Of a stretch of 64,000 nucleotides of DNA, positions 1-64,000 are shown in pieces. The DNA comes from Candidatus Cloacimonadota bacterium (lineage in GTDB: Bacteria; Cloacimonadota; Cloacimonadia; Cloacimonadales; Cloacimonadaceae). How positions within the stretch are numbered: position 1 is the first letter of the stretch; each line of letters opens with the position of its first letter. The stretch is from positions 27,814 through 91,813 of the forward strand of contig JAKQWO010000036.1 of assembly GCA_029561955.1 (NCBI GenBank), written 5' to 3'. A program made the position numbers and the translations under genes. The notes beneath the pieces were generated by a model that saw nothing but the letters and a program-made list of their open reading frames with translations, ran no database searches and was not told the origin of the DNA.

Positions 1-3000
1 CATTTCGCTTCTTTATCGCAACTCGTTTCGATAATGAAATCAGAAGTTATCTTAAATGTATCTGGACTGGGTGTCTCAGGGGTGCTTACCTCATCATCTG
101 AATCGCCATCTGCTCCCGATTTCATATCATAACCAGCAGAATGAACTATAAATAGTTTTTCCAAAGCGTTGGATACTGCATTTTTTAGAGCTTCTGATAA
201 TTCTTTTTTCTGTGGTTGATTCTCCCAAAAACTCACGATAGCATTGATAGTATTTTTGGCCAAGTCATCAGCATATAGTTCATCGGTAACTATCTTGTCA
301 AAGGTGGGGATATCATCCTCATTTTTGGTACTAGTTTTATTCATGATATATGGCACTGCATATCTGTTGTAAACAGCTTCGAGATATCGCCTCTTTCCTG
401 AGCCATCTTGCTCCGAACCGGATGTATTAAGGTATACTCTAATCTGATTCGGCAAGTCTTTCTTTACGCGACGCATCCACCCTATTCTAAGCTTGTTAAC
501 TAACTTAGCTTCATATTTATTAAAGCTGCTGACAATTGGAGAAGTACTTTCTAACACCAATATCCTCTTGGCTACAGGATCTTTTTCAGCTTTTGTCGGA
601 TACTCGCTTATGATCCCATACATCCTATCAGAAACTATGATGGTACGCAAGGGTAGTTTCTCGAGTATCTCTAATATATCTGTGCACTTTTGGCTGCGAT
701 CAGGCCCCTTATCTTTTTCCCCTAAATTGCTAAGAAAATAGCAGTAGATATTGGTAGTTAAATGCTCTATTGACGGAGAATGGTTACCAGGGCATTCTGG
801 TGAGTTGTCTACATCTTTATCATTGATGACAATGTATTCATAGACAAAATGCTGTTTATCGGTAAGGCTATCTTCAAAATAGATACCATCGCTTCCATAT
901 TCTTTTACCGCTTCTTTATCTACATTGAACCCAACAAACAGAGCAATCTTGGGTTTTTTGATGCAGAATTGGTAGCCAAGATACTCAATATCGGTCCCAA
1001 CTAATATGTTTGTTTTTTTATCATTTTCCATCTTTGACCCTAACTTTAACTTTACTGGAATAGCCTTAATAATGCCACTTCCGGTTTCCTTGTTAAAGAG
1101 AGTAGTCGATTCTTTATCGCTGTCAATCTCATCTTCGTAATCCGTTTCTTTAGCTACATCCATCATGTCTCGTTGCGCCAAGAAGCCAGCGCATATTTTC
1201 ATCTCAGCAAGCCCCCAATGATCCTGTTTTAGTGAACCGAATTCGTCCATAAAGCTCTTACAGAAAAATCCGTTAATTTTCTCGTCTAAGGTCTCGGATT
1301 TTGAGGTCTGGTCGTCTTCATTCTGGCCATCACCCGATTTAGCATCTTCAGGTATTACCACTTGAGAAACATTATCCCATACTTCCACCAAGTAATAGTC
1401 TTTCCTATCGTTGTCTGTAACTTGTAAGTTGATCTCTAGGTTATCATCAGGCTTTTTATCCGACTGCACCCAACTATGCTTTGCACTATTGCGTATGACG
1501 TTTTCTAGTATCGTATAAAAAGCGTGAAAGCCAATAATTCCCCCGGGGATACCGACTTGAAAATCGCGCTTGAATTCTGAGTCTATGATTTTGGAATCTT
1601 CATATACTTTATCATCTTTTTCTTTCCTATACCAGGCATTGAGTTTGATTTCAGACAATCTCTCACTTAATCCGTAGGATAATCCCTCTGCTTGTGCGAT
1701 GAATCTAAGCAGATTTTCCTGTTCGATAAAGCTCTTCCAAAGCTCCCGATAGAATAGCGTCCCATATGTCCATAAGGGAGTGGAACTGGCAATATAAGCC
1801 ACGAATTCCATTCGCCGTTGGATGTAGGAAAACAGCCTGTTATCCTCATCCTTATCCGTATAATTGCTGGTTACGGCAGAGAGTACATGGCTACCGATAT
1901 TGTGGCTGCCGTTACGATTGACGACGGCAGCTATTGCTGCGGTTGCTGACTTTTTAATCGCCTCTGCTTGATAATGCTTCTCTTCGTCAATCAAATAGAT
2001 GCGGTTCTTCAACAGCATTACTTCTCGTAGAGTGTCCCACCTAAAACGGGTGCTATTACCTCCCAATACTATGTATCCACCCACAGCTTCTTCTCTATAA
2101 GACTTCGCATTGTTGGAAGGCTCATCATTGTTGGAAGACTCCGCATTGTTGGAAGACTCCACATTGTTGGAAGACTTATCATTATTGGAAGACTTCGCAT
2201 CCTTTGCAGACGGGTTCTCTCGTAATTGCCATGTATCAATTGAAGGAATATGGTAAAAACAGTTGTCATCCCCGAACCATACAACACTGGCAAAAAGCGA
2301 GTAGAACGTAGAGTCATGTACCCCTTCGTCTAGTTCAGACAAGAGCGAAGCCCACGCGGTATTTCTTCTATAGATGGTCTTAAGATTGTCGACGAGGTTT
2401 ATAAACTTTTTTCGCAAATCTTTAACAGATTTTTGGACGGAGCTTTTCCAAGTTTCAAGCTCTTTTTTAAAGTCCTTTTTATCTTCATTTGACAGGGATG
2501 CTATCACTTCTTCTACTTCTTCGAGATCAAGTAGATAGTTGGTTTTATTCTCGGTGTCCGGTTCTAATTTTTGTATTTTTTCTTCAATCTTAGGCCAAAG
2601 AACATCAAATGATTCTCTTAACTTTTCACGGTTATCACGGGGGATAATAAACTTAACCTTTTCCAGCTTACCAGTTTGAAAAAATTTGATATCGACGTTA
2701 ACTGCATCTCCCAGACGAGTTTCAAGAATGATTTTATCGGGGAATGCTTTAAATAGAAAGCTTGAGATCTTTTTAACCCCCGTGTCGCTGTCGCTCTCAG
2801 ATTGTTTTTCCTGCAGCAAATCCGTAATTAAGGAGTAGCTGCAAAACACTTTCAGTGCTTGCATCTTCGTTCCTGACTCTTTGGTGCTGACAAGCATAGG
2901 TAAATCGTATCGATACTTTTTTTCCTTCACCGACCAGTATAGAGTTACGATGTACAGTGGGTCTTTGATAATCTGATTATCTACCAAAAACCTCGTATCT

Positions 3001-4205
3001 TGGATGATCAAATTGCGAATGTGATTTTTCCGGTCTTCCAGTTCTTTCCCTTCTGCCTGAGGATTTATCATCATTATGGTCTCTGGGAAATGAATATAGT
3101 TCTTCAGCAGTTCGTGTGACCTCTGTACAACTGACCAACCACTGAAACCACAATGACAAGGCTTATCCAAATGAGTTTTTTGATCATCGGCCATCTTGAA
3201 AACTTCAATATTCCAGATATGTCTTGTCTTAAACGTATTCGGCTCGTTTTTGAATATATCATTATGCAACTCCTCAATCCTATCCCTATATACTTTGATC
3301 ATATTATCTGCATTTTCATATTGGGGATATATGTTCACAATGCCATCAAAATGGCCCTTATCGGGGAAAGTCGAAAATTGTGGTGTGCTTTCAGACGCGG
3401 CCTTAATAGACTCAATCCACTTAGTGGGGGTTGTCTGTACCTCGAATGTTTGCGAGATATTCTCGCAATGTTCGAAACCCCTCTCGTGCAACAGATCCCG
3501 ATAAACGCTTATATTGGAAGCAGATGAATATTGCGTATACCGAAACCCAAATTCATCGCAAATCTCTTGGTATTGTATGATGAAGCGCAGCCAATTCACT
3601 CGCTGTTCATCGTCATTATTAAGCTCGCTATGAAGCTGAATATCATATCCCCACTTGTCGTAGGCATTACTCCAGGGGGCTATATCACCATGAGTTTCTG
3701 AAATGCAGATCAAATGCTTATCAGCAAGATATTGCTGTTGCAGAGTTTCCAGTAGTTTTATGGGTTCTTCAAGGAGGTGTAGAATAGAGAAACAAAACAC
3801 CGCATCGAATTTTTCACTATCTTTACTGGGACGCTCAGACGCAACATACTCCTCAACTCTCTTCTCTACAGGGGAAAAAGATACAGTCTCATCCTCGTAT
3901 TCTTCTAGATTGGCCCCGGCATTTTCCAGCATTGCTTTATCCGAATCTACTCCCACAATTTCGATTCTTTTAAAATCGTAGCCATCTTGATCCTCGTGAA
4001 GTTTCTTCACCAAGGCTACACCAAATAACCCTGAGCCAATGCCAAGGTCAAGTATACGAATCTTACTATCCTTCTTGGCTGAATCATTATACAGTTGATT
4101 CAGTTGACCCAGCAGTTTGGTAGCTGCGACTTGAAATCCTTCTGAGGGATTTTCTCCGTAGACTAACTTCTCGGATTCACTTGATATGTATTTTGCGCCA
4201 TCCAT
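1..4205 (-). CDS. Giant multidomain protein, 5' 1401 codons only (C-terminus lies beyond the window edge). N-terminal class I SAM-dependent methyltransferase fused to a histidine-kinase-like (GHKL) ATPase core.
   Basis: Absent from the ORF track because there is no stop inside the window. I checked by hand every in-frame triplet (plus-strand triplets starting at positions divisible by 3) from 4205 down to 3 and found no tta, cta or tca. ATG at 4205-4203 is preceded by GGAGTGAG. Translation begins MDGAKYISSESEKLVYGENPSEG. MTase motif I 'RILDLGIGSGLFG' (~4040-4078), then 'VGVDSD' and 'FDAVFCFSILHL'. H-box-like 'NGSHNIGSHVLSAV' (~1881-1922). N-box 'ILENVIRNSAKHS' (~1480-1518). G2-like 'HWGLAEMKICAGF' (~1190-1227). 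Confidence 0.8.
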   Translation of the reverse strand, partial: MDGAKYISSESEKLVYGENPSEGFQVAATKLLGQLNQLYNDSAKKDSKIRILDLGIGSGLFGVALVKKLHEDQDGYDFKRIEIVGVDSDKAMLENAGANLEEYEDETVSFSPVEKRVEEYVASERPSKDSEKFDAVFCFSILHLLEEPIKLLETLQQQYLADKHLICISETHGDIAPWSNAYDKWGYDIQLHSELNNDDEQRVNWLRFIIQYQEICDEFGFRYTQYSSASNISVYRDLLHERGFEHCENISQTFEVQTTPTKWIESIKAASESTPQFSTFPDKGHFDGIVNIYPQYENADNMIKVYRDRIEELHNDIFKNEPNTFKTRHIWNIEVFKMADDQKTHLDKPCHCGFSGWSVVQRSHELLKNYIHFPETIMMINPQAEGKELEDRKNHIRNLIIQDTRFLVDNQIIKDPLYIVTLYWSVKEKKYRYDLPMLVSTKESGTKMQALKVFCSYSLITDLLQEKQSESDSDTGVKKISSFLFKAFPDKIILETRLGDAVNVDIKFFQTGKLEKVKFIIPRDNREKLRESFDVLWPKIEEKIQKLEPDTENKTNYLLDLEEVEEVIASLSNEDKKDFKKELETWKSSVQKSVKDLRKKFINLVDNLKTIYRRNTAWASLLSELDEGVHDSTFYSLFASVVWFGDDNCFYHIPSIDTWQLRENPSAKDAKSSNNDKSSNNVESSNNAESSNNDEPSNNAKSYREEAVGGYIVLGGNSTRFRWDTLREVMLLKNRIYLIDEEKHYQAEAIKKSATAAIAAVVNRNGSHNIGSHVLSAVTSNYTDKDEDNRLFSYIQRRMEFVAYIASSTPLWTYGTLFYRELWKSFIEQENLLRFIAQAEGLSYGLSERLSEIKLNAWYRKEKDDKVYEDSKIIDSEFKRDFQVGIPGGIIGFHAFYTILENVIRNSAKHSWVQSDKKPDDNLEINLQVTDNDRKDYYLVEVWDNVSQVVIPEDAKSGDGQNEDDQTSKSETLDEKINGFFCKSFMDEFGSLKQDHWGLAEMKICAGFLAQRDMMDVAKETDYEDEIDSDKESTTLFNKETGSGIIKAIPVKLKLGSKMENDKKTNILVGTDIEYLGYQFCIKKPKIALFVGFNVDKEAVKEYGSDGIYFEDSLTDKQHFVYEYIVINDKDVDNSPECPGNHSPSIEHLTTNIYCYFLSNLGEKDKGPDRSQKCTDILEILEKLPLRTIIVSDRMYGIISEYPTKAEKDPVAKRILVLESTSPIVSSFNKYEAKLVNKLRIGWMRRVKKDLPNQIRVYLNTSGSEQDGSGKRRYLEAVYNRYAVPYIMNKTSTKNEDDIPTFDKIVTDELYADDLAKNTINAIVSFWENQPQKKELSEALKNAVSNALEKLFIVHSAGYDMKSGADGDSDDEVSTPETPSPDTFKITSDFIIETSCDKEAK
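2099..2198. repeat. In-frame 18-bp tandem repeat, five full units plus a partial one, inside the giant ORF
   Basis: Units at 2109-2126, 2127-2144, 2145-2162, 2163-2180 and 2181-2198, each of the form att[ga]ttggaag[ag]ct plus 4 variable nt. On the coding strand they encode AKSSNN DKSSNN VESSNN AESSNN DEPSNN. Confidence 0.9.
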
Positions 4206-4212
4206 AATATTC

Positions 4213-4416
4213 TCACTCCAATTCCCCAACCTTGATGTCATACTCAAGTGTTTTGCCAAAAAACTTTGATACACCTGTAAACAAAGCTTCTTTGTGCACT
4301 TTGTACTTGTTGATTAACTCTGCTTCCTCTTGAGTGAGCTCAACCTGAGCTCTGAGCTCAAATGAGATACCGCCCAAAAGGCCTTTCGACTGATCGCGAG
4401 TGATCGTTAAGATCAT
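4213..4416 (-). CDS. Hypothetical 67-aa protein
   Basis: ORF track. Stop lies 7 nt upstream of the giant ORF start and start lies 12 nt after the preceding gene. I recognise no motif. Confidence 0.55.
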   Translation of the reverse strand: MILTITRDQSKGLLGGISFELRAQVELTQEEAELINKYKVHKEALFTGVSKFFGKTLEYDIKVGELE

Positions 4417-4428
4417 TTCCTTTCTCCT

Positions 4429-4650
4429 TTACGAATATACGACAACTCTGCCGCTTAAATATCCTTTATGCACCCTGGAACCGCTGACAAAGACCTCTCC
4501 CTCGCCGGGGTCAGCATTCAGGTGCACTTCGCCATTGCTATTTGTGTATCCCTCCAATCCACCGCGCAGCAGCCCGGAAAAGGAGACATACACCTTCCTG
4601 CCACTCAGGGGCTTCCCTGTCGATTTTGAATACACTTGCACGGTAATCAT
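4429..4650 (-). CDS. Hypothetical small beta-rich protein (73 aa from ATG 4650; a GTG at 4662 would give 77 aa)
   Basis: ORF track 4429..4662. The internal ATG at 4650 is preceded by GTGAGG. 'ITVQVYSKSTGKPLSGRKVYV...GYTNSNGEVHL' resembles a carboxypeptidase-regulatory-like beta-sandwich (weak, by eye). Confidence 0.5.
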   Translation of the reverse strand: MITVQVYSKSTGKPLSGRKVYVSFSGLLRGGLEGYTNSNGEVHLNADPGEGEVFVSGSRVHKGYLSGRVVVYS

Positions 4651-4658
4651 TTTTAACC

Positions 4659-5195
4659 TCACTTTATCCTTATTGGTTCTGTTTTGTAAACGCCGGCTGA
4701 AGAACCGGTGAGATAGACGTCATTGACATATATTTGCTCGATCATGTAATCTTCCAGGCTGCTAAAGAAATCCAGGCCAAGAAATTGGATGAATTGGACG
4801 ATGGTGCCCGACAGTCCGGATTTATAGACCACCAATCTCACCCGCATCCATTTGTTCCAGGGGATTTGCGTGCCGGTCTGGGCAACGTTTTCCCCTTTCT
4901 TGATAAAGCTGTCTGCATAGTAAATAAAGGCGCTGTTTGACCTATCCCTGATGTCCACACCCACATTGGCGCCGGGGCCGTTGATGATCCAAATGGCCGA
5001 ACCTTGGATGGTATTTGGGATAAAAAACATCTCTGTATTGCCCATGATATTGGGGTCTGGCCCCAGATGAGTCACTCCATCCCTATTGTTGTCCATGAGT
5101 GTGATGCGGGCTGGATCCTCAGAGCAAGACACGGTAAAAAGCATAAGCAAAACCACCAAAACTGGTGCGAATTTGGAAATCTTCTTAAGCATCAT
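4659..5195 (-). CDS. Putative lipoprotein, 178 aa
   Basis: Signal peptide plus lipobox-like 'LFTVSC'. AGGAG lies 4 nt upstream of the ATG. The stop overlaps the next gene's alternative GTG (gtga). Confidence 0.65.
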   Translation of the reverse strand: MMLKKISKFAPVLVVLLMLFTVSCSEDPARITLMDNNRDGVTHLGPDPNIMGNTEMFFIPNTIQGSAIWIINGPGANVGVDIRDRSNSAFIYYADSFIKKGENVAQTGTQIPWNKWMRVRLVVYKSGLSGTIVQFIQFLGLDFFSSLEDYMIEQIYVNDVYLTGSSAGVYKTEPIRIK

Positions 5196-5337
5196 GCTAC
5201 TCCTTTTTGGTATTATTGAGCTGAAAAATGGACGTTTCTCTGGATTAAATATCTAAGCGGAGCCGTAAACCAGCATCCTGCCATGGTCTTTAAATCTTTA
5301 TATTTCATTACTCACCCCTTGCAATCATATGGGGCGC

Positions 5338-5365
5338 ATACTAACTGAAGGGCTTTTCTTGTCAA
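5338..5365 (-). promoter_or_regulatory. Sigma70-like promoter candidate for the 5195->1 operon
   Basis: On the minus strand: TTGACA (5365-5360), 16-nt spacer, TAGTAT (5343-5338), about 140 nt upstream of the ATG at 5195. Confidence 0.4.
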
Positions 5366-5454
5366 TAACAATGTTTTGATTTGCCTATTTTGAGGGTTTA
5401 ATGTCTTGGGTTTGGGTTTTGTCCGGCTCTGCGAGAGATTTGTGGTTTTTTCTT

Positions 5455-5810
5455 GCTCAAACTCCTACTAAAATAGTAGGCATTCCCAAGTGACGACCGA
5501 CACCGGAAAAAGTAGGGCTTTCTGAAAAATTTGACCTACGCACGGGGAAAAGTTACAGGAAACGGCCCATTTTGACCCTCCTCAAAGCCGCTGTTTATGC
5601 GGCGTCCCTGCCCCGCCCCTGCTCGGCTCCTCCTCCATCGAGCAGGAACGGCATAGGATACCAAGAGGTTACGAGTTTGGGCGGAGTAGGCGCTCAGAAA
5701 GAGGTGAACCTTTTCAAAAAGGCAAATGTCTCGAAAACATCTGGTTTTTGCAAGGAAATTAAGGCCCCAAAATGCACACTTTTTCAACAAACGTGAACCG
5801 GCTTCACTGA
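5455..5810 (+). repeat. Dispersed ~350-bp intergenic repeat, family A, copy 1
   Basis: Aligns by eye over its whole length with 31771-32125 (reverse complement) and 55795-56140. It opens with the hairpin CCTACTA-AAA-TAGTAGG (5464-5480). Confidence 0.85.
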
Positions 5811-5927
5811 CTGGATTTTCCCACGGATGAACACGTATTTTCACGGATGTGTGAGGAAAGGAATTGACCAGTATCAATTGTGAGCGTTCTGGTGAAGCAT
5901 CTCGACCTAAATCATCAATCTGTCGCT

Positions 5928-5955
5928 TTGTTTTTCACAATTTTCAGCGTATTAT
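5928..5955 (+). promoter_or_regulatory. Promoter candidate for the 5990-7453 cassette
   Basis: TTGTTT (5928-5933), 16-nt spacer, TATTAT (5950-5955), 35 nt upstream of the ATG at 5990. Confidence 0.3.
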
Positions 5956-5989
5956 ATATAGCAGAGAAAGCAAGATTCAGGAGTAGAAT

Positions 5990-6853
5990 ATGACCTCGTT
6001 CAGCAACTCAGTTACCACATCTCAAAATATTGATGCGGTTGTAGCCAGCAGCCTGAAAACAAGCATCAATCGCTTTCGCGAGAGGCCTTTGTTGTTTTTT
6101 ACCGAAGCAGATATCCAAACCTATCTGCACAAAGACCTGATAAGCCGTAATACGCAACACATGACTCTCGATGAGGGAAGGATTTCCCTGATCCACCGTG
6201 AGTACCCCACAAATTTCAGATACGAAAAATCCCGGCTTCTTGAGGGGTATTCAGATAAAGATTTGATTGAGACCGATCTTACGAATCAGTCCATTAAGAG
6301 TAGAGGACATTTTGACCTGGTAGTATTGAATCCCAAGTTCCTCGCAAAAATGACCAAAAAGTATGGTGTAATAAACGAGATGATCGCGGAAATCATCAAT
6401 AAAAACGTGAATAGGGCAATTGGCAGATTTAAAGAACCCAATAGTGAGCACGATAAGGAAATTCTATATGCGATTGAGATCAAATATCTGCATATGTTCA
6501 ACTGCAATAGTGCCTCCATGTTGGATCAGATACAGATGGACAACGAAAAGCTCAGCATTGCTCTGAGGCGCACCGATAGCTTTATCAAGCCGATCAACAT
6601 TGTATTCAGCTCTTCAAATTCGCCGAATAACGTAAAGTCGTACATGACACATGGGGAGCTTGTTCGCCGTTCAACCGAGAAAGTGTACCGGATCAAGAGT
6701 GGCATCTTGAACATCTATGTGGAAGCGTATCATGATGATGAGAATAAGAAATACACAAACAAAAAAGATGGTGGGCTGATAGCCTATTGCAAAGACCCTC
6801 AGCCATGGGCGATTACTCTGTGTGAAAAACTTATGATTAAACTAAATAGTTAG
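5990..6853 (+). CDS. Hypothetical protein with a PD-(D/E)xK nuclease-like motif set, 287 aa
   Basis: ORF track. Motifs 'FTEADIQTYLHKDL', 'GHFDLVVLNP' (D109) and 'YAIEIKYL' (E163-x-K165). AT-rich. Confidence 0.6.
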   Translation: MTSFSNSVTTSQNIDAVVASSLKTSINRFRERPLLFFTEADIQTYLHKDLISRNTQHMTLDEGRISLIHREYPTNFRYEKSRLLEGYSDKDLIETDLTNQSIKSRGHFDLVVLNPKFLAKMTKKYGVINEMIAEIINKNVNRAIGRFKEPNSEHDKEILYAIEIKYLHMFNCNSASMLDQIQMDNEKLSIALRRTDSFIKPINIVFSSSNSPNNVKSYMTHGELVRRSTEKVYRIKSGILNIYVEAYHDDENKKYTNKKDGGLIAYCKDPQPWAITLCEKLMIKLNS

Positions 6854-6868
6854 ATAAAAGGAGATTAC

Positions 6869-7453
6869 ATGCACAGTCCACACCAATTATCCGTATCAAA
6901 TGATGTATTTGATAAAGCCGTTAAAGCGACAGCCATTGTGAAGAAACAACGAATACGCTCTGTTCAGGAAAGGCTTCATGATCTCACTTCCTTAAAACTT
7001 GTGCCAAAACAGTGGAACAAAGGCTCAAGCAGTGGTGCTCAAAATGATGATCGGGAAAAGATAAAACCCATTCCGGTCAAGATCATTGAGTTTAAAGTGG
7101 CAGATATCATGAGAGCCATGCGCTGCGACAATGAGTTTGAATTTTGGGGACGAGTTCTCTCAGTCCTCCACAGGGATACCTTCGAGTGTCATGAGGATTT
7201 GTTTATAACTGAAAACAGAGGGATGGTATTAGAGCAACTGGAGAGGATAGAAGAGAGAATCATCAGAATAGATTATTCAAAAGAGATCCCCGCTATTGAT
7301 GATGTACTCGGAGTCTTTTTCCCCTGTAGTAGGAAGGATTTCACCCCAATCTTAGAGCCATGGATAGAGCTCTATCCTCAAGTGATAGCCTACTTCTCGT
7401 TTGTTCTGGGTGTTTCTGCACAAAATTTGGCAACCGTTACGGGCGGTCGCTGA
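6869..7453 (+). CDS. Hypothetical protein, 194 aa, partner of the preceding gene
   Basis: ORF track. Lies 15 nt downstream of the previous stop with AAGGAG upstream. No recognisable motif. Confidence 0.55.
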   Translation: MHSPHQLSVSNDVFDKAVKATAIVKKQRIRSVQERLHDLTSLKLVPKQWNKGSSSGAQNDDREKIKPIPVKIIEFKVADIMRAMRCDNEFEFWGRVLSVLHRDTFECHEDLFITENRGMVLEQLERIEERIIRIDYSKEIPAIDDVLGVFFPCSRKDFTPILEPWIELYPQVIAYFSFVLGVSAQNLATVTGGR

Positions 7454-7756
7454 ACCGCCGCTCTAAGGCAGCGGATGTGTTCCATCGGCACTCGGACGAG
7501 TGTCGTTAAGGTCGGTGTGGCGAGTGCACATCGACGTGGTGAGCTGCGCTGGTGATGGGGCTGAAAGAGTTTGTGGTGTAGATGACTGTGGTTTTTTGGG
7601 ATAGGTCGAAGCAGGCTGGGCCTGCTAGCGGCGGTATGGCAACCGCCGGCTACCTTGGGTCGGTGCGGCTGACGCCGGTACCTTCGGTGCGCGGCGAGCG
7701 ACCGTACAGGGGTATTTTATGACGGGATGTTTTTGGGGAGAGTGAACCTGGTTGGT

Positions 7757-9625
7757 CTACTTCTCCATCGGCACGACAATGCCTTTGATGATAATGTTTT
7801 GGAAGAAGATAAACACAGCCAAGGTGGGGATGGCGGCGATCACCAAGGCGGCATAACCAACGCTGCTGCTGGCTCTTTGCATCAGGTTGTAGATGTGCAC
7901 CATCAGCGTCCACATGGATTGATCCTGGCAGACGATGAAGGCGAAGAGGAAGTTGCGGTAGGCGGCATTAAAGGCACCTAAGGCGATCACGGCTAATATG
8001 GGTTTGGAGAGCTGGAGCGTGAATTGCCAAAAGAGGCGGAATTCTCCGGCACCGTCTAACATTGCACTTTCGTAGATTTCTTTGGGCAGGCTGTCGAAGA
8101 AGCCTTTGAGCAAAAAGATGAAGTAGCCATCCGCAGCAGCGGGCAGCACCAGAGCCCAGAAGGTGTTGAGCAGATTGAGCTTCTTGAGCATGAGGAAGTT
8201 GGGGATGGCCATCACCATCGCGGGGAAGGCCATGGTGAGCATGAAGAGCATGATGATCTGGTAGCTGAAGCGTGGTTTGAAGCGGGAAAGCGCATAAGCG
8301 GCCAGAGGGTTGACCGTGATGGCAAACAGGATGGAAAGCAGCACATATACAAGCGTATTGCGCAGGGAGTGAGCGTCGCTGAGCATCTGTTCCAGAGCCA
8401 TTTTATAGTTGCGGGTGATGAATTCCCAACGGATGCTGCCCTTGCGATCTTTGAAGCTGTAATAGTCCATCTCCTTGCTGGGGAAGCTGATCTCTTGCCA
8501 GTCTTGCAGGCTCATGCCCCAGGCAAGGTTGAGGGAGTCGAGGCTGCCATATTTGCGTCTCAGGAAGTTACGGAAATCCTGGGCCAGGTTTTTGATCCTG
8601 ATCTGATGGGGCAGGGCTTTGTTTTGGATGAAGTGCACCAAGTCTTCCACCAAGGCACCGCTATCCGGCAGTTGGGATGGGATCTGCACCTGGTCAAAGG
8701 AGGTGTAGGAGCTGCCGTAGGTCTGGTTGAGGGCGGCGATGGTCTCATATTTCTGCTGTAGTCCGGCTCGGAAGGGGGCGAGGGCGTCCTCGGAGATGTC
8801 CAAGTGATGCACGTTGATGGCGTTTTTGGCGGTGTGGAGCCAGGCTTCCCTCAGTGGATGTCCTGCGGGCGGACAGCTCTCGGGCAATTTGAGCTGGTCA
8901 AAAGAGCTGTAAGAACTTCCCAAAAGCCGGTTAAGTTTGTTCAGATCGCCGTTTACCATGGGGATGACTTCGCTATTGACGAAGAAGCCATCAGGGTTGA
9001 TGAAGAGCTTTTGCTGCAGCGGACGGGATTCTTTGAACTGGCGGAAGCGTCCCAGATAGCCTTCAGTGGAGCTGGTGAAGATGCGCCCCATGATCTCCTT
9101 TTCTTCCACGCTGATCTCTTCCCAACTGACTGCGCCGGTGCCGTATTTGCGGTTGAATTCGACTAACGAGTTGTCGTTTTCCTCACGCAGGATTTTGCGG
9201 TATTGACGCTGCGCCAAGGGATAGACGCCACGGCCATAGTGTTCGGCCACGTAATAGTGGTAGACGCCGTATTCGGCCTTGGTGATAAACTCTTGCCAAT
9301 CCTGGTAGATAGCGGGGTTGGCGTCCTGAGGTAAGGTCACTTCGGCAAAGGAAATCCAGGATCCGGGGTAGTTGTCCATCAAGCGGCTGCTTTCCTCGTT
9401 GTAACGGCTTTCCAGATACTTTTTGTAGAGGGCTTCATCGCTGTAGAGGTAGGCCGGAATGAGCTCCATGCGGGTGCTGTCCACGGCACTTTTGATGGAG
9501 GAGGAGAGCATCAGCACAAAGGGGTAGATCATGGTGATGGAGCCAAGGATCAGCAGCAGATGGATGCAGAGGTTGAGGATGCGGGTTTTGGGGTCTTTGC
9601 GTGCTACTTTGCCGATGATGCTCAT
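7757..9625 (-). CDS. Carbohydrate-type ABC transporter permease (MalG-like) with a ~390-aa extracytoplasmic insertion
   Basis: C-terminal EAA loop 'EIYESAMLDGAGEFRLFWQFTLQLSKP'. One N-terminal TM segment, then a long soluble segment, then further TM segments. Confidence 0.8.
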   Translation of the reverse strand: MSIIGKVARKDPKTRILNLCIHLLLILGSITMIYPFVLMLSSSIKSAVDSTRMELIPAYLYSDEALYKKYLESRYNEESSRLMDNYPGSWISFAEVTLPQDANPAIYQDWQEFITKAEYGVYHYYVAEHYGRGVYPLAQRQYRKILREENDNSLVEFNRKYGTGAVSWEEISVEEKEIMGRIFTSSTEGYLGRFRQFKESRPLQQKLFINPDGFFVNSEVIPMVNGDLNKLNRLLGSSYSSFDQLKLPESCPPAGHPLREAWLHTAKNAINVHHLDISEDALAPFRAGLQQKYETIAALNQTYGSSYTSFDQVQIPSQLPDSGALVEDLVHFIQNKALPHQIRIKNLAQDFRNFLRRKYGSLDSLNLAWGMSLQDWQEISFPSKEMDYYSFKDRKGSIRWEFITRNYKMALEQMLSDAHSLRNTLVYVLLSILFAITVNPLAAYALSRFKPRFSYQIIMLFMLTMAFPAMVMAIPNFLMLKKLNLLNTFWALVLPAAADGYFIFLLKGFFDSLPKEIYESAMLDGAGEFRLFWQFTLQLSKPILAVIALGAFNAAYRNFLFAFIVCQDQSMWTLMVHIYNLMQRASSSVGYAALVIAAIPTLAVFIFFQNIIIKGIVVPMEK

Positions 9626-12060
9626 TGGTCGTCTCCGCTTGCCACTCTGGACTCCATGCGGGAGATGTGTTTGATCTGCATGACGGTAAAGCCCATCAGC
9701 ATCAGGCTGAGCAGCCAGGCCATGGTGGTGGCAAGGCCAAATTTGAGGTAGAGGTAGGCCTTCTCAAAGATGAGCAGGTCTGCCACGCGGGTGGCTTCGT
9801 TGGGGCCGCCGAAGGTCATCACCAAGATGAAGTCGCTGGATTGGGCGGCGATGATGAAGGCGGCGATGAGTTGGATGATGATCAGGGCTTTGAGGCTGGG
9901 GAAAACGATGTGCCGCAGTTTGGCAAAGAAGCCGGCACCATCGATGTCTGCCGCTTCGTAAAGTTCGTTGGGGATGTTCTTTAGGGCTGCCAGGTAGATA
10001 AGGGAACCGGGGCCAATGCCTGCCCAGATACCGGGTAAAACCACGCAAAGCATGGCCAGCTTTTCGTCTTGAATCCACTGGCTTTTGGGGAGACCCAAGG
10101 CCATCAGGATTTGGTTGAGTGCACCTGCATCGCCGGGGTTGTAAAGCAGCTTCCATAGGTAGATTACGATCACGCCACTGATCACGGCGGGCAGGTAAAA
10201 GATCACGCGGTAGATGAGTTTGCCGTGGGAAACTTCCTGCAACATGATGGCCAGGACGATGGAAGGCCAAAAGCCGAGGCCGATGGATAAAGCCATGAAA
10301 TACAAGGTTCTGCCTACGCTGGCCCACCAGGTGGCGTCGAAGAGGACTTCGGCCAGATTGCCAAAACCAACCCAGGGGCTGTGGCCTACGAGCTTGTAGT
10401 CCTGTGCGGCCATCACGGAGCCGGAGATCAGCGGCACGTATTTCCACATGAAGATACTGATCACGGCGGGAGCTAAGAGGATGACGATCCAGAAGGTGCG
10501 GCGGGAGCTTTTGCTGTGGGTGATGCGGTGTTCGGGAGTGAGGATTTTCCATACTTTCCAGAGGGTGAAGCCAAAGGCAAAGAGGATGAGGGCGGCGATC
10601 ACAGCGGCTAAACGCTCTCGCTTGATCTTCTCTGCCTTGGGCAGGATGCCGATCATCTCTTTATTTGTGCGGTCTTGGGCAGCTTGCAGGATTTTGAGGA
10701 TGTTGGCTCTGCGGATCTGGGGATCGGTGCCCAATTTGCCGCTGCGATCCAGCTTGATCAGCTCCTCCAGGGGGTAGGTCATGAATTCGTAGACCTTCTG
10801 ACAGTTGTCGCCAAAGGGTTCGGGTTTGCCCTCGTTCATGGCGGTTTGGAAGGTCTCCAGCCAGCCTGCGGGGGAGTGGCGCAGCAGCTCATCGTAGCCG
10901 TAACGCTTGAGGAAGACAGGGTTTTGCACGCGGCCGTAGCCGTTTTCCACCATCACCTTGAGGCGGATCTTGCGGGCTTCCTCGCTATCGTAAAACTTGA
11001 TGTATTCCCAGGCGGCCTGACGAACTTCGGCGGCGTTCCTATCGCCCAAACCGGCGTTGTTGCTGATGCCCGCGCCGCTGAAGATGCCCATCATGCGGCA
11101 GTTGATCTCGCTGCCACCCTTGCCGGCGGGGCCTTGGGGAGCAGGAGCAAAGCCGTAGAGGTTGGGGTCGTAGCGTCCGCCCATGTTTTGCTGGGAGAGG
11201 TAGTCCATGCGCATGGCGATCTTACCTTCCGTCCAGTAGTAGCCCCAGTCGCCATCCCGCATGGAATAGCCCTCTTGGGGGCGGCCATGCTTGTCTGTCC
11301 AGGGGGTGTTGAGGATTTTGAGGTAGTATTCTGCGGCGTCCACGCCTGCTTCGGAGGCGAAAGCGGCTTTCCACTGCTGGGCTGCTTCATCCCAGACAAC
11401 CGCATCGCCGCCAGCAGCCCAGAGCAAGGGTAGCCAATCGTAGGCGGCTTGAGGGCCGGAGGCCAAAACGGTGCCATAGTAGTTGGTGGCGGGATCGCTG
11501 AGCTGGGCGGCATATTGCATGAATTCATCCCAGTCTTTTGGGGAGCGGTTGGGGTCTAAACCTGCCTTCTTGAAGACATCCTTGCGATACATGAGCACGC
11601 GCACCAAGGTCTCGTAAGGCAAAATCCAAATCTTCTCCTCATCTTTGCCCTTCTGCTTGCGCTTGATTACCTGCCAGACAGGCTTTTCCACTCGGAGCTT
11701 GAGCAGTTCGGAGTCCTCCTTGGCGATGAATTCGTCCAGAGGGTAAAGGAAGTTGTTTTGGATGTAAGTGTCGCTTTGGCGGAAGTTTACATAGAGGATG
11801 TCGGGTGCCACACCGCCGGCGATGGCCATGAGAGGAGCGGCGTCTAAATCCATCTTGTCGATCTTGATACCGGAAAAGGCGCGCAGCTCGATGTGGGGAA
11901 ACTTCTTTTTGAAAGCTTGCACCACGGCGGCATTTGCTTTGGAAGCAGCATCCGTGGCACGTGGGTCTGGCAGCTCAAAGACTTTGAGCACCACCGCTGA
12001 AAGCTGGGCGAGTGTGCTCAGCAGCAGGATGATAAACCAGATTCTACAAGCTTTCTGCAT
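9622..12060 (-). CDS. Fusion of an extracellular solute-binding protein and a MalF-like ABC permease, 812 aa
   Basis: Signal anchor, ~470-aa family-1 SBP-like region, then TM segments with EAA loop 'ELYEAADIDGAGFFAKLRHIVFPSLK'. 4-nt overlap with the downstream permease. Confidence 0.75.
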   Translation of the reverse strand: MQKACRIWFIILLLSTLAQLSAVVLKVFELPDPRATDAASKANAAVVQAFKKKFPHIELRAFSGIKIDKMDLDAAPLMAIAGGVAPDILYVNFRQSDTYIQNNFLYPLDEFIAKEDSELLKLRVEKPVWQVIKRKQKGKDEEKIWILPYETLVRVLMYRKDVFKKAGLDPNRSPKDWDEFMQYAAQLSDPATNYYGTVLASGPQAAYDWLPLLWAAGGDAVVWDEAAQQWKAAFASEAGVDAAEYYLKILNTPWTDKHGRPQEGYSMRDGDWGYYWTEGKIAMRMDYLSQQNMGGRYDPNLYGFAPAPQGPAGKGGSEINCRMMGIFSGAGISNNAGLGDRNAAEVRQAAWEYIKFYDSEEARKIRLKVMVENGYGRVQNPVFLKRYGYDELLRHSPAGWLETFQTAMNEGKPEPFGDNCQKVYEFMTYPLEELIKLDRSGKLGTDPQIRRANILKILQAAQDRTNKEMIGILPKAEKIKRERLAAVIAALILFAFGFTLWKVWKILTPEHRITHSKSSRRTFWIVILLAPAVISIFMWKYVPLISGSVMAAQDYKLVGHSPWVGFGNLAEVLFDATWWASVGRTLYFMALSIGLGFWPSIVLAIMLQEVSHGKLIYRVIFYLPAVISGVIVIYLWKLLYNPGDAGALNQILMALGLPKSQWIQDEKLAMLCVVLPGIWAGIGPGSLIYLAALKNIPNELYEAADIDGAGFFAKLRHIVFPSLKALIIIQLIAAFIIAAQSSDFILVMTFGGPNEATRVADLLIFEKAYLYLKFGLATTMAWLLSLMLMGFTVMQIKHISRMESRVASGDDQ

Positions 12061-12073
12061 GGGTGTTTTCTAC

Positions 12074-13384
12074 TTAGGGGTACATTCCGAGGATGATCTC
12101 TTGAGCGGGTGTTTGCTGAGGAGCGATCTTGTAGGCGGCAGCGATGGCTGAGGCGGCTGCCTGGCCTGCTTTCTCGTCGTTGCTCAAGACGGTGCCGATC
12201 ACTTCGCCTGTTTGCACTTCGTCGCCGATCTTGCGCTCTAAATAAGCTCCGGCACAGGGATCGAGGCTGTCGGTCACTTTCATGCGTCCGGCCTTTATTC
12301 TCACCAGAGCGTAGCCGATGGCGCGGGAGTCGATCTGCGCTATCCAGCCGGAAGAGGGGGCTTTGACGGGGATTTCATACTTGGCGGTTCCTAAGAGGGA
12401 GTAGTCATCAAGAACCTTGGGGTTGCCGTTTTGGGCGATGATGATCTCTTCAAACTTGGCCAAGGCTTTGCCGTTTGCCGCTACTTCATTGATGGCGGTA
12501 ACCGCTTGGCTTTCATCCGTATACATGCCCGCCAAGAGCAGCATCTGGCTGACTAACTTGGTGGTGATGGCGTAGGTGTCCGGCAGGTAATTGCCTTTGA
12601 GGTATTCGATTGCCTCGGCTGTCTCGATGGCGTTTCCTACCGCTCTGCCCAGGGGTGTATTCATGTTGGTGAAGACTACCTGCACCTTCTGGCCAAAGCT
12701 GCGTCCGGTTTCAACCAGGCTCTGGGCGAGCTCTTGGGCACGCTTGAGATTGGGCATAAAGGCGCCGCTGCCTACTTTGAGGTCGATCACCAGATACTTT
12801 GCGCCTTCAGCGATCTTCTTGCTCATGATGGAGGCGGTGATCAGGCCGGGGTTTTCCACGGTGGCGGTCACGTCACGCAGTGCGTAAATCTTCTTATCGG
12901 CAGGAACTAAGGCATCGGATTGTCCCACAAGGGCATAGCCGTGCTTCATCACGAGATCGTAGAGCTCTTGCATCTCGTAGGCGGTTTGGAAGCCGGGGAT
13001 GGTCTCCAGTTTGTCCAAAGTGCCGCCGGTGTGACCCAAGCCACGTCCGGAAATCATCGGCACATACAGTCCCAGAGCGGCGGCAATGGGAGCCAACATG
13101 ATGCTGATTTTGTCGCCCACGCCTCCGGTGGAGTGTTTGTCCGCTACGGGCAGGGCGGGATCGAATTGCAGGCTTTCGCCGCTTTCTATATAGCTTCTGG
13201 TGAAGGCTTTGGTTTCTTCTATGTTCAGTCCTTGAAAGAAGCAGCTCATGAGCAGGGCGCTCATCTGGTAATCGGCGATGCTGCCATCCAGAAAGCCTTT
13301 GATGAAGAAGCTGACTTCGTTTTCATCCAGGGAGTAGCCGTCTCTTTTCTTGAGAATCAGCTCTACGGGATTGTATTTAGCCAT
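12074..13384 (-). CDS. deoA: Thymidine / pyrimidine-nucleoside phosphorylase
   Basis: 'DKHSTGGVGDK' and 'MSALLMSCFFQGL'. I placed the start at ATG 13384 (MAKYNPVE), preceded by AAGGAG, rather than the ORF-track start at 13429. Confidence 0.85.
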   Translation of the reverse strand: MAKYNPVELILKKRDGYSLDENEVSFFIKGFLDGSIADYQMSALLMSCFFQGLNIEETKAFTRSYIESGESLQFDPALPVADKHSTGGVGDKISIMLAPIAAALGLYVPMISGRGLGHTGGTLDKLETIPGFQTAYEMQELYDLVMKHGYALVGQSDALVPADKKIYALRDVTATVENPGLITASIMSKKIAEGAKYLVIDLKVGSGAFMPNLKRAQELAQSLVETGRSFGQKVQVVFTNMNTPLGRAVGNAIETAEAIEYLKGNYLPDTYAITTKLVSQMLLLAGMYTDESQAVTAINEVAANGKALAKFEEIIIAQNGNPKVLDDYSLLGTAKYEIPVKAPSSGWIAQIDSRAIGYALVRIKAGRMKVTDSLDPCAGAYLERKIGDEVQTGEVIGTVLSNDEKAGQAAASAIAAAYKIAPQQTPAQEIILGMYP

Positions 13385-13394
13385 TGATATCTCC

Positions 13395-14366
13395 TTAATT
13401 GGCAATGAGTTTCTCGCGGATGTGAGCACTGAACATATCCATTACCCACACCACTAATGCGATCAGCCACATGATGAGCCCTACATTCCGCCAAGCCAAA
13501 AGCTGTTGTTCCTGATACAGAGCCAGTCCGATACCGCCGCCACCCACAAAGCCGACGATGGTAGCCATGCGGATATTGATGTCCCAGCGGTAGATGGTGA
13601 AAGCCAGGTAGGGAGCCAGTATCTGAGGTGTTACACCATAGCGCCAGACCTGCAGTGTCGAGGCTCCGGTAGCGCGGATGGCTTCCACAGGACCGGGATC
13701 GATGTTCTCGATCTGTTCGCTGTAAAGCTTTACCAGCGATGCGATACTGTGAATCCAAAGCGCCAACATGCCGGCAAAAGGCCCGATGCCCACCCACACG
13801 CAGAAGATGATCGCCCACACGATGGCTTCGATGGAGCGGAACACGGTGGAAATGGTGCGGATGATCACATAGACGATGCGTCCCGGGATGGAACCATACA
13901 TGAGGTTTTTGGCGGCTAAAAAGCTGAGCACAAAGGAGAAAGGCAGCGCAAACACGGTAGCCAGCAGCGCCAGGTAGATGGTCTCGATCAAAGCACCAAG
14001 CATGGGCACCAACTGCTTGAAATTGGGATTGAAGATGCCTTTGATGATGCCCTGGGTGTTGGCTGCTTGCGTGATGAAGGCGATGGGCTTGACATCCACG
14101 ATGATCCAGCCCATCACAAAGCTGATAGCCAAAGCCAGCACCATCTCATAGATCCAAAGCTTGGATTTGCCCTCAGTTTCTCCCAATATCTTGGCGGCAA
14201 GGTTGTTTTTGAACAAAGTGAAAATGCCGGCCAAGAGCAAAGGCGTCAACAGGATAACAGCCGCGGGCACATGACGCTCAGCCAAGCGCCAGAGCAGCCA
14301 GCTCACGCAGGCCAGGTTGTAGAGCCAGAGGCAATACTCAACGGATAAAATCTTAAACTTCTTCAT
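13395..14366 (-). CDS. PhnE-like ABC transporter permease
   Basis: 'PVEAIRATGASTLQVWRYGVTPQILAPYLAF' plus a multi-TM profile. Confidence 0.7.
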   Translation of the reverse strand: MKKFKILSVEYCLWLYNLACVSWLLWRLAERHVPAAVILLTPLLLAGIFTLFKNNLAAKILGETEGKSKLWIYEMVLALAISFVMGWIIVDVKPIAFITQAANTQGIIKGIFNPNFKQLVPMLGALIETIYLALLATVFALPFSFVLSFLAAKNLMYGSIPGRIVYVIIRTISTVFRSIEAIVWAIIFCVWVGIGPFAGMLALWIHSIASLVKLYSEQIENIDPGPVEAIRATGASTLQVWRYGVTPQILAPYLAFTIYRWDINIRMATIVGFVGGGGIGLALYQEQQLLAWRNVGLIMWLIALVVWVMDMFSAHIREKLIAN

Positions 14367-14419
14367 GGGTGTGATAAGACAGAGCGCTGCTAAAATGTCA
14401 AGCGATTAGTGATCGTGCT

Positions 14420-15355
14420 TTAGCTATCCTCTTGTGGTGGCTCAAGTTCTACATCTTGAGGCAGGGGCAGATCGGGCAGTTGTTTCATGCGTTTACGCTT
14501 TATGATGTAGGCGATGAGCAGCACTAAGGGCAACAGCGAAAAGATGAGGGAATTGACGCCGATAAAGAGGTATTTCCAGGCCTTTTGTTTCAGGTAATCC
14601 TGATAATGGCGGTTGAAATCAAAGAGGGTGGTATGGAAACTGTAGTTAAACGCAGCGATGAAGGGCGTCTTTTGGCCTGCTTTATAGGTGCTGGAGGTGA
14701 TATGCCAGAAGGTCTTCCAGCCCTCCGGATAGTTTTCTTGGAGGTAAGTGACGGCAAAGAGGCTTGAGAGATAGTAGCTCTGCCACTGGGCGGGACTTTC
14801 GGGGTATTGATAGCCCATTCTGAAGAGGTCTGCCAGAGTGCCAAAGAAGCAATCCCGCGTGAAATTGACATAGCTTTCGAGGCTGAGCTGATTGGCAAAG
14901 AGGCAGGCCATTCCTTCATGAAACCAAAGTGTAGCGCCATCAAAGAGCTGATCCAGATACCAGTGAGTGTATTCATGGATAAGCACCTTGATGTAGTTGC
15001 CCTTGAGGCTCTCCAAAGGCTTTACCCAGACTCTTTTCTCGTAGCTGCTATAGAAGGCATCGCTAAACTCTACGATCCCCTGATGCTCCTGTGTGAGCAG
15101 CTTGTAAGCCTGATCATCGCCCACGATATAGATATCCGGCCCACCATCGACGTAGACACCGGTCTGCATCTGTATCTCATCGATGCCCTCGTCCAGCTCC
15201 TGTCTCAGCCGGAGCGTGGATTCGGCTGTCCTTCCGCTGCCGTAGATGCTCACATAGCGGCTTTTGGCGATGAGGCTGTATTCACCATTCAGACAAACAG
15301 CCAGCAGCAGAAAGAGCGAGAGTGCAAAGACAAATCTAACTTGAAAGCACCTCAT
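14420..15355 (-). CDS. Putative membrane-anchored zinc metallopeptidase (HExxH)
   Basis: 'VLIHEYTHWYL', N-terminal signal sequence and a C-terminal TM segment. Start moved to ATG 15355 because the track ORF (to 15580) overlaps the S4 gene. Confidence 0.55.
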   Translation of the reverse strand: MRCFQVRFVFALSLFLLLAVCLNGEYSLIAKSRYVSIYGSGRTAESTLRLRQELDEGIDEIQMQTGVYVDGGPDIYIVGDDQAYKLLTQEHQGIVEFSDAFYSSYEKRVWVKPLESLKGNYIKVLIHEYTHWYLDQLFDGATLWFHEGMACLFANQLSLESYVNFTRDCFFGTLADLFRMGYQYPESPAQWQSYYLSSLFAVTYLQENYPEGWKTFWHITSSTYKAGQKTPFIAAFNYSFHTTLFDFNRHYQDYLKQKAWKYLFIGVNSLIFSLLPLVLLIAYIIKRKRMKQLPDLPLPQDVELEPPQEDS

Positions 15356-15384
15356 ACACTCATTTCCCTCGCCGCAGTCCTGAT

Positions 15385-15645
15385 CTAAGCTATAGGCTCT
15401 CGACTCTGCAGGATGTAGAAGTTTGCCGCATCCTTTTTGGCGACGTTGCCTTCGGGGATCTTGAGGATCTTGATCTGATGGACGTGCGAATAGAGCGTGA
15501 GCTCGATCTGGTCTTCCTCTTTGACGATTGCTGAAGCCTTGGCTGGTTTGCCGTTGAGCTTGACCAAGCCCTTGTCGCAAGCAGTCTTGGCGATGCTGCG
15601 TGTCTTGGTGAGGCAGAGCTTATTCAAAAGCAGGTCGATTCGCAC
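15385..15645 (-). CDS. S4-domain RNA-binding protein (Hsp15-like)
   Basis: 'MRIDLLLNKLCLTKTRSIAKTACDKGLVKLNGKPAKAS' shows the S4 pattern. Confidence 0.7.
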   Translation of the reverse strand: MRIDLLLNKLCLTKTRSIAKTACDKGLVKLNGKPAKASAIVKEEDQIELTLYSHVHQIKILKIPEGNVAKKDAANFYILQSREPIA

Positions 15646-15656
15646 GTCTTCCTCTC

Positions 15657-16856
15657 TTAGCTCAGCAGGCGCATCGTCTCCAGAGCGATCATCAGCTCTT
15701 CGTTTGTGGGAACTTTCAGCACGCTCACCCTGCTCTCAGCGCTATTGAGCACCTCGATATTTCCAGTAAAGCGGGCATTCTTTTCCTGATCCAGACTGAT
15801 TCCCAGCGCATCCATATTCTCACAAACCTGAGCTCGCATGATGGGCATATTCTCACCCGCACCACCGGTAAAGACCAGCACATCCAGTCCGTTCATGGCG
15901 GCAAAGTAGGCGCCGATATACTTTTTGATGCGGTAGCAATAGACGTCATGAGCGGTGATCGCAGTTTGATTTTTGTCTTTGAGGATGGCGTCCTCGATCA
16001 CGCGCATATCGTTGGAAAGCTGAGAAAGGCCCAGCATGCCGCTCTTTTTGTTCATGATTCGGTTGACCTCATCCACATCCAAACCGAGGTTTTTCTGCAT
16101 GAGGATCACGATGCCGGGATCAAGATCGCCACAGCGCGTGCCCATCATCAAACCTTCCAGCGGCGTCATACCCATTGAGGTATCGATGCTGCGTCCCTTG
16201 TCGATTGCGGTCACTGAAGCGCCGTTTCCCAAGTGACAGGTGATGATCTTAAGCTCATTTATATCACGTCCCAGATACTCCGCTGCCTTCATGCTCACAT
16301 ACTTGTGCGAAGTGCCATGGAAGCCGTAGCGGCGTATCTTATGTTCTGTATAAAACTCCAAAGGCAGGGGATAGAGATAAGCCTGTGGAGGCATGGTTTG
16401 ATGGAAAGCGTTATCGAACACACCACACTGAGGCACCTCTGGAATGCTGGCCAAGACAGCCTCAATCCCTTTGATATTGGCTGGATTGTGCAAAGGCGCA
16501 AAGGGGATGCAATCCTGCAAAACCTGCTTCACATGCGGCGTGATCACCACAGCATCGCTATAATGCTCACCTGCATGCACCAATCTATGTCCCACCGCAT
16601 CTATCTCTTTGAGGCTGCCAATCACGCCATGCTCGCTATCTTGAAGCGCATTCAGGACAAGCTCCAAGCCACGCTCGTGATTATTGATCACCATTTCCTG
16701 TTTTTTCTTGGTATAAGCAGGGCTCTTATAGGTGAAAAGGGCAATATCCTCTCCGATACGTTCGACAATGCCATCCGCCAAAACGGACTCATCTTTCATA
16801 TTAAACAATTGATACTTGATGGAAGAACTTCCGCAGTTCAACACCAGAATGTTCAT
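15657..16856 (-). CDS. ackA: Acetate kinase
   Basis: 'MNILVLNCGSSSIKYQLF' and 'RYGFHGTSH'. Confidence 0.95.
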   Translation of the reverse strand: MNILVLNCGSSSIKYQLFNMKDESVLADGIVERIGEDIALFTYKSPAYTKKKQEMVINNHERGLELVLNALQDSEHGVIGSLKEIDAVGHRLVHAGEHYSDAVVITPHVKQVLQDCIPFAPLHNPANIKGIEAVLASIPEVPQCGVFDNAFHQTMPPQAYLYPLPLEFYTEHKIRRYGFHGTSHKYVSMKAAEYLGRDINELKIITCHLGNGASVTAIDKGRSIDTSMGMTPLEGLMMGTRCGDLDPGIVILMQKNLGLDVDEVNRIMNKKSGMLGLSQLSNDMRVIEDAILKDKNQTAITAHDVYCYRIKKYIGAYFAAMNGLDVLVFTGGAGENMPIMRAQVCENMDALGISLDQEKNARFTGNIEVLNSAESRVSVLKVPTNEELMIALETMRLLS

Positions 16857-16880
16857 TTATAGTTCCTCTCTTTTATCTAT

Positions 16881-16928
16881 GCTGCCCGCGTGGAGATTGC
16901 CTCCCGTGGGCAGCTTTTTTGGTTTTTT
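16881..16928 (+). terminator. Plus-strand intrinsic-terminator-like hairpin with no plus-strand gene upstream
   Basis: GCTGCCCGCG (16881-16890) pairs with CGTGGGCAGC (16905-16914) with one G-U pair. It is followed by TTTTTTGGTTTTTT. Confidence 0.45.
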
Positions 16929-16969
16929 AAAATCACGGCCTTTTGAAAAGCAGGGATTGAAAATCAGGA

Positions 16970-17046
16970 TGGTGGGTGATACTGGACTCGAACCAGTGAC
17001 CTCTACGATGTGAACGTAGCGCTCTAACCAACTGAGCTAATCACCC
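16970..17046 (-). tRNA. tRNA-Val (anticodon CAC), CCA encoded
   Basis: Reverse complement GGGTGATTAGCTCAGTTGGTTAGAGCGCTACGTTCACATCGTAGAGGTCACTGGTTCGAGTCCAGTATCACCCACCA folds as a cloverleaf. Anticodon loop is TTCACAT. Confidence 0.9.
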
Positions 17047-17058
17047 AATAAATAAGGA

Positions 17059-17136
<78 letters not shown>

Positions 17137-17243
17137 ACGTGTGATCAAGCTTTTTAAACTTATGGGATTTGTCAATATAATTCTTAAAATTGCCGTGAAA
17201 TGTGGCTTGAAAAGCGGAGCAGAAAGTCGATTATCCAACTCGA

Positions 17244-18119
17244 CTAAGACTGCCACTCGCCCCTGATCGCCTCCGCCAAAATCGCATGCCTCACACCCTT
17301 TTCACAAGCGGAAAAGCTGTCTAAATGCAGAATCTCCATCACTTCCATGATCAACAGCCCACCGGCGATGATGATGTCCGCTCTGCCGGGGTCCAAGCCC
17401 TGAATCTTTTTCCGCTCTGACAAAGGCTTTGCCTTGAGAAAATCGAAAAGCCCCAGCAGTTCCTCTTTGTTCAGAGTGATTTTCCCGCTGATGCTGGCCA
17501 GGTTTCTCGCTGTGCCGCCGATGACGATGAGGGCTGAGCTCTCCACACCTCTGATGTTTTGCTCTAACAACCCACGGATGTAGCTTCTCATCGCTTCAAG
17601 CGAGCTTTCAGAAGGTGGATCGTTGTCGATAAACCTATCCGTGAGCAGCACCGCACCCAAAGGTAGACTGCAGTTGTATCCCGGCTCATCTGAACCAAAT
17701 GCCAATTCCGCCGAACCGCCTCCCACATCCAAGACAGCTTTAGCACCAGCCATCACACTCTCTGCACTGGCAGCTTTGAAGGCCAGACAAGCCTCCTGCT
17801 CACTGGACAGCACGCCCATTCGCAGACCGGTTTCCTCTCTCACCCTCCCCCTAAAAGCCTCAGCATTATTCGCCATGCGCAAGGTCATCGCTCCCACGCA
17901 GATAATCTCCTGTGGCTCAAAAGGCCTGACCTCCGCCAAAGTTCGCTTAATCTGCTCAATCGCCTGAGTCGCCACCTGATCCGAGATGCCGCCCGTGGTA
18001 TGCAGATCCGAACCCAACCTCAAAGGCAGCGCTCCATCCAAAACTATGCCCTCATCCGAACCCACCACATATTTGTAGGTATTGGTGCCCAGCTCCAAGA
18101 CAGCGACCATCTTACTCAT
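17244..18119 (-). CDS. Ppx/GppA-family phosphatase
   Basis: 'VAVLELGTNTYKYVV' and 'LDVGGGSAEL'. Start set at ATG 18119, which forms an ATGA overlap with the upstream chrA stop. Confidence 0.8.
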   Translation of the reverse strand: MSKMVAVLELGTNTYKYVVGSDEGIVLDGALPLRLGSDLHTTGGISDQVATQAIEQIKRTLAEVRPFEPQEIICVGAMTLRMANNAEAFRGRVREETGLRMGVLSSEQEACLAFKAASAESVMAGAKAVLDVGGGSAELAFGSDEPGYNCSLPLGAVLLTDRFIDNDPPSESSLEAMRSYIRGLLEQNIRGVESSALIVIGGTARNLASISGKITLNKEELLGLFDFLKAKPLSERKKIQGLDPGRADIIIAGGLLIMEVMEILHLDSFSACEKGVRHAILAEAIRGEWQS

Positions 18120-18628
18120 CCGAACACCATGCCAAAAGCAGCTACACCTAACAGCATATAGATGGGATTCACCTTCCAACGCCAGATGATCAGGAAACAG
18201 ACCACAAACACCCCCACGGAAAACAGATCAGGGAAAGCGCTTTTGCCGATCAAGACCATGGCCGCTGCGATCAGCCCCACACTGAGCAGCCTCAGGCTTT
18301 TAAAAAGATTCTTAAACCACTCTTTTTGCTGCAGTTTGATGTAGGTGTGCGTGAGGATCAACATCAGGCACAGAGGCGCCAAAATCACGCCGAAGGTGCA
18401 GAGCACCGACCCCAAGATGCCATGAGTCTTAAAACCGATAAAGGTAGCCGCATTGATGGCGATCGGCCCCGGCGTCATCTGCGAAATAGCCACGACATCG
18501 GTAAACTCGCTCGCCGTCAGCCAGCCATGCTTGACTACGATCTCCTGCTGCAACATCGCCAAGATTGCATATCCGCCTCCAAAGCTAAACAACCCCACTT
18601 TTACAAAGGTGAGAAACATGGTTAGCAT
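18116..18628 (-). CDS. chrA: Chromate transporter family protein (half-size)
   Basis: 'FSFGGGYAILAMLQQEIV' plus multiple TM segments. Confidence 0.8.
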   Translation of the reverse strand: MLTMFLTFVKVGLFSFGGGYAILAMLQQEIVVKHGWLTASEFTDVVAISQMTPGPIAINAATFIGFKTHGILGSVLCTFGVILAPLCLMLILTHTYIKLQQKEWFKNLFKSLRLLSVGLIAAAMVLIGKSAFPDLFSVGVFVVCFLIIWRWKVNPIYMLLGVAAFGMVFG

Positions 18629-19173
18629 CAGTTCTTCCCTCGCTTCTCTTTAATCTGGCTGATGATCAGCGTCAAAGCGATGCAGATGATGATCACATAC
18701 ATGGGACTGATACCGATAAAAGCGACTGAAACCAACGCCAAGAGCGGAATCCAGAAATTGCGCCAGTTCAAGCCCACTTTCTGACTGATCTGGATCAAAG
18801 GCCAGGCGATCAGCGAAACTACCGCTGGCTCCAAAGCATGAAAAGCCTTGCGTACCAAGGGTTCCTGAGCATAACGTGTGAACAAACTGGCGATGATAAT
18901 GATGCTGGTAAAAGAGGGCAAAACCGAACCCAGCACAGAAACCAGCATGCCGGGAATGCCTTTGATGCGGTAGCCCACGTAGATACTCATGTTGATGGCG
19001 ATGGGCCCGGGCGAACTCTGCGCCGCAGCCACGCCATCAAGAAAATCCATATCTGTAAGCCACTTATGCTTTTCCACCACCTCACGTCTCATAATCGGGA
19101 TCATGGCGATGCCACCACCCAGGGTAAAAGCTCCTATCTTTAGGAAGCTGATAAACAACTGCCACAAAATCAT
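18628..19173 (-). CDS. chrA: Chromate transporter family protein (half-size)
   Basis: 'FTLGGGIAMIPIMRREVV' plus multiple TM segments. 1-nt overlap with its partner. Confidence 0.8.
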   Translation of the reverse strand: MILWQLFISFLKIGAFTLGGGIAMIPIMRREVVEKHKWLTDMDFLDGVAAAQSSPGPIAINMSIYVGYRIKGIPGMLVSVLGSVLPSFTSIIIIASLFTRYAQEPLVRKAFHALEPAVVSLIAWPLIQISQKVGLNWRNFWIPLLALVSVAFIGISPMYVIIICIALTLIISQIKEKRGKN

Positions 19174-19176
19174 ATG

Positions 19177-20241
19177 TTATATATCCTTATGTTGTTTGAC
19201 CAATTCCATCAGCGCCTCTACCAAATGCTCTTCCGCCACCTTTTTGATGATCTCGCCTTTGGCAAAGAGCAAGCCCTCGCCATCTCCGCCCGCAATGCCA
19301 AAATCCGCTTCCCTCGCCTCACCGGGGCCATTCACCGCACAGCCCATCACGGCCACGGTGAGATTCTTGTCCCGATAGGGAGCCAGCGCTTTTTCCACCT
19401 TGTCCACCAGCTCAAACAGCCGGATCTTGGTACGTCCGCAGGTGGGACAAGAGATGATATTCAAGCCCTGACGCAACTGCAAACCCTTGAGTATCTCTTG
19501 CGCCACCTTCACTTCCTGCACCGGGTCTGCCGAAAGCGAAACCCGCAACGTATCTCCAATCCCTTCATACAACAAGAGCGCCAGAGCCATGGAGCTCTTG
19601 ACGGTGCCAGAGAAGAGCGTGCCCGCCTCCGTGATGCCCAAATGCAAGGGGTAATCAACCTCAGAGGACAACAGCCTGTAAGACTCCACCATCAGTGGCA
19701 GATGCGAGGCTTTTACGGAGATTTTGATATTGCGGTAATCCAGCTCTTCCAGGATGCGCACGTGCCGCAAAGCCGCTTCCACCATGGAAAAAGCACACAC
19801 TCCATGCTCGGCAAGCAAATCCTGAGGCAGCGAGCCACTATTGACGCCGATGCGGATGGGAATATCCTGCTTGGCTGCGGCTTTCACCACCGCTTCCACA
19901 TTTTCCCGGCCGCCGATATTGCCGGGATTCAATCTCAGCCCATCCACATGGTTGTCCAAAGCGGCCAAAGCCAGCTTATAATCAAAATGAATGTCTGCCA
20001 CGATGGGCATGGACGTGCGTTCTTTGTAGATGCTCAGTGCTTTGGCGTCTTCGAGATTGGTGACGCTGAGCCGCACGATCTCACAGCCGGCCAGCTCCAA
20101 GTCCTTGAGCTGAGCCAGACAGGCTTTCACGTTCGAAGTGGGCACGCTGAGCATGCTCTGGATGGAAATGGGCGCACCACCACCGATGAGCAGCTTGCCC
20201 AGCTTGATTTGGCGGGTAGGTTTACGATTTTGAGTATTCAT
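19177..20241 (-). CDS. ispG: 4-hydroxy-3-methylbut-2-en-1-yl diphosphate synthase
   Basis: 'IKLGKLLIGGGAPISIQSM', 'CPTCGRT' and 'VMGCAVNGPGEA'. Confidence 0.95.
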   Translation of the reverse strand: MNTQNRKPTRQIKLGKLLIGGGAPISIQSMLSVPTSNVKACLAQLKDLELAGCEIVRLSVTNLEDAKALSIYKERTSMPIVADIHFDYKLALAALDNHVDGLRLNPGNIGGRENVEAVVKAAAKQDIPIRIGVNSGSLPQDLLAEHGVCAFSMVEAALRHVRILEELDYRNIKISVKASHLPLMVESYRLLSSEVDYPLHLGITEAGTLFSGTVKSSMALALLLYEGIGDTLRVSLSADPVQEVKVAQEILKGLQLRQGLNIISCPTCGRTKIRLFELVDKVEKALAPYRDKNLTVAVMGCAVNGPGEAREADFGIAGGDGEGLLFAKGEIIKKVAEEHLVEALMELVKQHKDI

Positions 20242-20306
20242 GTGCTCAAAAAGAATGAAAGGGGCTAATTTGTCAACATTGACGTTTTGTTTTCCGCGAA
20301 GAGGGC

Positions 20307-20497
20307 GGCGACTGCGTCGCCCAGTTGTTAGTTGCTAGTTGTTAGTTGTTAGCGGCTTCGCTGGTTTCGGGGATGCGCGTGCTTTTTGCTGAGATCCGTA
20401 CAGCTCTGAGGCTCCTTGTTTTTCCCACGAATTACACGAATTAACACGAATTGTATGATGAGAAAGTCCACAGATGCACACGGATTTTCACGGATGA
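20307..20497 (+). repeat. Left arm of a 191-bp inverted repeat
   Basis: It is the reverse complement of 24832-25022 with about 13 mismatches in my hand alignment. Contains the palindrome GGCGAC-TGC-GTCGCC, four heptads, and CACGGAT twice at the inner end. Confidence 0.9.
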
Positions 20498-20629
20498 CGA
20501 TGTTGGCGTAGGGTCGGTCGCCGGACCGACCAAGTTCAGAGGGATATAAACGTGCTGACGGCGTGTGTACGGGCGCTCGCTGAAGCGCCGCTTCCCAAGT
20601 CGTCAGTTGCCAGTCGTCAGTCGTCAGTC

Positions 20630-20768
20630 GCTGCGCTGGAGGTGTAGATACGGGTGTTTTTTGCTGGGATACGGATGGTTTTTGGGTGGGTGCGGATGGT
20701 TTTGTAGAGGGAGCGGATGGTTTTGGGGATGGTCGGTCCGGCGACCGACCCTACAGGAGCGCCCGTAC
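20630..20768 (+). repeat. R-family unit R1 (139 bp)
   Basis: GCTGCGCTGG..., three CGGATGG iterons starting at 20672, 20693 and 20714, then the palindrome GGTCGGTC-CGGC-GACCGACC and CTACAGGAGCGCCCGTAC. Confidence 0.9.
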
Positions 20769-20927
20769 GTGGCGAGTGCCGGTTACGTCTTCCTTGCTTA
20801 GCCGAGCGGTGATGCCGTGGCGATACTCGGGTTTTTCCCGAGTGGCTCCGAGTAATCACCGGGCGGCTAAGTAAGGGCGGGGGCAGCTTCGCTTCAGTTG
20901 TGAGTTGCGAGTAGTGAGTTGTGAGCC

Positions 20928-21048
20928 GCTGCGCTGGTTGTGTAAATACAGGTGTTTTTTGTAGAGGGGGTGCGGATGGTTTTGTAGAGGGAGCAGATGG
21001 TTTTGGGGATGGTCGGTCCGGCGACCGACCCTACAGGAGCGCCCGTAC
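20928..21048 (+). repeat. R-family unit R2 (121 bp)
   Basis: Same architecture as R1. Iterons start at 20973 and 20994, and the same palindrome is present. Confidence 0.9.
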
Positions 21049-21196
21049 ACCCCTCATCCGTGTAATTTGTGGCAAAACTCTCTAACTACGGTCTCAGTCA
21101 CCACTAAAAACACATCCATCTACATCGCTTGCGCAGCGACTGACGACTGACGACTGGCTACTGACGACTGGCGACGAAGTCGACCCTCATCCGTAT

Positions 21197-21234
21197 AAAA
21201 ACCAAAAACCCGCACATCCATACAGACATGCGGG
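21197..21234 (-). terminator. Intrinsic terminator candidate of the 1038-aa gene
   Basis: Minus strand: CCCGCA, 14-nt loop, TGCGGG, followed by TTTTTGGTTTTT. Lies 24 nt past the stop at 21258. Confidence 0.5.
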
Positions 21235-21257
21235 TCAGCATCATCTCTTTAGGAGTT

Positions 21258-24200
21258 TTAAGGTTTTTTCAAGGCTTTCTTAAGGTCACTGTTGTCAACG
21301 TAAACCACCCTGAAGAAGCGTCTGGCTTCTGTTGCGGGTATAGTATAACTATAGGTTTCAGATTCAGCTATGGGTTCAGGACCAAAGTTGTAAGGGTCTT
21401 CTGAAGCATAGATCATATATAGGCCGGGAGGGACGTCGGGGATAGGTTCCCAGGTTAGCACGATATCCGAGCCGGAGAGAGTTATTTGCACCACAGGTGC
21501 AGGGAGCAAGGTAACCACCTTGTCCGGACCGTATACATCATCGATCAGCAGATTGCCCTGCCCTGCGGAAATTGCTTGAATGACCAGATAGATATGCTGG
21601 CCGATATATGCTGACAAATCAAAGGAGTGTAACATATAATACTGGGCGTCAGCCTGTACATTGACAGCTAGGGTGTCGACAGTAGTCATGGAATGAACAC
21701 TTCCGGTGAAGACCAACACATTGAACATCGCTTCACGTTGAGTGCCGTAACTGCGTCCATAAAAGCTGAAGGTGTGGTTTAAATCTGATGGAGCCAGCTT
21801 GGGAGTGATCAGCCAGTCGTTATTGCCTACGGTGACAGCGTCAATCTGGGCATGCGCAACCCCGGTGTTTGACCATGTCTCGGAGCGGAACCAGGTGTTG
21901 CCGCCGCCTTCATTGATCAAAGTCCAGCCATAGGGCGGGAATGCATACCCTTCAAAGCTCTCAAAGAGCGCATTTGCACCCAAGGCTCTACCCTCCAGAG
22001 CTGCGTCATAGTTAATCCCATTATGAACCATACGCAAGGCAGCGGTATGTGCACCCTCTGTAGTGGGACAGTAACGCACCGGGATGATGCCGGTTTGGCG
22101 ATAAGTGAGAGCAAAAGGAAGATTGACAGGATCAAATTCAAACATCGCTGCATCATCTCCAATGATACTGATGTCGGCAGCACTCAAGTTCAGAGTTCCC
22201 ATACCATAATTGAACACAGTTAGATCCTGATACTCTGAGGCGGTATTGATTTGTAAGGTGCCGAGGTTCAGAGGGGTGGGGAAATAGGAAAGTATGGGCC
22301 CTGGAGGCGTTCGAGTCACCCAGAAGCTGTCGATGCTGAGATAGTGGGCATTGGCGATAATACCGTGAATGCCAATCCAATATATGCCATCGGCAGCAGG
22401 AGTGAAGCTGCCATAAATAAACTGATACCCACTGTTGACGACTCCGGTTTGGTCGACGATGATATTGTTCATGGCGTCAGGGGTTCCATCTGTTCCATAG
22501 TAGAAACCCACACTGGCATTTGATGCATTGAGTCCATCCTGTCTCGCCCATACTTCAACGGTGTAGGATTGTCCCGCCTGCAAAGAGAAGGGCCTCATCA
22601 ACCAAGCATTGCCGGTAGACCTCAAGATGGCATTGAAAGCTCCATTACGAGGGATGCAATTGAAGGATGTTTGGCTGGAATTGGCCATCCAATAATTAAC
22701 CGTACTACCTTCTGTATACTGCGTCCATTCCCGCACCGGAGTACCATCCGTTTGCCAATATTCAAATTCTTCACAGTAGGGTATGGAATAGATCACCGGA
22801 TCATAACATTCACCACTCACCACCAAATTTGCATTGTCAGTTTCAGCAGTTATGTTGAAGTTTGCCGAATGATTTCCGACAGCCGTGGGAGAATACACGA
22901 CACTCAAATACCAGCTTTGCCCAAATTCCAAAGCCATCGGGAAGTTGCGAGGTTCGTCCAATTCAAAGAATCCATCAGACCAGGGGCTGATACCCGTGAG
23001 GTTGAGTGTTCCACCTCCAGTGTTGATAACTCTGAAATTCATGCTTTCTACGCCATTGATCGGAATACGCCCAAAGTCCAAAGACGAAGGGTTGACCAAA
23101 AGTTCTGGCTCATCTGCTATTCCTATCATGATATTGGGACGGTTATAGCTACGAGTTCCTGTATTGACGGTATTCCAGGCAACAGAATCGCTACAGTAAT
23201 ACATGGCTCTATATTCGGAAGTGGTAGTGTAGTAGGTGCTGGCGTTTTGCGTGGCTGCTCCCTGCATGCTAAAGCTGGTTTGGATCACAATGTTGGAGGT
23301 TCCATCCCAGTAGAAGGGTGTAGCAAGCTGGTGGGTGTTCCATCCCTGTGTGGGAGTGATTCTTCTCCACAGTAATACACTGGTGAGATCGGTAAAGAAG
23401 TTGTTATCTGTAAATTCCGTGGCGTCAGTAGTTCCCATCCAAATGCTATAGAAGGGCAGGCTGCCACAGCCATTGGGGTTTGCCACATTGAATTTAATGG
23501 AACAGATCATCCCGGGTTGCACTCCTGCCGCAGTTAACTCGCTGGCTGTCACTATGTATTGTTCGCGGGCATTCCGCCGGTAGCCACCATATACAGCCGG
23601 ATATGAATGAGAATCATTGTATGTGGTTCCTCCGCCTATAGTCGCCCAACTGTCAGGGTGAAAGGTAACGAGAAAGTCGACTGACTGATTTTCGGTGCCT
23701 TGATAGTTGTAGCTCGCGGGTTTCCAAATAATATCGCCCAAAACCAGGCTATAAACACCACAGATTTCTTGAGTCTGACCTGTAAAGGTGTAGGGAGTGA
23801 CTTTGCCGGTGTCTTCACCATTCTTGTAAATGGCGGCACCGGGAATGTTTGAGTTTACAGTGAAGGAATAGGCGGCAACTGGAGCAGGAGGCACGATGAG
23901 CCAATTTGCCGAGCCGGTGTAGACAATCGCACTATGATCATAGGTCACCTCAATGGTCTTTTCTACATACTCATAATTAGGATAGGGGTGCACGCCACTA
24001 TGGATACCTGTATCATGGGTATGCCAGATCATGATCTTGAGGTGTTCGCCTAGAAACCACTGGTAGGGCCAAAGACTTTGATTGAACAGGGCTAAAACCA
24101 TATAACCATCACTTTCATTACCAACTTTACAAATCCTCATACTACTTGGAGGTGCACCTAAATCTGTGCCTCTTAACTCATTTGTTTCTACGTGAAGCAC

Positions 24201-24374
24201 CCTCATTATGTAGTGCTCACTGTCAGTATTACCTGTGTTGGTGACATAATCCACGATATCCATGGGACATTCAGGATCCAACTGCAGTCTTTGAATCACC
24301 CAACGAGACGGAGCCTGGGCAAAAGCCATGACTGCCAGCATTAGGAATACGAGTGTTAAAACAATCGTCTTCAT
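21258..24374 (-). CDS. Large secreted/surface protein, 1038 aa
   Basis: Signal peptide 'MKTIVLTLVFLMLAVMAFAQA', Ig-like beta-rich segments and a C-terminal FN3-like module. Shares an internal domain with the C25-PAD protein. Confidence 0.8.
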   Translation of the reverse strand: MKTIVLTLVFLMLAVMAFAQAPSRWVIQRLQLDPECPMDIVDYVTNTGNTDSEHYIMRVLHVETNELRGTDLGAPPSSMRICKVGNESDGYMVLALFNQSLWPYQWFLGEHLKIMIWHTHDTGIHSGVHPYPNYEYVEKTIEVTYDHSAIVYTGSANWLIVPPAPVAAYSFTVNSNIPGAAIYKNGEDTGKVTPYTFTGQTQEICGVYSLVLGDIIWKPASYNYQGTENQSVDFLVTFHPDSWATIGGGTTYNDSHSYPAVYGGYRRNAREQYIVTASELTAAGVQPGMICSIKFNVANPNGCGSLPFYSIWMGTTDATEFTDNNFFTDLTSVLLWRRITPTQGWNTHQLATPFYWDGTSNIVIQTSFSMQGAATQNASTYYTTTSEYRAMYYCSDSVAWNTVNTGTRSYNRPNIMIGIADEPELLVNPSSLDFGRIPINGVESMNFRVINTGGGTLNLTGISPWSDGFFELDEPRNFPMALEFGQSWYLSVVYSPTAVGNHSANFNITAETDNANLVVSGECYDPVIYSIPYCEEFEYWQTDGTPVREWTQYTEGSTVNYWMANSSQTSFNCIPRNGAFNAILRSTGNAWLMRPFSLQAGQSYTVEVWARQDGLNASNASVGFYYGTDGTPDAMNNIIVDQTGVVNSGYQFIYGSFTPAADGIYWIGIHGIIANAHYLSIDSFWVTRTPPGPILSYFPTPLNLGTLQINTASEYQDLTVFNYGMGTLNLSAADISIIGDDAAMFEFDPVNLPFALTYRQTGIIPVRYCPTTEGAHTAALRMVHNGINYDAALEGRALGANALFESFEGYAFPPYGWTLINEGGGNTWFRSETWSNTGVAHAQIDAVTVGNNDWLITPKLAPSDLNHTFSFYGRSYGTQREAMFNVLVFTGSVHSMTTVDTLAVNVQADAQYYMLHSFDLSAYIGQHIYLVIQAISAGQGNLLIDDVYGPDKVVTLLPAPVVQITLSGSDIVLTWEPIPDVPPGLYMIYASEDPYNFGPEPIAESETYSYTIPATEARRFFRVVYVDNSDLKKALKKP

Positions 24375-24483
24375 TGTGTTTCTCCTTTATAAATACAGTA
24401 TTGTGCGATAATTACCTGGTCATGATCCTATGTCCCTGCCAAGTGTACGAAAGCGGCAGAGGTCTACTTTGAGCTATGGGTAC

Positions 24484-24511
24484 AATATAATTGGGGTTTA
24501 AAAGTTGTCAA
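24484..24511 (-). promoter_or_regulatory. Sigma70-like promoter candidate of the 1038-aa gene
   Basis: Minus strand: TTGACA (24511-24506), 16-nt spacer, TATATT (24489-24484). Confidence 0.4.
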
Positions 24512-24706
24512 GATATATTTACCTACAAGTAGCACAAAATTACGTGAGTTATAATCTGACTGACGTTTGATGGCTGGAGAAGCAGATTATTCAGATATCA
24601 TCTGCCAGCCACCTTAATCGATCGGAACCGCATGCGTCCCTCTTTCGTGAACATTCGTTTCTCTGGTCGGTGCGGCTTTGCATTCGCAAGTCGTCAGTCG
24701 CCAGTC

Positions 24707-24826
24707 GCTGCGCTGGAGGTGTAAATACAGGTGATTTTTGGTGAGGGGTGCGGATGGTTTTGTAGAAGGAGCGGATGGTTTTGGGGATGGTCGGTCCGGC
24801 GACCGACCCTACAGGAGTACCCGTAC
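24707..24826 (+). repeat. R-family unit R3 (120 bp)
   Basis: Same architecture as R1 and R2. Iterons start at 24751 and 24772. The palindrome lies within 24789-24808. Confidence 0.9.
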
Positions 24827-24831
24827 ATCCC

Positions 24832-25022
24832 TCATCCGTGAAAATCTGTGTGCATCTGTGGACTCTCTCATCATACAATTCGTGTTAATTCGTGTAATTC
24901 GTGGGAAAAACAAGGAGCCTCAGAGCTATACGGATCTCGGCAAAAAGCACGCGCATCCAAGAAACCAGCGAAGCCGCTCACAACTCACAACTCACTACTC
25001 ACAACTGGGCGACACAGTCGCC
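24832..25022 (-). repeat. Right arm of the 191-bp inverted repeat
   Basis: Reverse complement of 20307-20497. Ends with GGCGAC-ACA-GTCGCC at 25008-25022. Confidence 0.9.
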
Positions 25023-25139
25023 CCCCATTCGTGGAAAAAACCCCTTCCATCCGTCTTGATTTACCTTGATGACCCGAAATTCCCGACTACCCTAAATCGG
25101 CTACTAGCCTCATTTTTAAGCTTTTCTTGAACTTTTCAC

Positions 25140-25166
25140 TTGACATAAAAGCTAACTTTATATCAT
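25140..25166 (+). promoter_or_regulatory. Weak promoter candidate for the HU/IHF gene
   Basis: TTGACA (25140-25145), 15-nt spacer, TATCAT (25161-25166). The spacer is short. Confidence 0.25.
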
Positions 25167-25233
25167 TGAATACTTTGATACCCGAATCGGAAAAACCAAC
25201 TAAAGATAAATGATTAAATCTAAGGAGATAACA

Positions 25234-25524
25234 ATGACAAAAGCAGATTTGGTAAAAAAAGTCGCGGAGGACACTGGCTACATTCGTAAGGATGTCGCCC
25301 TGATGATTGATGCCTTCTTGCAAGCAGTAAAGGACACCTTGGCCGAGGGTCACCACATCGAGATCCGTGGGTTTGGCACCTTTAAACTCAAAACACGTAA
25401 AGCCCGCATGGGTCGTAATCCCAAGACCAACGTCAAAGTACCGGTCGAAGCTCGCACCGTTCCCACCTTCAAGTTTTCACGTGAAATCAAGGACTTGGTG
25501 ACGGACATCGAGATTTCGGAATAA
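25234..25524 (+). CDS. HU/IHF-family DNA-binding protein
   Basis: 'IEIRGFGTFKLKTRKARMGRNPKTNVKVPVEARTVPTFKFS'. Start placed at ATG 25234, after AAGGAG. Confidence 0.9.
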   Translation: MTKADLVKKVAEDTGYIRKDVALMIDAFLQAVKDTLAEGHHIEIRGFGTFKLKTRKARMGRNPKTNVKVPVEARTVPTFKFSREIKDLVTDIEISE

Positions 25525-25536
25525 GGATCACCTCAA

Positions 25537-25626
25537 ATGCCTTGCGGAAAGAAACGTAAAAGACACAAAATTGCCACCCACAAGCGTAAAAAACGCCTTC
25601 GCAAAAACCGTCACAAGAAGAAATAA
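25537..25626 (+). CDS. 29-aa Lys/Arg-rich peptide, bS22 / mS38 (AURKAIP1-COX24)-like
   Basis: My own translation: MPCGKKRKRHKIATHKRKKRLRKNRHKKK followed by a stop. Too short for the ORF track. A terminator follows immediately. Confidence 0.6.
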   Translation: MPCGKKRKRHKIATHKRKKRLRKNRHKKK

Positions 25627-25639
25627 CGAATCCTTATGG

Positions 25640-25666
25640 AGCCCGCCTTTTGGTGGGCTTTTTTAT
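25640..25666 (+). terminator. Intrinsic terminator after the HU / small-peptide genes
   Basis: AGCCCGCC, TTTT loop, GGTGGGCT, followed by TTTTTTA. Confidence 0.75.
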
Positions 25667-25776
25667 TGGCCAGACTGCGCAGGATAAAGTCCGGCTCTCA
25701 CAATCCTATTGACAGTTTCGTGAGCTGGGAATTGCATGACCTCCAAATATCAGAACACAATGAAAGGGTAAAAGTA

Positions 25777-28700
25777 ATGAAATACTTAGATCGGATTTGG
25801 CTTAGCTTGTTGCTGCTGTTTCCTTTGCTTTTGATGGCGGGAAGTTTGCAACTGGGCTCTGGAGAAACGCTCGTAAACGTGCTGGAAAGCAGTGCGGAGC
25901 AGACTATATTACATTTTCAGATTGGCAGCTTCGAGAGTGAATCTGTCGAGATTGATAACGAAACTTGGCAGCACCTGATCCTGGAGAAAGAGGGTGTATT
26001 GCAGCTTGAAGGCTATCCCGCTTTGCCGGTGGTCAATCGCAGCATCATCATTGACGGCAGAGCACAGATGCATCTGGAGCTCTATGACGTAATTTATGAA
26101 GACCTGCAGCTCAAGGTGGCGCCCTCCAAGGGTGTGATCCCGCGCAATATTGACCCCAAGACGGTTCCTTACCGGTTTGCTGATGTCTATGAGAAGGACG
26201 AGTTTTATCCCCGCGAGATTGCCACACTCTCCGAGCCGTATATTTTGAGGGATTATCGTGGAATCACGGTCAATGCCACGCCCTTTGCCTACAATCCGGT
26301 GAGCCAGACGCTGCGCATTTTCAAGAGCTTTAAGCTGCGCATTTATGCCGAAGGCGAGAGTCAGGTGAACACGCTGGACGCCTCCCGCAGCAGCTTTAGC
26401 CGTGACTTTGAGCAGGTTTACGCTCAGCACTTTATCAACTGGCCTTCACATCGCTATACGCCTGTGAATGATAGCTTTGGCAAGCTGTTGGTGATCTGCC
26501 ACTCCAGCTTTATGGACGCTATCCAGCCCTATGTAAACTGGAAAAAGCAAAAGGGCATCGAGACTGAATTGATCAACTTTTCCACCATCGGCAGCACTGC
26601 CGCACAACTTCAATCCTACATCCAAAACCGCTATAATGCAGACAATTCCATCGCCTATGTGCAGATTGTTGGAGACGCACCCCAGATTCCCACCCTCACT
26701 CACCAAAGTGGCGGATCAGACCCCACTTTCTCGTTGGTTGCAGGTAGCGACAACTATCCGGACATCTTTATCGGACGCTTCAGTGCTCAGTCGGTGGCGG
26801 ATGTCAATGCGCAAGTAAACAAAACCATCGCCTACGAAAGGGACGCAACGACTGCCGACAACTGGCTTTCCCGCGCCATGGGCATCGCCTCAAGTGAGGG
26901 AAGTAGCAGCGCAGACAACGGCGAAACAGACATCCAGCACATGAACGTGATCAGAACTAAGCTGCTCAACTACGGCTACACCAGCGTGGATCAGGTTTAC
27001 GATCCGAATGCCTCTGCTTCGACCGTTACCAACAACGTCAATGCCGGACGTGGCTTGATCAACTATGTGGGGCACGGGGGAGACACCTCTTGGGTCACCA
27101 CCGGTTTTAACAACACCAATGCTTCCAACCTCACCAACGGCACCAAAACGCCCGTGATCATGGACGTGGCCTGCGTAAACGGCAACTTCGTTGCCAAAAC
27201 CTGCTTTGCTGAGGCTTGGCAGAGAAATGCCAACGGCGGCTCGGTGACCATATATGCCTCATCCATCAATCAGTCCTGGGCCTCTCCCATGCGGGCTCAA
27301 GATGAGTTTAACGACCTCTTGGTGGGCGAGCAGAAGTTCACCGCAGGCGGGCTTTACTACAACGCTTCCTGCAAGATGATGGACGTCTATGGGACTGATG
27401 GCGTGAATATGTTCAAGACTTGGCACATCTTTGGAGACGCTGCTCTCTTGGTGCGCAGCAAGACTCCTACTGCCATGAACGTAACCCACCCCAACAGCAT
27501 AGTTCAGGGCACCACTTCGCTGACGGTCAATACCGGAGTTGCCAATGCTTTAGTGGCTTTGACCAACAATAACAACATCCTCGGGCGAGGCTACACCAAC
27601 TCCGCCGGTACCGTCACTCTCTCTTTGAGTGGAATGCCGGAAGGCTCAGCCACTTACACCCTTACAGTCACGGCGCATAATCGAGTCACTTACATCGCTA
27701 CCGTTACCCAAGTTCCACCTTCCGGGCCTTGGATTGATGTGGAAGAGGCCACTTGGCAGGATAACAACAACGATGAGCCGGAATTTGGCGAAAGCGGAGC
27801 CTTGAGCCTGAAGCTGAAGAATTCGGGTTCAGAACCTTCTGCTGCGCTCACTCTTACCCTGTCCTGCAGCACCACCGGCGTGACGCTCACCAACAACACG
27901 CATCAGACGGATGCTATCGCAGCGGGTGTGACTGTGGACATCCATTCCGCTTTTGGCATTCAACTGGCAGATAACCTCTTGGATGGCACGGAGTTGAACT
28001 TCAGCCTGAGCATCACCTCAGGCACCCAAAGCTGGACTCATGAATTTGTCTTGATCGCCAAAGCACCAGCCTTAGCCTTGGGAGACATTCTGGTGAACGA
28101 CAGCACAGGCAACAACAGTGGCACCCTTGATCCCGGCGAAAACGTCAACCTCATCATCACGATACTCAACAACGGCGCAGCAGCCAGTCCTGCGGGAAGC
28201 GTCAGCCTCAGCTCACCCACCACCGGGATCACCATTGGCACCTCCAGCATTGATATCCAGAGCATCGCTGCGGGAGCGTCAATCCAGGTATCTTTCCCCG
28301 TCAGCGTCAGCGCCAGTATGCCTCAAGGCAGCTCTGCCAGTTTTGACGTCATGGCCATCACCGGTGCCTATTATGTCGCCCAAACCTTCCTCTTGCAGGT
28401 GGGTGATCCCATCGCGGTGACCATCGGCAACGGCACGGATACACAATCATATCCGCTGAATAGGTATTACAGTTACAGCGCGCACGAAGCCATCTACTTG
28501 AGTTCTGAGATTGGCATGGCCGGCAGGATAGAAAAGATCGCTTTCTACAAGAGCAGTGGGAGTGATACGAATCCAATTGAGGCAGTTCAGATCTACATGA
28601 AACACACTTCCAGCAGCACCCAGGACAATGGAACTTACAGCACAGCAGGTTACACTCTGGTGTTTAGCGGCAGCTATCCAAACCATAGCACCAGCGGCTG

Positions 28701-30726
28701 GATGGAAGTGCCGCTCAGCTCTCAATTTGAATACAACGGCACATCAAACCTGAGTATCCTGATCGTGAAAGGCTATCAATACTGGACAAGTGCCTATCCG
28801 AGATGGACTTATACATCTGCCAGCACCTATAGAGTCAGGCGGGCTCAAAATGACTATGGTGCTCCCACAAATCTTTCAAGGAGCTACGACCTCCCCAACA
28901 TCCGCCTCAAGATTTACCCTCAGATGAGCGGGCCTGCCATTTCCTCCAATCCTACTTCCATTTCTGCTACCGTGCATGAGGATGAAAGCGGCAGCAGCAC
29001 ACTTATCCTGAGCAATAGCGGTGACTTGCCGCTTACCTGGAACACCAATGCCTCCTTCGCCACTTGGGGCAACGTGAGCCCTACCAGCGGAACCATCCCC
29101 ACAGGTGGCTCTGTGACGCTCACTGTGAGCTATAATGCCGCATCTTTGAGCGTGGGAACGCATCATGCCTCCATCCAGATCAATTCCGATGCTACCAATC
29201 AAAACCCCTACAACATCCCCGTTTCCTTGCAGGTTTTGGCCTCACCTTATCCTCCCAGCCCGCGTTTAGTGGCCGAATGGGAGCCCGCCAAGGGAGTTTT
29301 GGTGCGCTATCCTTTAGGCTTGCCCTACAATCTATTAGCCGATATTTCACAGCACGGAAAGCTATATGTGATCGTGAGTTCATCGGATCAAAGCAGTTGT
29401 CACAGCAACCTGAGCAGCAATGGCGTCAATATGAGCAACGTGATCTACATAAATGCCAGCACAAACAGCGTCTGGGTAAGGGATTACGCCCCCTGGTTTG
29501 TCTTCGATGATCAGCGTGAGCTGCGCGTGGTGGATTTTAAATACAACCGCCCCAGACCCAGTGATAATAACGTTCCCAGCGTGATTGCCGATGCCTTGGG
29601 CTATGAGTATCACTACCTGCCTCTGGTAGCCACAGGTGGAAATATGATGACGGACGGCCAGGGCAAGATGATGTCTACCACTTTGGTGCTGGAAGAGAAT
29701 GACGGAAACCCCAACACCGGCGGTGGACAGGTGACGGAATACACCTACACTCAAGCTGAGATTGAGACCTTGGTGGAGGACTATCTGGGCGTGAGCGAAT
29801 ATCAGTTTTATCAAGACCCAAATGGCACCTACATCGATCATATTGACTGCTGGGCCAAGCTTTTGGACGTGGATAAAGTGATGATCCGCAGCGTGCCGCC
29901 ATCGCATGCTCAATACTCCGCCATCGAAGCCTCGGTAGCCGAGTGGCAGAGCAAAACTTCCTCCTACGGAACGCCTTACCGCATCTACCGTGTCAATACG
30001 CCCAACGATGAGCCCTATTCCAATAGCCTCATCTTCAACAATTACATCTATGTGCCGCTGATGGGGAACGCCAACGACGCTGCCGCTCTGCAAGCCTATC
30101 GTGACGCCATGCCCGGCTACACGGTGAACGGATACACCTATTCCGCTTTTCAGGGCACCGATGCGCTGCACTGCCGCACCAATACTATCTTTGACGAGGG
30201 CATGATCCAGATCATCCACACTCCCGTGACTACCGCCATGGCAAGCTCGCCCTTGGAGATCAATTTCAGCCTCTCTCATGTGGATGCCATAGACTTGAAT
30301 GGCTCCTACGTGGCCTATAAATCCGCCACTGATGCCACTTGGCAATATGCCACCCTCAGCTCACTGGGAAACGATGACTGGACAGCGGAGGTCATTGCAC
30401 CCGCCTTTGGAGAAGAGATGCAGTATTATATCTACGTGCAGGACAGCAGCGGCCGTCAAAGCCAGATGCCGCTCTGCGGGCCGAGCGATCCCTTCAGCTT
30501 CGTTATCGATCAGGCTTTGCCAGTCGCACCGATTGTGAATATTCAGATCGTCTCTGAGGCCGCTTATCTGAGCTGGGAAGCTGTTCCCGGGGCTGCATAC
30601 TACAAGGTCTATAAGGCCAGCTATCCTTATGGGGAGTATGAGTTTATCGGTCAGACAATTGATACTTCCTTCGACATCACACCTCTGGCAGATAAAGCCT
30701 TTTTCAAGGTGGTAAGCGGCTTTTGA
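25777..30726 (+). CDS. Secreted multidomain protein, 1649 aa. Gingipain-type C25 cysteine protease plus Ig-like repeats plus a Porphyromonas-type peptidyl-arginine/agmatine deiminase-fold domain plus a FN3-like C-terminus.
   Basis: Start moved to ATG 25777 (MKYLDRIWLSLLLLFPLLLMAG) because the track ORF begins inside the terminator. C25 catalytic His in 'INYVGHGG' (~27063) and Cys in 'MDVACVNGNF' (~27163). Deiminase motifs 'VWVRDYAPWF', 'ATGGNMMTDGQG', 'IDHIDCWAKLL' and 'TDALHCRTN' lie between ~29260 and 30240. Confidence 0.85.
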   Translation: MKYLDRIWLSLLLLFPLLLMAGSLQLGSGETLVNVLESSAEQTILHFQIGSFESESVEIDNETWQHLILEKEGVLQLEGYPALPVVNRSIIIDGRAQMHLELYDVIYEDLQLKVAPSKGVIPRNIDPKTVPYRFADVYEKDEFYPREIATLSEPYILRDYRGITVNATPFAYNPVSQTLRIFKSFKLRIYAEGESQVNTLDASRSSFSRDFEQVYAQHFINWPSHRYTPVNDSFGKLLVICHSSFMDAIQPYVNWKKQKGIETELINFSTIGSTAAQLQSYIQNRYNADNSIAYVQIVGDAPQIPTLTHQSGGSDPTFSLVAGSDNYPDIFIGRFSAQSVADVNAQVNKTIAYERDATTADNWLSRAMGIASSEGSSSADNGETDIQHMNVIRTKLLNYGYTSVDQVYDPNASASTVTNNVNAGRGLINYVGHGGDTSWVTTGFNNTNASNLTNGTKTPVIMDVACVNGNFVAKTCFAEAWQRNANGGSVTIYASSINQSWASPMRAQDEFNDLLVGEQKFTAGGLYYNASCKMMDVYGTDGVNMFKTWHIFGDAALLVRSKTPTAMNVTHPNSIVQGTTSLTVNTGVANALVALTNNNNILGRGYTNSAGTVTLSLSGMPEGSATYTLTVTAHNRVTYIATVTQVPPSGPWIDVEEATWQDNNNDEPEFGESGALSLKLKNSGSEPSAALTLTLSCSTTGVTLTNNTHQTDAIAAGVTVDIHSAFGIQLADNLLDGTELNFSLSITSGTQSWTHEFVLIAKAPALALGDILVNDSTGNNSGTLDPGENVNLIITILNNGAAASPAGSVSLSSPTTGITIGTSSIDIQSIAAGASIQVSFPVSVSASMPQGSSASFDVMAITGAYYVAQTFLLQVGDPIAVTIGNGTDTQSYPLNRYYSYSAHEAIYLSSEIGMAGRIEKIAFYKSSGSDTNPIEAVQIYMKHTSSSTQDNGTYSTAGYTLVFSGSYPNHSTSGWMEVPLSSQFEYNGTSNLSILIVKGYQYWTSAYPRWTYTSASTYRVRRAQNDYGAPTNLSRSYDLPNIRLKIYPQMSGPAISSNPTSISATVHEDESGSSTLILSNSGDLPLTWNTNASFATWGNVSPTSGTIPTGGSVTLTVSYNAASLSVGTHHASIQINSDATNQNPYNIPVSLQVLASPYPPSPRLVAEWEPAKGVLVRYPLGLPYNLLADISQHGKLYVIVSSSDQSSCHSNLSSNGVNMSNVIYINASTNSVWVRDYAPWFVFDDQRELRVVDFKYNRPRPSDNNVPSVIADALGYEYHYLPLVATGGNMMTDGQGKMMSTTLVLEENDGNPNTGGGQVTEYTYTQAEIETLVEDYLGVSEYQFYQDPNGTYIDHIDCWAKLLDVDKVMIRSVPPSHAQYSAIEASVAEWQSKTSSYGTPYRIYRVNTPNDEPYSNSLIFNNYIYVPLMGNANDAAALQAYRDAMPGYTVNGYTYSAFQGTDALHCRTNTIFDEGMIQIIHTPVTTAMASSPLEINFSLSHVDAIDLNGSYVAYKSATDATWQYATLSSLGNDDWTAEVIAPAFGEEMQYYIYVQDSSGRQSQMPLCGPSDPFSFVIDQALPVAPIVNIQIVSEAAYLSWEAVPGAAYYKVYKASYPYGEYEFIGQTIDTSFDITPLADKAFFKVVSGF

Positions 30727-31631
30727 AGCATAAACCCGTACCTAAAGCGCTGACCTACTTCAAGGCCATTTTAGCCACGTTTTTCTGGGCTATCACCTTC
30801 ATCTGGGTCAAGATAGCCCTTGAGGTTTATCGACCTTATGAAATCGTGATTTTACGGCTGGTGCTTGCCGCGGGTCTGCTCTTCACGATCATGCTTTTTA
30901 CCGGGCATTGGGAAAAGCCCAAGCCAAAGGATATGCTGCGGCTGATGTTTGTGGCTTTCTGTGAGCCTTTCATCTACTTTATCGGCGAGACAAACGGCCT
31001 GATGTATGTGTCGTCCACTTTGGGAGCCTTGGTGATTTCCACCATCCCCTTGGTCACGGCCTTTATGGCTTGGCTGCTGCTCAAGGAAAACATCTCTACC
31101 TGGCTTTTTGCCGGACTTTTTGTCTCCTTTGCGGGAGTGGTGATCATGGCCATGTCTTCCACCGACCTTAGCGGCACGCTCAAAGGCATGCTCTATCTGA
31201 GCTTAGCTGTCATCGGCGGCACCTTCTTTGGCATCACCATCAAGCCACTCACGCATCGCTACAGTGCGCTCACCATCGTGGGTTGGCAAAACCTCTGGGG
31301 CCTTATCTACTTCATCCCCGTGTTTTTATACTTTGATGGTGCCCATTTCTTTGGCATGCAACACCAGCTCAAGCCCCTGCTGGCAATCGTGAGCATGAGC
31401 CTCTGCGGCAGCGTGGGTGCTTTCATGCTCTACACCGGCGTGATCAGAGAAATGGGCGTGATCAAATCCAACCTCTTCACCAATCTGATCCCAGTCTATA
31501 CCGTGATTTTGGCCTATCTCATCCTGGGAGACAAGCTGAACCTGCGCTCCGCTTCGGGGCTATTGATCACGCTTATCGGCATAGTGATCTCGCAGATTCC
31601 GGATATCAGGAAGCTGAGGAAGACAATGTGA
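30723..31631 (+). CDS. DMT/EamA-family transporter
   Basis: About ten predicted TM segments in an EamA-like arrangement. TTG start overlaps the preceding stop. Confidence 0.7.
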   Translation: MKHKPVPKALTYFKAILATFFWAITFIWVKIALEVYRPYEIVILRLVLAAGLLFTIMLFTGHWEKPKPKDMLRLMFVAFCEPFIYFIGETNGLMYVSSTLGALVISTIPLVTAFMAWLLLKENISTWLFAGLFVSFAGVVIMAMSSTDLSGTLKGMLYLSLAVIGGTFFGITIKPLTHRYSALTIVGWQNLWGLIYFIPVFLYFDGAHFFGMQHQLKPLLAIVSMSLCGSVGAFMLYTGVIREMGVIKSNLFTNLIPVYTVILAYLILGDKLNLRSASGLLITLIGIVISQIPDIRKLRKTM

Positions 31632-31770
31632 TGTTGATGCGATTCGTAGACCTCTCCTTAATTGGATAGGAAATCCCTGAAACATAGTCTCCATCTACAC
31701 TTGGGAGTCAAACTACAACCTGCAACCAACAACTGGGCGACGCAGCCGGCCCTGTTCGTGGAAAAATTCA

Positions 31771-32125
31771 GATGGCGAAGCCGGCTCACGTTTGTTGAAA
31801 AAAGTGTGCATTTTTGGGGCTTAATTTCCTTGCAAAAACCAGATATTTTCGAGACATTTGCCTTTTTGAAAAGGTTCACCCCTTTCCGAGCGCCTACTCC
31901 GCCCAAACTCGTAACCTGCTGCAATCCTATGCCATTCCTGCTCCACGGAGCAGGGGGCTAACAGGGGCGGGGCTGGGAAGCCGCATAAACAGCGGCTTTG
32001 AGGGGGGTCAAAAATGGCCGTTTCCTGTAACTTTTTCCCGTGCGGAGGTCAAATTTTTCAGAAAGAGCTGCTTTTTCAGGTGCCGGAGCTCGGAAAGAAA
32101 CTCCTACTATTTTGGTAGGTGTTTG
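31771..32125 (-). repeat. Family A dispersed repeat, copy 2 (inverted relative to copy 1)
   Basis: Its reverse complement aligns with 5455-5810. Hairpin CCTACTA-TTT-TGGTAGG at 32103-32119. Confidence 0.85.
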
Positions 32126-32199
32126 ACCGTCGCTCTCTGATGACAAAATATAAACTCGCAAGCACGGAAGCATTTTCTCCACCAAACCGCACTTTGTCC

Positions 32200-32229
32200 T
32201 TGACAGCTACCTCAGCCTTAAAATACTTA
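32200..32229 (+). promoter_or_regulatory. Promoter candidate of the five-gene island
   Basis: TTGACA (32200-32205), 17 or 18 nt of spacer, ATACTTA (32223-32229), about 80 nt upstream of the ATG at 32310. Confidence 0.4.
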
Positions 32230-32309
32230 CACCAAGTGAGAAAATGGACATAAGGAGTATCTAACTATATGGAAAGCGTGCAGCTTGCCTTGACGGAAAG
32301 GAGTATAAG

Positions 32310-33440
32310 ATGTTAAAAAGATTGTATGTAAACAACTACAGGTGCTTGGTCAATTTCGAGATTGGGTTTGACGCCATGACATTGCTTTTAGGCAGGAATG
32401 GCAGCGGGAAAACGAGCATCTTGGATATTCTTCACAGCATCAGAAGATTGATAACTGGCAGCGATAGAGTAGGTGAAGTCATCTCACTGGACGACATGAC
32501 AGTTTGGTTAGATTCCAAAAAGCAGACATTCGAGCTGTCAGTTGAGGGTAATGGTGGATTGTATGATTACAAGCTTGTGCTTGAGTACAATGAGAAACAA
32601 AAGGGACTGCAAATAGATTCCGAATCCCTACGATGTAATGGTATTCCGTTGTTTGATTTTTTGAAAGGGGAAGTTGATGTATATATTGATGACCGTTCCG
32701 GATTGCATTACCCTGTTGATCCGTCCTGGTCTGCACTTACCATCACAACTGACGTTAATAGAAGTGGTAGAATCGAGTGGTTCAGAAAATGGTTTGAGAA
32801 GCTATTTGTCCTGAGCATTCAGCCCCAGAATATGAGTGCTACAAGTAAATCCGAATCAGTTGGGTTGAACCTCTATGGGACGGATTTTGTTTCTTGGTAC
32901 AGGTTTATCTCCCAAGAATATCAGGACATGATCCCAGTGTTATTTAAAAACCTCAGGGATTCTATACCCGGCTTTGCTTCCTTCAGGCTGGAAACCATTG
33001 GTGACAGCAAAAAGCTGAAAGTGGGTTTTGAAAGTGAAGATAACCCCCAGAAAATACAATTCTTCGATTTTGATCGTATCTCGGATGGTGAAAGAGCACT
33101 AATCGTCTTGTATACGCTGATAATTGGATTAAAAGATCTGGGCATAACTTTGGTACTTGATGAGCCGGTTAATTTTGTTGCTTTGTCTGAGATCCAACCT
33201 TGGCTGATGGAACTCAATGATGCTTGTGGTGTTAGAGATCTACAAGATCACAGCCGTGGTATTGCCCAGACTATTATTGCCAGCCATCATCCTGAACTGA
33301 TGGACTACTTTGGGATAGATGATTGCAGGTTCCTTGATCGAGAGCCACTGGGGCCAACGCGGGTAAAACTACCATCAGCCGAGCTTGATGGCAGTTTAAG
33401 CCTCTCTGAGGTCATCGCACGGGGGTGGGAGCATGAGTAA
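32310..33440 (+). CDS. ABC-type (AAA_15/AAA_21-like, RloA-like) ATPase, 376 aa
   Basis: Walker A 'GRNGSGKTS', signature-like 'ISDGERALIVLY', Walker B 'LVLDEP' and H-loop 'IASHHP'. Confidence 0.8.
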   Translation: MLKRLYVNNYRCLVNFEIGFDAMTLLLGRNGSGKTSILDILHSIRRLITGSDRVGEVISLDDMTVWLDSKKQTFELSVEGNGGLYDYKLVLEYNEKQKGLQIDSESLRCNGIPLFDFLKGEVDVYIDDRSGLHYPVDPSWSALTITTDVNRSGRIEWFRKWFEKLFVLSIQPQNMSATSKSESVGLNLYGTDFVSWYRFISQEYQDMIPVLFKNLRDSIPGFASFRLETIGDSKKLKVGFESEDNPQKIQFFDFDRISDGERALIVLYTLIIGLKDLGITLVLDEPVNFVALSEIQPWLMELNDACGVRDLQDHSRGIAQTIIASHHPELMDYFGIDDCRFLDREPLGPTRVKLPSAELDGSLSLSEVIARGWEHE

Positions 33441-33975
33441 AAGAAGGAAAGCAACGCTCATTGTTGTCTGCGAGGATAAGCGTCAAAAGACCTTCGCATA
33501 CAGATTTTTGCTTGGCATGGGATGGGAGAGACATCAGATACACTTTAGCAAAATGTCATCAGGAAGTGGATCGGGGGCAAAAAGGGTAATAGAAACGTAT
33601 CCCCTAGAGCTGAAGATTTATAGGAGCAGACACGTTACTTGTGCCCTTGTGGTGATTATTGATGGAGATGAGCGAGGAGTTGAGGCAAGGATGCGGCAAC
33701 TTAACCAAGAATGCGGGAATTTTGGAATCCCGTGCAGGCAAAAGGAAGAAAAGGTTGCTTTCATTGTACCAACATACAGCATTGAAACTTGGATCAGGTT
33801 TTTGCAAGGATACCCGGTGAATGAAGAATTAAACTATAAGGAGAAAGTACACGATGATGAATGCAAGCCGTCTGCAGACAGGCTAGTTGAATATTGCAAG
33901 TCAACAGTTTTACCCAATAATGCGCCATCCGCCTTACGTTTGGCGTGTGATGAATACCGGGAGAGGATAAGGTGA
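33433..33975 (+). CDS. Small Toprim-like protein (RloB/DUF4276-like), 180 aa
   Basis: 8-nt overlap with the ATPase gene. 'ATLIVVCEDKRQKTFAYRF' (strand plus acidic pair) and 'ALVVIIDGDERG' (DxD) fit the Toprim E...DxD pattern. Confidence 0.55.
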   Translation: MSKRRKATLIVVCEDKRQKTFAYRFLLGMGWERHQIHFSKMSSGSGSGAKRVIETYPLELKIYRSRHVTCALVVIIDGDERGVEARMRQLNQECGNFGIPCRQKEEKVAFIVPTYSIETWIRFLQGYPVNEELNYKEKVHDDECKPSADRLVEYCKSTVLPNNAPSALRLACDEYRERIR

Positions 33976-34090
33976 GTGTGGCTGCTATTCTTATGCACTG
34001 TCCCAAGTGTTTGTATACTGGAAGGGTTATTATGTTGGCTGGTCCAGTGGAAGATAGAAAAGAGCTGATAATGAAGATAAGGAGAAAACA

Positions 34091-34834
34091 ATGGATCCAA
34101 TAAGTGCAGCAGTCGTCATCAAAGAGGCTGCAGAAAAGACGGCTTTAGCAGTCAAAGAAACATTAAAGTTGGCGGAATTAGCAAAAGAAGGCATTAAACG
34201 TCTCAAGATAAGAGAATTGTTCAAAAGTAAAGAGCTGAGTCCCAATGCCTTAGAACTTGCCAAAGAAAACTATAAACACCTGCACAAAAAGATAAGTGAG
34301 GCTAAAGAAAATGCTGAACTTCGTGCTCCAACGATTAACCAATTGATGGATGAATCCAATAACCTAAAGGGTCAAATGGGAGAGTTCCATGCCGATCAAT
34401 ATTTTAGCAGATTCGGAGAAGTTAAAAGACAATTGTCTGTCACAACAGAAAGGGGACAATTTAGGGTGGATTTCGATGTTAGGTTGAAAAAAAACATGCC
34501 CATAAAGTCTTTCACTATGAAGGACGGAATCTTAAAGTCGAGGCGTGAAGTAATACGAGCTGGCGAGAGGATGGGCGTAGAAATCAAGAATGGCCCCACT
34601 GAATTATACCAAAACCCTGAACATGTTATCAATCAAGCCCTGGCAGCCAAAGAGTTGACGGGGAATGGCTGTATTGGAATAAGCAAAACAGTATCGGAAG
34701 CCATATGTGAAAATCCTGAATCATATGAGAAGTTTTTTAATATGGCCGCAGAAAATGATATCAGAATTATAGAGACACACCCTACAATAGATCAACAAAT
34801 ATCCGAAATAATTAGCCTGTTTAAGGAGGACTGA
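34091..34834 (+). CDS. Coiled-coil protein with a PD-(D/E)xK nuclease-like core, 247 aa
   Basis: AAGGAG precedes the ATG. The first ~90 aa are helical and K/E-rich. Then 'GEFHADQYF' (E98), 'FRVDFDV' (D127/D129) and 'GVEIKNG' (E164-x-K166). Confidence 0.5.
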   Translation: MDPISAAVVIKEAAEKTALAVKETLKLAELAKEGIKRLKIRELFKSKELSPNALELAKENYKHLHKKISEAKENAELRAPTINQLMDESNNLKGQMGEFHADQYFSRFGEVKRQLSVTTERGQFRVDFDVRLKKNMPIKSFTMKDGILKSRREVIRAGERMGVEIKNGPTELYQNPEHVINQALAAKELTGNGCIGISKTVSEAICENPESYEKFFNMAAENDIRIIETHPTIDQQISEIISLFKED

Positions 34835-35253
34835 TGCCACACATATACACAATTTCATCTGACGAGAGGTTACTAACGCTATACAATGGATTCGACATGG
34901 CTGCAGGAAATGCATTTGAAGGAGATGAAAGACAGAGATTCAAAGCCATTCTATCTGCCCGGGAGTATAGGAGTCGGCTATTGGAGCGGCTAAAAGAACT
35001 TGATGGGTCGGATAAGCCCAGGATAATAGACCCCAAAATTATTGACAACAAAGCTAACGATCAAACGCTAATAGGAAGATTTGCAGCACTCCTGCTTGGC
35101 AAAACGGACCTTGGTGAATTCATTTTGCACAACCAAGATAAGGTGGGTGAGGAGCTGAGAAGCTTGCTGAGTGATATAGAGCGAAAAACCAAAGCCGATC
35201 AATATGTGTTGTTTTGGCTTGTGAGTGAGGAGGATCAAGATGGCATTATATAA
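34834..35253 (+). CDS. Hypothetical protein, 139 aa
   Basis: Its ATG overlaps the previous stop by 1 nt (TGATG). No motif recognised. Confidence 0.5.
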   Translation: MPHIYTISSDERLLTLYNGFDMAAGNAFEGDERQRFKAILSAREYRSRLLERLKELDGSDKPRIIDPKIIDNKANDQTLIGRFAALLLGKTDLGEFILHNQDKVGEELRSLLSDIERKTKADQYVLFWLVSEEDQDGII

Positions 35254-38200
35254 GCTAAAAAGTATTAGATATTCTAACAAAATGGAGAAGATGCGAGTTC
35301 AAAATGGAAGGTCAGACGTTGTATTAGAGCTTAATAGTGGCTTCATGAACTTCCGACAGTTGCTAAAACTTGTTTCAGAACAACCAAGCTCTGACGAAGG
35401 CATCAGATTTGTTTTTCGAATCGAGTATATCAACCAGCTATTATCATATTATGTCAAAACACCCTCATTTAATGGTGATGTTTTAGATAGCTCAGGCAGT
35501 GTCTGGGAGAGGGTAGATGAATTTAATTGCGGACTGAATAAGCATGAGAAACTTTGTGGATCTTATCACATCAACGTAGCCAATGGGGCTACTACCAACC
35601 CGATAGACGATTTTGTGTCAAACAATAGAGATATGGATTTCGCTATTGAGATGGAGTTTTTCATATGCTTTTGGCCTGTTTCAAACTTTATTCTGTCAGA
35701 ACTAAGCCGGTTTATTCGTAAATTATCGGGTGAGAAACAGGAGAGTTCTAACCAGAGTGTATTGTTAGTGGGATGGTCTCAGACTGAGGTCTCTGTCGAC
35801 AAAGAGTCGCTGTTCAACTATCTTTACGACTTATACTATATCATGAATCAATCCTTTCCTCATTTCTTACGACCAGCTATCACATTTTACGCTAAGAATG
35901 AGGATGATTTGGGGCGTTTAAGGGCGTCACTATATACGGGAAGTGAAAAAATCGGTGTGAACACCAATATCCGGTATCTATTCGAAGACCGTCCTTGGGA
36001 GCTTGATGATAAACTAAGTATCCTAAATTACGACGCGCAATTGGAAATGCCAAAGCGGGTAAATAAATTATCTGATAACTTCTTTAAATACAACCAGTTG
36101 TTTAGATGTATCACAAACGTAAACTTCGTCAGTGCGCTTTTTGCTTTTCCTCAAACTAAGATACCAGGCATTAGCTACATTGAAGAGATCGATTATGGAA
36201 CCATAGATGATGCAGCGAAGCTCTCGAGTGAATATCGCTTGGGAACATTGTTTCATAACTACCAAACGCGTCTGCCTGTAACCATTGATCCAGATGATTT
36301 GGTGAAACATACGCTTGTTACAGGTGTTACAGGCAGTGGTAAAACTACTACGATCAAATCGTTACTTATGACTTTGTATGAAGACAAGAAGCCCTTTTTG
36401 ATTCTTGAGCCAGCTAAGACCGAGTATAAAGATTTAAATATAGGGGGACTTAGACGCTATATATTGGGAATTGAGACAGAAAAATGTTTGAAGATAAACC
36501 CCTTCGAGTTTCCCTATAAAAAGGGTGCGAACGGATTTCACCTCCAGACTCATTTGGATCTCTTAAAGTCAATATTCATCGCAGCGTTTCCCATGTATGG
36601 TCCCATGCCCTACGTTTTGGAAACCGCATTCTACTATATCTACCAATGGCATGGTTGGGATTTCAAGTCGGGGCACAATATCTACTGGGATGATGCTTCT
36701 GTCGATAATTCTGAGCTGTTTCCCACTCTGGACGATCTCTACAATGCTATAGATCATATCGTGAGCATTCAAGGATACTCAATTGACTTTCAAAACGATC
36801 TCACCGCAGCCCTAAAGGTAAGAGTGGGAAGTCTAAAGAGTGGTGCCAAGGGTGTCATGCTAAACACCAAGCACGGGACTGGTATAGGCGAACTGCTAAG
36901 TTGTCCCACGGTAGTTGAACTGGAACGGATAGGTGACGCTCAAGAAAAGGTCTTTATCATGGGGCTCCTTTTGGTTAGTATTTATGAATACTACATAGCC
37001 AAAGGTGCTGAATCTGAGGCAAAGTTGAGGCATTTGCTCGTTATTGAAGAAGCTCACAGATTGTTAGAGAACGTGCAACAGATCAATAACGATGAAATTG
37101 CGGACATGAAGGGCAAGGCAATCGAGACTTTTAACCACATCCTGTCCGAGATCAGGGCGTATGGGCAGGGTATCATGGTGGCAGATCAGATACCCACAAA
37201 AATCAGTCCGGATGTAGTCAAGAACACAAACCTCAAGATTATTCACCGCCTGTTTTCTCTTGATGATCGTAATGCAGTTGGAGATGCTATAGGCCTCGAT
37301 TTTAAGCAGAAGAAAGGGCTCATTAACTTGGAAGTTGGAGAGGCAATCGTGTTCCATGCCAAACTGCAGGAGGCCGTTAAAGTAAAGATTGACTCAAGAG
37401 GAAAAGAGAAGGGGAGCTTGTCCCAGAAGGTTGAACCTAAAGAGCTGAATGCCTTGGATGTAGTGATTAGCACTACTGCTATCCACTCAGAAACCAAAAA
37501 GGTGTTCCACACAGCGTTGGTATTTGATTGGAGCTATGCCAAATTGAGAGAGAAGCTGGAAAGAGTCCTTCGAAGATTCTCCATTGAACCAGATGAAGGG
37601 CTTATTGGGGAGTTGGTTTCTAACTTGGTAGAGTGGTTTGCCATCAGGCTTAGAAACAACAAATTAGTCCCTTATTCATTACCCAAAGAAAATGAGATAA
37701 AGGCTCTTGCCAAGAGTCCAGGGGATGCGATCAAAGGTCTTAGGGCTTTTATCAATATGAACTCCCATATGGTACAATTTCCCACCACATTGGAGACAAT
37801 CTCAGTTGATGCTTTGGATTATTTCATCTACGTTTATACAGAGGATCGCAAAGCAGTGGCTAAGATTATCACTGCTATCATGAATGCTCGCGTTGAGAAA
37901 TTCAGATATTACGATGAGGAAACACAGAGTATTATCATTTCAGAAGGTAGTGCAGAAAAGTACTTCTGCACTGATGATTTATCCGAAGACGAGATTATGG
38001 ATTTATGCCAGTGTATAGTCTATTTCTGTTCATACCCGCATACTGGTTTTGAGTATTACTTCGATCCATACGGCTCGCCAGTTTCAGACGATGAGTATAT
38101 GGAATACCTTGTATCATCTGATGAGAATAAGCCTGCCAATATATCGGTGATAACTCCTCCAATAGACCGCAATACTAAGGAACTTTTGGAATCTATTGCA

Positions 38201-38335
38201 GGTGGTTTGAAAGAATTTGGGCAAAAACAAGCGGGTGATCCAAATATTAAAGGATTGCTGCGCTTGCCGATAGTGTTAATGCTGATAAACAGTCTGTTTA
38301 TTATCATGGGAGTACTCTATTTGATATTCCGTTAG
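35240..38335 (+). CDS. HerA/FtsK-superfamily P-loop ATPase with a ~350-aa unknown N-terminal region and a C-terminal transmembrane anchor, 1031 aa
   Basis: Start at ATG 35240, after GGAGGA (the track start at 35225 is also possible). Walker A 'LVTGVTGSGKTTT', Walker B 'LLVIEEAHRLL', 'IMVADQIPTKISPDVVKNTNLKIIHRL'. The last 25 aa, 'LLRLPIVLMLINSLFIIMGVLYLIF', are hydrophobic. Confidence 0.8.
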   Translation: MALYKLKSIRYSNKMEKMRVQNGRSDVVLELNSGFMNFRQLLKLVSEQPSSDEGIRFVFRIEYINQLLSYYVKTPSFNGDVLDSSGSVWERVDEFNCGLNKHEKLCGSYHINVANGATTNPIDDFVSNNRDMDFAIEMEFFICFWPVSNFILSELSRFIRKLSGEKQESSNQSVLLVGWSQTEVSVDKESLFNYLYDLYYIMNQSFPHFLRPAITFYAKNEDDLGRLRASLYTGSEKIGVNTNIRYLFEDRPWELDDKLSILNYDAQLEMPKRVNKLSDNFFKYNQLFRCITNVNFVSALFAFPQTKIPGISYIEEIDYGTIDDAAKLSSEYRLGTLFHNYQTRLPVTIDPDDLVKHTLVTGVTGSGKTTTIKSLLMTLYEDKKPFLILEPAKTEYKDLNIGGLRRYILGIETEKCLKINPFEFPYKKGANGFHLQTHLDLLKSIFIAAFPMYGPMPYVLETAFYYIYQWHGWDFKSGHNIYWDDASVDNSELFPTLDDLYNAIDHIVSIQGYSIDFQNDLTAALKVRVGSLKSGAKGVMLNTKHGTGIGELLSCPTVVELERIGDAQEKVFIMGLLLVSIYEYYIAKGAESEAKLRHLLVIEEAHRLLENVQQINNDEIADMKGKAIETFNHILSEIRAYGQGIMVADQIPTKISPDVVKNTNLKIIHRLFSLDDRNAVGDAIGLDFKQKKGLINLEVGEAIVFHAKLQEAVKVKIDSRGKEKGSLSQKVEPKELNALDVVISTTAIHSETKKVFHTALVFDWSYAKLREKLERVLRRFSIEPDEGLIGELVSNLVEWFAIRLRNNKLVPYSLPKENEIKALAKSPGDAIKGLRAFINMNSHMVQFPTTLETISVDALDYFIYVYTEDRKAVAKIITAIMNARVEKFRYYDEETQSIIISEGSAEKYFCTDDLSEDEIMDLCQCIVYFCSYPHTGFEYYFDPYGSPVSDDEYMEYLVSSDENKPANISVITPPIDRNTKELLESIAGGLKEFGQKQAGDPNIKGLLRLPIVLMLINSLFIIMGVLYLIFR

Positions 38336-38388
38336 TGATCAATCATAATGACTGCAGTATAGAATTGACTGTGATTTCACAAAGATAA

Positions 38389-38428
38389 GCTGCAGCCGGT
38401 TTATGACTGGCTGCAGCGGTTCTGTTTG
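38389..38428 (+). terminator. Terminator candidate after the island
   Basis: GCTGCAGCC (38389-38397) pairs with GGCTGCAGC (38409-38417), followed by GGTTCTGTTTGG. Confidence 0.4.
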
Positions 38429-38595
38429 GTGAGGAATTCTGTTGTAGAGCCCATCGCCGGATATTACACTTTGGCAAGGAAAGTATCAAATTTTGCAGCT
38501 TTGCGCAGGTGTATGTAGGTCGAGCAGTTACGAGATTCGAAAAAACGGTTTTTCTTCGTCTGGGCAACATCGTCAGAGTATATTATGAAGGGACA

Positions 38596-38715
38596 GGCCA
38601 GCAAGCTGGCCAGTTGTGAGTTGTGAGTTGTGAGTTGTGAGTGCTGGCGCATTTACATAGATGCGAGTGCGTTAGGTGGAGTTGGCCAATTGTGAGTCGT
38701 GGTTGTGAATGCTTC
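38596..38715 (+). repeat. Palindrome plus heptad microsatellite module (degenerate R-family start)
   Basis: GGCCAGC-AA-GCTGGCC (38596-38611), then four copies of AGTTGTG (38612-38639), then a GCTGG...-type sequence. Confidence 0.8.
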
Positions 38716-38898
38716 GTAACCAGAAAGGGAAAACCAAACAATAAAAACACGATTGCAGTTAGCGATTCCGCAAAAACTCACATTCTCATAGCCTTTTCTG
38801 AAGATGAGACTTGACAAATGGAGCCTATCGTGCATTCTGGCTCGTCTAAGTTAATTATGACTTAAACTCATTAAAATAGCACCCTCAAGAGGAAAGAC

Positions 38899-40761
38899 AT
38901 GCAAAAGAAGAGACTTTTATTTGCGGCAGTGATCTTGCTGTTTCTGAGCACTTTGCTGATGGGGCAGAGTGTGAAATTTGCCATTTCGCCGGCCAAATTG
39001 GAGCCGGGCGACAAGGGCGTCATCACGGCTACTTTGAGCATTCCGGATGGAAAGCATCAGAGCCATGATCCAAGCGACCCTGCTTACTTTTATTTGGAGG
39101 CTTCACATCCTTCGCTGAGTTTTGGAAAAGTTATCTATCCCAAAGGTTACAAGGTGGTGAGTGCAACCCAATGGGACTATCACAAATCGGTAAAGCTCAC
39201 CCTGCCCTTTACGGTAAAGAAAGATGCGCCAGCCGGCAAAGTCAATATCGAAGCGACCCTGGCCTATAACCTCTGTTTTGATGATGGCATGTGTGAACCG
39301 CCGGACGAAGCCGTGGGAAAAGTGGCACTGGAGATTCTTGCCGCGGCAAATACAGAGCCGGGTACAGAAAAGCCGATCGCAGCCGCAGGAGCGGAAGCTG
39401 AGGAAACCGAAGCAGTTGAGCAGGCTGAACAATCGGAAGCTGAGGCTTTACCCAGCGAGGGCGATCAGCCCAAAGAAAAGGAAGAGAGTTCCATGGGCAC
39501 CATCCTCAAGTATATGCTCTTTGCGCTGTTGGGAGGTTTGATCCTCAATATCACACCTTGTGTATTGCCCATCCTGCCCATCCGCGTGATGGCGATCGTC
39601 AATCAAGCTCACCAAGACAGGGGTAAGGTGCTCTTACACACCTTGGTTTACAGCTTGGGTGTGCTGCTGTCTTTTGCCATTTTGGCGGGTATTTTCATCG
39701 GTTTGCGCAGCGCAGGTGAGACGCAGGGTTGGGGCTTCCAAAACCAAAACCCGATGTTCAATGTGATCCTGCTGAGCGTTGTTTTTGCCTTTGCGCTCTC
39801 GCTTTTGGGCGTCTTTGTGCTTACCGTTCCGGGGATGAACACCGCCTCCAAGGCCACATCCAAGGGCGGTTACAGTGGTTCGTTCTTTGGTGGCATCTTT
39901 GCCTTTGTGATGGCGATTTCCTGCACAGGGCCTTTTTTGGGTGCAGCCTTACCCTTTGCTTTCAAGCTTTCCTCGCCGCTGCTGATGCTGTTTTTCCTGC
40001 TGATCGGTCTCGGCTTTGCCCTGCCCTTCATCCTGATCGGTATCTTTCCCGGTGCTCTCAAGATCATCCCCAAACCGGGTGAATGGATGAACATCTTCAA
40101 GGAAGTGATGGGATTTGTGCTTTTGTATCTGGTTTACACCATGCTCAAAACCACGCTTGCGCTCACCAGCGGTGCCTATCTGCTCAATGTGGTCTTTTAC
40201 CTGATCGTGCTGGGCTTTGCGCTCTGGATGTATGGACGCTTTGTGAGAGCAGAAAACTCCACCGCCACCCAATGGGTCTTCAGCATCCTCGCCTTGGTCG
40301 TGATCGTGGCAGGTGGCCTGATGTTCTTGCCCATCAAAGCGGAACACCTACAGGCGGAAGTGGTGATGCAGGCGGACGCCAGCGGCATGATTCCCGCTCC
40401 GCATGCACCGGAAGGTTGGTATGTATTCAGTCCGGAAGTGCATGAGAAGCTGATGTCGGAAAACAAACCGGTGTTTCTGGATATCGGTGCAGACTGGTGT
40501 AAAAACTGCATGACCAACGAGAAAACGGTGCTTTTCACGGATAATATGATGCAGGAATTTAAGGCGGCGGGAGTAACGTTATTGAGAGGGGATTTCACGC
40601 GGAGCGATCCGGTGCTGCTCAAGTGGATTCAGGATCACGACCGCATGGGAGTTCCTTTCAACGCTCTTTATATTCCCGGCAAAGAGCCCATCCTCTTTCC
40701 GGAGCTGATCAGCCACAAGATGGTCAAAGAAGCTCTGGATCAGATACCTAAAGGAGAATAA
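38899..40761 (+). CDS. dsbD: Thiol:disulfide interchange protein DsbD-like
   Basis: Signal peptide, N-terminal soluble domain, TM core with 'TPCVLPILP', and a C-terminal thioredoxin-like 'WCKNC'. Confidence 0.8.
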   Translation: MQKKRLLFAAVILLFLSTLLMGQSVKFAISPAKLEPGDKGVITATLSIPDGKHQSHDPSDPAYFYLEASHPSLSFGKVIYPKGYKVVSATQWDYHKSVKLTLPFTVKKDAPAGKVNIEATLAYNLCFDDGMCEPPDEAVGKVALEILAAANTEPGTEKPIAAAGAEAEETEAVEQAEQSEAEALPSEGDQPKEKEESSMGTILKYMLFALLGGLILNITPCVLPILPIRVMAIVNQAHQDRGKVLLHTLVYSLGVLLSFAILAGIFIGLRSAGETQGWGFQNQNPMFNVILLSVVFAFALSLLGVFVLTVPGMNTASKATSKGGYSGSFFGGIFAFVMAISCTGPFLGAALPFAFKLSSPLLMLFFLLIGLGFALPFILIGIFPGALKIIPKPGEWMNIFKEVMGFVLLYLVYTMLKTTLALTSGAYLLNVVFYLIVLGFALWMYGRFVRAENSTATQWVFSILALVVIVAGGLMFLPIKAEHLQAEVVMQADASGMIPAPHAPEGWYVFSPEVHEKLMSENKPVFLDIGADWCKNCMTNEKTVLFTDNMMQEFKAAGVTLLRGDFTRSDPVLLKWIQDHDRMGVPFNALYIPGKEPILFPELISHKMVKEALDQIPKGE

Positions 40762-41874
40762 ATGAAGTTTAGATGTCTCGCCCTACTGCTGATCGCCTTG
40801 CTTGCCTTAGGTGCATGTGATCGGTTCGAGCACGATTTTACCGCTGTGGAAGCGGAAGACTTCCAGGCATTGGTGTTTACGCCGCTGCAAAATGCGTTGG
40901 CGGGCGGAGCTGCTTCGCTGGATCAGGCAATGAGCTATTTCAGCGATGATTACGTTCACAACGGCATCATCAAGAGCGAACGTGAGGCCTGGCTGGCAAC
41001 CATCTTCGCTCAGGATCCGGATGCCAAAAGCACAGTCACGGTTCTGAACCTGCAGCAGACTTCTGCCACTACGGCAAATGTGAACTGGAAGCTGCTGATC
41101 ACCAGCTCGACAAAAGAGGTTTTGGCGGATAGCACCTTCGTGGGTGATACGCTGCAAAAACAAGCCGATAAATGGCTGATCAGAGGCAACCGGGTTGGCT
41201 GCATCGTGCCCAATCCCAAGCAGATAGCCGTGGTGGAATTCTTTACCTTCTTGAGCTGCACAAACTGTCCACCTGTAGAAGCCAAGCTGCATGAGCTGCA
41301 ACTGGCATATCCCGGCCAGCTCATCTATCTGGAACATCATATCACTCCGCCTTTGATGGTGAACGGCGATCCGACCTATTCATACTACAGCCCGGGAACG
41401 GTGCCGGTGACCATCTTCGGTGGCGAAGTGAAGCAGTCCGGCTCATCCCCAGAAATACTGGCGGCTTTCGATCCCTTGGTGCAGCAGCTTTTGGATGTGG
41501 ATAGGCCGATGGTTTATTCGGATCTAAGCTATAGCCAAGACGCACAGACTTTCTCTGGCAGTATCAAGCTGACTCCACAACTTCCCGACTTTGATCAGAG
41601 TGATTTACATCTGAATGTGGTGCTGATCGAGAAGACTTCAAGCTCCCAAAACACACAGGGAGTCAATCTCCACAACGTGGTGCGCGGGAAGAGCGTCATC
41701 GACATCAGCTCATCTGACCTGAACAATGGCATAGATTTCAGCGTCACTTGCGTAGATGCTGAGGTGCCGGAAGACCTTTCCTTAGTGATCTTTGCGCAGA
41801 AGCGTCCTGCCACTTTTGCCAACAATGCCACCATCCTGAGCGGCATGGAAATAGAACTTAACGTAGCGAAATAA
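40762..41874 (+). CDS. Lipoprotein with a thioredoxin-like CxxC
   Basis: Lipobox 'LALGAC' and 'FLSCTNCPPVEAKL'. The ATG directly abuts the dsbD stop. Confidence 0.6.
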   Translation: MKFRCLALLLIALLALGACDRFEHDFTAVEAEDFQALVFTPLQNALAGGAASLDQAMSYFSDDYVHNGIIKSEREAWLATIFAQDPDAKSTVTVLNLQQTSATTANVNWKLLITSSTKEVLADSTFVGDTLQKQADKWLIRGNRVGCIVPNPKQIAVVEFFTFLSCTNCPPVEAKLHELQLAYPGQLIYLEHHITPPLMVNGDPTYSYYSPGTVPVTIFGGEVKQSGSSPEILAAFDPLVQQLLDVDRPMVYSDLSYSQDAQTFSGSIKLTPQLPDFDQSDLHLNVVLIEKTSSSQNTQGVNLHNVVRGKSVIDISSSDLNNGIDFSVTCVDAEVPEDLSLVIFAQKRPATFANNATILSGMEIELNVAK

Positions 41875-41886
41875 AGGAGATTTGTA

Positions 41887-42408
41887 ATGAAACGTATACT
41901 TATCATTTTGGGCATCATGCTGGTTGCCGCCTTTGTTTGGGCAGACCAGATGCCGGACTTTCGTCTTCCTGATATGAACGACAAGAACGTGAGCTTGGAA
42001 TCCCTCTTGGAAAAGGGGCCGGTGTTGATCGACTTTTGGGCCGACTACTGCAAGCCCTGCAAAGAGGCCATGCCTCATCTCAACACCCTGGCTGAGAAGT
42101 ATGAAGACCTCACCGTGGTGCTGATTTCCATCGATAAAGCCAAGGATCAGCAGCGTGCCAAGAGCTATCTCAAAAAGAATAACTTCAAGTTTGTCACCCT
42201 CTTTGACGTAGATCAGACCCTGGCCAAAAAGCTGAATGTGAGCATCCCGCCTCACACCTTCTTTGTGAATACCGAAGGCGAGATCGTCTACTCGCACAAA
42301 GGCTTTGATCCCACTCTGGTAGAAGTCTATGAAGAGCAGGTGCAGTTGCTTTTGGACATCAAAGCGGAAGATTCCTTAGAAGCAGAGATTCCGGAAGAGG
42401 TGGAATAA
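41887..42408 (+). CDS. TlpA/ResA-family thiol-disulfide oxidoreductase
   Basis: 'VLIDFWADYCKPCKEAMP'. Confidence 0.85.
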   Translation: MKRILIILGIMLVAAFVWADQMPDFRLPDMNDKNVSLESLLEKGPVLIDFWADYCKPCKEAMPHLNTLAEKYEDLTVVLISIDKAKDQQRAKSYLKKNNFKFVTLFDVDQTLAKKLNVSIPPHTFFVNTEGEIVYSHKGFDPTLVEVYEEQVQLLLDIKAEDSLEAEIPEEVE

Positions 42409-42411
42409 AGT

Positions 42412-43884
42412 ATGAGGCAAATACTGGTAATCTGGCTGCTCTTGTGCGCCGGGCTCTTGATGGCTCAGACGACCCTGCAGGTCAATGGCCTCAATGAAGC
42501 GCAATTGGTGTATAGAGATGTGCCGGATTCTCTGAGGATGTATTTTAAGGATAGCTTTTCCTTCAACTTGGCCTACAAAGGCTTTGGCTTTGGGATGAAG
42601 TTTATCACCGAGCTGCCCAAGTATCGAAGCAGCCAGAGCGATCTGCTGGACGAACTGGAGGCCAAAGAGCTGAAAGTGGGCTTTGATGAACTCTATGTGA
42701 GCTATGAGAATGGGCCTTGGATGGTCAAGAGTGGAACGCTGTATGAGACCTTTGGCAGCGGGATGGTCTTCCGCAGTTATGAAGACAAGGAATTTGATCA
42801 AGATCACCGCATCAAGGGTTTTCAGCTCAAGTATGACGACCTCTTCAGGCTTAAAGCCATCTATGGTGGTATCAGCAGTCCTAACGATGCCAACGCTTTA
42901 GACCTCAGCTATGGAGTCGATCTTGAGTATCCCGGCAGCTTTTACAAGGTGGCTGCGGGAGCGGTGGGTTTCCGCAATAAGACTGCCTTTGGCTATGATC
43001 AGAGTGAGGTCTACTTCGCTCGCCTGGGCTTCAATTACGAGAGCTTCAGTCTCTGGAGTGAGGCGGCGATGCGTGAGCTCTATCACCGTGGCAGTGCAGC
43101 ACTTAAGCCCGTGAGCGGCAAGGCTTTCATCGCCGGTGCGGACTATTCGCTGGGTCCCGTGTTAATGGGTGCAGCGTTTAAAGACTACGACCAGTTTCAA
43201 TATAGGCAGCAGGACGTCTTTTTGGCCAACTATCACGGCGAGACCCTGGCGGATAGCCAAGCTTCCGCTCTGGATGAACAGGGCGTGCAAGGCTGGATCG
43301 GCTGGGATATTTCCGACAACTGGAGTGTGGAAGCAAACTATGCCGAAGCATGGACCAGCGACGATCTGAGGAAGATGAACGACCTCTTTGCTGCGGTGGA
43401 ATACAGTGGTGATGCCCTGAATGCCGGCTTTGAGTGGTCTCACGTTGAGAAGACGGGTAGCGAACCAGGCGGCGTGGGGAAGCTCAGTCACTATTGGCAA
43501 AAGGAAGTCACACCCGCTCTGCATCTGGGTTTTGATGTGTGTTCCAAGCCCTTGAGCCTGAAGACGGAATTCAAGCTGGTGGATAAGGAAAACATCAACA
43601 CCAACTACGAGACGGTTTCGCATTATGAGCCCAGGATTCAAGCGGATCTGGCTCTGGGTAAGGTGTCGCTTTCTGTCGCATCCGGTAGCAACTGGAAGGA
43701 CTTCGGTTCGCTGATGGATAGCCGCTATTGGGCCAATGCGGAAGCCAAGATCGGGCTTTTTGATCACAGCGATCTGATCGTCTTTGCCGGGAGTGAAGCC
43801 GGTGGCAAGGTGTGCCGCAACGGCATGTGCCGCTTTGTAGCTCCCTTCTCTGGTCTGCGCGTGGAGCTCAGCACCAGATTCTAA
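42412..43884 (+). CDS. Putative outer-membrane beta-barrel protein
   Basis: Signal peptide, alternating beta pattern, and a C-terminal 'VELSTRF' ending in Phe. Confidence 0.55.
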   Translation: MRQILVIWLLLCAGLLMAQTTLQVNGLNEAQLVYRDVPDSLRMYFKDSFSFNLAYKGFGFGMKFITELPKYRSSQSDLLDELEAKELKVGFDELYVSYENGPWMVKSGTLYETFGSGMVFRSYEDKEFDQDHRIKGFQLKYDDLFRLKAIYGGISSPNDANALDLSYGVDLEYPGSFYKVAAGAVGFRNKTAFGYDQSEVYFARLGFNYESFSLWSEAAMRELYHRGSAALKPVSGKAFIAGADYSLGPVLMGAAFKDYDQFQYRQQDVFLANYHGETLADSQASALDEQGVQGWIGWDISDNWSVEANYAEAWTSDDLRKMNDLFAAVEYSGDALNAGFEWSHVEKTGSEPGGVGKLSHYWQKEVTPALHLGFDVCSKPLSLKTEFKLVDKENINTNYETVSHYEPRIQADLALGKVSLSVASGSNWKDFGSLMDSRYWANAEAKIGLFDHSDLIVFAGSEAGGKVCRNGMCRFVAPFSGLRVELSTRF

Positions 43885-43903
43885 ACACTTTTAAGGAGTA
43901 ATC

Positions 43904-45250
43904 ATGAAACACGTATTTACTATTCTACTGTTGATCAGCATCTCGCTGGCTTTTGCCCAGCCGGAATACTATCCCCTCACCTCGATTGCGGAGACCTTTT
44001 CCACAAACTGGTGTACGGGATGTCAGGAGATGTATGCGGGCATCAATGTGCTGCATGATCAGATGCACGCCGGTGAATTTATCTCCACACGGCTCTACAC
44101 GGAATCCGGCCCGCTGAGCAATGACGATGTGCAGGCACGCTTTGATCACTATGGCGTGGTGGGTTTCCCTACCGTGATCTTCAACGGCAAAGCCAGAGTT
44201 GATGGTGCAAACGATGAAACGCACAACGGGCAAGATTATCTGAATGCTATGAAGCCCTATCGCTTTGCCATTTCGCCCTTGAAGATGCAGATAACAGCAT
44301 TTAACAGGCAGACGGGCGCCATCTCGGTGAATGTGCAGATGGTGTCTTCCACCTTCAACCTGCAAAATGCCAACCTGATACTCTATCTTTTGGAAGATGA
44401 CGTCACGGATATTGAAACCCATGTGACGAGGCAGGTTATTCAGCATCCGATCACACTTTCCGGAGCGGGAAATAGCACTCAGGTGGATAAGACCTTCACC
44501 ATCAGTGCAGATTATGACACGACCAAGCTCTGGGCGGCAGCATTTGTCCAATTGGCTGACGATAACATCGTGCAAACGGCGCATACGCTGGCACTGCCTG
44601 AACATCATATCCGCGCTGCTTTCAATTGGGATGCCACTGTCGTTTCTCCCTTGGGAGAGGCTTCTTATCTATCGCAGCCCTTCTGGGTCTTCAATCTGGG
44701 TGTCGAAGAGAGCATCAATACCCGGATAGTGGTGGATGAAGGGCCGGACAACTGGTATTTCAACTACTGCGATGAAGATGATAACTGCTATCCTGGCAGC
44801 ATTCCCATGCCACACACTCTCGTTGCTGGCGAAATCAAAGGTTTTCATCTCAACATCATGCTCTCGGGCAGTGGTATTGCCAGATTCCGCTTTGTGATCT
44901 CTTCAGACTCTTTGGGTGAGTATAGCATTCCCTTTGTGCTCGTAACCGACGATTTGGACAGCGATGATCACGTGATCCCAAACTACAGCCTCAACCTCAA
45001 GGCAAACTACCCCAACCCTTTCTCTGCCAATACCTCCATCGTGGTGGAGGCACAGAAGACAGCCGGAGATGTGGTCGTGGACATCTATAACATCAAAGGG
45101 CAAAAGGTGGATAGCTTGGAGCTGAGGCAGCTTAGTGATGGCAGCAATGAGATGGTGTGGAGCCCTTCCAAAGACCTTCCCGCGGGAGTGTATCTGCAGA
45201 AGATACGTGGCACAAACCTGCCCGCCAGAAGGATGATGTATATTAAGTAG
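43904..45250 (+). CDS. Secreted protein with a CxxC (WCTGCQ) and a T9SS type-A C-terminal sorting domain
   Basis: The C-terminus 'NYPNPFSANTSIVVEA...VVDIYNIKGQKV...GVYLQKIRG' matches the Por/T9SS CTD pattern. Confidence 0.75.
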   Translation: MKHVFTILLLISISLAFAQPEYYPLTSIAETFSTNWCTGCQEMYAGINVLHDQMHAGEFISTRLYTESGPLSNDDVQARFDHYGVVGFPTVIFNGKARVDGANDETHNGQDYLNAMKPYRFAISPLKMQITAFNRQTGAISVNVQMVSSTFNLQNANLILYLLEDDVTDIETHVTRQVIQHPITLSGAGNSTQVDKTFTISADYDTTKLWAAAFVQLADDNIVQTAHTLALPEHHIRAAFNWDATVVSPLGEASYLSQPFWVFNLGVEESINTRIVVDEGPDNWYFNYCDEDDNCYPGSIPMPHTLVAGEIKGFHLNIMLSGSGIARFRFVISSDSLGEYSIPFVLVTDDLDSDDHVIPNYSLNLKANYPNPFSANTSIVVEAQKTAGDVVVDIYNIKGQKVDSLELRQLSDGSNEMVWSPSKDLPAGVYLQKIRGTNLPARRMMYIK

Positions 45251-45370
45251 ATTCAAATCATAGATCGAGTAGAGAGTCAGCCGGCTTTGAGGAGCCTGTG
45301 GCTCTCTGCTTGTTTTTCACCTGCGGTTCAGCGCAGGTCTGATCAATCCAATACACGATGAGGATGGAGT

Positions 45371-46609
45371 ATGAAGTTTCTGCATAGCTCAGATTGGCAT
45401 CTGGGTATCAAATTGTATGGCCGCACTCGTTATGAGGAACAAGAGGCCTTTTTATCCTGGTTGATAGACACCGTCAACACCCATGAGATTGAGCTCCTGC
45501 TGGTTTCAGGAGACATTTTTGACAGCAGCATGCCCGCCAATAAAGCGCAGGAACTTTACTACGGCTTTTTGGGGAGGTTGGCAAAAACTACCTGCAAACA
45601 TGCGGTCATCATCGCCGGCAATCACGATTCTTCCAGCTTGCTGGGTGCACCTGCCGAGTTGTTTAAGATGATGGATATCCATGTGGTTGGGCAGATAGGC
45701 GAGCAGCCAGAGGATTCTCTGATTTACCTCAGGGACAAGGCCGGTAAACTGCAGGCTATCGTGTGTGCAGTTCCATATTTGCGAGAGCGTGAGCTCAGGC
45801 AGGTGGACGCCGGCGAAAGCCTCAGCGACAAAGAGGAAAAGCTGCAGCAGGGCATCAAAAGCCGCTATCAGGACGTCATTGAAGCTGCATATAACGAAAA
45901 AGAATACAGCCCAGAGATACCCATTGTGGTGATGGGGCATTTGTATATGCAGGAAAGCTATCTAAACGAATCAAATGCGGTGCGGGAGTTGTATTTGGGT
46001 TCCATTATCCGCTCCAGCGTGGACATCTTTGCTGAGAGGCTCTCCTACGTGGCTCTGGGGCACTTGCATCGCTGTCAAAAGGTGGGTGGCAAAGATCAGA
46101 TCCGCTATAGCGGCAGTCCCATCCCTCTGAGCTTTGCTGAAGCAGAATATCCACACAAGGTGCTGATCGGGCATTTAAGAGAGGCTTCAGGCGTCCAAGA
46201 CTTGGAGGTTCCGCAAAGCTATATTATGAAAAGCATTGCAGGTGATGAAGAGCAGATTGTTGCGGTGATGAAGGAGCTGATAGAGCAAGATCAGATTTGC
46301 CTCATTGAGGTAGAATATCGGGGCACCGGTAGCGGCAGCTTGCTCAGAGACGAGGTGAATGAACTGCTCAAGGGTAGCCGGGTGGAGCTGTTGCGCTTTC
46401 AAAACCGTCAATACGTGGAAACTACCCTCCGCATGAATGAGGATTACGCCGATCTCGCCACCCTTGATCCAAAGCAGGTTTTTGAGAAGCGTTTGGAAAA
46501 GATGGCAAGCGATGAGCCTGAGTTTGATGAGGCAGAGATCAAAACTTTGTGGGCTTGCTATCATCAGATCCTGCAAGAGCTTCAAGAGTCTTATTCCAAT
46601 GCTGAATGA
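45371..46609 (+). CDS. sbcD: Exonuclease SbcCD, nuclease subunit D
   Basis: 'MKFLHSSDWHLG', 'VSGDIFD' and 'IAGNHD'. Confidence 0.9.
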   Translation: MKFLHSSDWHLGIKLYGRTRYEEQEAFLSWLIDTVNTHEIELLLVSGDIFDSSMPANKAQELYYGFLGRLAKTTCKHAVIIAGNHDSSSLLGAPAELFKMMDIHVVGQIGEQPEDSLIYLRDKAGKLQAIVCAVPYLRERELRQVDAGESLSDKEEKLQQGIKSRYQDVIEAAYNEKEYSPEIPIVVMGHLYMQESYLNESNAVRELYLGSIIRSSVDIFAERLSYVALGHLHRCQKVGGKDQIRYSGSPIPLSFAEAEYPHKVLIGHLREASGVQDLEVPQSYIMKSIAGDEEQIVAVMKELIEQDQICLIEVEYRGTGSGSLLRDEVNELLKGSRVELLRFQNRQYVETTLRMNEDYADLATLDPKQVFEKRLEKMASDEPEFDEAEIKTLWACYHQILQELQESYSNAE

Positions 46610-46618
46610 GGTGAAGAA

Positions 46619-49600
46619 ATGAAGATACTCAAGGTCACATTTGAAAACATCAATTCCCTCAAGGGAAGACACCAGATAGATTTTACCCATCCAGACTACG
46701 CCGCTAACAACATCTTTGCCATCACAGGCCCCACAGGCTCCGGCAAAAGCACCATTCTGGACGCCATCTGCTTGGCACTTTATGGCAAAACACCACGTCA
46801 GAATATGATCAGCAAAACCACCAACGAGATCATGAGCAAAGGCACAGGTGAATGCTTCAGCGAGCTGGAGTTTGCGGTTGATGATATCAGATACTTGTGC
46901 CGCTGGAGCCAAATCAGAGCACGTGGCAAGCAGGACGGAAATCTGCAAGCTCCCAGACACGAGGTCTCTCAGCTTACTGATGACAAACCCGAGGGCGATA
47001 TCATAGCAAGCGGCATCACCAAGGTCAAGGACTGCGTTGAGGAGATCACCAATCTGGACTTTGATCGCTTTACCCGCTCTATCCTCTTGGCACAAGGTGA
47101 ATTTGATGCCTTTCTCAATGCCAACAGCTCTCAGAAGGGCGAGATTTTGGAGCAGATCACCGGCACGCAGGTTTATGGTGAGATTTCGAAGGCGGTATAT
47201 GAGGAAAGCTCAGAGAGGAAAAAGGCTCTGGATCTGGCTAAAGTGAGGTTGGAAGGTATCACCTTTTTGGATGCTGAACAGCGGGAAAACATTGAAGCAG
47301 AGCTTGAGGCTTACAAACAGGAAGCTGATAAACTCAACGAGGAGCGCCAAATCCTGCGTGAAATCCAAGCGAAGAAGCAGAAAGTGATCGACCTTCAAGG
47401 ACAGCTTGATAGCCTGAAGCAAGCTCAAACTGAGCTGGAAAAGAAGGTCTCGGATTTTGCGCCTCGTAAGCGTGCCTATGAGAGTGCTGAGAAAGCACGT
47501 AACTTCAAGGGAGAATATGATCTATTGCAAAGGGATAACCAAGCTCAGGAAAAGCTCTTCCAAAAGATTCGGGCCGGGCAAGACGAGCAGCAGCTCATCC
47601 AAGAGCGACTCGACAAGGCAGAAAAAGACTATCAAGAAGCCTCTGCCAAGCTCAAAGATGCAGAGGGCAAAGACCACAGCATGAAAGAGAGTTTTAACGC
47701 TGCCAGAGAGCTGGATATCAAGATCGAAAACAAAGCAGAAGCGTATGCCAAATCCCTCAAGGAGCTAAAAGATCAAACGGATCAAAACAAGGAGCTGCAA
47801 GAGACGATAGCAAAGCTTGAAAAAGAGATCAAGAAGTTTGAGGAAAACAAGGCAGATAAGCTTAGATATAAGGAAGAACACGTAGCAGATGCCGCATTGG
47901 TGGACTCTTTGAAGGCTCTCGTCAGCATGATGGACAGGCTGCAGGAAGAGCAGGCAAAACTTAGGCAACTTCAGGATGAACTGAAACAACTGGATTGTGA
48001 AGCTTTGGAAAAGGAGTTGCAGAAGCTGGAGAAGGGCTCAAATAAGCTGAAAGAAGGGCTGAATGCAAACGATAAGGAATTGAAGCTCTTGGATGAGGAT
48101 ATAAACAAGCTCTTAGGCGGCAAAAGCAGGGAAGGCATTCAGGATGAAAGTGAGAGGCTGAGCCAGGAAATCAAAGACCTGAGTCCTCTGTTAGAGCATT
48201 TAAAGCAGAAGGAGAATAAGCTGCAGCAGCGGCAAAAGCTCCAATCCGAGCTTGAATCGGCAGCTAAGACCTTGTTAAATCTCAAAGCTGAGGTTAAGAC
48301 TCTGGAGCCCCAGGTGAGTCGAATGCAAGAGGAGCTTGTGCAGCAAAAGCTGATCAGGAGCCTCGATGATCACCGTAAGGAGCTGCAGGAAAACCAGCCC
48401 TGCCCTCTCTGCGGTTCCACGCATCATCCTTATATTCAAGACCTGCCTGCCATCAAAGAAGACAACCTGTCCTCGCTGCAAGAGGCGCTTCAGCAGCAGC
48501 AGAAGGAGCTGGAAACCAAGCGTGAAAGCATTACCAAAACCCAAACTGAGTCCGACCTCAAGCAGCAATCTTTAAGCGAGCTGATAGACGAGCTAAACAA
48601 GCTTGATGAGTCTATCATCAAGCTCCGTCCGGAGACTGATCAAGCTCTGGAATCTGAGACGATCAAAGCAGAGCTGGATCAAAAGGAGGAGGCTCAGAAA
48701 GGCTTGCAAAAACTGATCAAGGAATTGGATCAATTGCAATCCCAAAAGGATAAAAAGGCCGCTCAAAGGGATAAGCTCATGGGTGAGATTATTGAGCAAA
48801 ACAAAGAGCTGAGCAGAACCAACATCGAGTTTACAGCGCTCACGAACGAAAAAAGAGGGCTGATGAAGCAGATCGGTAGCCAAAAGACAACCATCGAACA
48901 ACAAAGAGACGGCCTAAATCAGCAATTGCAGCCTTTTAGTCTCCAGATAACGGCAGATACTCTGACGCAGGAGCTGAAAGAAACGCTCACCGCTTCCAAA
49001 AAGGCCTGGCTGGCAAATGAAGAAAACTTGCGCATGGTGAAAGAAGAGCTAATCATCCGCGAGAAAGAGCACGCTAACAAGACGGAAAGCCTGAAAGAAC
49101 AGCAAGATAAGCTTGCCACATCCGAAAAGCAGACCAAGAGCCTTGAACAAGAGAAAGCTGAGCTGAAGAAGCAAAGAACTCAGGTCTTGGATGCTATAGA
49201 CGTAGAGAAAGCCGAGCAGAAATGGAACACTGAGCTTGTAAAGCGCAGAAGAGAGGAAAGCGAGGGCAAACAAACTCTGGAAAAGAGCAAATCCGAGCTA
49301 CAAAACAGCCAAAAACAATTGGAGCATATGCAAAAAGAACACAGCCAGCAAGCGCAGGAATTGCAGGCAGCAAATGATCAGTTCCAAAGCAGAATCCAGG
49401 CTCAGGGCTTTGATGACCTGCCTGGTTTCACTCAAGCCTTGCTGGGTGATGCTGAATTTGCCCAGCTCAAAGGCGATATCGAGCAGTTGACAGAGGAAAA
49501 GCAGCGTCTGGAGGGGATTCTGGAGCAAACGACCAAGGACATTAAGCAAGCTCAGGCGCAGGATCAAGACCCCAGAGAGATGATCACGATCAAGGAAGTC

Positions 49601-50251
49601 TTGGCAGAGCTGGAAAACAGACTGAGTGAAGCCTCCAGAAAGCAGGGAGAGTGCGATAGCAAGCTCAAGATGGACAAAGACCAGCATATGAGATTTGCGA
49701 CCCAGGAAAAGGAGATTTCCGAGCTTGAGCAACAGTACAAGCCCTGGGAAAGGCTGAATCACCTGATCGGCTCTGCAGGCGGCAAGAAGTTTCGCACCTT
49801 TGCTCAGGGTATCACTTTCGACCTGCTGATCCATTACGCAAACAAGCATCTGAGCAAGCTCAACCATCGTTATCAACTGAAGCACAGGCAAGACATCCCC
49901 TTGGAGCTGGATGTGATCGACCTGTTTCAGGCAGATCAGGTGCGCAGCATCAACAACCTCTCCGGCGGCGAAAGCTTCCTGGTGAGCCTCGCCTTGGCCT
50001 TGGGTCTTTCCTCAATGTCCAGCCAAAACATCAAGATAGGCAGCCTCTTTTTGGATGAAGGCTTTGGCTCGTTGGATGAAGACAGCCTCGAGCTCGCTAT
50101 CTCCACCTTGTCCGAGCTGAAGCGGGATGAAGAAAAGCTGATCGGAGTTATCTCCCACGTGCCCGCCATCCGTGAAAGAATCACCTGCCAAATCACCGTG
50201 ACCAGCATGCCCGGAGGCGTGAGCAAACTGGAAGGGCCTGGGGTAAATTAG
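46619..50251 (+). CDS. sbcC: Exonuclease SbcCD, ATPase subunit C
   Basis: Walker A 'GPTGSGKST', long coiled coil, zinc hook 'CPLCGS', 'LSGGESFLVSLALAL' and 'LFLDEGFGSLD'. Confidence 0.9.
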   Translation: MKILKVTFENINSLKGRHQIDFTHPDYAANNIFAITGPTGSGKSTILDAICLALYGKTPRQNMISKTTNEIMSKGTGECFSELEFAVDDIRYLCRWSQIRARGKQDGNLQAPRHEVSQLTDDKPEGDIIASGITKVKDCVEEITNLDFDRFTRSILLAQGEFDAFLNANSSQKGEILEQITGTQVYGEISKAVYEESSERKKALDLAKVRLEGITFLDAEQRENIEAELEAYKQEADKLNEERQILREIQAKKQKVIDLQGQLDSLKQAQTELEKKVSDFAPRKRAYESAEKARNFKGEYDLLQRDNQAQEKLFQKIRAGQDEQQLIQERLDKAEKDYQEASAKLKDAEGKDHSMKESFNAARELDIKIENKAEAYAKSLKELKDQTDQNKELQETIAKLEKEIKKFEENKADKLRYKEEHVADAALVDSLKALVSMMDRLQEEQAKLRQLQDELKQLDCEALEKELQKLEKGSNKLKEGLNANDKELKLLDEDINKLLGGKSREGIQDESERLSQEIKDLSPLLEHLKQKENKLQQRQKLQSELESAAKTLLNLKAEVKTLEPQVSRMQEELVQQKLIRSLDDHRKELQENQPCPLCGSTHHPYIQDLPAIKEDNLSSLQEALQQQQKELETKRESITKTQTESDLKQQSLSELIDELNKLDESIIKLRPETDQALESETIKAELDQKEEAQKGLQKLIKELDQLQSQKDKKAAQRDKLMGEIIEQNKELSRTNIEFTALTNEKRGLMKQIGSQKTTIEQQRDGLNQQLQPFSLQITADTLTQELKETLTASKKAWLANEENLRMVKEELIIREKEHANKTESLKEQQDKLATSEKQTKSLEQEKAELKKQRTQVLDAIDVEKAEQKWNTELVKRRREESEGKQTLEKSKSELQNSQKQLEHMQKEHSQQAQELQAANDQFQSRIQAQGFDDLPGFTQALLGDAEFAQLKGDIEQLTEEKQRLEGILEQTTKDIKQAQAQDQDPREMITIKEVLAELENRLSEASRKQGECDSKLKMDKDQHMRFATQEKEISELEQQYKPWERLNHLIGSAGGKKFRTFAQGITFDLLIHYANKHLSKLNHRYQLKHRQDIPLELDVIDLFQADQVRSINNLSGGESFLVSLALALGLSSMSSQNIKIGSLFLDEGFGSLDEDSLELAISTLSELKRDEEKLIGVISHVPAIRERITCQITVTSMPGGVSKLEGPGVN

Positions 50252-50277
50252 GCCATAAGCCTTATATAGACACAAAA

Positions 50278-50309
50278 ATAGCCAACTTCCGCAGATGGAG
50301 GTTGGCTAT
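50278..50309. terminator. Hairpin between the convergent sbcC and rnfB genes (bidirectional terminator candidate)
   Basis: ATAGCCAAC (50278-50286) pairs with GTTGGCTAT (50301-50309). AAAAA lies upstream and TTTCT downstream. Confidence 0.6.
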
Positions 50310-50328
50310 TTCTATATGTAGGTGTTAT

Positions 50329-51357
50329 TTACACCATTGTTATCGCTTTCTTGGGGCATCTGCCGAGGCAGAGTTCACAACCTACGCAGAGTTCAGTATT
50401 CACCGTGTGTGTTTGCTTCAATTCACCACTGATAGCCTTGACGGGGCATTGCTTGGTGCAGAGCGTGCAGCCTATGCAAAGATCGGCTGAGATTTGGGCT
50501 TTTTTGCGCCTTCCAGCCAGGGGATCAAAGATAGCTTTGGTAGGGCAAGCCGTAGCACAGATGCCGCAATTGATGCACTTTTCATCGTCTATACGGGCGA
50601 GGTTGTCTATGATGGTGATAGCTCCAGCAGGGCATTTCTTGGCGCAGATGCCGCAACCGATGCAGGAATGCTGGCTACCACAGGCTGCCTTTGCATCTGG
50701 ACCTTTGGCTTTGGAAGAGCAGTTGATCTGCACATTTTGGTCGATGGGATGCAGCGATATCAGCTTACGCGGGCAGGCTGCCACGCAGGCTCCGCAGCCG
50801 GTGCACTTTTCGATATCTATGTGACGCATGCCGTCTTCATCCACGTGGATTGCTTCAAATAAGCAGGCATTTACGCAGTCATTGAATCCCACGCAGCCCC
50901 ATTCACAGGCATTCGGTCCACCGGCCAAATTCACGGCGGATTTGCAACTGAACACACCCTGGTATTGGTATCTCCAGTTGGTGGTTTTAAGACCGCCCGA
51001 GCTGCAGTGGATGAAGGCGACGTTTTTCTGGACTTCGGTGACTTCCTGTCCCATGATTTTGGCGATCTGGGCTACTACGTCAGCACCGCCGGGAGAGCAT
51101 TTGTTGATTGCTTCGCCTTTATTGACGATGGCATCAGCATAGCCAGAGCAGCCGGGATTGCCGCAGCCACCGCAGTTTGCACCTGGCAAGATTTCGTTGA
51201 TCTCTTCCACGCGGGGATCGACTTCTACGGCGAAGACCTTGGAAGCGATGGCCAAAAGCACGCCAAATACGAGACCTAAAATACCGATAATGAAGGTTGG
51301 GATGCCGATTTGGGCGGCAAGAGAAGCTTCGGCAAGAGTGACAAAAACTATATTCAT
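50329..51357 (-). CDS. rnfB: Rnf complex subunit B (polyferredoxin type)
   Basis: N-terminal TM segment and several CxxCxxCxxxCP clusters. Confidence 0.85.
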   Translation of the reverse strand: MNIVFVTLAEASLAAQIGIPTFIIGILGLVFGVLLAIASKVFAVEVDPRVEEINEILPGANCGGCGNPGCSGYADAIVNKGEAINKCSPGGADVVAQIAKIMGQEVTEVQKNVAFIHCSSGGLKTTNWRYQYQGVFSCKSAVNLAGGPNACEWGCVGFNDCVNACLFEAIHVDEDGMRHIDIEKCTGCGACVAACPRKLISLHPIDQNVQINCSSKAKGPDAKAACGSQHSCIGCGICAKKCPAGAITIIDNLARIDDEKCINCGICATACPTKAIFDPLAGRRKKAQISADLCIGCTLCTKQCPVKAISGELKQTHTVNTELCVGCELCLGRCPKKAITMV

Positions 51358-51368
51358 GGTTTACATCC

Positions 51369-51971
51369 TTAGAGTTTGAATCCCATAAAGCCGTAGAAGG
51401 CCAGAGCCATGATGCCGGCCAAGATCAGAGCTATGGGCATGCCTCTCATATACTTGGGTAGAGTCACCAACCCCAGACGTTGACGTATTCCCGCCATGGC
51501 TAAAAGCACTACGGTAAAGCCAACACCGCTGAAGAAGCCGTTGAGCGTGCTATCCAGAAAGTTGTAGGGAGTCACGCCATCAGAACGCACGGCTGTGGTA
51601 TTGAGGATGGCCACACCCAGCACGGCGCAGTTGGTGGTGATCAGAGGCAGGTAGACGCCTAATGATTTATAGAGTGCGGGCGCATTTTTCTGGATCACCA
51701 TCTCCACAAATTGCACCAAAGCGGCGATGGTGAGGATGAAGGCAATGGTCTGCAAATAGGCATAAGGACCTAAGAGATAGACGTTTATCAGGTAGGTGAT
51801 GCTGGCGGTAAGCGTCATCACAAAGATCACTGCCATACCCATGCCAAAGGCGGAATCTATTTTGGTGGAAACGCCCAGGAAGGGGCAGAGACCCAAGAAG
51901 CGCGAGAGCAGGAAGTTTTGGATGAAGATAGCCGACATGGCTATCACAAATATTTCACCGATATAAGTCAT
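51369..51971 (-). CDS. rnfA: Rnf complex subunit A
   Basis: Six-TM RnfA/NqrE-like sequence at the expected operon position. Confidence 0.85.
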   Translation of the reverse strand: MTYIGEIFVIAMSAIFIQNFLLSRFLGLCPFLGVSTKIDSAFGMGMAVIFVMTLTASITYLINVYLLGPYAYLQTIAFILTIAALVQFVEMVIQKNAPALYKSLGVYLPLITTNCAVLGVAILNTTAVRSDGVTPYNFLDSTLNGFFSGVGFTVVLLAMAGIRQRLGLVTLPKYMRGMPIALILAGIMALAFYGFMGFKL

Positions 51972-52561
51972 GATCTTTTCTCCTTAAGCCGGTTCATCAA
52001 AGCCATCAAAAAGCCCAAAGTAAAGAAGGCTCCGGGTGCCAGGATGGCCACTAACATTGGCTCGTAGCTGTTGGGCATTACCCGGATTCCCAACCAGGTG
52101 CCGCTACCCAAGATCTCTCTGATGGTAGCAACTATCGTGAGCGACAGTGTAGCGCCCATGCCCATTCCCAAACCATCCGCCAGGGAGTAAAGCACGTTGT
52201 TTTTGCTGGCAAAGGCTTCAGCACGGCCCAAGATGACGCAGTTGACCACGATCAGCGGGATGAAGATGCCCAAAGCCTTGTGCAGAGGAGGCAAGAAGGC
52301 AGCCATGGTCATATCCACCACACTCACGAAGGCAGCGATCACCACGATAAAGATGGGGATGCGGATGCTGGAAGGCACGATATCCTTGATCAGCGAGATG
52401 ATGATATTGGAGCAGATCACGACGAAGGTCACCGCCGCTCCCATACCCAGCGCATTGATCACAGAAGTGGAAACAGCCAGGGTGGGACAGGTTCCCAGCA
52501 CCAGCACAAACATGGGATTTTCTTTGATCAATCCCTTGACTATCTCATAAAAGAATCTCAC
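51968..52561 (-). CDS. rnfE: Rnf complex subunit E
   Basis: RnfE/NqrD-like sequence with 4-nt overlaps on both sides. Confidence 0.85.
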   Translation of the reverse strand: MRFFYEIVKGLIKENPMFVLVLGTCPTLAVSTSVINALGMGAAVTFVVICSNIIISLIKDIVPSSIRIPIFIVVIAAFVSVVDMTMAAFLPPLHKALGIFIPLIVVNCVILGRAEAFASKNNVLYSLADGLGMGMGATLSLTIVATIREILGSGTWLGIRVMPNSYEPMLVAILAPGAFFTLGFLMALMNRLKEKRS

Positions 52562-53112
52562 TCTGCCACCTCCTGTTTCTTGGCCAGATCAGCCTTGATG
52601 GCTTGGATTTCTTCACTGAGTGAAGCGGCGATGGCTCTGGAGGTGATGGTTGCGCCGGTGATGCTCTTGATATCGCCTCCATCTTTTTTAACCGCCAGTT
52701 TATCAGGTGTTTTGCCTTTGAATTGTGCAGTGAAGCTATCGGTTACACAGTTTGCGCCCAAGCCGGGAGTCTCACCTTGATCTATGATCTTGATGCCGAT
52801 GACCCGAAATTCCGGATCCAAGCCGGCCATAGTCTTGATGATGCTGCTATATCCTTTCTTTTGGGCTGTAAAGGTATATCCTTTCAGCTCTTTAGTCTCT
52901 TTATCCCTGGCGATAAAGTAGCTGAAGTCATCACGTAGGACCACCTCTTCAAAGTCGCAACCCGGAATCAGCTTTTCTCTGCTTTCGATAGATTCTTCCG
53001 CTTTAAGAGCTGCGATTTTGGGTTCGGTAACGCTGTTTACATAGGCCAGGACGCCGGTGGCAATTGCGCAGATGGCCAAGAGAATGCCGCCAAGTTTGAG
53101 GTAGTATTTCAT
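52558..53112 (-). CDS. rnfG: Rnf complex subunit G
   Basis: FMN-binding motif 'ITGATITSRA' and one TM segment. Confidence 0.85.
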   Translation of the reverse strand: MKYYLKLGGILLAICAIATGVLAYVNSVTEPKIAALKAEESIESREKLIPGCDFEEVVLRDDFSYFIARDKETKELKGYTFTAQKKGYSSIIKTMAGLDPEFRVIGIKIIDQGETPGLGANCVTDSFTAQFKGKTPDKLAVKKDGGDIKSITGATITSRAIAASLSEEIQAIKADLAKKQEVAE

Positions 53113-54209
53113 TTTTTCACCTTCCCGAAAGCTTTTGGCATGGTAACCATGTCGATTAGGGGTGTAAAGACGTTCATCAGCAGGATGGAATAGCTCACAC
53201 CTTCCGGGTAGCCGCCCATCATCCTGATCACCACGGTGAGGACACCACAGCCGATACCGAAGATGATGCGTCCCTTCTTGGTGAGCGGCGTGGTGGTGTA
53301 ATCTGTAGCCATGAAAAAAGCGCCCAGGATCAAGCCACCGCTAAAGAGGTGGAAGATGGGCAGGGAGAAAGAGGTGCCGCTGCCGGGAATGCCTCCAAAG
53401 ATGAAGGTGAGCACGGCCACGGTAGCTAAATAGAACAGAGGGATGCGCCATTCAATGATATTCTTCCACAACAGCCAAGCCGCACCCAAGAGCAGCGCAA
53501 ACACGCTCACTTCGCCGATGCAGCCTGCTACATTACCCCAAAAGAGGTTCTGCAGCGTGCTGCCATCCGTGAGGCTCATGAAGATCTTATTGGCAATATC
53601 CGTATTCAGGGCGGGGCTCTGGGTGAATGTGCTCACAAAGCTGGTGTCCCTGAGTGTGTGTGCGATATTGAGGGGAGTGGCCGAAGTGACAAAGGCATGT
53701 GCTTTGGGGGCTATGGTTTGGAGTTCAGAAATGAGGCTGGGATTTGTGATGGCGTTCATGGAGCCGAAGCGCGTCGCTTGCCAGCCTCCGGTCATCAAAG
53801 TAGGCCAGGAAGCGAGCAGGAAAGCACGTCCCAAGAGTGCGGGGTTGACAGGGTTATTTCCCAAACCGCCAAACACCTGTTTACCAATTGCGATGGCAAA
53901 AGCGGCACCCATGACGGGCATCCACCAAGGGGCAGCCACGTTGAGATTGAAAGCCAACAGCAGCCCGGTCAAAAATGCGCTGCCATCGGAGATGCGGATG
54001 GGGACTTTGCGCAGATATTGGATCAGTGCTTCGGTGCAGACGGCTGTGAAAGCACCCAAAAGCGAGAGAAACAGAGCTCTGAAACCCCAGTAATATACGG
54101 AGGCTATCAAAGCCGGAACCAAGGCCAGCACTACATTCCACATCACGTTGGGGATGGTTGTGGCATCATGGATGTGCGGTGCCGGTGAGACTAAAACTTT
54201 ATCTTTCAT
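53109..54209 (-). CDS. rnfD: Rnf complex subunit D
   Basis: 'VSPAPHIHD', a multi-TM profile and 'TDYTTTP'. Start chosen at ATG 54209 (AAGGA 8 nt upstream). 54218 and 54248 are alternatives. Confidence 0.85.
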   Translation of the reverse strand: MKDKVLVSPAPHIHDATTIPNVMWNVVLALVPALIASVYYWGFRALFLSLLGAFTAVCTEALIQYLRKVPIRISDGSAFLTGLLLAFNLNVAAPWWMPVMGAAFAIAIGKQVFGGLGNNPVNPALLGRAFLLASWPTLMTGGWQATRFGSMNAITNPSLISELQTIAPKAHAFVTSATPLNIAHTLRDTSFVSTFTQSPALNTDIANKIFMSLTDGSTLQNLFWGNVAGCIGEVSVFALLLGAAWLLWKNIIEWRIPLFYLATVAVLTFIFGGIPGSGTSFSLPIFHLFSGGLILGAFFMATDYTTTPLTKKGRIIFGIGCGVLTVVIRMMGGYPEGVSYSILLMNVFTPLIDMVTMPKAFGKVKK

Positions 54210-54220
54210 ATCAGGCATCC

Positions 54221-55543
54221 TTATTTCTTGCGTTGAGCTTCTGCCCAACTGAGCTTGCCGGTGTCAATCCATTGCACCAAGCGGATGTGAGCCGGGCAGA
54301 CATAGGCGCAACTGCCGCATTTGATACAGTCATTTAGCCCCATCTTCACGGCGTTGTCCAAGTCGCCTACCTTTACATGAGCCACGATCAGTGAGGGCAT
54401 CAGGTCCATGGGGCAGACGTCTATACATCTGGCGCAACGCAGACAATCCCGCTCCTCGATGTCGGACGCTTCCTTTTTATCCAAGATCACCAAGCCGGAA
54501 GAGCCTTTACCCACAGATGCTTCCAGAGAAGGAATGGCAAAGCCCATCATCGGCCCGCCACAGATGTATTTACCCGGCTCTTGATTGAGTCCACCGCAGG
54601 CATCTACCAACTCTTGGAAGGGAGTTCCGATGCGGGCACGCAGGTTTTTGGGTGTCTTTACCACGCTGCCGGTAACGGTGATGATACGCTCCACCAAAGG
54701 CTTTTGATAGCGGATGGCTTCATAGATGGCAAAAGCGGTGCCTACGTTTTGCACCACCACTCCCACCGCGGAGGGAAGCCCGCCGGCATTGGGAACTTTG
54801 CGCTTGGTAGCTGCATAAATAAGCTGCTTTTCCGCTCCCTGAGGATAACGCAATTGCAGTGGAACCACGCTGAGTGCGGTTTCTTTGGCGCAGAGTTTGC
54901 TCATCAGGTCGATGGCATCCGGTTTGTTGGCTTCAATACCGATCATCCCTTGCCTGGCGCCCACCATTTTCATGATCAGCTTGAGTCCTTGAACGATGCA
55001 TTCGCCTTTTTCCAGCATCAAACGATGATCACTGGTGAGATAGGGTTCGCATTCCACGCCGTTCAAAATCACGGTATCAATGGGCTTATCCGCTGGGGGT
55101 GAAAGCTTTACAAAGGTGGGGAAACCGGCGCCACCCATGCCACAAATGCCGGCATTGTTGACGCGCTGTTTCATTTCTTCTACGGATAAATCCATGTAGT
55201 TTGGATCATCGGCAAATTCCAGCCAGGCGTCATTGCCATCAGAGGTGATTTGGATCGCTTGGCTGATGCCGCCTGTGGGATGCGTAAACCTTTCAATCTT
55301 GGTGACTTTGCCGCTGATGGAAGCATGCTGAGGGATGGAAACGAAGCCTGTGGCTTCGGCAATCAATTGACCAACCTTGACCTCATCGCCCACGGAAACT
55401 ACGGGCTTGGAAGGAGCACCAATGTGTTGGGACATGTGGATAACCACTTGGGTCGGGACTGCCATGTCCTCGATAGGGAGGGCTGCAGATCTGTGCTTGT
55501 TGTCCGGTGGGTGAACACCGCCAGCAAAAGTCTTTAACCTCAT
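54221..55543 (-). CDS. rnfC: Rnf complex subunit C
   Basis: 'MRLKTFAGGVHPPDNK', 'CIRCARCIDVCP' and 'CIKCGSCAYVCP'. Start moved to ATG 55543, after AGGAG. Confidence 0.9.
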   Translation of the reverse strand: MRLKTFAGGVHPPDNKHRSAALPIEDMAVPTQVVIHMSQHIGAPSKPVVSVGDEVKVGQLIAEATGFVSIPQHASISGKVTKIERFTHPTGGISQAIQITSDGNDAWLEFADDPNYMDLSVEEMKQRVNNAGICGMGGAGFPTFVKLSPPADKPIDTVILNGVECEPYLTSDHRLMLEKGECIVQGLKLIMKMVGARQGMIGIEANKPDAIDLMSKLCAKETALSVVPLQLRYPQGAEKQLIYAATKRKVPNAGGLPSAVGVVVQNVGTAFAIYEAIRYQKPLVERIITVTGSVVKTPKNLRARIGTPFQELVDACGGLNQEPGKYICGGPMMGFAIPSLEASVGKGSSGLVILDKKEASDIEERDCLRCARCIDVCPMDLMPSLIVAHVKVGDLDNAVKMGLNDCIKCGSCAYVCPAHIRLVQWIDTGKLSWAEAQRKK

Positions 55544-55794
55544 TAAAACTCCTGTGAACTCACCAAATAGTAAGGCGGGTTTGTTAATTTGGTGCCACTT
55601 TCTACGAAGCGCAGAATAAGGCAAGACTTTTTTAGCGGTAGGGAGTAAAATGTTCATATACTCCTGAGAGAACGGCTCGATTTGCCGCTTACGAAGTATG
55701 GGCGCTCGCCGCAGCGACCGGCAAGTGCATCTTGCTTCAAAAAGGAAGGCTCAAGTTCAATTAGGGTGGATGGAAGCAAAGAAACAAGAAACGT

Positions 55795-56140
55795 TCAAAC
55801 ACCTACTATTTTAGTAGGAGTTCATTTCCGCGCACGGGTGTCGGGAAAAAGCAGGTCTTTCTGAAATATTTGCCTGTCTGGCAGGAAAAAGTAACAGGAA
55901 ACGGCCGTTTTTGACCCCCCTTAAAGCCACTGTTTATGCGGCGTCCCTGCCCCGCCCCTGCTCGGCTCCTCCTCCATCGAGCAGGAATGGCATAGGATAG
56001 CAATAGGTTACACGTTTGGGCGGAGGAGGCGCTTAGTAACCGGTGAACCTTTTCAAAAAGTCAAATGTTTCGATATATTCTCGGCTTTTTAGTGGTGATT
56101 AAGACCCAAAATGGACGTTATTTCAGCCCTAAAAAGCGGG
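55795..56140 (+). repeat. Family A dispersed repeat, copy 3
   Basis: Hairpin CCTACTA-TTT-TAGTAGG (55802-55818), followed by sequence collinear with 5455-5810. The 3' third is more diverged. Confidence 0.8.
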
Positions 56141-56216
56141 GGAGAGGAGCTGATTTTTCGAAAGGTAAGGCCTGACTTGGTTTGGGGGCAGTTTTGCAAA
56201 AAAAAGAATATATCCT

Positions 56217-56245
56217 TTGACAAAAAAGCCCCCAAAATCATACTG
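56217..56245 (+). promoter_or_regulatory. Promoter candidate for dnaE
   Basis: TTGACA (56217-56222), 17-nt spacer, ATACTG (56240-56245). Confidence 0.3.
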
Positions 56246-56272
56246 CCATTATGATCAATCTGGAGTGTTACA

Positions 56273-59200
56273 ATGTCCTTTGTCCATTTGCATAACCATA
56301 CGCAATACAGCCTTTTGGATGGAGCTTGCCGTGTCGACCGCATGGTGAGCCTGGCCAAAGAATACCATATGCCGGCGGTAGCCATCACGGATCACGGCAA
56401 TCTTTTTGGTGTGATCGACTTTTACAAGACAGCTAAGAAAGCAGGGATCAAGCCCATTATCGGCATCGAGGCCTACATTATCAACGGCGAGCTGGGCACA
56501 GAGCAAAGCAAGCAGGAGCCGCGCTATCACCTAGTGCTCTTGGCCAAAAACCTGCAGGGCTACAAAAATCTGATGAAACTCTCGTCCATATCCTACACCG
56601 AGGGTTTTTACTACAAGCCACGCATCAACAAAGAGTTATTAAAAAAGTATAGCGAGGGCTTGATCTGCCTGAGCGCCTGCGTGAAGGGTGAAATCCCCAC
56701 TCTATTGAGCAATGGTAGAAAGCAGCAGGCTATGGAGGCGGTGCAGTGGCATTTGGAGGTCTTTGGCGAGGACTATTATCTGGAGATTCAGGATCACGGT
56801 CTGGAGGTGGAAGAAGAGGTGATGCCGCAGGTGATCGAGTTGGCAAAGGAAATGGATGTGCCTCTGGTGCTCACCAACGACTGTCATTATCTGCATCAGG
56901 ATGACCATGAGGGGCATGACATCCTGCTCTGCATCCAAACTCAAAAAACATTCAACGATCCCAACCGCATGCGCTACAACACCAAAGAACTCTATTTTAA
57001 GAATGCGGACGAGATGAGAAAGCTCTTTGCCGCATATCCCGAAGCGTATGAAAACACGCTGCGCATCGCAGAAAAGATAGATTTGGAGCTCAAGTATGAC
57101 CACTTCCTGCTGCCGGAGATTGAAACACCAGCAGAATATCCGGATATGGGAGCTTATTTGAGGGCGCTTTGCGAAGAAGCAGCCAAGATAAAGTATCCAA
57201 ATATGACGCCCGAGATCAGGGAACGCATTGACTTTGAGCTGGATGTGATCCACAGAACCGGCTTTGATGGCTATTTCCTGGTGGTGCAGGATCTGATCAA
57301 TAACGCCATCAAGCAGGGTGTTCCGGTGGGGCCGGGGCGTGGTTCAGCGGCCGGGAGTATAGTTTCCTATCTGTTGGGCATCACTTTGGTGGATCCGATC
57401 AAATATGGTCTGCTTTTTGAAAGATTCCTCAATCCGGATCGTATCGGCATGCCGGATATAGATATAGACTTTTGTGCGCAGGGACGCGGGAAGGTGATCG
57501 ACTACGTGGTGCAGAAATATGGACGTAACAGCGTGACGCAGATCATCACTTTTGGAACCTTGGGTGCGAAGACCGTGATCAAAGACGTGGCGCGGGTGCT
57601 GGGGATTCCTGCCACTGAGGCCAACGAAATCACCAAGCTGATACCGGGGATGAATAAGGGTTTGGAGGATGTGTATAAAACCGAGCCAGACTTTGCCAAG
57701 CTCATCAATAGCAAACCTAACTATCAGACCATCTTCAAGCATGGCGTGGTGCTGGAAGGTTTGATCCGCCACACCGGTATCCATGCTGCGGGTGTGGTGA
57801 TTGCGCCGGGTGATCTGACGGATTATGTGCCCTTGGCGACGAATGGGCAAAAAGATGCCGAAGCATGTGTTGTGGTGCAATATGAGGGCAAATGGCTGGA
57901 TGAGCTGAAGCTGCTGAAGATGGACATATTGGGGTTGAAGACGCTCACTCTGATCAAGGCAACTGTCGATCTGGTAAAGAAATACCACAACGTGGATATA
58001 GATGTAGACAAGCTCGAACTCGATGATCCTGAAGTGTATAAGTTGATGAGTGCAGGCGAGACGGATGGGGTGTTTCAATTTGAATCCCAGGGGATGCGCA
58101 AGTATCTCATGGAGCTCAAACCCAACGCTTTTGAAGACCTGATTGCCATGGTGGCGCTGTTCCGCCCGGGCCCGATGAGATTCATCGGTAGCTTCATTGC
58201 TCGCAAACACGGCAAAGAGAAGGTGGAATATGACCATCCCATCATGGCCAAAACCTTGGAAGAGACCTATGGCGTGACGGTGTATCAAGAGCAGGTGATG
58301 CGTATTTCCAGAGAGATGGGCGGCTTTACCAGAGGTGAAGCGGATACGCTGCGTAAAGCGATGGGCAAAAAAGATGCGCGTTTGATGGAGAAATTTGAGA
58401 GCAAGTTCAAGGAGGGAGCGCAGTCCAAGGGCGTGAGCGAAAGGATTGCGGGCAAGATCTGGGAAGATTGGAAGCAATTTGCGCAATATGCCTTCAACAA
58501 GAGTCACGCCACCTGCTATGCCCTGGTAGCCTATCAAACCGCTTGGCTGAAAGCGCATTATCCGGTGGAGTTTATGGCAGCACTGCTTTCTTTGGAAGAC
58601 AATCCGGACAAAATCCCAGCTCAGATAGCCGTGTGCAGAGATATGGGAATCAACATCATTCCTCCCAATATCAACCGCAGTTTGAGCGAATTCAGCGTGC
58701 ACGGCAAAGAGGTGCTTTTTGGCCTCCGAGCCATCAAAAACTTGGGTGAAGCGGCGATGCGCTGCATCATCGAAGAGCGGGAGAAGAACGGTGCTTTCAC
58801 CAGTCTCTTCAATTTCTGTAAGCGCTTGGATAGCATTGCGGTGAATAAGACGGTATTGGAAAGCCTGATCGCCAGCGGAGCGATGGACGAGCTGGAAGGC
58901 AGCCGGGCGCAGAAATGGGAGAGCATAGAATCCGCACTCGCCTTCAGCTCGGGCGAACAAAGAGAGAGGCGCAAAGGGCAGATCAGCCTCTTTGACATCA
59001 TTAGCGACGATGATGAGCAGGAATTTGAGCCGCCGCTACCTGAGATCAAGGAATGGGAGTTTATTCCCGGCTTGATGAAGGAAAAGGAGGTGCTGGGATT
59101 CTATATGAGTGCGCATCCTTTGGATCACTACGAGCATCTGATCAGGTGTTACACCACCAACTGCGTGGATATAAATGAAGATACCACCAGTCCAAATACA

Positions 59201-59728
59201 GATTTCGTGCTCTCTGGTGTGGTGACACAGGTCAGTAAAAAGAGAGACAACAAGGGCAATCAATTTGCCTTTGTGCAGTTTGAAGACCTCACAGGCCGCT
59301 TTGAGGTGCCTCTTTTCAACCGTTTTTATCAGGAGTATTACGATCTCATCTCCAACAATCTGGTCTTGGGTATCGTGGGGAGTCTTTCCACCTACAATAA
59401 CGGCATGGATGAAATGATCAAGATGGTGAGGATCAACCCCAAAAAGATTTTCCCGATTGAAGAACTGCCCAAGATTGTGAGCGGCGAACTGAACCTGATC
59501 ATGCCCAAGGAAAAGCTGAGCCAGAAATTTGTCGATCAGGTGAAGAGATGTATGGATAGATCGAAAGGCAATTTTGGCATCAGGATGCGGTTTGTGAATG
59601 AAGATGATGAGTTTACGCTGCATTCTGAGCGCAGGTTTTTCCCGGATGATGAGTTTTTGGGATGGTTGGATAAACAAAAGATTGAGTATTATGTTATTGT
59701 GGGAGTAAACAATGAAAGCAACAGTTAG
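56273..59728 (+). CDS. dnaE: DNA polymerase III alpha subunit
   Basis: PHP motif 'FVHLHNHTQYSLLDG', 'PDIDIDF', and a length of 1151 aa. Confidence 0.95.
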   Translation: MSFVHLHNHTQYSLLDGACRVDRMVSLAKEYHMPAVAITDHGNLFGVIDFYKTAKKAGIKPIIGIEAYIINGELGTEQSKQEPRYHLVLLAKNLQGYKNLMKLSSISYTEGFYYKPRINKELLKKYSEGLICLSACVKGEIPTLLSNGRKQQAMEAVQWHLEVFGEDYYLEIQDHGLEVEEEVMPQVIELAKEMDVPLVLTNDCHYLHQDDHEGHDILLCIQTQKTFNDPNRMRYNTKELYFKNADEMRKLFAAYPEAYENTLRIAEKIDLELKYDHFLLPEIETPAEYPDMGAYLRALCEEAAKIKYPNMTPEIRERIDFELDVIHRTGFDGYFLVVQDLINNAIKQGVPVGPGRGSAAGSIVSYLLGITLVDPIKYGLLFERFLNPDRIGMPDIDIDFCAQGRGKVIDYVVQKYGRNSVTQIITFGTLGAKTVIKDVARVLGIPATEANEITKLIPGMNKGLEDVYKTEPDFAKLINSKPNYQTIFKHGVVLEGLIRHTGIHAAGVVIAPGDLTDYVPLATNGQKDAEACVVVQYEGKWLDELKLLKMDILGLKTLTLIKATVDLVKKYHNVDIDVDKLELDDPEVYKLMSAGETDGVFQFESQGMRKYLMELKPNAFEDLIAMVALFRPGPMRFIGSFIARKHGKEKVEYDHPIMAKTLEETYGVTVYQEQVMRISREMGGFTRGEADTLRKAMGKKDARLMEKFESKFKEGAQSKGVSERIAGKIWEDWKQFAQYAFNKSHATCYALVAYQTAWLKAHYPVEFMAALLSLEDNPDKIPAQIAVCRDMGINIIPPNINRSLSEFSVHGKEVLFGLRAIKNLGEAAMRCIIEEREKNGAFTSLFNFCKRLDSIAVNKTVLESLIASGAMDELEGSRAQKWESIESALAFSSGEQRERRKGQISLFDIISDDDEQEFEPPLPEIKEWEFIPGLMKEKEVLGFYMSAHPLDHYEHLIRCYTTNCVDINEDTTSPNTDFVLSGVVTQVSKKRDNKGNQFAFVQFEDLTGRFEVPLFNRFYQEYYDLISNNLVLGIVGSLSTYNNGMDEMIKMVRINPKKIFPIEELPKIVSGELNLIMPKEKLSQKFVDQVKRCMDRSKGNFGIRMRFVNEDDEFTLHSERRFFPDDEFLGWLDKQKIEYYVIVGVNNESNS

Positions 59729-60827
59729 TGTCCTATGCTTAGTGCTTCTCTGTAGCCTGTTTTGGGCGCAGGAAGTGGTGTTTGAGTATTATCAGTCTGG
59801 CACCGATATCTGGGTGCTCATTCCCTATAGTTCCCTATCTTTTAAGGAGGGTGCTGATCAAGCGGACTACCAGCTCGCCGTGGAGATCGAGGGAGTCAAC
59901 AAGAAGAAGGAAAAGGCTTCTTTTGCGTCCCAGTTGCAGGTTCCCAAAAGGGATTGGCTGCAGGATAGCGCCATTCCTGTGAAGTTTACCGCCACTTTGA
60001 GTAAGGGTGATTACAAGCTCCACTTGCAGTTGCGTAGTCTGGATTTGGGTGAGACAATCAAGCTGAGCAGGAATTTCAAACTGGATAAATATACGCCGAT
60101 TGGGCAGGCATGGCTGCTGGCAGAAAGGGAAGGACAGAGCTTTTTGCCGGGTGAGATGTGGGTTTTGGATCAAGAGCTCAGCAGTTGCGTGATTTTGCAG
60201 AAGTACACGCGTGAGGTGGATAGCCTGAGAGTCGAGATCGGGGAGAGAGCTTGGGTCTATTATGATCTTGAGAATGAGATCGAAATAGATATGATGGAAT
60301 TGGTGCCACTGCCCGCACCGATAGGCATTACCGTAAACTCAAAGAGCGTCCAGCACAAAATGAAGCCTTTTATCTACAGTCCCTGGTTTGCCTACAACTT
60401 GCGCTATGATCACCAGGATCAGGTTCAGCAGATTCGCTATATCGCCACCGAAAATCACTATCAGCACCTTAAAGACCTCGGAGATGATGAGATAGAGCAG
60501 GGAATAGAGATTTTCTGGCTAAGCATGGATCCCAGTCCGGGGACGGTGCACAACGAAGCCAGAGAGGAGTTTTGTAATCGGGTGATCATCGCCGACGAAA
60601 GATATAGCCCTCATAAAAAGATGAAGGGTTGGCGGTCTGATCGTGGTAGAATATACATCAAGTTTGGCGAGCCGGACTTTATAAGTCACCCGGATCCCAT
60701 ACCTGAGGATGGCTATCCCACCACGGTGTGGACATATGTCAATGAAAAGAAGGAGTTTATCTTTGTGGACTACAGCGGCTACGGCCAGTTTACACTACAG
60801 AATAAAAATGAAGAATACGATTTTTAA
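59712..60827 (+). CDS. GWxTD domain protein
   Basis: Signal peptide and 'KGWRSDRGRIYIKFGEPD'. Overlaps the dnaE 3' end by 17 nt. Confidence 0.75.
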   Translation: MKATVSVLCLVLLCSLFWAQEVVFEYYQSGTDIWVLIPYSSLSFKEGADQADYQLAVEIEGVNKKKEKASFASQLQVPKRDWLQDSAIPVKFTATLSKGDYKLHLQLRSLDLGETIKLSRNFKLDKYTPIGQAWLLAEREGQSFLPGEMWVLDQELSSCVILQKYTREVDSLRVEIGERAWVYYDLENEIEIDMMELVPLPAPIGITVNSKSVQHKMKPFIYSPWFAYNLRYDHQDQVQQIRYIATENHYQHLKDLGDDEIEQGIEIFWLSMDPSPGTVHNEAREEFCNRVIIADERYSPHKKMKGWRSDRGRIYIKFGEPDFISHPDPIPEDGYPTTVWTYVNEKKEFIFVDYSGYGQFTLQNKNEEYDF

Positions 60828-62139
60828 ATGCCTGTTACTGAGCGCTCTGCTACTGCTGAGCGTGATGCTGCAGGCTCAAAACAAACTGAATATGTCGGTG
60901 CATGAACTACGGTTCAAAGATGCATCAGGCCAAACTTTGCTGCATATAGACTACCAGATTCCCTATCGCAATCTGGTCTTTGTGGCGCAAGGGGCGAGTC
61001 ATTTTGCCACGGTGGATGTGAGTGTCAGCATCTCCCAAGGAGATTCCCTGGTGGTGATCAAAGACCTTTTGGACAATGTGGGCATCACCAACAAGAGCGA
61101 TGCCACTTCCGATAAATCACACATCAACAGGGTCAGCTTTCTCTTGGATGAATCCGTCAAAAGGCTCTATTTCAAGGCGGAAGACCTCAATTCCGGCAGT
61201 GTCTTTACCTGGCCTATAGATGGGCGAGCTTTGGGGCAAGATGAGCTGCTGAGCGATGTGCAATTGTGCTCCATAGTGACGCCGGACAGCACCTCTACGA
61301 GCAAGTTTCGCAAGGGGAACCTGTTGTATAAGAGCGAGCCGTCGCTGATCTTTGATAAGGTGAGTCTGGACAATGTGCATCTCTACCTGGAAACCTATAT
61401 CCCTGAGCACCTTCAGGGTACAGGCTTGATGAATCTCTACATTGAAAAGGACAGCCTCATCGTTAAGGACGACTATTTTGACATCCAGATTGATGCACCG
61501 CAGAAAGCACTGCATCTGCAAATCCCTACCCGGAAGCTGGAAGCGGGGTTTTATCAGGGAATCTTGAGCTTGCAGATTGGGGATAGCTTTCAGGAAAAGG
61601 AGTTTGACTTTTTCATCACAGAAAAGGGAGAGCGGGTCTACTCCTTGATGGCAAATCCGGATGAAGAGCTGCAACTTTTGAAATACTTCACCGCTGGGGC
61701 TACACCGCTGGATTGGAGCCGCTATGACGAAGCCACCAAAAAGCGCTATCTTTCCAGCATTTGGAAACACTTGGGATCAAGCGCCGGACTGAGCACAGAG
61801 GCGATTCTGTCCATCGTGGAAGAGCGGGTAGACCATGCCAATGCCAATTTTAGACACTTTAAAGATGGCTGGCAAACCGATATGGGACGAATCTATATCC
61901 GCAATGGTGCAGCAGACGACGTGGAAAAGGATAGCATCCAAGAAATTACGCGCTATGTGAGTAAAGATTATCAGATCTGGAAATACAGGGGCAAGATCAA
62001 GGCGGTTTATGTGTTTATGGATTTGCAGATGAACGGTAATTATCAGTTGATCTACGTGCGTGGCGACGACTTGGAGAGCAGCCGACCGGATTATCTCCGC
62101 TATTTGGGTGAAGATTTTGATATGTCCAAGCTGGATTGA
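60808..62139 (+). CDS. GWxTD domain protein (paralogue)
   Basis: Start at ATG 60808 (MKNTIFKCLLLSALLLLSVMLQAQ) and 'DGWQTDMGRIYIRNG'. Confidence 0.75.
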   Translation: MKNTIFKCLLLSALLLLSVMLQAQNKLNMSVHELRFKDASGQTLLHIDYQIPYRNLVFVAQGASHFATVDVSVSISQGDSLVVIKDLLDNVGITNKSDATSDKSHINRVSFLLDESVKRLYFKAEDLNSGSVFTWPIDGRALGQDELLSDVQLCSIVTPDSTSTSKFRKGNLLYKSEPSLIFDKVSLDNVHLYLETYIPEHLQGTGLMNLYIEKDSLIVKDDYFDIQIDAPQKALHLQIPTRKLEAGFYQGILSLQIGDSFQEKEFDFFITEKGERVYSLMANPDEELQLLKYFTAGATPLDWSRYDEATKKRYLSSIWKHLGSSAGLSTEAILSIVEERVDHANANFRHFKDGWQTDMGRIYIRNGAADDVEKDSIQEITRYVSKDYQIWKYRGKIKAVYVFMDLQMNGNYQLIYVRGDDLESSRPDYLRYLGEDFDMSKLD

Positions 62140-62158
62140 GTGAAGGAATTTGACGTTG

Positions 62159-62557
62159 TTAACGAGTTTTATTGTACTCAAAAACAGGGTGAAAAGCATC
62201 AGGGAAATGCTTGATGCTAAAGGTGTTAGTGCGCTTGTCTTCAAAGACCAGGATGATGTCGAAGCGAGATTCATGCTTGACAAAATTCGGGCTCTGATTA
62301 ATGTATCCCAATGCTGCTTGCGTAATGTGATATCTCTTGCGACGAGTTATTGTTTGCAATGCAGCGTCTATAGAGTGAAATCGACGCGTCTTCACTTCAA
62401 CGAAGACGAGATGTGTGTCGTTGTGAACGATTATGTCAATTTCCCCGTTTTTGGTTCGGAAATTTTTACAAAGCAGCTTATAGCCTTTGCTAATAAGGTA
62501 TTTAGCTGCGAGTTCTTCGCCCAAACGAGAGAGTTGATATAGTGAATTTGTATCCAT
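62159..62557 (-). CDS. yraN: YraN-family (UPF0102) endonuclease-like protein
   Basis: 'LGEELAAKYLISKGYKLLCKNFRTKNGEIDIIVHNDTHLVFVEVKTRR'. Confidence 0.85.
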   Translation of the reverse strand: MDTNSLYQLSRLGEELAAKYLISKGYKLLCKNFRTKNGEIDIIVHNDTHLVFVEVKTRRFHSIDAALQTITRRKRYHITQAALGYINQSPNFVKHESRFDIILVFEDKRTNTFSIKHFPDAFHPVFEYNKTR

Positions 62558-62656
62558 GGATCAAGAAAATGCTTGACGTAAATCCCGTCAATTATAATTT
62601 GAGTCCAGTAACTACTAAACCAAAAAACTAACAATCACCGAAAGGTGGAGGGAAGT

Positions 62657-63742
62657 ATGAGAAAAGTATTATTTAGTGCACTTGTAATGACGTTTCTGGC
62701 AGGGGTGCTGCTCGCGGCTCCTTTCCAGACGTTAGGCCTGCTACGCACGCCTGATGCGTACGTTTTGCCTAATAAGGCAGCAGAGATTTTATTAGTCGGC
62801 TATTACAGAAACGTGACAGGGCCATCGACGGCTGACACGGATAAGTGGCACAAGTTTGTCCCTTATGGCATGCTTGGTGTAGGGATTTTTGACAGTGCTG
62901 AGGTCGGTCTTTTTGTCGGAGATAGCGTTTATTACCTAAATGCCAAGGTCAAGCTGGTTGAAGAAACTTTGCGTATGCCTCAGATCGCTATTGGAGTAGA
63001 CAACATTTTTTCTCCTGTGAATCGTCGTAGGGCCAATGATCCGCATCCCGGTTGGAGATTTGAGGATCATCCTGACAAAACAGACTATGAGTATTACTCC
63101 TTCTATGCAGTGACGTCCAAGCAAGTAGTCATAGGCAAGACGAACTGGATGTTCAACTTTGGTGGAGGCAATAGGCGTTTTTCAGGTCAGGTGCCACGCT
63201 CGAGGGTGCTCCAGTCATTGTTCGCTTCAATTGAGTTTTCGCCCATGAAGGACTTCTACATCCAGGGAGAATTTAGCGGACACGACTTCCAGGCAGGCTT
63301 GAAGTATACCTACAAAAACTGGGGTGTCAGACTTGGTGCCCAAGCTATTGAGGATATGTTCAAGGGCAAAGACAGCGACTATACAGGAAACCGTCGTGTT
63401 GCTCTGGGTATATCCTACCTCTTTGACAAATATGCCACCGCCAAACGTCGTCCCGACATTATGGAGCTTGCCAAAGGCGCTCAGGCAGCGGAAGAGCCTA
63501 TCGTAGTAGTGCAAGAGCCTGTAGTCACCACTCCAGGCACCACAGAGGAACCTGTCGGCGAAGTCAGCTTGGGAACAGGCAGTCAAGATATTGGTGTTCA
63601 AACTGGTGGTACCGGCTACAAGGAACTTTCCCCTGAGGTTAAAGACCTGTTGTCAGAATTGAGAGCCCTACGCGAAGAGAGGGAAAAAGCCCAAGAGGCT
63701 TTACGTGAACTGCGCGAATGGTTGAAAGGCCTCAAAGAATAG
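62657..63742 (+). CDS. Secreted hypothetical protein with a C-terminal coiled coil
   Basis: ATG 62657 follows GGTGGAGGGA. Signal peptide 'MRKVLFSALVMTFLAGVLLAAP'. The C-terminus is 'LSELRALREEREKAQEALRELREWLKGLKE'. Confidence 0.6.
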   Translation: MRKVLFSALVMTFLAGVLLAAPFQTLGLLRTPDAYVLPNKAAEILLVGYYRNVTGPSTADTDKWHKFVPYGMLGVGIFDSAEVGLFVGDSVYYLNAKVKLVEETLRMPQIAIGVDNIFSPVNRRRANDPHPGWRFEDHPDKTDYEYYSFYAVTSKQVVIGKTNWMFNFGGGNRRFSGQVPRSRVLQSLFASIEFSPMKDFYIQGEFSGHDFQAGLKYTYKNWGVRLGAQAIEDMFKGKDSDYTGNRRVALGISYLFDKYATAKRRPDIMELAKGAQAAEEPIVVVQEPVVTTPGTTEEPVGEVSLGTGSQDIGVQTGGTGYKELSPEVKDLLSELRALREEREKAQEALRELREWLKGLKE

Positions 63743-63828
63743 AACTAACCAGATAGTATTGCGTGACATGATTCATGTCAAAACCTAATTTGTGCCCACA
63801 GACTTCCCTTGATAAAAGAGAATCTACT

Positions 63829-63854
63829 CCAGGCGCGGGTTGCACTGCGCCTGG
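63829..63854 (+). terminator. Hairpin downstream of the 62657-63742 gene
   Basis: CCAGGCGC pairs with GCGCCTGG around a 10-nt loop. The T-run lies only ~17 nt downstream, so this is a weak terminator call. Confidence 0.3.
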
Positions 63855-63918
63855 GGTAGCGTTCTGTATTCGGATTTTTAACATTTTAAACTATGGACGA
63901 TAAGAAGTGAGCAGGGTT

Positions 63919-64000
63919 ATGAAAAAAACTACTTTATTTATACTGATTGCCGCTTTAATGCTTTCGGTGTCGAGCTTGGCTGCCGCAACGTCGGCCTTTG
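63919..64000 (+). CDS. 5' end of a secreted protein gene (partial)
   Basis: ATG 63919. 'MKKTTLFILIAALMLSVSSLAAATSAF' is signal-peptide-like. The ORF runs off the window. Confidence 0.5.
   Translation, partial: MKKTTLFILIAALMLSVSSLAAATSAF

What the first reader, a model, noticed from the sequence alone, without database searches (positions are those of the whole stretch)
1..4205. Unlisted 1401-codon ORF: SAM-methyltransferase fused to a histidine-kinase-like ATPase core, running off the window edge
The ORF track shows only ORFs of 124 aa or less across the first 4.2 kb. However, one minus-strand frame is open from ATG 4205 to position 3. I verified this triplet by triplet. It was evidently dropped from the track because it has no stop inside the window.

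The N-terminus carries class I MTase motifs ('RILDLGIGSGLFG', 'VGVDSD', 'FDAVFCFSILHL'). About 750 aa further in there is an H-box-like 'NGSHNIGSHVLSAV'. Some 130 aa after that lies a kinase-type N-box 'ILENVIRNSAKHS', a degenerate G1 ('VEVWDN') and a G2-like 'HWGLAEMKICAGF'. This spacing is typical of a DHp-plus-CA histidine kinase core.

The translated part has no TM segment and no clear receiver domain, and at least 450 aa of unknown sequence follow the kinase-like core. The gene is AT-rich compared with the core genome and lies next to nuclease-like cassettes and dispersed repeats. I cannot assign a cytoplasmic methyltransferase-kinase giant of this kind to any named defence or modification system.
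Basis: partly seen in the sequence, partly recalled or inferred. Interest (0 to 1): 0.78.

Follow-up and report, generated by a model that had tools for sequence, protein, structure and literature searches.

The report
Giant methyltransferase-fused histidine kinase family
The unlisted open frame is real and encodes most of a 1643-residue cytoplasmic protein that joins a SAM-methyltransferase domain to a very divergent histidine-kinase core; it belongs to a large, unnamed kinase family that normally sits in operons with an amino-acid/peptide ABC importer and sigma-54 response regulators, not in defence islands.

Summary
Observation confirmed. The minus-strand frame 4205..3 has no stop in 1401 codons. 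Identical metagenome contigs extend it to a 1643-aa protein with a stop codon. The N-terminus is a class I SAM methyltransferase by Pfam, above threshold. The 'kinase-like' part fails sequence thresholds (HATPase_c 15 bits, no HisKA).

The gene is not an orphan. An exhaustive HMMER search found about 2000 cluster representatives of an unannotated family. Members share the kinase core and a C-terminal module of unknown function, with variable N-termini; 11 of 33 members with long N-termini carry a methyltransferase. In 54 species, neighbours are receiver-domain proteins (42 loci), ABC-importer genes (36) and Liv-type binding proteins (26), often behind sigma-54-type promoters. No known defence gene was seen.

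The closest relatives carry REC–LivHMGF–binding protein–kinase–NtrC-type regulator. This genome has lost the importer, and its regulator has lost the AAA+ domain.

Best reading: a cytoplasmic sensor histidine kinase of a new family, here in an eroded operon. The defence or DNA-modification reading is not supported. Interest is moderate.

The parts
3..4205 (-). First 1401 of 1643 codons of the methyltransferase-kinase gene ('T'). It runs off the window at position 1. The alternative starts at 4241 (ATG) and 4274 (GTG) are in frame.
   Evidence: Translation without a stop. Exact match to P0173, 1643 aa, on 13 contigs, and 100% DNA identity to L083/L084, which carry the stop codon. The frame is open upstream in L001.
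3537..4079 (-). Class I (Rossmann-fold) SAM-dependent methyltransferase domain, aa 43-223. Motif I is ILDLGIGSG, the acidic residue after beta-2 lies in VGVDSD, and FDAVFCFSILHL follows.
   Evidence: Pfam matches above gathering score: Methyltransf_31 (1.3e-8), _12, _23, _25 and _11. There is no [DNS]PP[YFW] or PCQ motif.
2099..2200 (-). 18-nt tandem repeat, 5.7 copies, encoding the (SSNNxx)n low-complexity linker at aa 672-699. Its length varies between strains.
   Evidence: Tandem Repeats Finder. Cluster member P0182 is 1614 aa and departs from the window protein mainly from about aa 660 on, so an indel near or in this repeat is likely.
1785..2021 (-). Predicted DHp-like helical hairpin, aa 729-807, carrying the invariant RNxSHNxGSH motif. 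The candidate phospho-acceptor is His768 (codon 1902-1904). The second invariant His is His773.
   Evidence: The AF2 model of the core shows helices at 2-52 and 58-80. Foldseek top hits are all DHp+CA kinases. R764, S767, H768, G771, S772 and H773 are present in 227-228 of 228 aligned relatives.
936..1769 (-). Divergent GHKL/HATPase_c-type catalytic (CA) domain, aa 813-1090. The N-box is ILENVIRNSAKH (E901, N902, N906). The G1 box is degenerate (VWDN, D944). An insert of about 50 aa follows. The G2-like motif is HWGLAEMK (G998, E1001).
   Evidence: Pfam HATPase_c reaches only E 0.025 and 15.4 bits, below the gathering score of 26.4. The AF2 alpha/beta domain with Foldseek gives YycG 4zki TMt 0.65 and 5c93 TMt 0.62. 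Conservation: E901 230/231, N906 228/231, G998 and E1001 227/227, D944 only 167/232.
3..935 (-). Poorly conserved region after the kinase core, aa 1091-1401. The family-wide C-terminal module (P0173 aa about 1389-1643; motifs RH, YxExLSGSQ, IDER, IIHQGxxDK, TSGRG) begins just at the window edge and lies almost wholly outside the window.
   Evidence: Coverage profile of relatives. Alignment A2. Neither region is shown to be a receiver domain: hhalign probability 0.4% and 4%, and Foldseek best E 0.19.
4213..4416 (-). 67-aa ORF immediately upstream. It is tightly packed with T and has no relatives in other loci.
   Evidence: No Pfam or PADLOC hit.
4429..4650 (-). 73-aa ORF (77 aa from an upstream GTG), with no relatives in other loci.
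4659..5195 (-). 177/178-aa predicted lipoprotein gene at the head of the gene string. It is conserved, partly at 86%, next to the related system in L090.
   Evidence: A sigma-70-like site lies at 5365-5338 on the minus strand, but this is only a weak consensus match.
5457..5825 (-). Copy 1 of a ~370-bp dispersed repeat, just upstream of the gene string. The other copies are at 31757-32126 (+) and 55844-56073 (-).
   Evidence: blastn at 86-87% identity. Alignment A6. No Rfam family at gathering score.

Best explanation
The ORF encodes a soluble, cytoplasmic sensor histidine kinase of a previously unnamed, very divergent family, called 'T' here.

Domain layout:
- An N-terminal SAM-binding class I methyltransferase domain serves as the input or accessory module.
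- A lineage-specific region of about 500 aa follows.
- Next is a DHp helical hairpin whose helix 1 carries the invariant RNxSHNxGSH. The likely phospho-acceptor is His768 (inferred).
- A GHKL catalytic domain follows, with a canonical N-box, a degenerate G1 box and a long lid insert.
- After a variable linker comes a conserved C-terminal alpha/beta module of unknown role.

Proposed mechanism in the family at large (inferred):
- T autophosphorylates and passes phosphate to receiver proteins encoded in the same operon.
- These receivers are a single-domain REC, an NtrC-type sigma-54 activator and REC proteins with novel output domains.
- The regulator in turn drives a sigma-54 promoter in front of the operon. 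That operon also encodes an SBP-dependent ABC importer, of the Liv type for amino acids or the Opp/Dpp type for peptides.
- T would therefore report on the imported substrate or on SAM/methylation status from inside the cell.

In this genome the system is a reduced derivative. The REC-LivHMGF-SBP genes and the sigma-54 promoter are gone. The NtrC-type regulator has lost half of its receiver domain and its whole AAA+ domain. T remains, together with the conserved 232-aa and 248-aa proteins, the REC-like 540/547-aa protein and the 588-aa multi-TM protein. If signalling persists, it most likely runs from T to the 547-aa REC-like protein.

Shown: the ORF, the domains, the fold, the family, the synteny and the erosion.
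Inferred: kinase activity, the phospho-acceptor residue, the partners and the signal.
For: ORF and full length.

Methyltransferase domain.

Kinase fold:
- The AF2 model of the 410-aa core has pLDDT 79 and pTM 0.83, with a two-helix hairpin plus an alpha/beta domain.
- 56 PDB matches have E<=0.001, and the 50 listed are histidine kinases or close relatives: WalK 9a5d, HK853 3dge/4jav, CpxA 4biz, YycG 4zki, ZraS, DesK, CheA, DivL and phytochrome kinase modules. All have probability 0.97-1.0.

Conservation in 232 relatives: H768 and H773 228/228, E901 230/231, N906 228/231, G998 and E1001 227/227.

Family size and modularity:
- 2013 representatives at E<=1e-3 and 978 at <=1e-10. Two conserved modules sit beside variable N-termini.
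- 184 relatives were found among GTDB species genomes, across many bacterial and some archaeal phyla.

Neighbourhoods, from 54 species loci with at least 3 genes on each side:
- A REC-containing neighbour in 42.
- An ABC ATPase in 36.
- Peripla_BP_6 in 26.
- NtrC/REC cluster in 22.

Pfam identities of the neighbour clusters: Response_reg, BPD_transp_2, ABC_tran, Peripla_BP_6, Sigma54_activat+HTH_8, SBP_bac_5, BPD_transp_1, Radical_SAM and a stand-alone methyltransferase.

Further neighbour evidence:
- The binding proteins carry signal or lipoprotein leaders and resemble Leu/Ile/Val-binding proteins.
- Crude H-box, N-box and G1 pattern scans find no other kinase candidate among 889 neighbour proteins.
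- Sigma-54-type sites (TGGCAC-N5-TTGCW, at most 1 mismatch) lie 28-215 nt upstream of the REC, SBP or ABC genes that head these operons in at least 9 loci. Two more are seen in L090 and L091. My estimate of the chance expectation is about 0.4.

Methyltransferase coupling:
- 11 of 33 long-N-terminus members carry a fused class I methyltransferase.
- In 6 loci a separate methyltransferase gene sits directly upstream of T.

Ancestry of the window's operon:
- L003/L091 (Kiritimatiellae MAG) and L090 (a close relative of the window organism, with ackA-ppx-chrA-gcpE 70-95% identical at protein level) both carry REC-LivHMGF-SBP-T-x-c16-NtrC-c9.
- The window species' 124-aa gene aligns to residues 1-79 and 403-472 of the 473-aa regulator, at 65% and 59% identity.
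- The 547-aa protein matches a REC profile with 89% probability and keeps the LLVDD and ILD motifs.
Against: - No sequence profile certifies a kinase. HATPase_c is below threshold, there is no HisKA hit, and the family profile finds no PDB kinase by sequence.
- The G1 box lacks its glycines. The adenine-contacting Asp is present in only 72% of relatives, although it is present in this protein.
- Foldseek TM-scores normalised to the query are low, at 0.2-0.38. Large inserts and DHp/CA orientation contribute to this.
- The acidic residue that normally follows the phospho-His is Asn here.
- In this genome the obvious partner regulator is truncated and the importer is absent, so the pathway may be non-functional.
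- The 13 nucleotide differences between two strains are 10 non-synonymous against 3 synonymous, with 6 aa changes clustered in the linker at aa 1338-1360. This gives no sign of purifying selection at that scale.
- The role of the methyltransferase domain and of the C-terminal module is unknown.
- The stand-alone methyltransferases are only weakly similar to the fused ones.
Confidence: 0.6

Rival explanations
1. A Detocs-like defensive two-component system. T senses infection, phosphorylates REC-effector proteins, and these arrest or kill the cell. In this genome the candidate effectors are the 547-aa REC-like protein with the 588-aa multi-TM protein. In other loci they are REC-PIN-like and other REC fusions.
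For: - The architecture of kinase, stand-alone REC and REC fused to non-DNA-binding domains resembles Detocs as described in 10.1101/2023.01.24.525353.
- Several downstream families carry REC plus unknown domains: c5, c8, c9 and c14. One of them, c8, has a weak PIN_4 match at E 0.0011.
- Distribution is very patchy across phyla, including archaea and CPR.
- The gene string has low G+C compared with the rest of the window.
- The 124-aa protein matches PADLOC candidates PDC-M60B and PDC-M60C weakly, probably through REC alone.
Against: - There is no PNP domain or other known effector domain, and no PADLOC system hit for T or its neighbours.
- The commonest partners are SBP-dependent importers with exported binding proteins and a sigma-54 transcription activator. 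These are hallmarks of nutrient or signal regulation.
- The family is absent from 72,556 plasmids and 50,697 phage records, and occurs in only 1 of 2.9 million IMG/VR contigs.
- Flanking genes in this genome are metabolic: sugar ABC, pyrimidine-nucleoside phosphorylase, HSP20 and ackA.
Confidence: 0.12
2. A nucleic-acid modification or restriction-type system. The methyltransferase domain would methylate DNA or RNA, and the GHKL domain would act as a MORC/MutL-like ATPase rather than a kinase. This is the reading the first-stage note leaned towards.
For: - PADLOC MTase_II matches at E 1.5e-4, 18.8 bits, aa 47-136.
- Giant methyltransferase-ATPase fusions do occur in BREX/DISARM-type systems (own knowledge).
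- G+C is low.
Against: - The PADLOC match covers only the generic SAM-binding motifs. The best Pfam families are small-molecule or protein methyltransferase types: Methyltransf_11/12/23/25/31, with UbiG, PrmC and CmoA in NCBIfam.
- There is no motif IV ([DNS]PP[YFW]) and no PCQ.
- The fold matches are to DHp+CA kinases, not to MORC, MutL, GyrB or Hsp90.
- The N-box is of the kinase type, NxxxNAxKH.
- No nuclease, helicase or specificity gene is conserved nearby.
- Most family members have no methyltransferase at all.
Confidence: 0.04
3. A GHKL-fold protein that is not a phosphotransfer kinase. It would be a pseudokinase, scaffold or ATPase that regulates the ABC importer or the SAM enzyme directly. 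The invariant RNxSHNxGSH would serve another role, such as metal or ligand binding.
For: - The G1 box is degenerate and its Asp is missing in 28% of members.
- Two invariant histidines with invariant Ser and Gly around them are unusual for an H-box.
- No sequence profile recognises HisKA.
- A conserved C-terminal module of unknown function is present in most members.
Against: - REC proteins are the most consistent neighbours, in 42 of 54 loci, and no alternative kinase is seen.
- The N-box Asn and Glu and the G2 Gly are invariant, which argues for nucleotide binding.
- The invariant His lies on helix 1 of the hairpin, where phospho-His sits in HK853-type kinases.
Confidence: 0.15
4. A decaying remnant. 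After loss of the importer genes, the sigma-54 promoter and the regulator's AAA+ domain, the kinase gene in this species is no longer under selection and has no function.
For: - The operon is eroded relative to L090 and L091.
- Strain differences are 10 non-synonymous against 3 synonymous.
- There is an in-frame 23-aa duplication in the C-terminal module and a strain-variable repeat linker.
Against: - A 1643-codon frame at 40% G+C stays intact and identical on 13 contigs from independent metagenomes.
- Every family-invariant residue is retained.
- Four downstream genes are also intact and 32-60% identical to those of a Kiritimatiellae MAG.
- The regulator's deletion is in frame and keeps the DNA-binding end.
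Confidence: 0.09

Closest known systems
Canonical HisKA/HATPase_c sensor histidine kinases (HK853, WalK/YycG, CpxA)
   Same: - Predicted DHp helical hairpin followed by a GHKL catalytic domain.
- An invariant His on helix 1.
- A kinase-type N-box, NxxxNAxKH.
- A G2-like glycine.
- Operon partners with receiver domains.
   Different: - The sequence is below every profile threshold (HATPase_c 15.4 against 26.4 bits, no HisKA hit).
- The H-box is RNxSHNxGSH, with Asn instead of the acidic residue and a second invariant His.
- The G1 box has lost its glycines.
- The lid insert is about 50 aa or longer.
- The protein has no membrane segments and is 1000-1900 aa long.
- It carries an extra conserved C-terminal module.
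NtrB/NtrC-type two-component systems (sigma-54 dependent)
   Same: In relatives, a REC-AAA+(Sigma54_activat)-HTH_8 regulator is encoded two genes downstream. Sigma-54-type promoters precede the operon.
   Different: - The kinase is unrelated in sequence to NtrB and about four times larger.
- The operon includes an ABC importer and SAM enzymes.
- In this genome the regulator has lost its AAA+ domain.
Transporter-coupled sensing (BceS-BceAB, PhoR-PstSCAB-PhoU, SBP-dependent kinases reviewed in PMC8050422)
   Same: There is a tight genetic link between a kinase and an ABC transporter with its binding protein. A BceAB-S structure appears among the fold matches, for its kinase part.
   Different: Those kinases are membrane proteins that touch the transporter or the binding protein. 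T is soluble, so any coupling would have to be cytoplasmic. No interaction has been tested.
Detocs (DtcA kinase, DtcB stand-alone receiver, DtcC receiver-PNP effector)
   Same: A kinase, a stand-alone receiver and receiver proteins fused to non-DNA-binding domains sit in one operon.
   Different: - There is no PNP effector and no TPR sensor.
- There is no PADLOC hit.
- The system is linked to importers and a sigma-54 activator.
- It is not found on phages or plasmids.
Chemotaxis CheA-CheR pairing and CheR-fused multidomain kinases
   Same: A cytoplasmic kinase is genetically coupled to a class I SAM methyltransferase. Two family members match the CheR SAM-binding domain at 2e-5.
   Different: - For this protein the CheR match is only E 0.075.
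- There are no MCP, CheW or CheB genes nearby.
- There is no CheA-type P1-P5 architecture.
- This resemblance is a lead from my own knowledge, not a tested relation.

Membership tests
Class I SAM-dependent methyltransferase (Rossmann fold) | Profile match above the curated threshold | tested here: met
   All above their gathering scores, aa 43-223: Methyltransf_31 35.1 bits (GA 27), _12 34.8 (30), _23 32.4 (27), _25 27.9 (27) and _11 23.0 (21.2).
Class I SAM-dependent methyltransferase (Rossmann fold) | Motif I (E/D-x-G-x-G-x-G) and an acidic residue at the end of beta-2 | tested here: met
   ILDLGIGSG at aa 51-59 and VGVDSD at aa 84-89. The GxGxG and downstream Asp columns are in the majority consensus of alignment A5.
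Class I SAM-dependent methyltransferase (Rossmann fold) | SAM binding, methyl transfer and identity of the substrate | not testable with these tools
   Needs biochemistry.
DNA methyltransferase of an R-M or defence system | Catalytic motif IV ([DNS]PP[YFW]) or PCQ, a target-recognition domain, and a partner nuclease | tested here: not met
   No such motif in the 1643 aa. PADLOC MTase_II reaches only 18.8 bits over the SAM-binding region. No nuclease is conserved in the neighbourhoods.
Histidine kinase (DHp + CA) | HisKA-type and HATPase_c profile matches above threshold | tested here: not met
   HATPase_c E 0.025, 15.4 bits against 26.4. No HisKA-family hit even at E<=10 on the isolated fragment. 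The family profile finds no PDB kinase by sequence.
Histidine kinase (DHp + CA) | DHp helical hairpin followed by a Bergerat-fold catalytic domain | tested here: met
   The AF2 model has pLDDT 79 and pTM 0.83. The 50 listed PDB matches are histidine kinases or close relatives, probability 0.97-1.0, E from 5e-6, and TMt up to 0.65. This rests on a predicted structure, not a solved one.
Histidine kinase (DHp + CA) | Conserved phospho-acceptor His on DHp helix 1 | tested here: met
   H768 and H773 are invariant, 228/228, and lie in model helix 2-52. Which His is the acceptor was not determined.
Histidine kinase (DHp + CA) | N-box Asn (Mg-ATP), G1 DxGxG and G2 GxGxG | tested here: inconclusive
   The N-box is intact and invariant (E901, N902, N906, K909, H910). 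G1 is reduced to W-D-N, with Asp in 72% of relatives. G2 is reduced to W-G-L-A-E, with an invariant Gly and Glu.
Histidine kinase (DHp + CA) | Cognate receiver-domain partner encoded nearby | tested here: met
   Family: 42 of 54 loci, with Pfam Response_reg in clusters c3, c5 and c14 and hhalign REC matches in c8 and c9. This genome has a truncated NtrC-type gene and a 547-aa REC-like protein at 89% probability.
Histidine kinase (DHp + CA) | Autophosphorylation and phosphotransfer | not testable with these tools
   Needs biochemistry.
Hybrid histidine kinase (C-terminal receiver domain) | A receiver domain with its Asp pocket after the CA domain | tested here: not met
   - C-terminal module against a REC profile: probability 4%.
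- Post-CA region: 0.4%.
- Foldseek of the module's model (pLDDT 75): best E 0.19, with only scattered receiver hits at probability <=0.25.
- The position I had provisionally equated with the acceptor Asp is an invariant His, IIHQG.
Detocs defence system | DtcA kinase, DtcB stand-alone receiver and DtcC receiver fused to a PNP or other toxic effector | tested here: not met
   There is no PNP or known toxic domain in the neighbours and no PADLOC system hit. A stand-alone REC is present in relatives but absent in this genome. The Detocs HMMs themselves were not available.
T family (defined here) | Core with RNxSHNxGSH, ILENxxRNxAKH and WGxAE, plus a C-terminal module with RH, YxExLSGSQ, IDER, IIHQGxxDK and TSGRG | tested here: met
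   The window protein, or its exact full-length form, carries every invariant. The relation to relatives is strong, E 1e-291 to 1e-36 for the best 150.

The most novel reading that the evidence does not exclude
The T family defines an undescribed cytoplasmic signalling pathway. A giant soluble kinase with a new type of H-box integrates SAM-dependent chemistry with the activity of an amino-acid or peptide ABC importer. The SAM enzyme is a fused or adjacent methyltransferase, or a radical-SAM enzyme. Output goes through receiver proteins with entirely novel output domains (c5, c8, c9, c14 and the c10 membrane protein).

Two forms of this reading are possible. One is a methylation-based adaptation or imported-signal sensing circuit, analogous to CheA/CheR or to peptide quorum sensing. 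The other is a Detocs-like immune pathway with new effectors.
Probability: 0.2. Interest if true: 0.75.

Novelty: new variant of a known kind. Interest (0 to 1): 0.48.

Why it matters
If the reading is right, about 2000 protein clusters that current annotation leaves as 'hypothetical' are histidine kinases. No Pfam or NCBIfam model covers the core, and none of the database entries seen carries a real name (only 'hypothetical protein'). Censuses of two-component systems therefore miss them, mostly in uncultured lineages: Kiritimatiellia, Lentisphaeria, Calditrichia, KSB1, Bacteroidia and Acidobacteriota, plus some Asgard, DPANN and CPR genomes.

The divergent H-box and glycine-poor ATP lid would widen what counts as a functional DHp/CA core.

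The recurrent fusion or adjacency with SAM enzymes and ABC importers gives a concrete, testable hypothesis about how a soluble kinase reads out transport or methylation status.

For this window specifically, the result removes a false lead, since the gene is not a defence or modification giant. It also documents an operon caught in the middle of erosion or rewiring.

Tried and rejected
- **C-terminal receiver domain (hybrid kinase).** I suspected this from the patterns ILIIDER, IIHQG, TSGRG and KxxPF. It was rejected as unproven: hhalign 4%, Foldseek best E 0.19.
- **Receiver-like stretch straight after the CA domain.** Rejected at 0.4%.
- **Card1_endonuc, Exo70_N, GRAS, Cauli_AT, Phage_scaffold and FlgN Pfam hits.** All are below threshold, on coiled or low-complexity stretches or inside the CA domain, and were treated as noise.
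- **k-mer-indexed protein search with the whole protein.** It found only 2 relatives. The family appeared only with the exhaustive HMMER search.
- **First genome scan with single-protein patterns.** It found nothing. The species representative apparently lacks the locus or is not in the collection.
- **Sequence searches of PDB.** The protein, the core profile, and the c9 and c10 profiles gave nothing significant.
- **Literature.** Searches for the motif strings and for methyltransferase-kinase fusions found no description.
- **The 73-aa and 67-aa ORFs as remnants of the lost importer genes.** No similarity was found.
- **Orthology of the stand-alone and fused methyltransferases.** Only weak similarity, E about 2e-6 to two members, so the 'Rosetta stone' argument is suggestive only.
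- **Within-species dN/dS.** There are too few differences (13 nt) to interpret.
- **Organism identity.** It was not established. T9SS sorting domains and C25 peptidases suggest an FCB-type bacterium, but that comes from my own knowledge.

Full report
**1. The observation**

- Translating window 4205..3 on the minus strand gives 1401 codons without a stop. The mechanical ORF list has nothing above 124 aa in that span, because ORFs that run off the source are not listed.
- At the local composition (40.3% G+C) the chance of such a frame is about 1e-43.
- The start is not fixed. The ATG at 4205 follows GGAG and the stop of a 67-aa ORF. The frame is also open to an ATG at 4241 and a GTG at about 4274, and gene callers have used both 1643-aa and 1655-aa versions.

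**2. Recovering the whole gene**

- A k-mer-indexed search found a 99%-identical 1655-aa protein (P0001) and one distant relative.
- The 90%-identity cluster of P0001 contains P0173 (1643 aa). Its first 1401 residues equal the window translation exactly. It is called on 13 contigs from independent ENA, JGI and Logan assemblies.
- Contigs L083 and L084 are 100% identical to window 1..14205 and continue beyond position 1.
- The gene ends at a normal stop. It is followed on the same strand by genes of 232, 248, 124, 540/547 and 588 aa, then two 448-aa DUF4139/4140-like paralogues, HSP20 and an acetate kinase.
- Upstream lie three tightly spaced small genes (67, 73 and 177 aa) and a dispersed repeat.

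**3. Domains**

- *Methyltransferase.* The N-terminus (aa 43-223) matches five Pfam class I methyltransferase families above their gathering scores. The NCBIfam neighbours are small-molecule, protein or tRNA methyltransferases. There is no DNA-methyltransferase motif IV or PCQ, and no hydrophobic segment of TM strength.
- *Kinase core, sequence level.* HATPase_c reaches only 15.4 bits against a 26.4 threshold. No HisKA-type model hits even the isolated fragment.
- *Kinase core, fold level.* An AlphaFold2 model of the 410-aa core was built on a 24-sequence alignment of relatives (pLDDT 79, pTM 0.83). It shows a long two-helix hairpin followed by an alpha/beta domain. Foldseek against the PDB gave 56 matches at E<=0.001. 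The 50 listed are histidine kinases or close relatives: WalK, HK853, CpxA, YycG, ZraS, DesK, CusS, CheA, DivL and phytochrome kinase modules.
- *Conservation in 232 aligned relatives.*
  - R764, S767, H768, G771, S772 and H773 of RNxSHNxGSH are present in 227-228 of 228.
  - The N-box residues E901, R905, N906, K909 and H910 are near-invariant, as are G998 and E1001 of the G2-like WGLAE.
  - The G1 box has lost its glycines, and its Asp is kept in 72% of relatives, including this protein.
- I conclude that the core has the fold and the conserved residues expected of a DHp+CA kinase. It is too divergent for current profiles. The family profile also finds no PDB kinase by sequence.
- *Remaining 550 residues.* These are a poorly conserved linker and a C-terminal module of about 200 aa with invariant RH, YxExLSGSQ, IDER, IIHQGxxDK and TSGRG motifs. 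I suspected a receiver domain, but neither profile comparison (4%) nor Foldseek (best E 0.19) supports that. The stretch just after the CA domain is not a receiver either.

**4. The family**

- An exhaustive HMMER scan of 1.84 billion cluster representatives, with aa 202-1401 as query, returned 2013 proteins at E<=1e-3, 978 at <=1e-10 and 257 at <=1e-30.
- Relatives share the core and usually the C-terminal module. N-termini vary, and most members have no TM segment.
- Among 33 members with long N-termini, 11 carry class I methyltransferase domains, one a GAF domain and one a radical-SAM domain.
- No source gives any of the family proteins seen a descriptive name, only 'hypothetical protein' for three. 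Only one methyltransferase-bearing member has precomputed Pfam hits.
- In one genome per GTDB species, 184 relatives were found. Nearly all are in MAGs, scattered over Kiritimatiellia, Lentisphaeria, Calditrichia, KSB1, Bacteroidia, Acidobacteriota, Nitrospirota, Planctomycetota and Clostridia, with some Asgard, DPANN and CPR genomes.
- The core has no tblastn match in PLSDB plasmids or INPHARED phages, and only one in IMG/VR.

**5. Neighbourhoods**

I called ORFs in 82 loci and clustered them.

- The commonest arrangement is: single-domain REC, two LivH/M-type permeases, two ABC ATPases, a Peripla_BP_6 binding protein, T, two small conserved proteins, an NtrC-type REC-AAA+-HTH_8 activator, a ~545-aa protein (c9) and a ~650-aa multi-TM protein (c10).
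- The binding protein has a signal or lipoprotein leader and resembles Leu/Ile/Val-binding proteins.
- A second arrangement replaces the Liv-type importer by an Opp/Dpp-type one (SBP_bac_5, BPD_transp_1) and adds a radical-SAM protein.
- A third arrangement has a stand-alone class I methyltransferase immediately upstream of T.
- Downstream, several families combine a receiver domain with unknown domains: c5, c8 (with a weak PIN_4 match), c9 and c14.
- Counts over 54 species loci with at least three genes on each side:

| Neighbour | Loci (of 54) |
|---|---|
| Receiver-containing gene | 42 |
| ABC ATPase | 36 |
| Peripla_BP_6 | 26 |

- Crude pattern scans found no other kinase candidate among 889 neighbour proteins.
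- Sigma-54-type promoter matches lie 28-215 nt upstream of the first genes of these operons in at least nine loci, and again in L090 and L091. From the searched length I estimate about 0.4 expected by chance.

**6. This genome's copy**

- Two relatives give the ancestral layout.
  - L091 (= L003, a Kiritimatiellae MAG) has a T protein collinear with P0001 from aa 61 to the end, at 35% identity and including the methyltransferase. Its five downstream genes are in the same order, at 32-65% identity.
  - L090 carries the closest T (47% identity over aa 44-1643). It comes from a close relative of the window organism, since its ackA-ppx-chrA-chrA-gcpE block is 70-95% identical to window 16.5-20.3 kb at protein level.
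- Both relatives have REC-LivHMGF-SBP upstream of T. Both have a TGGAAC-N5-TTGCA site 28-29 nt before the REC gene, and an intact 471/473-aa NtrC-type regulator.
- In the window species the importer, the stand-alone REC and the promoter are missing.
- The regulator is reduced to 124 aa: residues 1-79 of the receiver joined in frame to the C-terminal HTH.
- This layout is the same on all the contigs examined.
- The system here is therefore a reduced derivative. T keeps every family invariant, and the frame is intact. The few strain differences (10 non-synonymous, 3 synonymous, six aa changes clustered in the linker) do not demonstrate constraint.

**7. Interpretation**

- The best-supported explanation is a soluble sensor histidine kinase of a new family. 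Its normal job would be to control, through co-encoded receiver proteins and a sigma-54 activator, an operon that includes an SBP-dependent importer.
- The methyltransferase domain is a recurrent fused or adjacent partner. Its substrate and role (enzyme, SAM/SAH sensor or adaptation device) are unknown.
- Kinase activity, the acceptor residue and the partners are inferred, not shown.
- I put this at 0.6.
- Rivals:
  - a GHKL protein that is not a phosphotransfer kinase (0.15);
  - a Detocs-like defence pathway with new effectors (0.12; architecture from 10.1101/2023.01.24.525353);
  - a functionless remnant in this species (0.09);
  - a DNA/RNA-modification defence system (0.04).

**8. Comparison with known systems, and novelty**

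- T works like, and by fold looks like, a HisKA-type kinase, but it fails the sequence-profile criteria. I therefore file it as a new variant of a known kind, not as a member of any named Pfam or NCBIfam kinase family.
- It is not a hybrid kinase, not Detocs, not an R-M or BREX-type methyltransferase, and not CheA/CheR.
- Searches of the held literature for the motif and for the architecture found no description. This does not exclude a description in journals outside the library.

**9. Verdict**

- The implied defence or modification role is not supported.
- Interest is moderate (0.48): a sizeable unannotated kinase family with an unusual H-box and a consistent, unexplained link to SAM enzymes and ABC importers, seen here in an eroded operon.

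Noticed in passing
window 5457-5825 (-), 31757-32126 (+), 55844-56073 (-): A ~340-370-bp dispersed repeat occurs in three copies at 86-87% identity. Each copy lies about 185-260 nt upstream of a gene start, in the same orientation relative to that gene. The genes are the 178-aa lipoprotein gene heading the T gene string, the AAA_21 ATPase gene at 32310, and the RnfC gene that starts at 55657. Two copies border low-G+C stretches. There is no Rfam family at gathering score. Metagenome contig L001 ends inside copy 1.
   Followed up: partly
window 32310-38335: A second low-G+C stretch (40-44%) carries an AAA_21/AbiEii-type ATPase (376 aa), two ORFs of 180 and 247 aa, and a 1036-aa HerA/DUF87-like ATPase. 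It looks like a defence-type cassette, unrelated to the finding.
   Followed up: no
L083 16390-16764 (beyond window position 1): The 124-aa gene downstream of T is an NtrC-type sigma-54 activator with an in-frame internal deletion. This deletion removes the second half of the receiver and the whole AAA+ domain and joins REC residues 1-79 to the C-terminal HTH. The same 124-aa gene is called on every contig examined that extends that far (L083-L087).
   Followed up: yes
window 2099-2200: An 18-nt tandem repeat (5.7 copies) inside the ORF encodes an (SSNNxx)n linker. One strain variant (P0182, 1614 aa) is 29 aa shorter and departs from the window protein mainly from about aa 660 on.
   Followed up: partly
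P0173 aa about 1573-1606 (beyond the window edge): There is an in-frame 23-aa tandem duplication (GDPRLEKGNID ... GDPRLEKGNID) inside the conserved C-terminal module, next to the invariant TSGRG motif. It is absent from the nearest relative P0003.
   Followed up: partly
L090 9727-10001: In the closest relative, the N-terminal ~50 residues of T are in a different frame (the 54-aa ORF) from the rest. This is either a frameshift or an assembly error just before methyltransferase motif I.
   Followed up: partly
window 15657-16856 and L083 23755-24932: Two acetate kinase genes flank the region about 30 kb apart. They show no blastn similarity to each other. Relative to L090 the ackA-ppx-chrA-gcpE block is inverted, so the locus has been rearranged.
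   Followed up: partly
window 7757-12060 (-): There are two unusual fusion ORFs in a sugar-type ABC cluster. One is an 812-aa SBP_bac_1 + BPD_transp_1 fusion. The other is a 622-aa ORF with a GH42-like segment + BPD_transp_1.
   Followed up: no
window 25636-30726 (+): A 1696-aa ORF combines a gingipain-like C25 peptidase (with propeptide and Ig-like domain) with a Porphyromonas-type peptidyl-arginine deiminase.
   Followed up: no
family-wide (alignment of 232 relatives): About 28% of family members lack the adenine-contacting Asp of the G1 box while keeping the H-box and N-box invariant. This suggests either an altered ATP lid or a non-catalytic subgroup.
   Followed up: partly

Follow-up and report, generated by a model that had tools for sequence, protein, structure and literature searches.

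A 4.3-kb surface-protein gene segment found in both orientations in public Cloacimonadota assemblies, probably through recombination between dispersed intergenic repeats

Homologous recombination between dispersed inverted repeats is known from the Correia elements of Neisseria and from the IS and rrn copies of many bacteria. Site-specific invertons, in contrast, depend on serine invertases such as Hin and Gin or on tyrosine invertases such as FimB/E, Mpi and Tsr, and have been surveyed with PhaseFinder. Modular intergenic mosaic repeats are represented by the BOX elements of Streptococcus pneumoniae and by the BIME/REP clusters of enterobacteria. The Cloacimonadota are abundant syntrophs of anaerobic digesters. 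Here we analyze a 64,000-nucleotide stretch of a Candidatus Cloacimonadota genome (the window, in whose numbering all positions are given), in which the gene for a large secreted protein lies between inverted repeats in the gap between ispG and an HU-family gene.

This locus resembles the Correia, IS and rrn inversions in that inverted non-coding or mobile repeats would be the substrates, the crossover falls in perfect identity, the arms are recombinant, no dedicated recombinase is involved and the structural polymorphism separates otherwise identical strains. It differs from them in its unit, a single gene and 4.3 kb instead of tens to hundreds of kb, and in its repeat family, which is undescribed, comes from an uncultured phylum and is known here from metagenome contigs only. 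With invertons it shares inverted repeats around a segment, which may likewise occur in both orientations in natural populations, and a cell-surface cargo. On the other hand, its arms measure 195-250 nt and not 10-40 nt, no invertase gene is present nearby or genome-wide, and the gene flips as a whole and takes its promoter along, with no apparent ON/OFF logic. The repeats themselves are like BOX and BIME/REP in being built of short non-coding modules of variable order and number, with hairpin parts and variable internal unit counts, and in occurring in tens to hundreds of copies, almost all intergenic and lineage-restricted. Their sequence is unrelated, however, each copy carries a microsatellite tract of 7-nt units that vary from one copy to the next, and, unlike the classical REP systems, the genome is without a RAYT (Y1) transposase.

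The repeat arms and their intergenic family

A repeat search identified two inverted arms of 195 nt, 93% complementary and 4334 nt apart, and blastn with indels allowed extended the similarity to 252 nt at 88% (Table 1). The original prediction had placed inverted arms of 191 bp at 20307-20497 and 24832-25022, with about 13 differences between them, 6 of these in the heptad tract, and with similarity continuing outward. Those arms are contained in the 195-nt arms, which differ by 13 substitutions and 1 indel; six substitutions (24979, 24986, 24993, 24994, 24996 and 25000) do fall in the heptad tract, four of them being T versus G at heptad position 7, and the outward similarity does go on (TTTTCCGCGAAGAG versus TTTTCCACGAATGG). 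Inward of the arms, the similarity crosses a 9-nt indel and reaches a 25-nt palindrome, GTAGGGTCGGTCGCCGGACCGACC. The arms, at 195-250 nt, are non-coding and contain no ORF. The interior contents given in the same prediction (R1, R2, a terminator, the gene, a promoter candidate and R3) are all present between them.

Table 1. Features of the ispG-HU locus (window coordinates)
Feature	Position	Strand	Description
ispG (GcpE)	19177..20241	-	Conserved left flank; Pfam GcpE, E = 6.6e-142
Left arm (armL)	20303..20497	+	Extended repeat 20290-20532; scores 176 with the family profile in nhmmer; built, in this order, of a GC stem-loop, heptad tract (AGTTGTT)n, GCGGCTTCGCTGG, a core holding three CACGAAT units, and CACGGAT units
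62-nt core	20402..20463		Equals 24866-24927; longest identical run between the arms, perfect identity
R1	20595..20785	+	Heptad tract, GCTGCGCTGG, 21-nt GCGGATGG units, palindrome; direct-repeat partner of R2
E110	20782..20890	+	Hairpin element of ~110 nt; separate, highly abundant repeat inserted between R1 and R2
Downstream composite element	20885..21190	+	R2 and inverted heptad module 21106-21175; directly downstream of the gene
Terminator-like hairpin	21207..21236	-	Belongs to the 1038-aa gene; lies within the invertible segment
1038-aa secreted protein gene	21258..24374	-	Signal peptide; choice-of-anchor D / Ig-like domain
Sigma-70-like promoter candidate	24484..24511	-	Of the 1038-aa gene; TTGACA-16-TATATT; 11/12 consensus match only
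Upstream composite element	24672..25032	+	R3 (24681-24843), then armR; upstream of the gene
Right arm (armR)	24832..25026	-	Inverted copy of armL; extended repeat 24788-25038; nhmmer score 173
IS insertion site in other strains	25125..25126		Just upstream of the HU promoter; DDE_Tnp_1 transposase
HU-family DNA-binding protein gene	25234..25524	+	Conserved right flank; Pfam Bac_DNA_binding, E = 2.9e-30

The arm sequence belongs to a genus-restricted repeat family with 171 nhmmer matches and 78 blastn HSPs in the 2.13-Mb genome. Copies were found in 72 of the 495 intergenic regions measuring 100 nt or more, and the midpoint of 144 of the 171 nhmmer matches lay outside crude ORFs. A module is made up of a GC stem, a heptad tract, a core containing CACGAAT units and a palindrome. 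The best-conserved section of the family holds three CACGAAT units, 10-11 nt apart, and each copy has a heptad tract, whose 7-nt unit varies between copies. At either end of an intergenic cluster the heptad modules point outward (consecutive pairs: ++ 9, +- 9, -+ 0). In 585 pairwise comparisons of family copies (median identity 75%, 99th percentile 89%), the armL/armR pair was one of the four most similar; its likeness far exceeds chance. Nearly all of the most similar pairs are local, which fits local exchange between family copies. The arms are copies of this modular, non-coding dispersed family and not special cassette ends. A literature search on repeats in Cloacimonadota found nothing; the family, from an uncultured phylum, is previously undescribed.

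Other repeats occupy the interior of the segment. The E110 element was found at 117 distinct loci of the genome, its RNA fold reached -64 kcal/mol (z = -4.87), and across 31 related genomes it was abundant only in G000 and G003, with 2 matches in G002. The two composite elements align in direct orientation, at 77% overall with a block of about 150 nt at 94%. No MITE-like long hairpin is claimed, the 356-nt composite element folded as DNA giving a non-significant z of -1.55. A scan of positions 19000-26500 against Rfam by E-value found no family.

The 1038-aa protein is a member of a large paralogue family, with 28 matches in its own genome, and its best match in the same genus is only 47% identical. 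The left flank is conserved, the IspG protein being 94-95% identical in two genomes of the same genus. An IspG search of genome contigs returned distant taxa only, the best named match being Candidatus Zophobacter at 60%. The promoter regions of ispG and of the HU gene lie outside the invertible segment.

Orientation of the segment and other variation in public contigs

The orientation of the segment was determined in public contigs, among them those encoding an identical 1038-aa protein. In two of the latter, L109 (NCBI GCA_035401385.1) and L111 (JGI 3300025772), the ispG flank leads into the interior in reverse complement: their alignments run forward to 20532, from 15519 and 17838 respectively, and then in reverse from 25038 to 20604. 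Nine other contigs showed the window arrangement at the ispG junction. The junction arm of L109 and L111 is chimeric: every ispG-side marker is in its outer portion and every HU-side marker in its inner portion. On the outer side of the core all 12 differences (11 substitutions and 1 indel) are of the armL type, whereas the two markers and the indel block on the inner side match armR. Markers of armL run up to 20401 and those of armR begin at 20464, the switch being located inside the 62-nt core. Outside the arms, the sole difference from the window is one extra 21-nt unit, which also occurs in contigs with the window arrangement. Since the two contigs are otherwise near-identical to the window, the inversion is taken as a recent event. 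These alignments support the occurrence of the 4.3-kb segment in both orientations in public assemblies, two contigs being inverted.

Both inverted contigs end at 20604, so that only their ispG-side junction is visible. They share this end base and the same 21-nt variant, and may derive from one sample or strain. The reciprocal HU-side junction was not found among the HU-side contigs looked up, which had the window arrangement, started inside armR (L117, at 24868) or carried an IS. A degenerate 82-nt pattern for the four junction types gave 0 matches in metagenome contigs, including for the window arrangement itself, near-identical records being apparently absent there.

Two other loci served as controls for random flipping by assemblers. 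At the C47 inverted pair, which is 97% identical with a 100-nt identical run, the reference orientation was found in 7 of 7 contigs, one of them from the same MAG as L109, and at a second repeat-flanked locus it was found in 5 of 5. The difference between C47 (0/7 inverted) and the arms (2/11) is not significant. As the C47 pair has the longer identical run and no inversion in seven contigs, identity alone is no predictor of inversion. Contig L114 ends inside the core at both ends, symmetrically. Contig breaks within the arms were considered as proof of mixed populations and rejected, the symmetric ends of L114 fitting a plain repeat break at k = 55.

The ispG-HU gap also varies in other ways. 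Contigs L130 and L131 have lost 280 bp in an R1/R2 deletion, and eight contigs have one extra 21-nt unit at 20704. In contigs L116 and L118-L122 the match to the window begins only at 25126, and the foreign sequence is 100% identical to copies of an IS at the contig ends of this genome. In the sister species G002 the slot between ispG and HU is occupied by a different gene, and in G003 synteny is broken. The gap is a hotspot, with different surface-protein genes in sister species, an IS in some strains and the inversion in others. Neither an empty site or excision junction nor a second location of the cassette was present among the contigs from three look-ups at the ispG-HU locus, and no target-site duplication was visible at the arms.

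These data bear on the structure as originally predicted, a composite cassette or an invertible or excisable segment. Occurrence in a single orientation, together with single arms in many intergenic regions, had been named as what would speak against it; single arms do occur in many intergenic regions (72), whereas both orientations are found in public contigs. Invertibility is supported by the two inverted contigs and their recombinant junction arm. An excisable segment is not supported, no excision junction being present among the contigs from the three look-ups, nor is a composite cassette, the arms being non-coding dispersed repeats and not IS copies.

Explanations for the inverted arrangement

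The recombination machinery was searched for in the whole genome (2.13 Mb in 81 contigs, estimated 99.5% complete). It includes a RecA gene, located at C1:2347-3138 (E = 6e-127). The tyrosine recombinase family PF00589 gave 1 match, scoring as XerC/XerD type and the sole site-specific recombinase of the genome; serine recombinases or invertases (PF00239) and Y1/RAYT transposases (PF01797) each gave 0 matches across the genome. The earlier statement that no recombinase is encoded in the window was correct.

The arrangement is probably explained by homologous recombination between dispersed repeats, which would have left this hypervariable locus with an inversion polymorphism that is probably neutral. 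A copy of the family lies in each intergenic region beside a lineage-specific surface-protein gene, in opposite orientations, and RecA-type recombination within the 62-nt identical core would invert the 4.3-kb segment in part of the natural population. Two features expected of homologous exchange were found, a perfectly identical 62-nt stretch between the arms and a recombinant arm whose switch lies inside that stretch. The R1/R2 deletion in L130 and L131 indicates that these repeats recombine in direct orientation as well. Recurrent exchange between the arms, or gene conversion, would also account for their 93% likeness against the family median of 75%. We infer that the inversion depends on RecA, is reciprocal and is neutral. 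Since the arms are symmetric and the putative promoter and terminator of the gene lie inside the segment in both states, the inversion is most likely neutral or nearly neutral and would not act as an expression switch.

Alternatively, the inverted contigs could be assembly artefacts, the arms being static repeat copies and the window orientation the only one in nature. At a k-mer size below 62 the core would form a shared de Bruijn node, and the wrong path through it would give exactly the chimeric junction that was observed; L114 shows that assemblers do stumble there. The missing reciprocal junction and the common end point and 21-nt variant of two contigs that may not be independent agree with such a misjoin. 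However, the arms differ at 14 positions, so that the k-mer lengths given in ENA contig names (119-141) leave no ambiguity, and reads of 100-150 nt span the core. The C47 pair, with its longer identical run, was assembled in the reference orientation in every contig, including one from the same MAG, as was the second control, and L109 and L111 are held in separate archives and do not share a left end. On balance an artefact appears doubtful. A programmed site-specific switch for phase or antigenic variation, with the arms as sites for a recombinase encoded elsewhere, is unlikely. Such a switch would fit the variable surface protein as cargo, the presence of both orientations without other sequence divergence, suggesting frequent flipping, and a crossover interval that falls on the best-conserved section of the family, with its three CACGAAT units; the single Xer-type enzyme recalls Mycoplasma, where Xer-like recombinases drive inversions of surface-protein genes. 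Inverted repeats do bracket the segment, as in an inverton, but neither a serine nor a second tyrosine recombinase was detected in this nearly complete genome, and, judged from sequence anatomy, a promoter-like site and terminator inside a segment with symmetric arms leave no evident effect of flipping on expression. About 170 further copies of the sequence would all serve as substrates. No flipping was seen at the two control loci, and the crossover interval is simply where the arms have their one long run of identity, which is what homologous recombination would predict.

The arms could also bound a MITE-flanked composite mobile cassette, capable of excision or transposition, which carried the gene into the ispG-HU gap. 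The different gene in the slot of G002, the broken synteny in G003 and the lack of any orthologue above 47% identity in the genus agree with this, as do the direct copies of an approximately 350-nt composite element that also bracket the gene and the active IS of this genome, inserted next to HU in other strains. Many intergenic non-coding copies, as in MITE- or REP-like elements, are indeed present, but no cognate transposase was found for them, Y1/RAYT enzymes being absent, and the arms are not transposase-coding IS copies as in a composite transposon. The arm ends are also unlike the only end of the resident DDE_Tnp_1 IS that can be seen (compared by eye), no target-site duplication is visible, no empty site or second location came to light in the three locus look-ups, and the arms show 70-87% divergence from every other copy and are hence no recently transposing pair. 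This origin is very improbable. A further idea, decidedly unlikely, is that the heptad/CACGAAT family is not junk and forms a genus-wide recombination scaffold, in which a host protein would bind the phased CACGAAT/CGGATGG units and the repeats would act as portable sites bracketing surface-protein genes. If so, these sites would favor inversions, deletions and the replacement of whole genes, the last of which is seen from one species to another in the ispG-HU slot, and would constitute a recombinase-independent or Xer-driven system diversifying the cell surface of Cloacimonadota.

The locus provides no evidence for a new kind of switch. It illustrates how public metagenome assemblies can serve to check a structural variant predicted from sequence alone. 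Annotators and MAG builders may note that repeats of this family both break assemblies and create real strain heterogeneity. A new modular intergenic repeat family is documented in Cloacimonadota, and in public contigs its repeats are sites of inversion (the arms), of a 280-bp deletion (R1/R2) and of changes in unit number (the 21-nt units).

Arms and contents of the segment

The repeat search recovered the inverted pair that the original prediction had placed at 20307-20497 and 24832-25022, these coordinates being nested within the left and right arms, armL and armR. Alignment of the two arms revealed 13 substitutions and one indel and agreed with the predicted six differences inside the heptad tract, four of which repeat a single T/G change at heptad position 7. 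The recurrence of one change in all four units is concerted and microsatellite-like. An indel-tolerant alignment gave 252 nt at 88% (20290-20532 versus 24788-25038), extending inward into a 25-nt palindrome. The contents predicted for the segment (the terminator, the surface-protein gene, its promoter candidate and R1, R2 and R3, further repeats of the arm family type) were all located between the arms. Two direct copies of a composite element of 300-350 nt (20885-21190 and 24672-25032) immediately flank the gene, with 77% identity overall and a block of ~150 nt at 94%; armL is a third copy, inverted and partial, adjoining ispG.

Features of the segment, its flanks and related repeats (window positions unless a contig or compared locus is named)
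Feature	Position	Strand	Details
armL	20303-20497		inverted pair with armR; 195 nt, 93% complementary, spacing 4334 nt; repeat search
armR	24832-25026		inverted pair with armL
R1, R2, R3			inside segment; repeat search
Terminator-like hairpin	21207-21236		inside segment
1038-aa gene	21258-24374	minus	
Promoter-like site	24511-24484		TTGACA-16-TATATT; inside segment
ispG	19177-20241	minus	flank
HU gene	25234-25524	plus	flank
C25-PAD fusion protein gene			beyond HU gene
Heptad tracts	20323-20352, 20598-20632, 20896-20925, 24977-25006; also L023:2497-2545, L024:283-960		
Inverted pair on contig C47	C47:14197-14352 and 15348-15503		same family, outside window; 156 nt, 97%, 100-nt identical run

Two orientations in public assemblies

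An exact-protein look-up with the 1038-aa product returned ten contigs (ENA, JGI, NCBI), and an ispG look-up added further contigs. The arrangement of the window (state A) was found in nine contigs at the ispG junction (L105-L108, L129-L132, L134) and in three at the HU junction (L110, L112, L113). In two contigs, L109 (NCBI GCA_035401385.1, 9228 nt) and L111 (JGI 3300025772, 6909 nt), the segment was inverted relative to ispG (state B). They align to the window forward from 15519 or 17838 to 20532 and then in reverse from 25038 to 20604, giving the order ispG, arm, R3, promoter and 1038-aa gene, the last directed away from ispG. The junction arm of state B is a recombinant of armL and armR: every difference to the outside of the core is of armL type, and armR type is seen at the inner markers 20464 and 20482 and throughout the inner indel block. 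The switch falls inside this core (20402-20463), a 62-nt stretch of perfect identity and the only long one that the arms share. Outside the arms both contigs are identical to the window across ~9 kb, except for an extra 21-nt unit at 20704 that is also present in several state A contigs, and this near-identity suggests that the inversion was very recent or is recurrent.

An assembly artefact could produce the same picture, since in a de Bruijn graph at k < 62 the core is a shared node and a wrong path through it yields exactly the observed chimera. Both contigs stop at the same base, 20604, and the reciprocal HU-side junction of state B was absent among the HU-side contigs examined. We consider this explanation unlikely, however, because, with 14 differences between the arms, the larger k-mer sizes given in the contig names (119-141) are unambiguous, and because L109 and L111 were obtained from separate archives and differ in their left ends. 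Two controls also argue against it. The inverted pair on C47, another contig of the same genome, lies 1 kb apart and encloses ~1 kb of non-coding DNA that separates a 964-aa surface-protein gene from its neighbour; it kept a single orientation, that of the reference, in all seven public contigs, one of them from the MAG of L109. A gene flanked by an 85% pair was likewise unchanged in five of five contigs.

Of the invertible or excisable composite cassette originally proposed, invertibility is supported by the presence of both orientations in public contigs. The dedicated cassette is not supported: no empty site, second location of the unit or target-site duplication was seen at the loci and contigs compared, which speaks against a mobile or excisable cassette, and the arms are not IS copies, as a composite transposon would require. 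The original interpretation is therefore partly supported, the segment being probably invertible but no dedicated cassette.

Repeat families of the genome

The window belongs to contig C67 of a 2.13-Mb genome (81 contigs, estimated 99.5% complete), and the nearest IspG match with a named source assigns it to Cloacimonadota. A blastn search of this genome with armL gave 78 HSPs at 70-87%, and an iterated nhmmer profile gave 171 matches, full or partial. Under a crude ORF call, 495 intergenic regions reached 100 nt, and the profile matches lay in 72 of them; next to genes of 700 aa or more, family copies were enriched 2.3-fold (p = 0.0015). Three genomes of the genus carried the family in abundance, each with 33-38 strong hits; two more showed it weakly, and it was all but missing from the remaining genomes of the taxonomic family and order searched. 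Its modules are a GC stem-loop, four to five heptads whose unit varies between copies, GC(G/T)GC..CGCTGG, the core with three CACGAAT units ~10 nt apart, CACGGAT units, 21-nt GCGGATGG units and the palindrome GGTCGGTCCGGCGACCGACC. The position and period of the heptad tract are constant, whereas the unit (AGTTGTT, AGTCGTC, AGTTGTG, AGGTGTT, and GAGAGGG in the sister species G002) varies both among copies and among species.

Genome-wide, consecutive copies within one intergenic region were arranged ++ (n=9) or +- (n=9) and never -+ (n=0), indicating a polarity rule for intergenic clusters by which heptad ends always point toward the neighbouring genes. Pairwise identity among copies of at least 100 nt had a median of 75% and a 99th percentile of 89%. 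The armL/armR pair is one of the four best, and nearly all of the most similar pairs are local, both members lying in one intergenic region or in two neighbouring ones. Among known elements, modular intergenic repeats of the BOX or BIME/REP kind come closest. Nothing was found in the literature on repeats in Cloacimonadota, and the family appears to be undescribed.

Between R1 and R2 lies a separate hairpin element of ~110 nt (20782-20890; RNA fold -64 kcal/mol, z = -4.87), which occurs at 117 distinct loci of the genome, mostly at 86-96% identity. The element is abundant in the related genome G003 too, is nearly absent from the other genomes searched and matched nothing in Rfam. Its features suggest a REP/MITE-like element that is young and expanding, or a small-RNA family.

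History of the ispG-HU gap and proposed mechanism of inversion

The ispG-HU gap is a hotspot of structural change. In G002, whose IspG is 95% identical, it holds a different gene on the opposite strand (locus L023, G002:C34:84000-100000), encoding a secreted M6-like peptidase with FN3 domains; its C-terminus was read as a putative T9SS-type sorting tail, and Pfam flagged none in this protein. A (GAGAGGG)n heptad tract adjoins ispG there and its complement adjoins HU. In G003, ispG and HU lie 64 kb apart in changed relative orientation, and the gene upstream of HU encodes 2099 aa and has direct repeats of ~200 nt on either side (locus L148, G003:C22:58000-66000); this arrangement marks a rearrangement breakpoint. 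Contigs of G003, G004 and G005 end just upstream of ispG. In several near-identical strains (L116, L118-L122) a multi-copy IS with a 432-aa DDE_Tnp_1 transposase is inserted at 25125/25126, ~15 nt upstream of the HU promoter-like TTGACA, and copies of this IS also occupy many contig ends of the window's genome (C47, C17, C81, C4, C9, C10, C52). Searches with the 1038-aa protein gave 28 paralogous matches within its genome and no orthologue above 47% identity in the genus.

In two state A contigs, L130 and L131, 280 bp are missing between R1 and R2, direct repeats that share an identical run of 53 nt; window position 20768 is joined to 20968 (region 20688-21048) and the hairpin element is absent. 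Either these strains have lost the sequence by deletion, or the strain of the window has gained it by duplication or insertion. An extra 21-nt GCGGATGG-type unit in R1 (20704) was found in eight public contigs, indicating that the number of phased 21-nt units varies between strains.

The genome search found one tyrosine recombinase, scoring as XerC/XerD type, and no resolvase/invertase family member or Y1/RAYT transposase; RecA is encoded. Each arm core carries an inward-facing promoter-like match. The segment contains both the promoter-like site and the terminator, its arms are symmetric, and it does not reach the upstream regions of ispG or HU; no route was therefore seen by which a flip would switch expression. 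The segment lacks two defining properties of a site-specific inverton, there being no invertase and no expression logic to the flip. The known inversions that come closest are those produced by homologous recombination between repeats scattered through a genome, for example Correia elements, IS copies or rrn operons. We infer RecA dependence, reciprocity and neutrality: the most economical mechanism would be a RecA-type exchange between two dispersed repeat copies that inverts the segment, leaving an inversion polymorphism that would be close to neutral. If such exchange, or gene conversion, recurs, the unusually high identity of the arms would be explained.

What the first reader, a model, noticed from the sequence alone, without database searches (positions are those of the whole stretch)
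25777..30726. Gingipain-type C25 protease and a Porphyromonas-type arginine deiminase domain fused in one 1649-aa secreted protein
The N-terminal half has the C25 catalytic dyad context ('INYVGHGG' and 'MDVACVNGNF'), preceded by a propeptide-like region.

Residues encoded by ~29260-30240 carry the guanidino-modifying-enzyme motifs of the PAD_porph/agmatine deiminase family: 'WVRDYAPWF', 'TGGNMMTDGQG', 'IDHIDCW' and the catalytic-Cys context 'ALHCRTN'.

In Porphyromonas gingivalis the Arg-gingipains and PPAD are separate proteins that act in sequence. The protease exposes C-terminal Arg residues and PPAD then citrullinates them. Here the two activities appear as one polypeptide, a Rosetta-stone-type fusion separated by Ig-like repeats. 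This would physically couple cleavage and deimination.
Basis: partly seen in the sequence, partly recalled or inferred. Interest (0 to 1): 0.68.

Follow-up and report, generated by a model that had tools for sequence, protein, structure and literature searches.

The report
Fused Arg-protease and C-terminal-arginine deiminase
One 1649-residue secreted protein of an uncultured Cloacimonadota bacterium joins close relatives of two famous Porphyromonas gingivalis enzymes, the Arg-gingipain protease and the citrullinating enzyme PPAD, and this fusion is conserved across the phylum, so the cut-then-citrullinate pairing is old and environmental and not special to a gum pathogen.

Summary
Window 25777-30726 (+) is one uninterrupted 1649-codon ORF.

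The N-terminal part is an RgpB-type gingipain with prodomain, catalytic domain and IgSF domain (E about 1e-96 to PDB 1cvr/4ief). It keeps His/Cys, the Arg-binding Asp163 and both autoprocessing arginines.

The C-terminal part is a PPAD-type deiminase with catalytic and IgSF domains (E about 1e-87 to 4yt9/6i0x, against 1e-12 for agmatine deiminases). It keeps the Cys351/His236/Asn297 triad, Asp130/Asp238, and Arg152/Arg154/Tyr233, which clamp a C-terminal carboxylate.

Four beta-sandwich modules lie between the two enzymes. An Fn3 module, not a T9SS CTD, ends the protein.

The fusion is not an artefact. 118 of the best 120 homologues have both domains, with linkers of 15 to about 1000 residues. 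An 84%-identical orthologue aligns without gaps, with dN/dS of 0.10-0.23 in every segment.

Where PPAD-like genes stand alone, a gingipain-type gene is often the immediate neighbour (Bacteroidota MAGs and a confirmed archaeal contig).

Most likely mechanism: a secreted zymogen cleaves after Arg, and its tethered deiminase converts the new C-terminal Arg to citrulline. Whether the chain stays in one piece, and the physiological purpose, are untested.

I found no paper describing the fusion. I rate it a new variant of a known kind.

The parts
25777..25842 (+). Predicted Sec signal peptide (aa 1-22, MKYLDRIWLSLLLLFPLLLMAG).
   Evidence: Read from the sequence. The start codon is supported by the upstream terminator at 25638-25661 and by the 1649-aa orthologues. 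No signal-peptide predictor was run.
25843..26454 (+). Gingipain prodomain (aa 23-226). It carries the inhibitory-loop Arg123 (nt 26143-26145, equivalent to proRgpB Arg126) and the maturation-site Arg226 before Tyr227 (nt 26452-26454, equivalent to Arg229).
   Evidence: Pfam Propeptide_C25 3e-28. PDB 4ief_A E 1e-30. Both arginines are invariant in 121/121 family members. Their role in RgpB is described in PMC4357240.
26455..27456 (+). C25 catalytic domain, RgpB-type (aa 227-560). Key residues are Glu374, Asp385 (S1 pocket, RgpB Asp163), His433, Cys466 and Trp501.
   Evidence: PDB 1cvr/4ief E about 1e-96 and 40% identity. Residue mapping. D163, H211, C244 and W284 are invariant in 121/121 members.
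27457..27711 (+). Gingipain IgSF domain (aa 561-645).
   Evidence: Pfam Peptidase_C25_C 1.4e-19. The alignment to RgpB runs to residue 429.
27712..28401 (+). Two CARDB/NEW3-like Ig-type modules (aa 646-875) that contain no arginine.
   Evidence: Weak Pfam hits to NPCBM_assoc (3e-4) and CARDB (1.6e-3), both below the curated cut-offs. Zero Arg in 230 aa.
28402..28926 (+). Beta-sandwich or jelly-roll module of unknown family (aa 876-1050), probably a binding module.
   Evidence: No Pfam or PDB sequence hit. AF2 model with pLDDT 89, all-beta. Only weak fold matches to phage fibre domains, the Cwp84 lectin-like domain and CBMs, with TM about 0.5. Present in 1-2 copies in 97 family members and in the neighbouring ORF 21258..24374.
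28927..29256 (+). BACON_2/HYDIN-type Ig-like module (aa 1051-1160) that contains no Arg or Lys.
   Evidence: Pfam HYDIN_VesB_CFA65-like_Ig 3e-7 and BACON_2 3e-6. Composition.
29257..30198 (+). PPAD-type deiminase catalytic domain (aa 1161-1474). Key residues are Trp1233, Asp1236, Arg1258, Arg1260, Gly1288, Tyr1352, His1355, Asp1357, Cys1358, Asn1416 and Cys1466.
   Evidence: PDB 6i0x/4yt9 E about 1e-87. Pfam PAD_porph 9e-32. Residue mapping. Family conservation. Residue roles from Goulas 2015.
30199..30507 (+). PPAD-type IgSF domain (aa 1475-1577).
   Evidence: The alignment to PPAD continues to residue 461 of its IgSF domain, which spans G360-E465.
30508..30726 (+). C-terminal Fn3 module (aa 1578-1649) plus the stop codon. 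It is a candidate sorting or anchoring module and is not a T9SS CTD.
   Evidence: No TIGR04183 or Por_Secre_tail hit even at E up to 10. Profile against PDB 3mpc Fn3-like, E 3e-10. AF2 model pLDDT 84, with all top Foldseek hits being Fn3 domains. The module lies within 30 aa of the stop in 33 of 34 ORFs that carry it.
21258..24374 (-). Divergently transcribed paralogous accessory protein (1038 aa). It has a signal peptide and shares the jelly-roll, Ig and Fn3-tail modules, but has no catalytic domain.
   Evidence: BLASTP against the fusion: 26% identity over 291 aa, E 3e-8, and the tail at E 8e-4. Pfam finds only a HYDIN-type Ig domain.

Best explanation
The gene encodes a secreted zymogen that carries two enzymes on one stalk.

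Step 1 (inferred from homology to RgpB): after Sec export, the prodomain blocks the protease by placing Arg123 in the S1 pocket. The enzyme then activates itself by cutting after Arg123 and after Arg226.

Step 2 (inferred from the conserved His433/Cys466 dyad and S1 Asp385): the mature RgpB-like domain cuts extracellular proteins after arginine. Hydrolysis of the acyl-enzyme releases peptides that end in a free C-terminal Arg.

Step 3 (inferred from the conserved PPAD triad and the Arg1258/Arg1260/Tyr1352 carboxylate clamp): the PPAD-like domain on the same polypeptide takes these C-terminal arginines and converts them to citrulline plus ammonia. The fusion guarantees 1:1 expression, co-secretion and co-localisation of the two steps.

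Step 4 (weaker inference): the Arg-poor Ig and jelly-roll modules act as a protease-resistant spacer and binding stalk. The terminal Fn3 module targets or anchors the protein.

The organism is a Cloacimonadota bacterium, judged by its nearest relatives. This phylum is described as anaerobic and amino-acid fermenting, so the likely context is protein scavenging rather than virulence.
For: Domain identity.

Catalytic and specificity residues: all are present in the window protein and invariant or nearly so in 119-121 family members.

Zymogen sites: both arginines are invariant in 121/121 members. Their role is described in PMC4357240.

Sequential action in P. gingivalis: PPAD prefers C-terminal Arg by about 5500-fold. 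It acts on Rgp-generated peptides, and gingipain-null mutants lack endogenous citrullination (Goulas 2015).

Fusion conservation: 118 of the 120 best homologues have both domains, always in the order C25 then PAD, with linkers of 15 to about 1040 aa.

Purifying selection: dN/dS is 0.10-0.23 in every segment against an 84%-identical orthologue.

Independent gene-neighbourhood evidence: in 10 loci with stand-alone PPAD-like genes, a C25 gene (gingipain-type in most) is immediately adjacent on the same strand. These are Bacteroidota MAGs and two MAGs labelled archaeal, one on a verified archaeal contig. The PADs keep all key residues, and 8 of 9 readable C25s keep Asp163. The partners carry the same lineage-specific C-terminal sorting module.

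Arg economy: the prodomain has 5.8% Arg, while linkers have 1.6% Arg, against a window background of 4.1%. There is no Arg in 41 of 41 short linkers, and none in 340 aa of Ig modules in the window protein. This fits a stalk built to survive an Arg-specific protease.
Against: No activity, processing or localisation data exist for any family member.

Linker length varies about 70-fold, so direct active-site-to-active-site channelling cannot be a conserved feature.

An invariant Arg (Arg1163, equivalent to PPAD Arg56) sits at the start of the PAD domain. It could be a self-cleavage site that releases the deiminase.

The protein has no recognisable T9SS CTD, although another ORF in the window has one. 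How a 1649-aa protein crosses the outer membrane is therefore unknown.

Low Arg and Lys content is common in extracellular Ig-like domains in general, so the Arg-depletion argument is only suggestive.

The physiological benefit of citrullinating peptide C-termini is unknown. A link to citrulline catabolism was looked for and not found.

The NJ tree suggests several independent fusion or fission events, but its internal branches are short.
Confidence: 0.65

Rival explanations
1. Polyprotein precursor. As in RgpA and Kgp, the fusion serves only for co-expression and co-secretion. After activation the protease cuts the chain, for example after the invariant Arg1163, and the two enzymes then act as separate proteins, possibly still associated non-covalently.
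For: An invariant Arg lies at the PAD N-terminal boundary in 118/119 members. In P. gingivalis, PPAD's own propeptide is absent from the mature enzyme, which starts at A44. Both enzymes also work as separate proteins in many lineages.
Against: The same Arg is conserved in PPAD itself (Arg56). There it lies inside the ordered mature enzyme, which spans A44-N464, so it is probably structural. Inter-domain linkers are otherwise almost free of Arg, with none in 41 of 41 short linkers. That is the opposite of what a polyprotein processed by an Arg-protease would need.
Confidence: 0.22
2. The C-terminal enzyme is an agmatine or free-arginine deiminase that produces ammonia or polyamine. It is merely attached to a protease and has no substrate hand-over from it.
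For: NCBIfam agmatine deiminase models hit weakly, at 60-68 bits against cut-offs of 382-483. JGI labels relatives 'agmatine/peptidylarginine deiminase'.
Against: The match to PPAD is 297 bits, against 50 bits or less for solved agmatine deiminases. The carboxylate-binding Arg152 and Arg154 are invariant and Tyr233 is mostly conserved (82 of 119). The list of PPAD/agmatine-deiminase equivalent positions in Goulas 2015 does not include these three residues. The PPAD-specific IgSF domain is present, whereas agmatine and arginine deiminases have no extra domains. The protein also has an extracellular architecture.
Confidence: 0.06
3. The C25 domain is a PorU-like sortase or transpeptidase, or a Lys-specific or otherwise specific peptidase, and does not generate C-terminal Arg.
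For: NCBIfam T9SS_sortase (PorU) hits at 45 bits. Family C25 contains PorU and Kgp.
Against: RgpB matches at E 1e-96, against 1e-27 for Kgp and 1e-4 for PorU. The prodomain is present with both RgpB autoprocessing arginines. The S1 Asp163 and the Trp284 lid are invariant.
Confidence: 0.04
4. Assembly chimera or frameshift artefact that joins two neighbouring genes.
For: None was found. Separate adjacent C25 and PAD genes do exist in other lineages.
Against: The same architecture occurs in more than 100 clusters from ENA, JGI, NCBI and Logan. There is a gapless alignment to an independent assembly, with purifying selection in the linkers. The minimal 1132-aa form is seen on contigs up to 273 kb.
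Confidence: 0.01

Closest known systems
Arg-gingipain RgpB of Porphyromonas gingivalis (MEROPS family C25; PDB 1cvr, 4ief)
   Same: The prodomain, catalytic domain and IgSF domain are in the same order, with 40% identity over 430 aa. The His211/Cys244 dyad, Asp163, the Gly210/Gly212 and Trp284 S1 pocket, and both autoprocessing arginines (126 and 229) are conserved.
   Different: There is no T9SS C-terminal domain. About 1000 further residues follow, including a second enzyme. The host is an environmental Cloacimonadota bacterium, not a Bacteroidota pathogen.
PPAD, the Porphyromonas peptidylarginine deiminase (PDB 4yt9, 4ytb, 6i0x)
   Same: The catalytic alpha/beta-propeller plus the long IgSF domain align at 37% identity over 418 aa. 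The triad Cys351/His236/Asn297, Asp130/Asp238, Trp127, Gly182, Cys239, and the C-terminal-carboxylate clamp Arg152/Arg154/Tyr233 are all present.
   Different: It is not a stand-alone protein. It has no signal peptide or propeptide of its own and no T9SS CTD. In 36 of 119 family members Tyr233 is Ser or Thr, though not in the window protein.
RgpA and Kgp polyproteins of P. gingivalis
   Same: These are large multidomain gingipain precursors in which the catalytic and IgSF domains are followed by non-catalytic beta-sandwich modules.
   Different: Their C-terminal extension consists of haemagglutinin/adhesin domains that are cut apart at Arg or Lys (own knowledge). Here the modules match no cleaved-adhesin profile. 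The linkers are Arg-poor, and the extension ends in a second enzyme.
Adjacent but separate C25 and PPAD-like genes in Bacteroidota MAGs (L018, L024, L051, L061, L043, L057) and in MAGs labelled archaeal (L076, L047)
   Same: The same two enzyme types have the same key residues and are evidently co-inherited. Both partners carry the same lineage-specific C-terminal module.
   Different: They are two genes and two polypeptides. The order can be PAD then C25. The sorting modules are a T9SS CTD in Bacteroidota, or a PKD domain plus a hydrophobic tail in the archaeal-labelled MAGs.

Membership tests
Peptidase family C25, Arg-gingipain (RgpB) type | Catalytic His211/Cys244 dyad in a caspase-like fold. 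| tested here: met
   His433 and Cys466 align to the dyad. Both are invariant in 121/121 members. Pfam Peptidase_C25 1e-60. PDB 1cvr E 4e-95.
Peptidase family C25, Arg-gingipain (RgpB) type | S1 pocket with Asp163 forming a salt bridge to the P1 Arg, and Trp284 as a lid. | tested here: met
   Asp385 and Trp501 are present and invariant in the family. Their role is described in PMC4357240.
Peptidase family C25, Arg-gingipain (RgpB) type | N-terminal prodomain with the inhibitory-loop Arg126 and the maturation site Arg229. | tested here: met
   Propeptide_C25 3e-28. Arg123 and Arg226 are each conserved in 121/121 members.
Peptidase family C25, Arg-gingipain (RgpB) type | IgSF domain directly after the catalytic domain. 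| tested here: met
   Peptidase_C25_C 1.4e-19 at aa 564-643.
Peptidase family C25, Arg-gingipain (RgpB) type | C-terminal T9SS sorting domain (CTD). | tested here: not met
   No Por_Secre_tail or TIGR04183 hit at E up to 10. The tail folds as Fn3 and matches only Fn3 structures. A true CTD is detectable in another ORF of the window.
Peptidase family C25, Arg-gingipain (RgpB) type | Arg-X endopeptidase activity. | not testable with these tools
   This needs an enzyme assay.
PPAD-type peptidylarginine deiminase (Pfam PAD_porph, PPAD subgroup) | Guanidino-modifying catalytic set: Cys351, His236, Asn297, Asp130 and Asp238. | tested here: met
   Cys1466, His1355, Asn1416, Asp1236 and Asp1357. They are invariant in 118-119 of 119 members. 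Residue roles from Goulas 2015.
PPAD-type peptidylarginine deiminase (Pfam PAD_porph, PPAD subgroup) | C-terminal-carboxylate clamp Arg152/Arg154/Tyr233, which makes the enzyme an exo-deiminase. | tested here: met
   Arg1258, Arg1260 and Tyr1352 are present. Arg152 and Arg154 are invariant in 119/119 members. Position 233 is Tyr in 82 members, Ser in 30 and Thr in 6.
PPAD-type peptidylarginine deiminase (Pfam PAD_porph, PPAD subgroup) | Long IgSF domain after the catalytic propeller. | tested here: met
   The alignment to PPAD runs through residue 461 of the IgSF domain. Agmatine and arginine deiminases lack extra domains.
PPAD-type peptidylarginine deiminase (Pfam PAD_porph, PPAD subgroup) | Own signal peptide, short propeptide and T9SS CTD (the stand-alone secreted protein). 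| tested here: not met
   The PAD domain starts at aa 1161 of a larger protein and ends in an Fn3 module.
PPAD-type peptidylarginine deiminase (Pfam PAD_porph, PPAD subgroup) | Citrullination of peptides with a C-terminal Arg. | not testable with these tools
   This needs an enzyme assay or mass spectrometry.
Rosetta-stone (functionally linked) gene fusion | The two parts occur as separate, functionally cooperating proteins in other organisms. | tested here: met
   In P. gingivalis, Rgps and PPAD are separate proteins that cooperate (literature). Separate adjacent genes occur in 10 loci.
Rosetta-stone (functionally linked) gene fusion | The fusion is conserved and under selection, and is not a one-off artefact. 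| tested here: met
   118 of the 120 best homologues are fused. 15 fused ORFs occur among 79 GTDB species-representative loci. dN/dS is 0.14 overall.

The most novel reading that the evidence does not exclude
The Arg-protease plus C-terminal-Arg deiminase pair is an ancient, mobile, two-step module for processing extracellular protein in anaerobes. It exists as fused, adjacent or unlinked genes in Cloacimonadota, Bacteroidota and other candidate phyla, and on at least one confirmed archaeal contig. On this reading the P. gingivalis Rgp/PPAD system, and its link to rheumatoid arthritis, is a host-adapted offshoot. The fused form would act as a true tandem enzyme whose tethered deiminase captures the protease's products. 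The Tyr233-to-Ser/Thr sublineage might even have gained endo-deiminase activity.
Probability: 0.35. Interest if true: 0.78.

Novelty: new variant of a known kind. Interest (0 to 1): 0.62.

Why it matters
PPAD is still described, in a review dated August 2026, as a unique enzyme with homologues only in a few Porphyromonas species. Its physiological role is an open question. Its cooperation with Arg-gingipains is the basis of the proposed link between periodontitis and rheumatoid arthritis.

This locus and its relatives show three things:
- PPAD-type enzymes are common in environmental anaerobes. At least 594 loci were found in GTDB species representatives, and 526 clusters at 50% identity scored below 1e-30.
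- Their partnership with an Arg-specific gingipain is hard-wired by gene fusion or gene adjacency in organisms that have no host. This argues that the primary function is nutritional or physiological, not immunological.
- There is a natural single-chain version, as short as 1132 aa, on which the cut-then-citrullinate hypothesis can be tested directly.

The fused enzyme could also be a useful reagent for making C-terminally citrullinated peptides.

Tried and rejected
T9SS cargo: I expected a CTD as in RgpB and PPAD. None was found by Pfam or NCBIfam at E up to 10 or by fold search. The tail is an Fn3 domain.

Gingipain adhesin domains: the 876-1050 module is not recognisable as a cleaved-adhesin domain. 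It gave no Pfam or PDB sequence hit and only weak jelly-roll or lectin-like fold matches.

Agmatine deiminase: rejected, with 50 bits or less against 297 bits for PPAD.

PorU-like sortase: rejected.

Conserved partner genes: apart from the closely related L080, which keeps HU-fusion-EamA, tblastn of the window's neighbouring ORFs against 79 related loci found no synteny. The only hits were the shared modules inside the fusion proteins themselves.

Citrulline catabolism link: an ornithine carbamoyltransferase gene lies next to the archaeal C25-PAD pair, but it occurs in no other locus. I treat it as coincidence.

Single origin of the fusion: an NJ tree of the PAD domain places fused proteins in at least three places. 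Internal branches are very short, so I draw no firm conclusion.

Literature: eight full-text searches found no description of the fusion. Cloacimonadota papers list only 'gingipain-like C25' peptidases.

A second C25 or PAD copy in the window: none.
Full report
**1. What is in the sequence**

Window 25777..30726 (+) is a single ORF of 1649 codons with no internal stop. A longer reading from ATG 25636 is possible on paper. It is not the gene, for two reasons. A 10-bp G+C-rich hairpin followed by a T-run sits at 25638-25661, closing the upstream HU/IHF gene (25234-25524) and a tiny basic ORF. The closest orthologues are also exactly 1649 aa.

The N-terminus (MKYLDRIWLSLLLLFPLLLMAG) looks like a Sec signal peptide. 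This is read from the sequence; no predictor was run.

**2. Domain anatomy**

Pfam gives:
- Propeptide_C25, aa 33-217, 3e-28
- Peptidase_C25, aa 238-557, 1e-60
- Peptidase_C25_C, aa 564-643, 1e-19
- weak CARDB/NEW3-type Ig hits at aa 777-851
- BACON_2/HYDIN-type Ig at aa 1055-1145
- PAD_porph, aa 1184-1469, 9e-32

Against solved structures, the N-terminal 708 aa match mature RgpB (1cvr, 4ief_B) at E about 1e-96 and its prodomain (4ief_A) at 1e-30. Kgp scores only 1e-27 and PorU 1e-4. The C-terminal 516 aa match PPAD (6i0x, 4yt9, 5ak7) at E about 1e-87, over both its catalytic and IgSF domains. Agmatine deiminases reach only 1e-12 to 1e-6. So the two ends are specifically RgpB-like and PPAD-like, not just members of the broad families.

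The stretch at aa 876-1050 has no sequence match. With a family alignment, AlphaFold gives a confident all-beta model with pLDDT 89. This model has only weak jelly-roll or lectin-like fold matches, with TM about 0.5.

The last 72 aa are an Fn3 domain. The family profile matches PDB 3mpc at 3e-10. The model has pLDDT 84, and its top 50 Foldseek hits are Fn3 domains or Fn3-containing multidomain proteins, with no T9SS CTD among them.

**3. Catalytic competence**

I numbered the alignments through the printed PDB chains and checked the numbering. I then mapped the residues shown to matter in RgpB (review PMC4357240) and in PPAD (Goulas 2015, PMC4487231).

Protease residues in the window protein:
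- Glu374, equivalent to E152
- Asp385, equivalent to D163, the residue that forms a salt bridge to the P1 Arg
- His433 and Cys466, the catalytic dyad
- Trp501, equivalent to W284, the lid of the S1 pocket

Across 121 family members, D163, G210, H211, G212, C244 and W284 are invariant.

Both autoprocessing arginines of proRgpB are invariant in 121/121 members. These are the inhibitory-loop Arg126, which plugs the S1 pocket, and Arg229 at the prodomain/mature junction. Here they are Arg123 in 'GVIPR' and Arg226 in 'HR|YTPV'.

Deiminase residues in the window protein:
- Trp1233, Asp1236, Gly1288, His1355, Asp1357, Cys1358, Asn1416 and Cys1466
- the three residues that hold the substrate's C-terminal carboxylate: Arg1258, Arg1260 and Tyr1352

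W127, D130, R152, R154, G182, H236, D238, C239 and N297 are invariant in 119/119 members. C351 is conserved in 118/119. Position 233 is Tyr in 82 members, Ser in 30 and Thr in 6.

According to Goulas 2015, R152 is indispensable. The R152/R154/Y233 network is what makes PPAD an exo-deiminase with a preference of about 5500-fold for C-terminal Arg.

**4. The fusion is real and widespread**

A search of 5.8 billion clustered proteins gave 1756 hits at E of 1e-10 or better. 118 of the best 120 carry both PF01364 and PF04371; only P0087 and P0089 lack the PAD domain.

The order is always prodomain, C25, Ig, linker, PAD, IgSF, then a tail. The linker ranges from 15 aa, in a compact 1132-aa class with 41 members, to about 1040 aa.

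Named members are all Cloacimonadota: Ca. Cloacimonas, Syntrophosphaera and Cloacimonadaceae. NCBI calls them 'C25 family cysteine peptidase'. JGI calls them 'agmatine/peptidylarginine deiminase'.

An orthologue from an independent assembly (GCA_040436515.1, locus L080) is 84% identical and aligns without a single gap. It keeps the HU-fusion-EamA gene order. Its dN/dS is 0.10-0.23 in each of nine segments, including the linkers and the tail. A chimera or frameshift artefact is effectively excluded.

**5. Wider distribution of the two enzymes**

A full HMMER scan of 1.84 billion representatives with the PAD+IgSF region found 2667 relatives, 526 of them below 1e-30. Among the top 150 representatives, 19 are fused to C25. 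About 110 are stand-alone, with the PAD domain starting 45-90 residues from the N-terminus, as in PPAD.

A scan of GTDB species representatives found at least 594 loci. The best 79 come from:
- Cloacimonadota
- Bacteroidales and Lentimicrobium
- Delongbacteria, Eisenbacteria and Fermentibacteria
- several MAGs labelled archaeal (Methanomassiliicoccales, Thermoplasmatota)

In these 79 loci, 15 ORFs are fused. In 10 loci with a stand-alone PAD gene, a C25 gene (gingipain-type in most) is the immediate neighbour on the same strand, in either order.

All ten of these PADs keep every key residue. The C25 partners keep the dyad, and 8 of the 9 that could be read keep Asp163.

Locus L076 is truly archaeal. 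Its flanking genes hit archaeal FEN-1 (1.6e-138), Nep1 and PurP.

The partners share lineage-specific C-terminal modules. In the Bacteroidetes locus L018 these are T9SS CTD-type: Por_Secre_tail on the C25 protein and FlgD_ig on the PAD protein. In L076 both have a PKD domain plus a common hydrophobic tail.

Fusion, adjacency and shared targeting together are classic comparative-genomic evidence that the two enzymes work together.

An NJ tree of the PAD domain separates a mainly fused Cloacimonadota clade, which contains the window protein, from a mainly stand-alone clade, which contains PPAD. The stand-alone clade itself holds two small fused groups. Internal branches are short, so the number of fusion events is unresolved.

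**6. How it most likely works**

Shown by sequence:
- a zymogen with an RgpB-type prodomain
- an intact Arg-type active site
- an intact PPAD-type active site with the C-terminal-carboxylate clamp
- a stalk of beta-sandwich modules
- a strictly C-terminal Fn3 module

Inferred: after export the enzyme activates itself at Arg123 and Arg226 and cleaves proteins after Arg. Deacylation then yields peptides with a free C-terminal Arg. The deiminase on the same chain converts this Arg to citrulline and releases ammonia.

The arginine distribution fits a scaffold built to survive its own protease. The discarded prodomain has 5.8% Arg. Linkers have 1.6% Arg and 1.3% Lys, against 4.1% and 6.1% in the other ORFs of the window. 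The three Ig modules of the window protein have no Arg in 340 aa. All 41 short linkers have none. This evidence is suggestive only, because extracellular Ig-like domains are often poor in basic residues.

Linker length varies about 70-fold. What is conserved is therefore co-expression, co-export and co-localisation, not a fixed channel between the two active sites.

The purpose of the deimination is not known. Possible roles are ammonia release, removal of product inhibition of the protease, or charge neutralisation of peptides before uptake. None was tested. A link to citrulline catabolism found no support.

**7. Main rival**

The main alternative is a polyprotein that is cut into two enzymes. 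An invariant Arg (Arg1163) opens the PAD domain. However, the same Arg is conserved in PPAD as Arg56, inside the ordered mature enzyme, so it is probably structural. I cannot decide this by computation.

**8. Secretion and anchoring**

Unlike RgpB and PPAD, the protein has no T9SS CTD. ORF 43904..45250 in the same window does have one (TIGR04183, 6.7e-8).

The Fn3 tail behaves like a sorting or anchoring module. It is at the extreme C-terminus in 114 of 121 family members. It lies within 30 aa of the stop in 33 of 34 ORFs in the fetched loci that carry it. These include PAD-only ORFs, C25-only ORFs and six unrelated ORFs, as well as the divergent neighbour 21258..24374.

Other fused lineages end instead in dockerin repeats (P0197) or in a Cys-rich 'GWYH...CGMG' module (P0205 and P0220 group). 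The catalytic pair is the constant; the targeting module is swapped.

**9. Comparison with what is known, and novelty**

The parts are a new member of the RgpB type and a new member of the PPAD type. The combination is what differs.

Goulas 2015 calls PPAD unique among microbes. A review of August 2026 lists homologues only in P. gulae and P. loveana. [quoted passage not shown] Cloacimonadota genome papers mention only 'gingipain-like C25' peptidases.

Eight full-text searches found no description of the fusion, or of the conserved C25-PAD gene pair outside Porphyromonas. The sequences themselves are in public databases under generic automatic names. I therefore rate the finding as a new variant of a known kind, with interest 0.62.

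Noticed in passing
window 30508-30723 and window 21258-21500 (-): A roughly 70-aa Fn3 module (W..AV..A..Y.[IV]Y....PYG.Y..[IV]G.T......AF[FY]K[VI]) sits at the extreme C-terminus of unrelated secreted proteins of this lineage. It lies within 30 aa of the stop in 33 of 34 carrier ORFs. It behaves like a sorting or anchoring signal that is distinct from the T9SS CTD also present in this genome.
   Followed up: partly
L076:5298-9623 (archaeal MAG contig JAFNFT010000102.1); also L047, L042, L077: Gingipain-type C25 and PPAD-type genes lie side by side on a contig whose neighbours are archaeal markers (FEN-1, Nep1, PurP). Both proteins carry a PKD domain and a shared C-terminal motif 'WS.PL.VTMP...RFP' followed by a hydrophobic tail. 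This points to transfer of the enzyme pair into archaea of the Methanomassiliicoccales/Thermoplasmatota type.
   Followed up: partly
family members P0007, P0009-P0012, P0014, P0015 and others (PPAD position 233; window aa 1352 is Tyr): In 36 of 119 fused family members, all long forms, PPAD Tyr233 is replaced by Ser or Thr. Tyr233 blocks C-terminally extended substrates. Human PAD4, an endo-deiminase, has Ser at this position. This sublineage might accept internal arginines.
   Followed up: partly
window 28402-28926; also window 23118-23675 (-): A 175-190-aa beta-sandwich or jelly-roll module with no Pfam or PDB sequence match occurs in one or two copies, of two subtypes, in 97 family members. 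It also occurs in the neighbouring non-catalytic ORF. In PAD-only proteins P0132, P0146 and P0245 it lies directly after the signal peptide.
   Followed up: partly
P0197; P0205/P0220/P0224/P0269/P0272: Divergent fused C25-PAD proteins carry other C-terminal modules. P0197 has two dockerin-like repeats; compare the dockerin-bearing C25 peptidase reported for Ca. Stygibacter. The P0205 group has a Cys-rich 'NLIGWYH...CGMG.FVEV' module, and one fragment of that cluster is labelled Thermoplasmata archaeon.
   Followed up: no
window 25537-25626 (+): A 29-aa extremely basic ORF (MPCGKKRKRHKIATHKRKKRLRKNRHKKK) lies between the HU/IHF gene and a strong terminator. It looks like a tiny ribosomal-type protein, but it gave no NCBIfam hit.
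   Followed up: partly
window 32310-38335 (+): A stretch that looks like a defence island. It holds an AriA/HEC-01A-like AAA ATPase (PADLOC 2e-18), three small ORFs without hits, and a 1036-aa HerA-like ATPase (1e-18).
   Followed up: partly
window 43904-45250 (+): A 448-aa protein with an Omp28-like region and a bona fide T9SS type A sorting domain. It shows that this genome has T9SS cargo even though the fusion protein lacks the signal.
   Followed up: no
L076:3021-3938 (-): An ornithine carbamoyltransferase gene lies 1.4 kb upstream of the archaeal C25-PAD pair. It is tempting as a citrulline link, but it was found next to none of the other 82 loci, so it is probably coincidence.
   Followed up: yes
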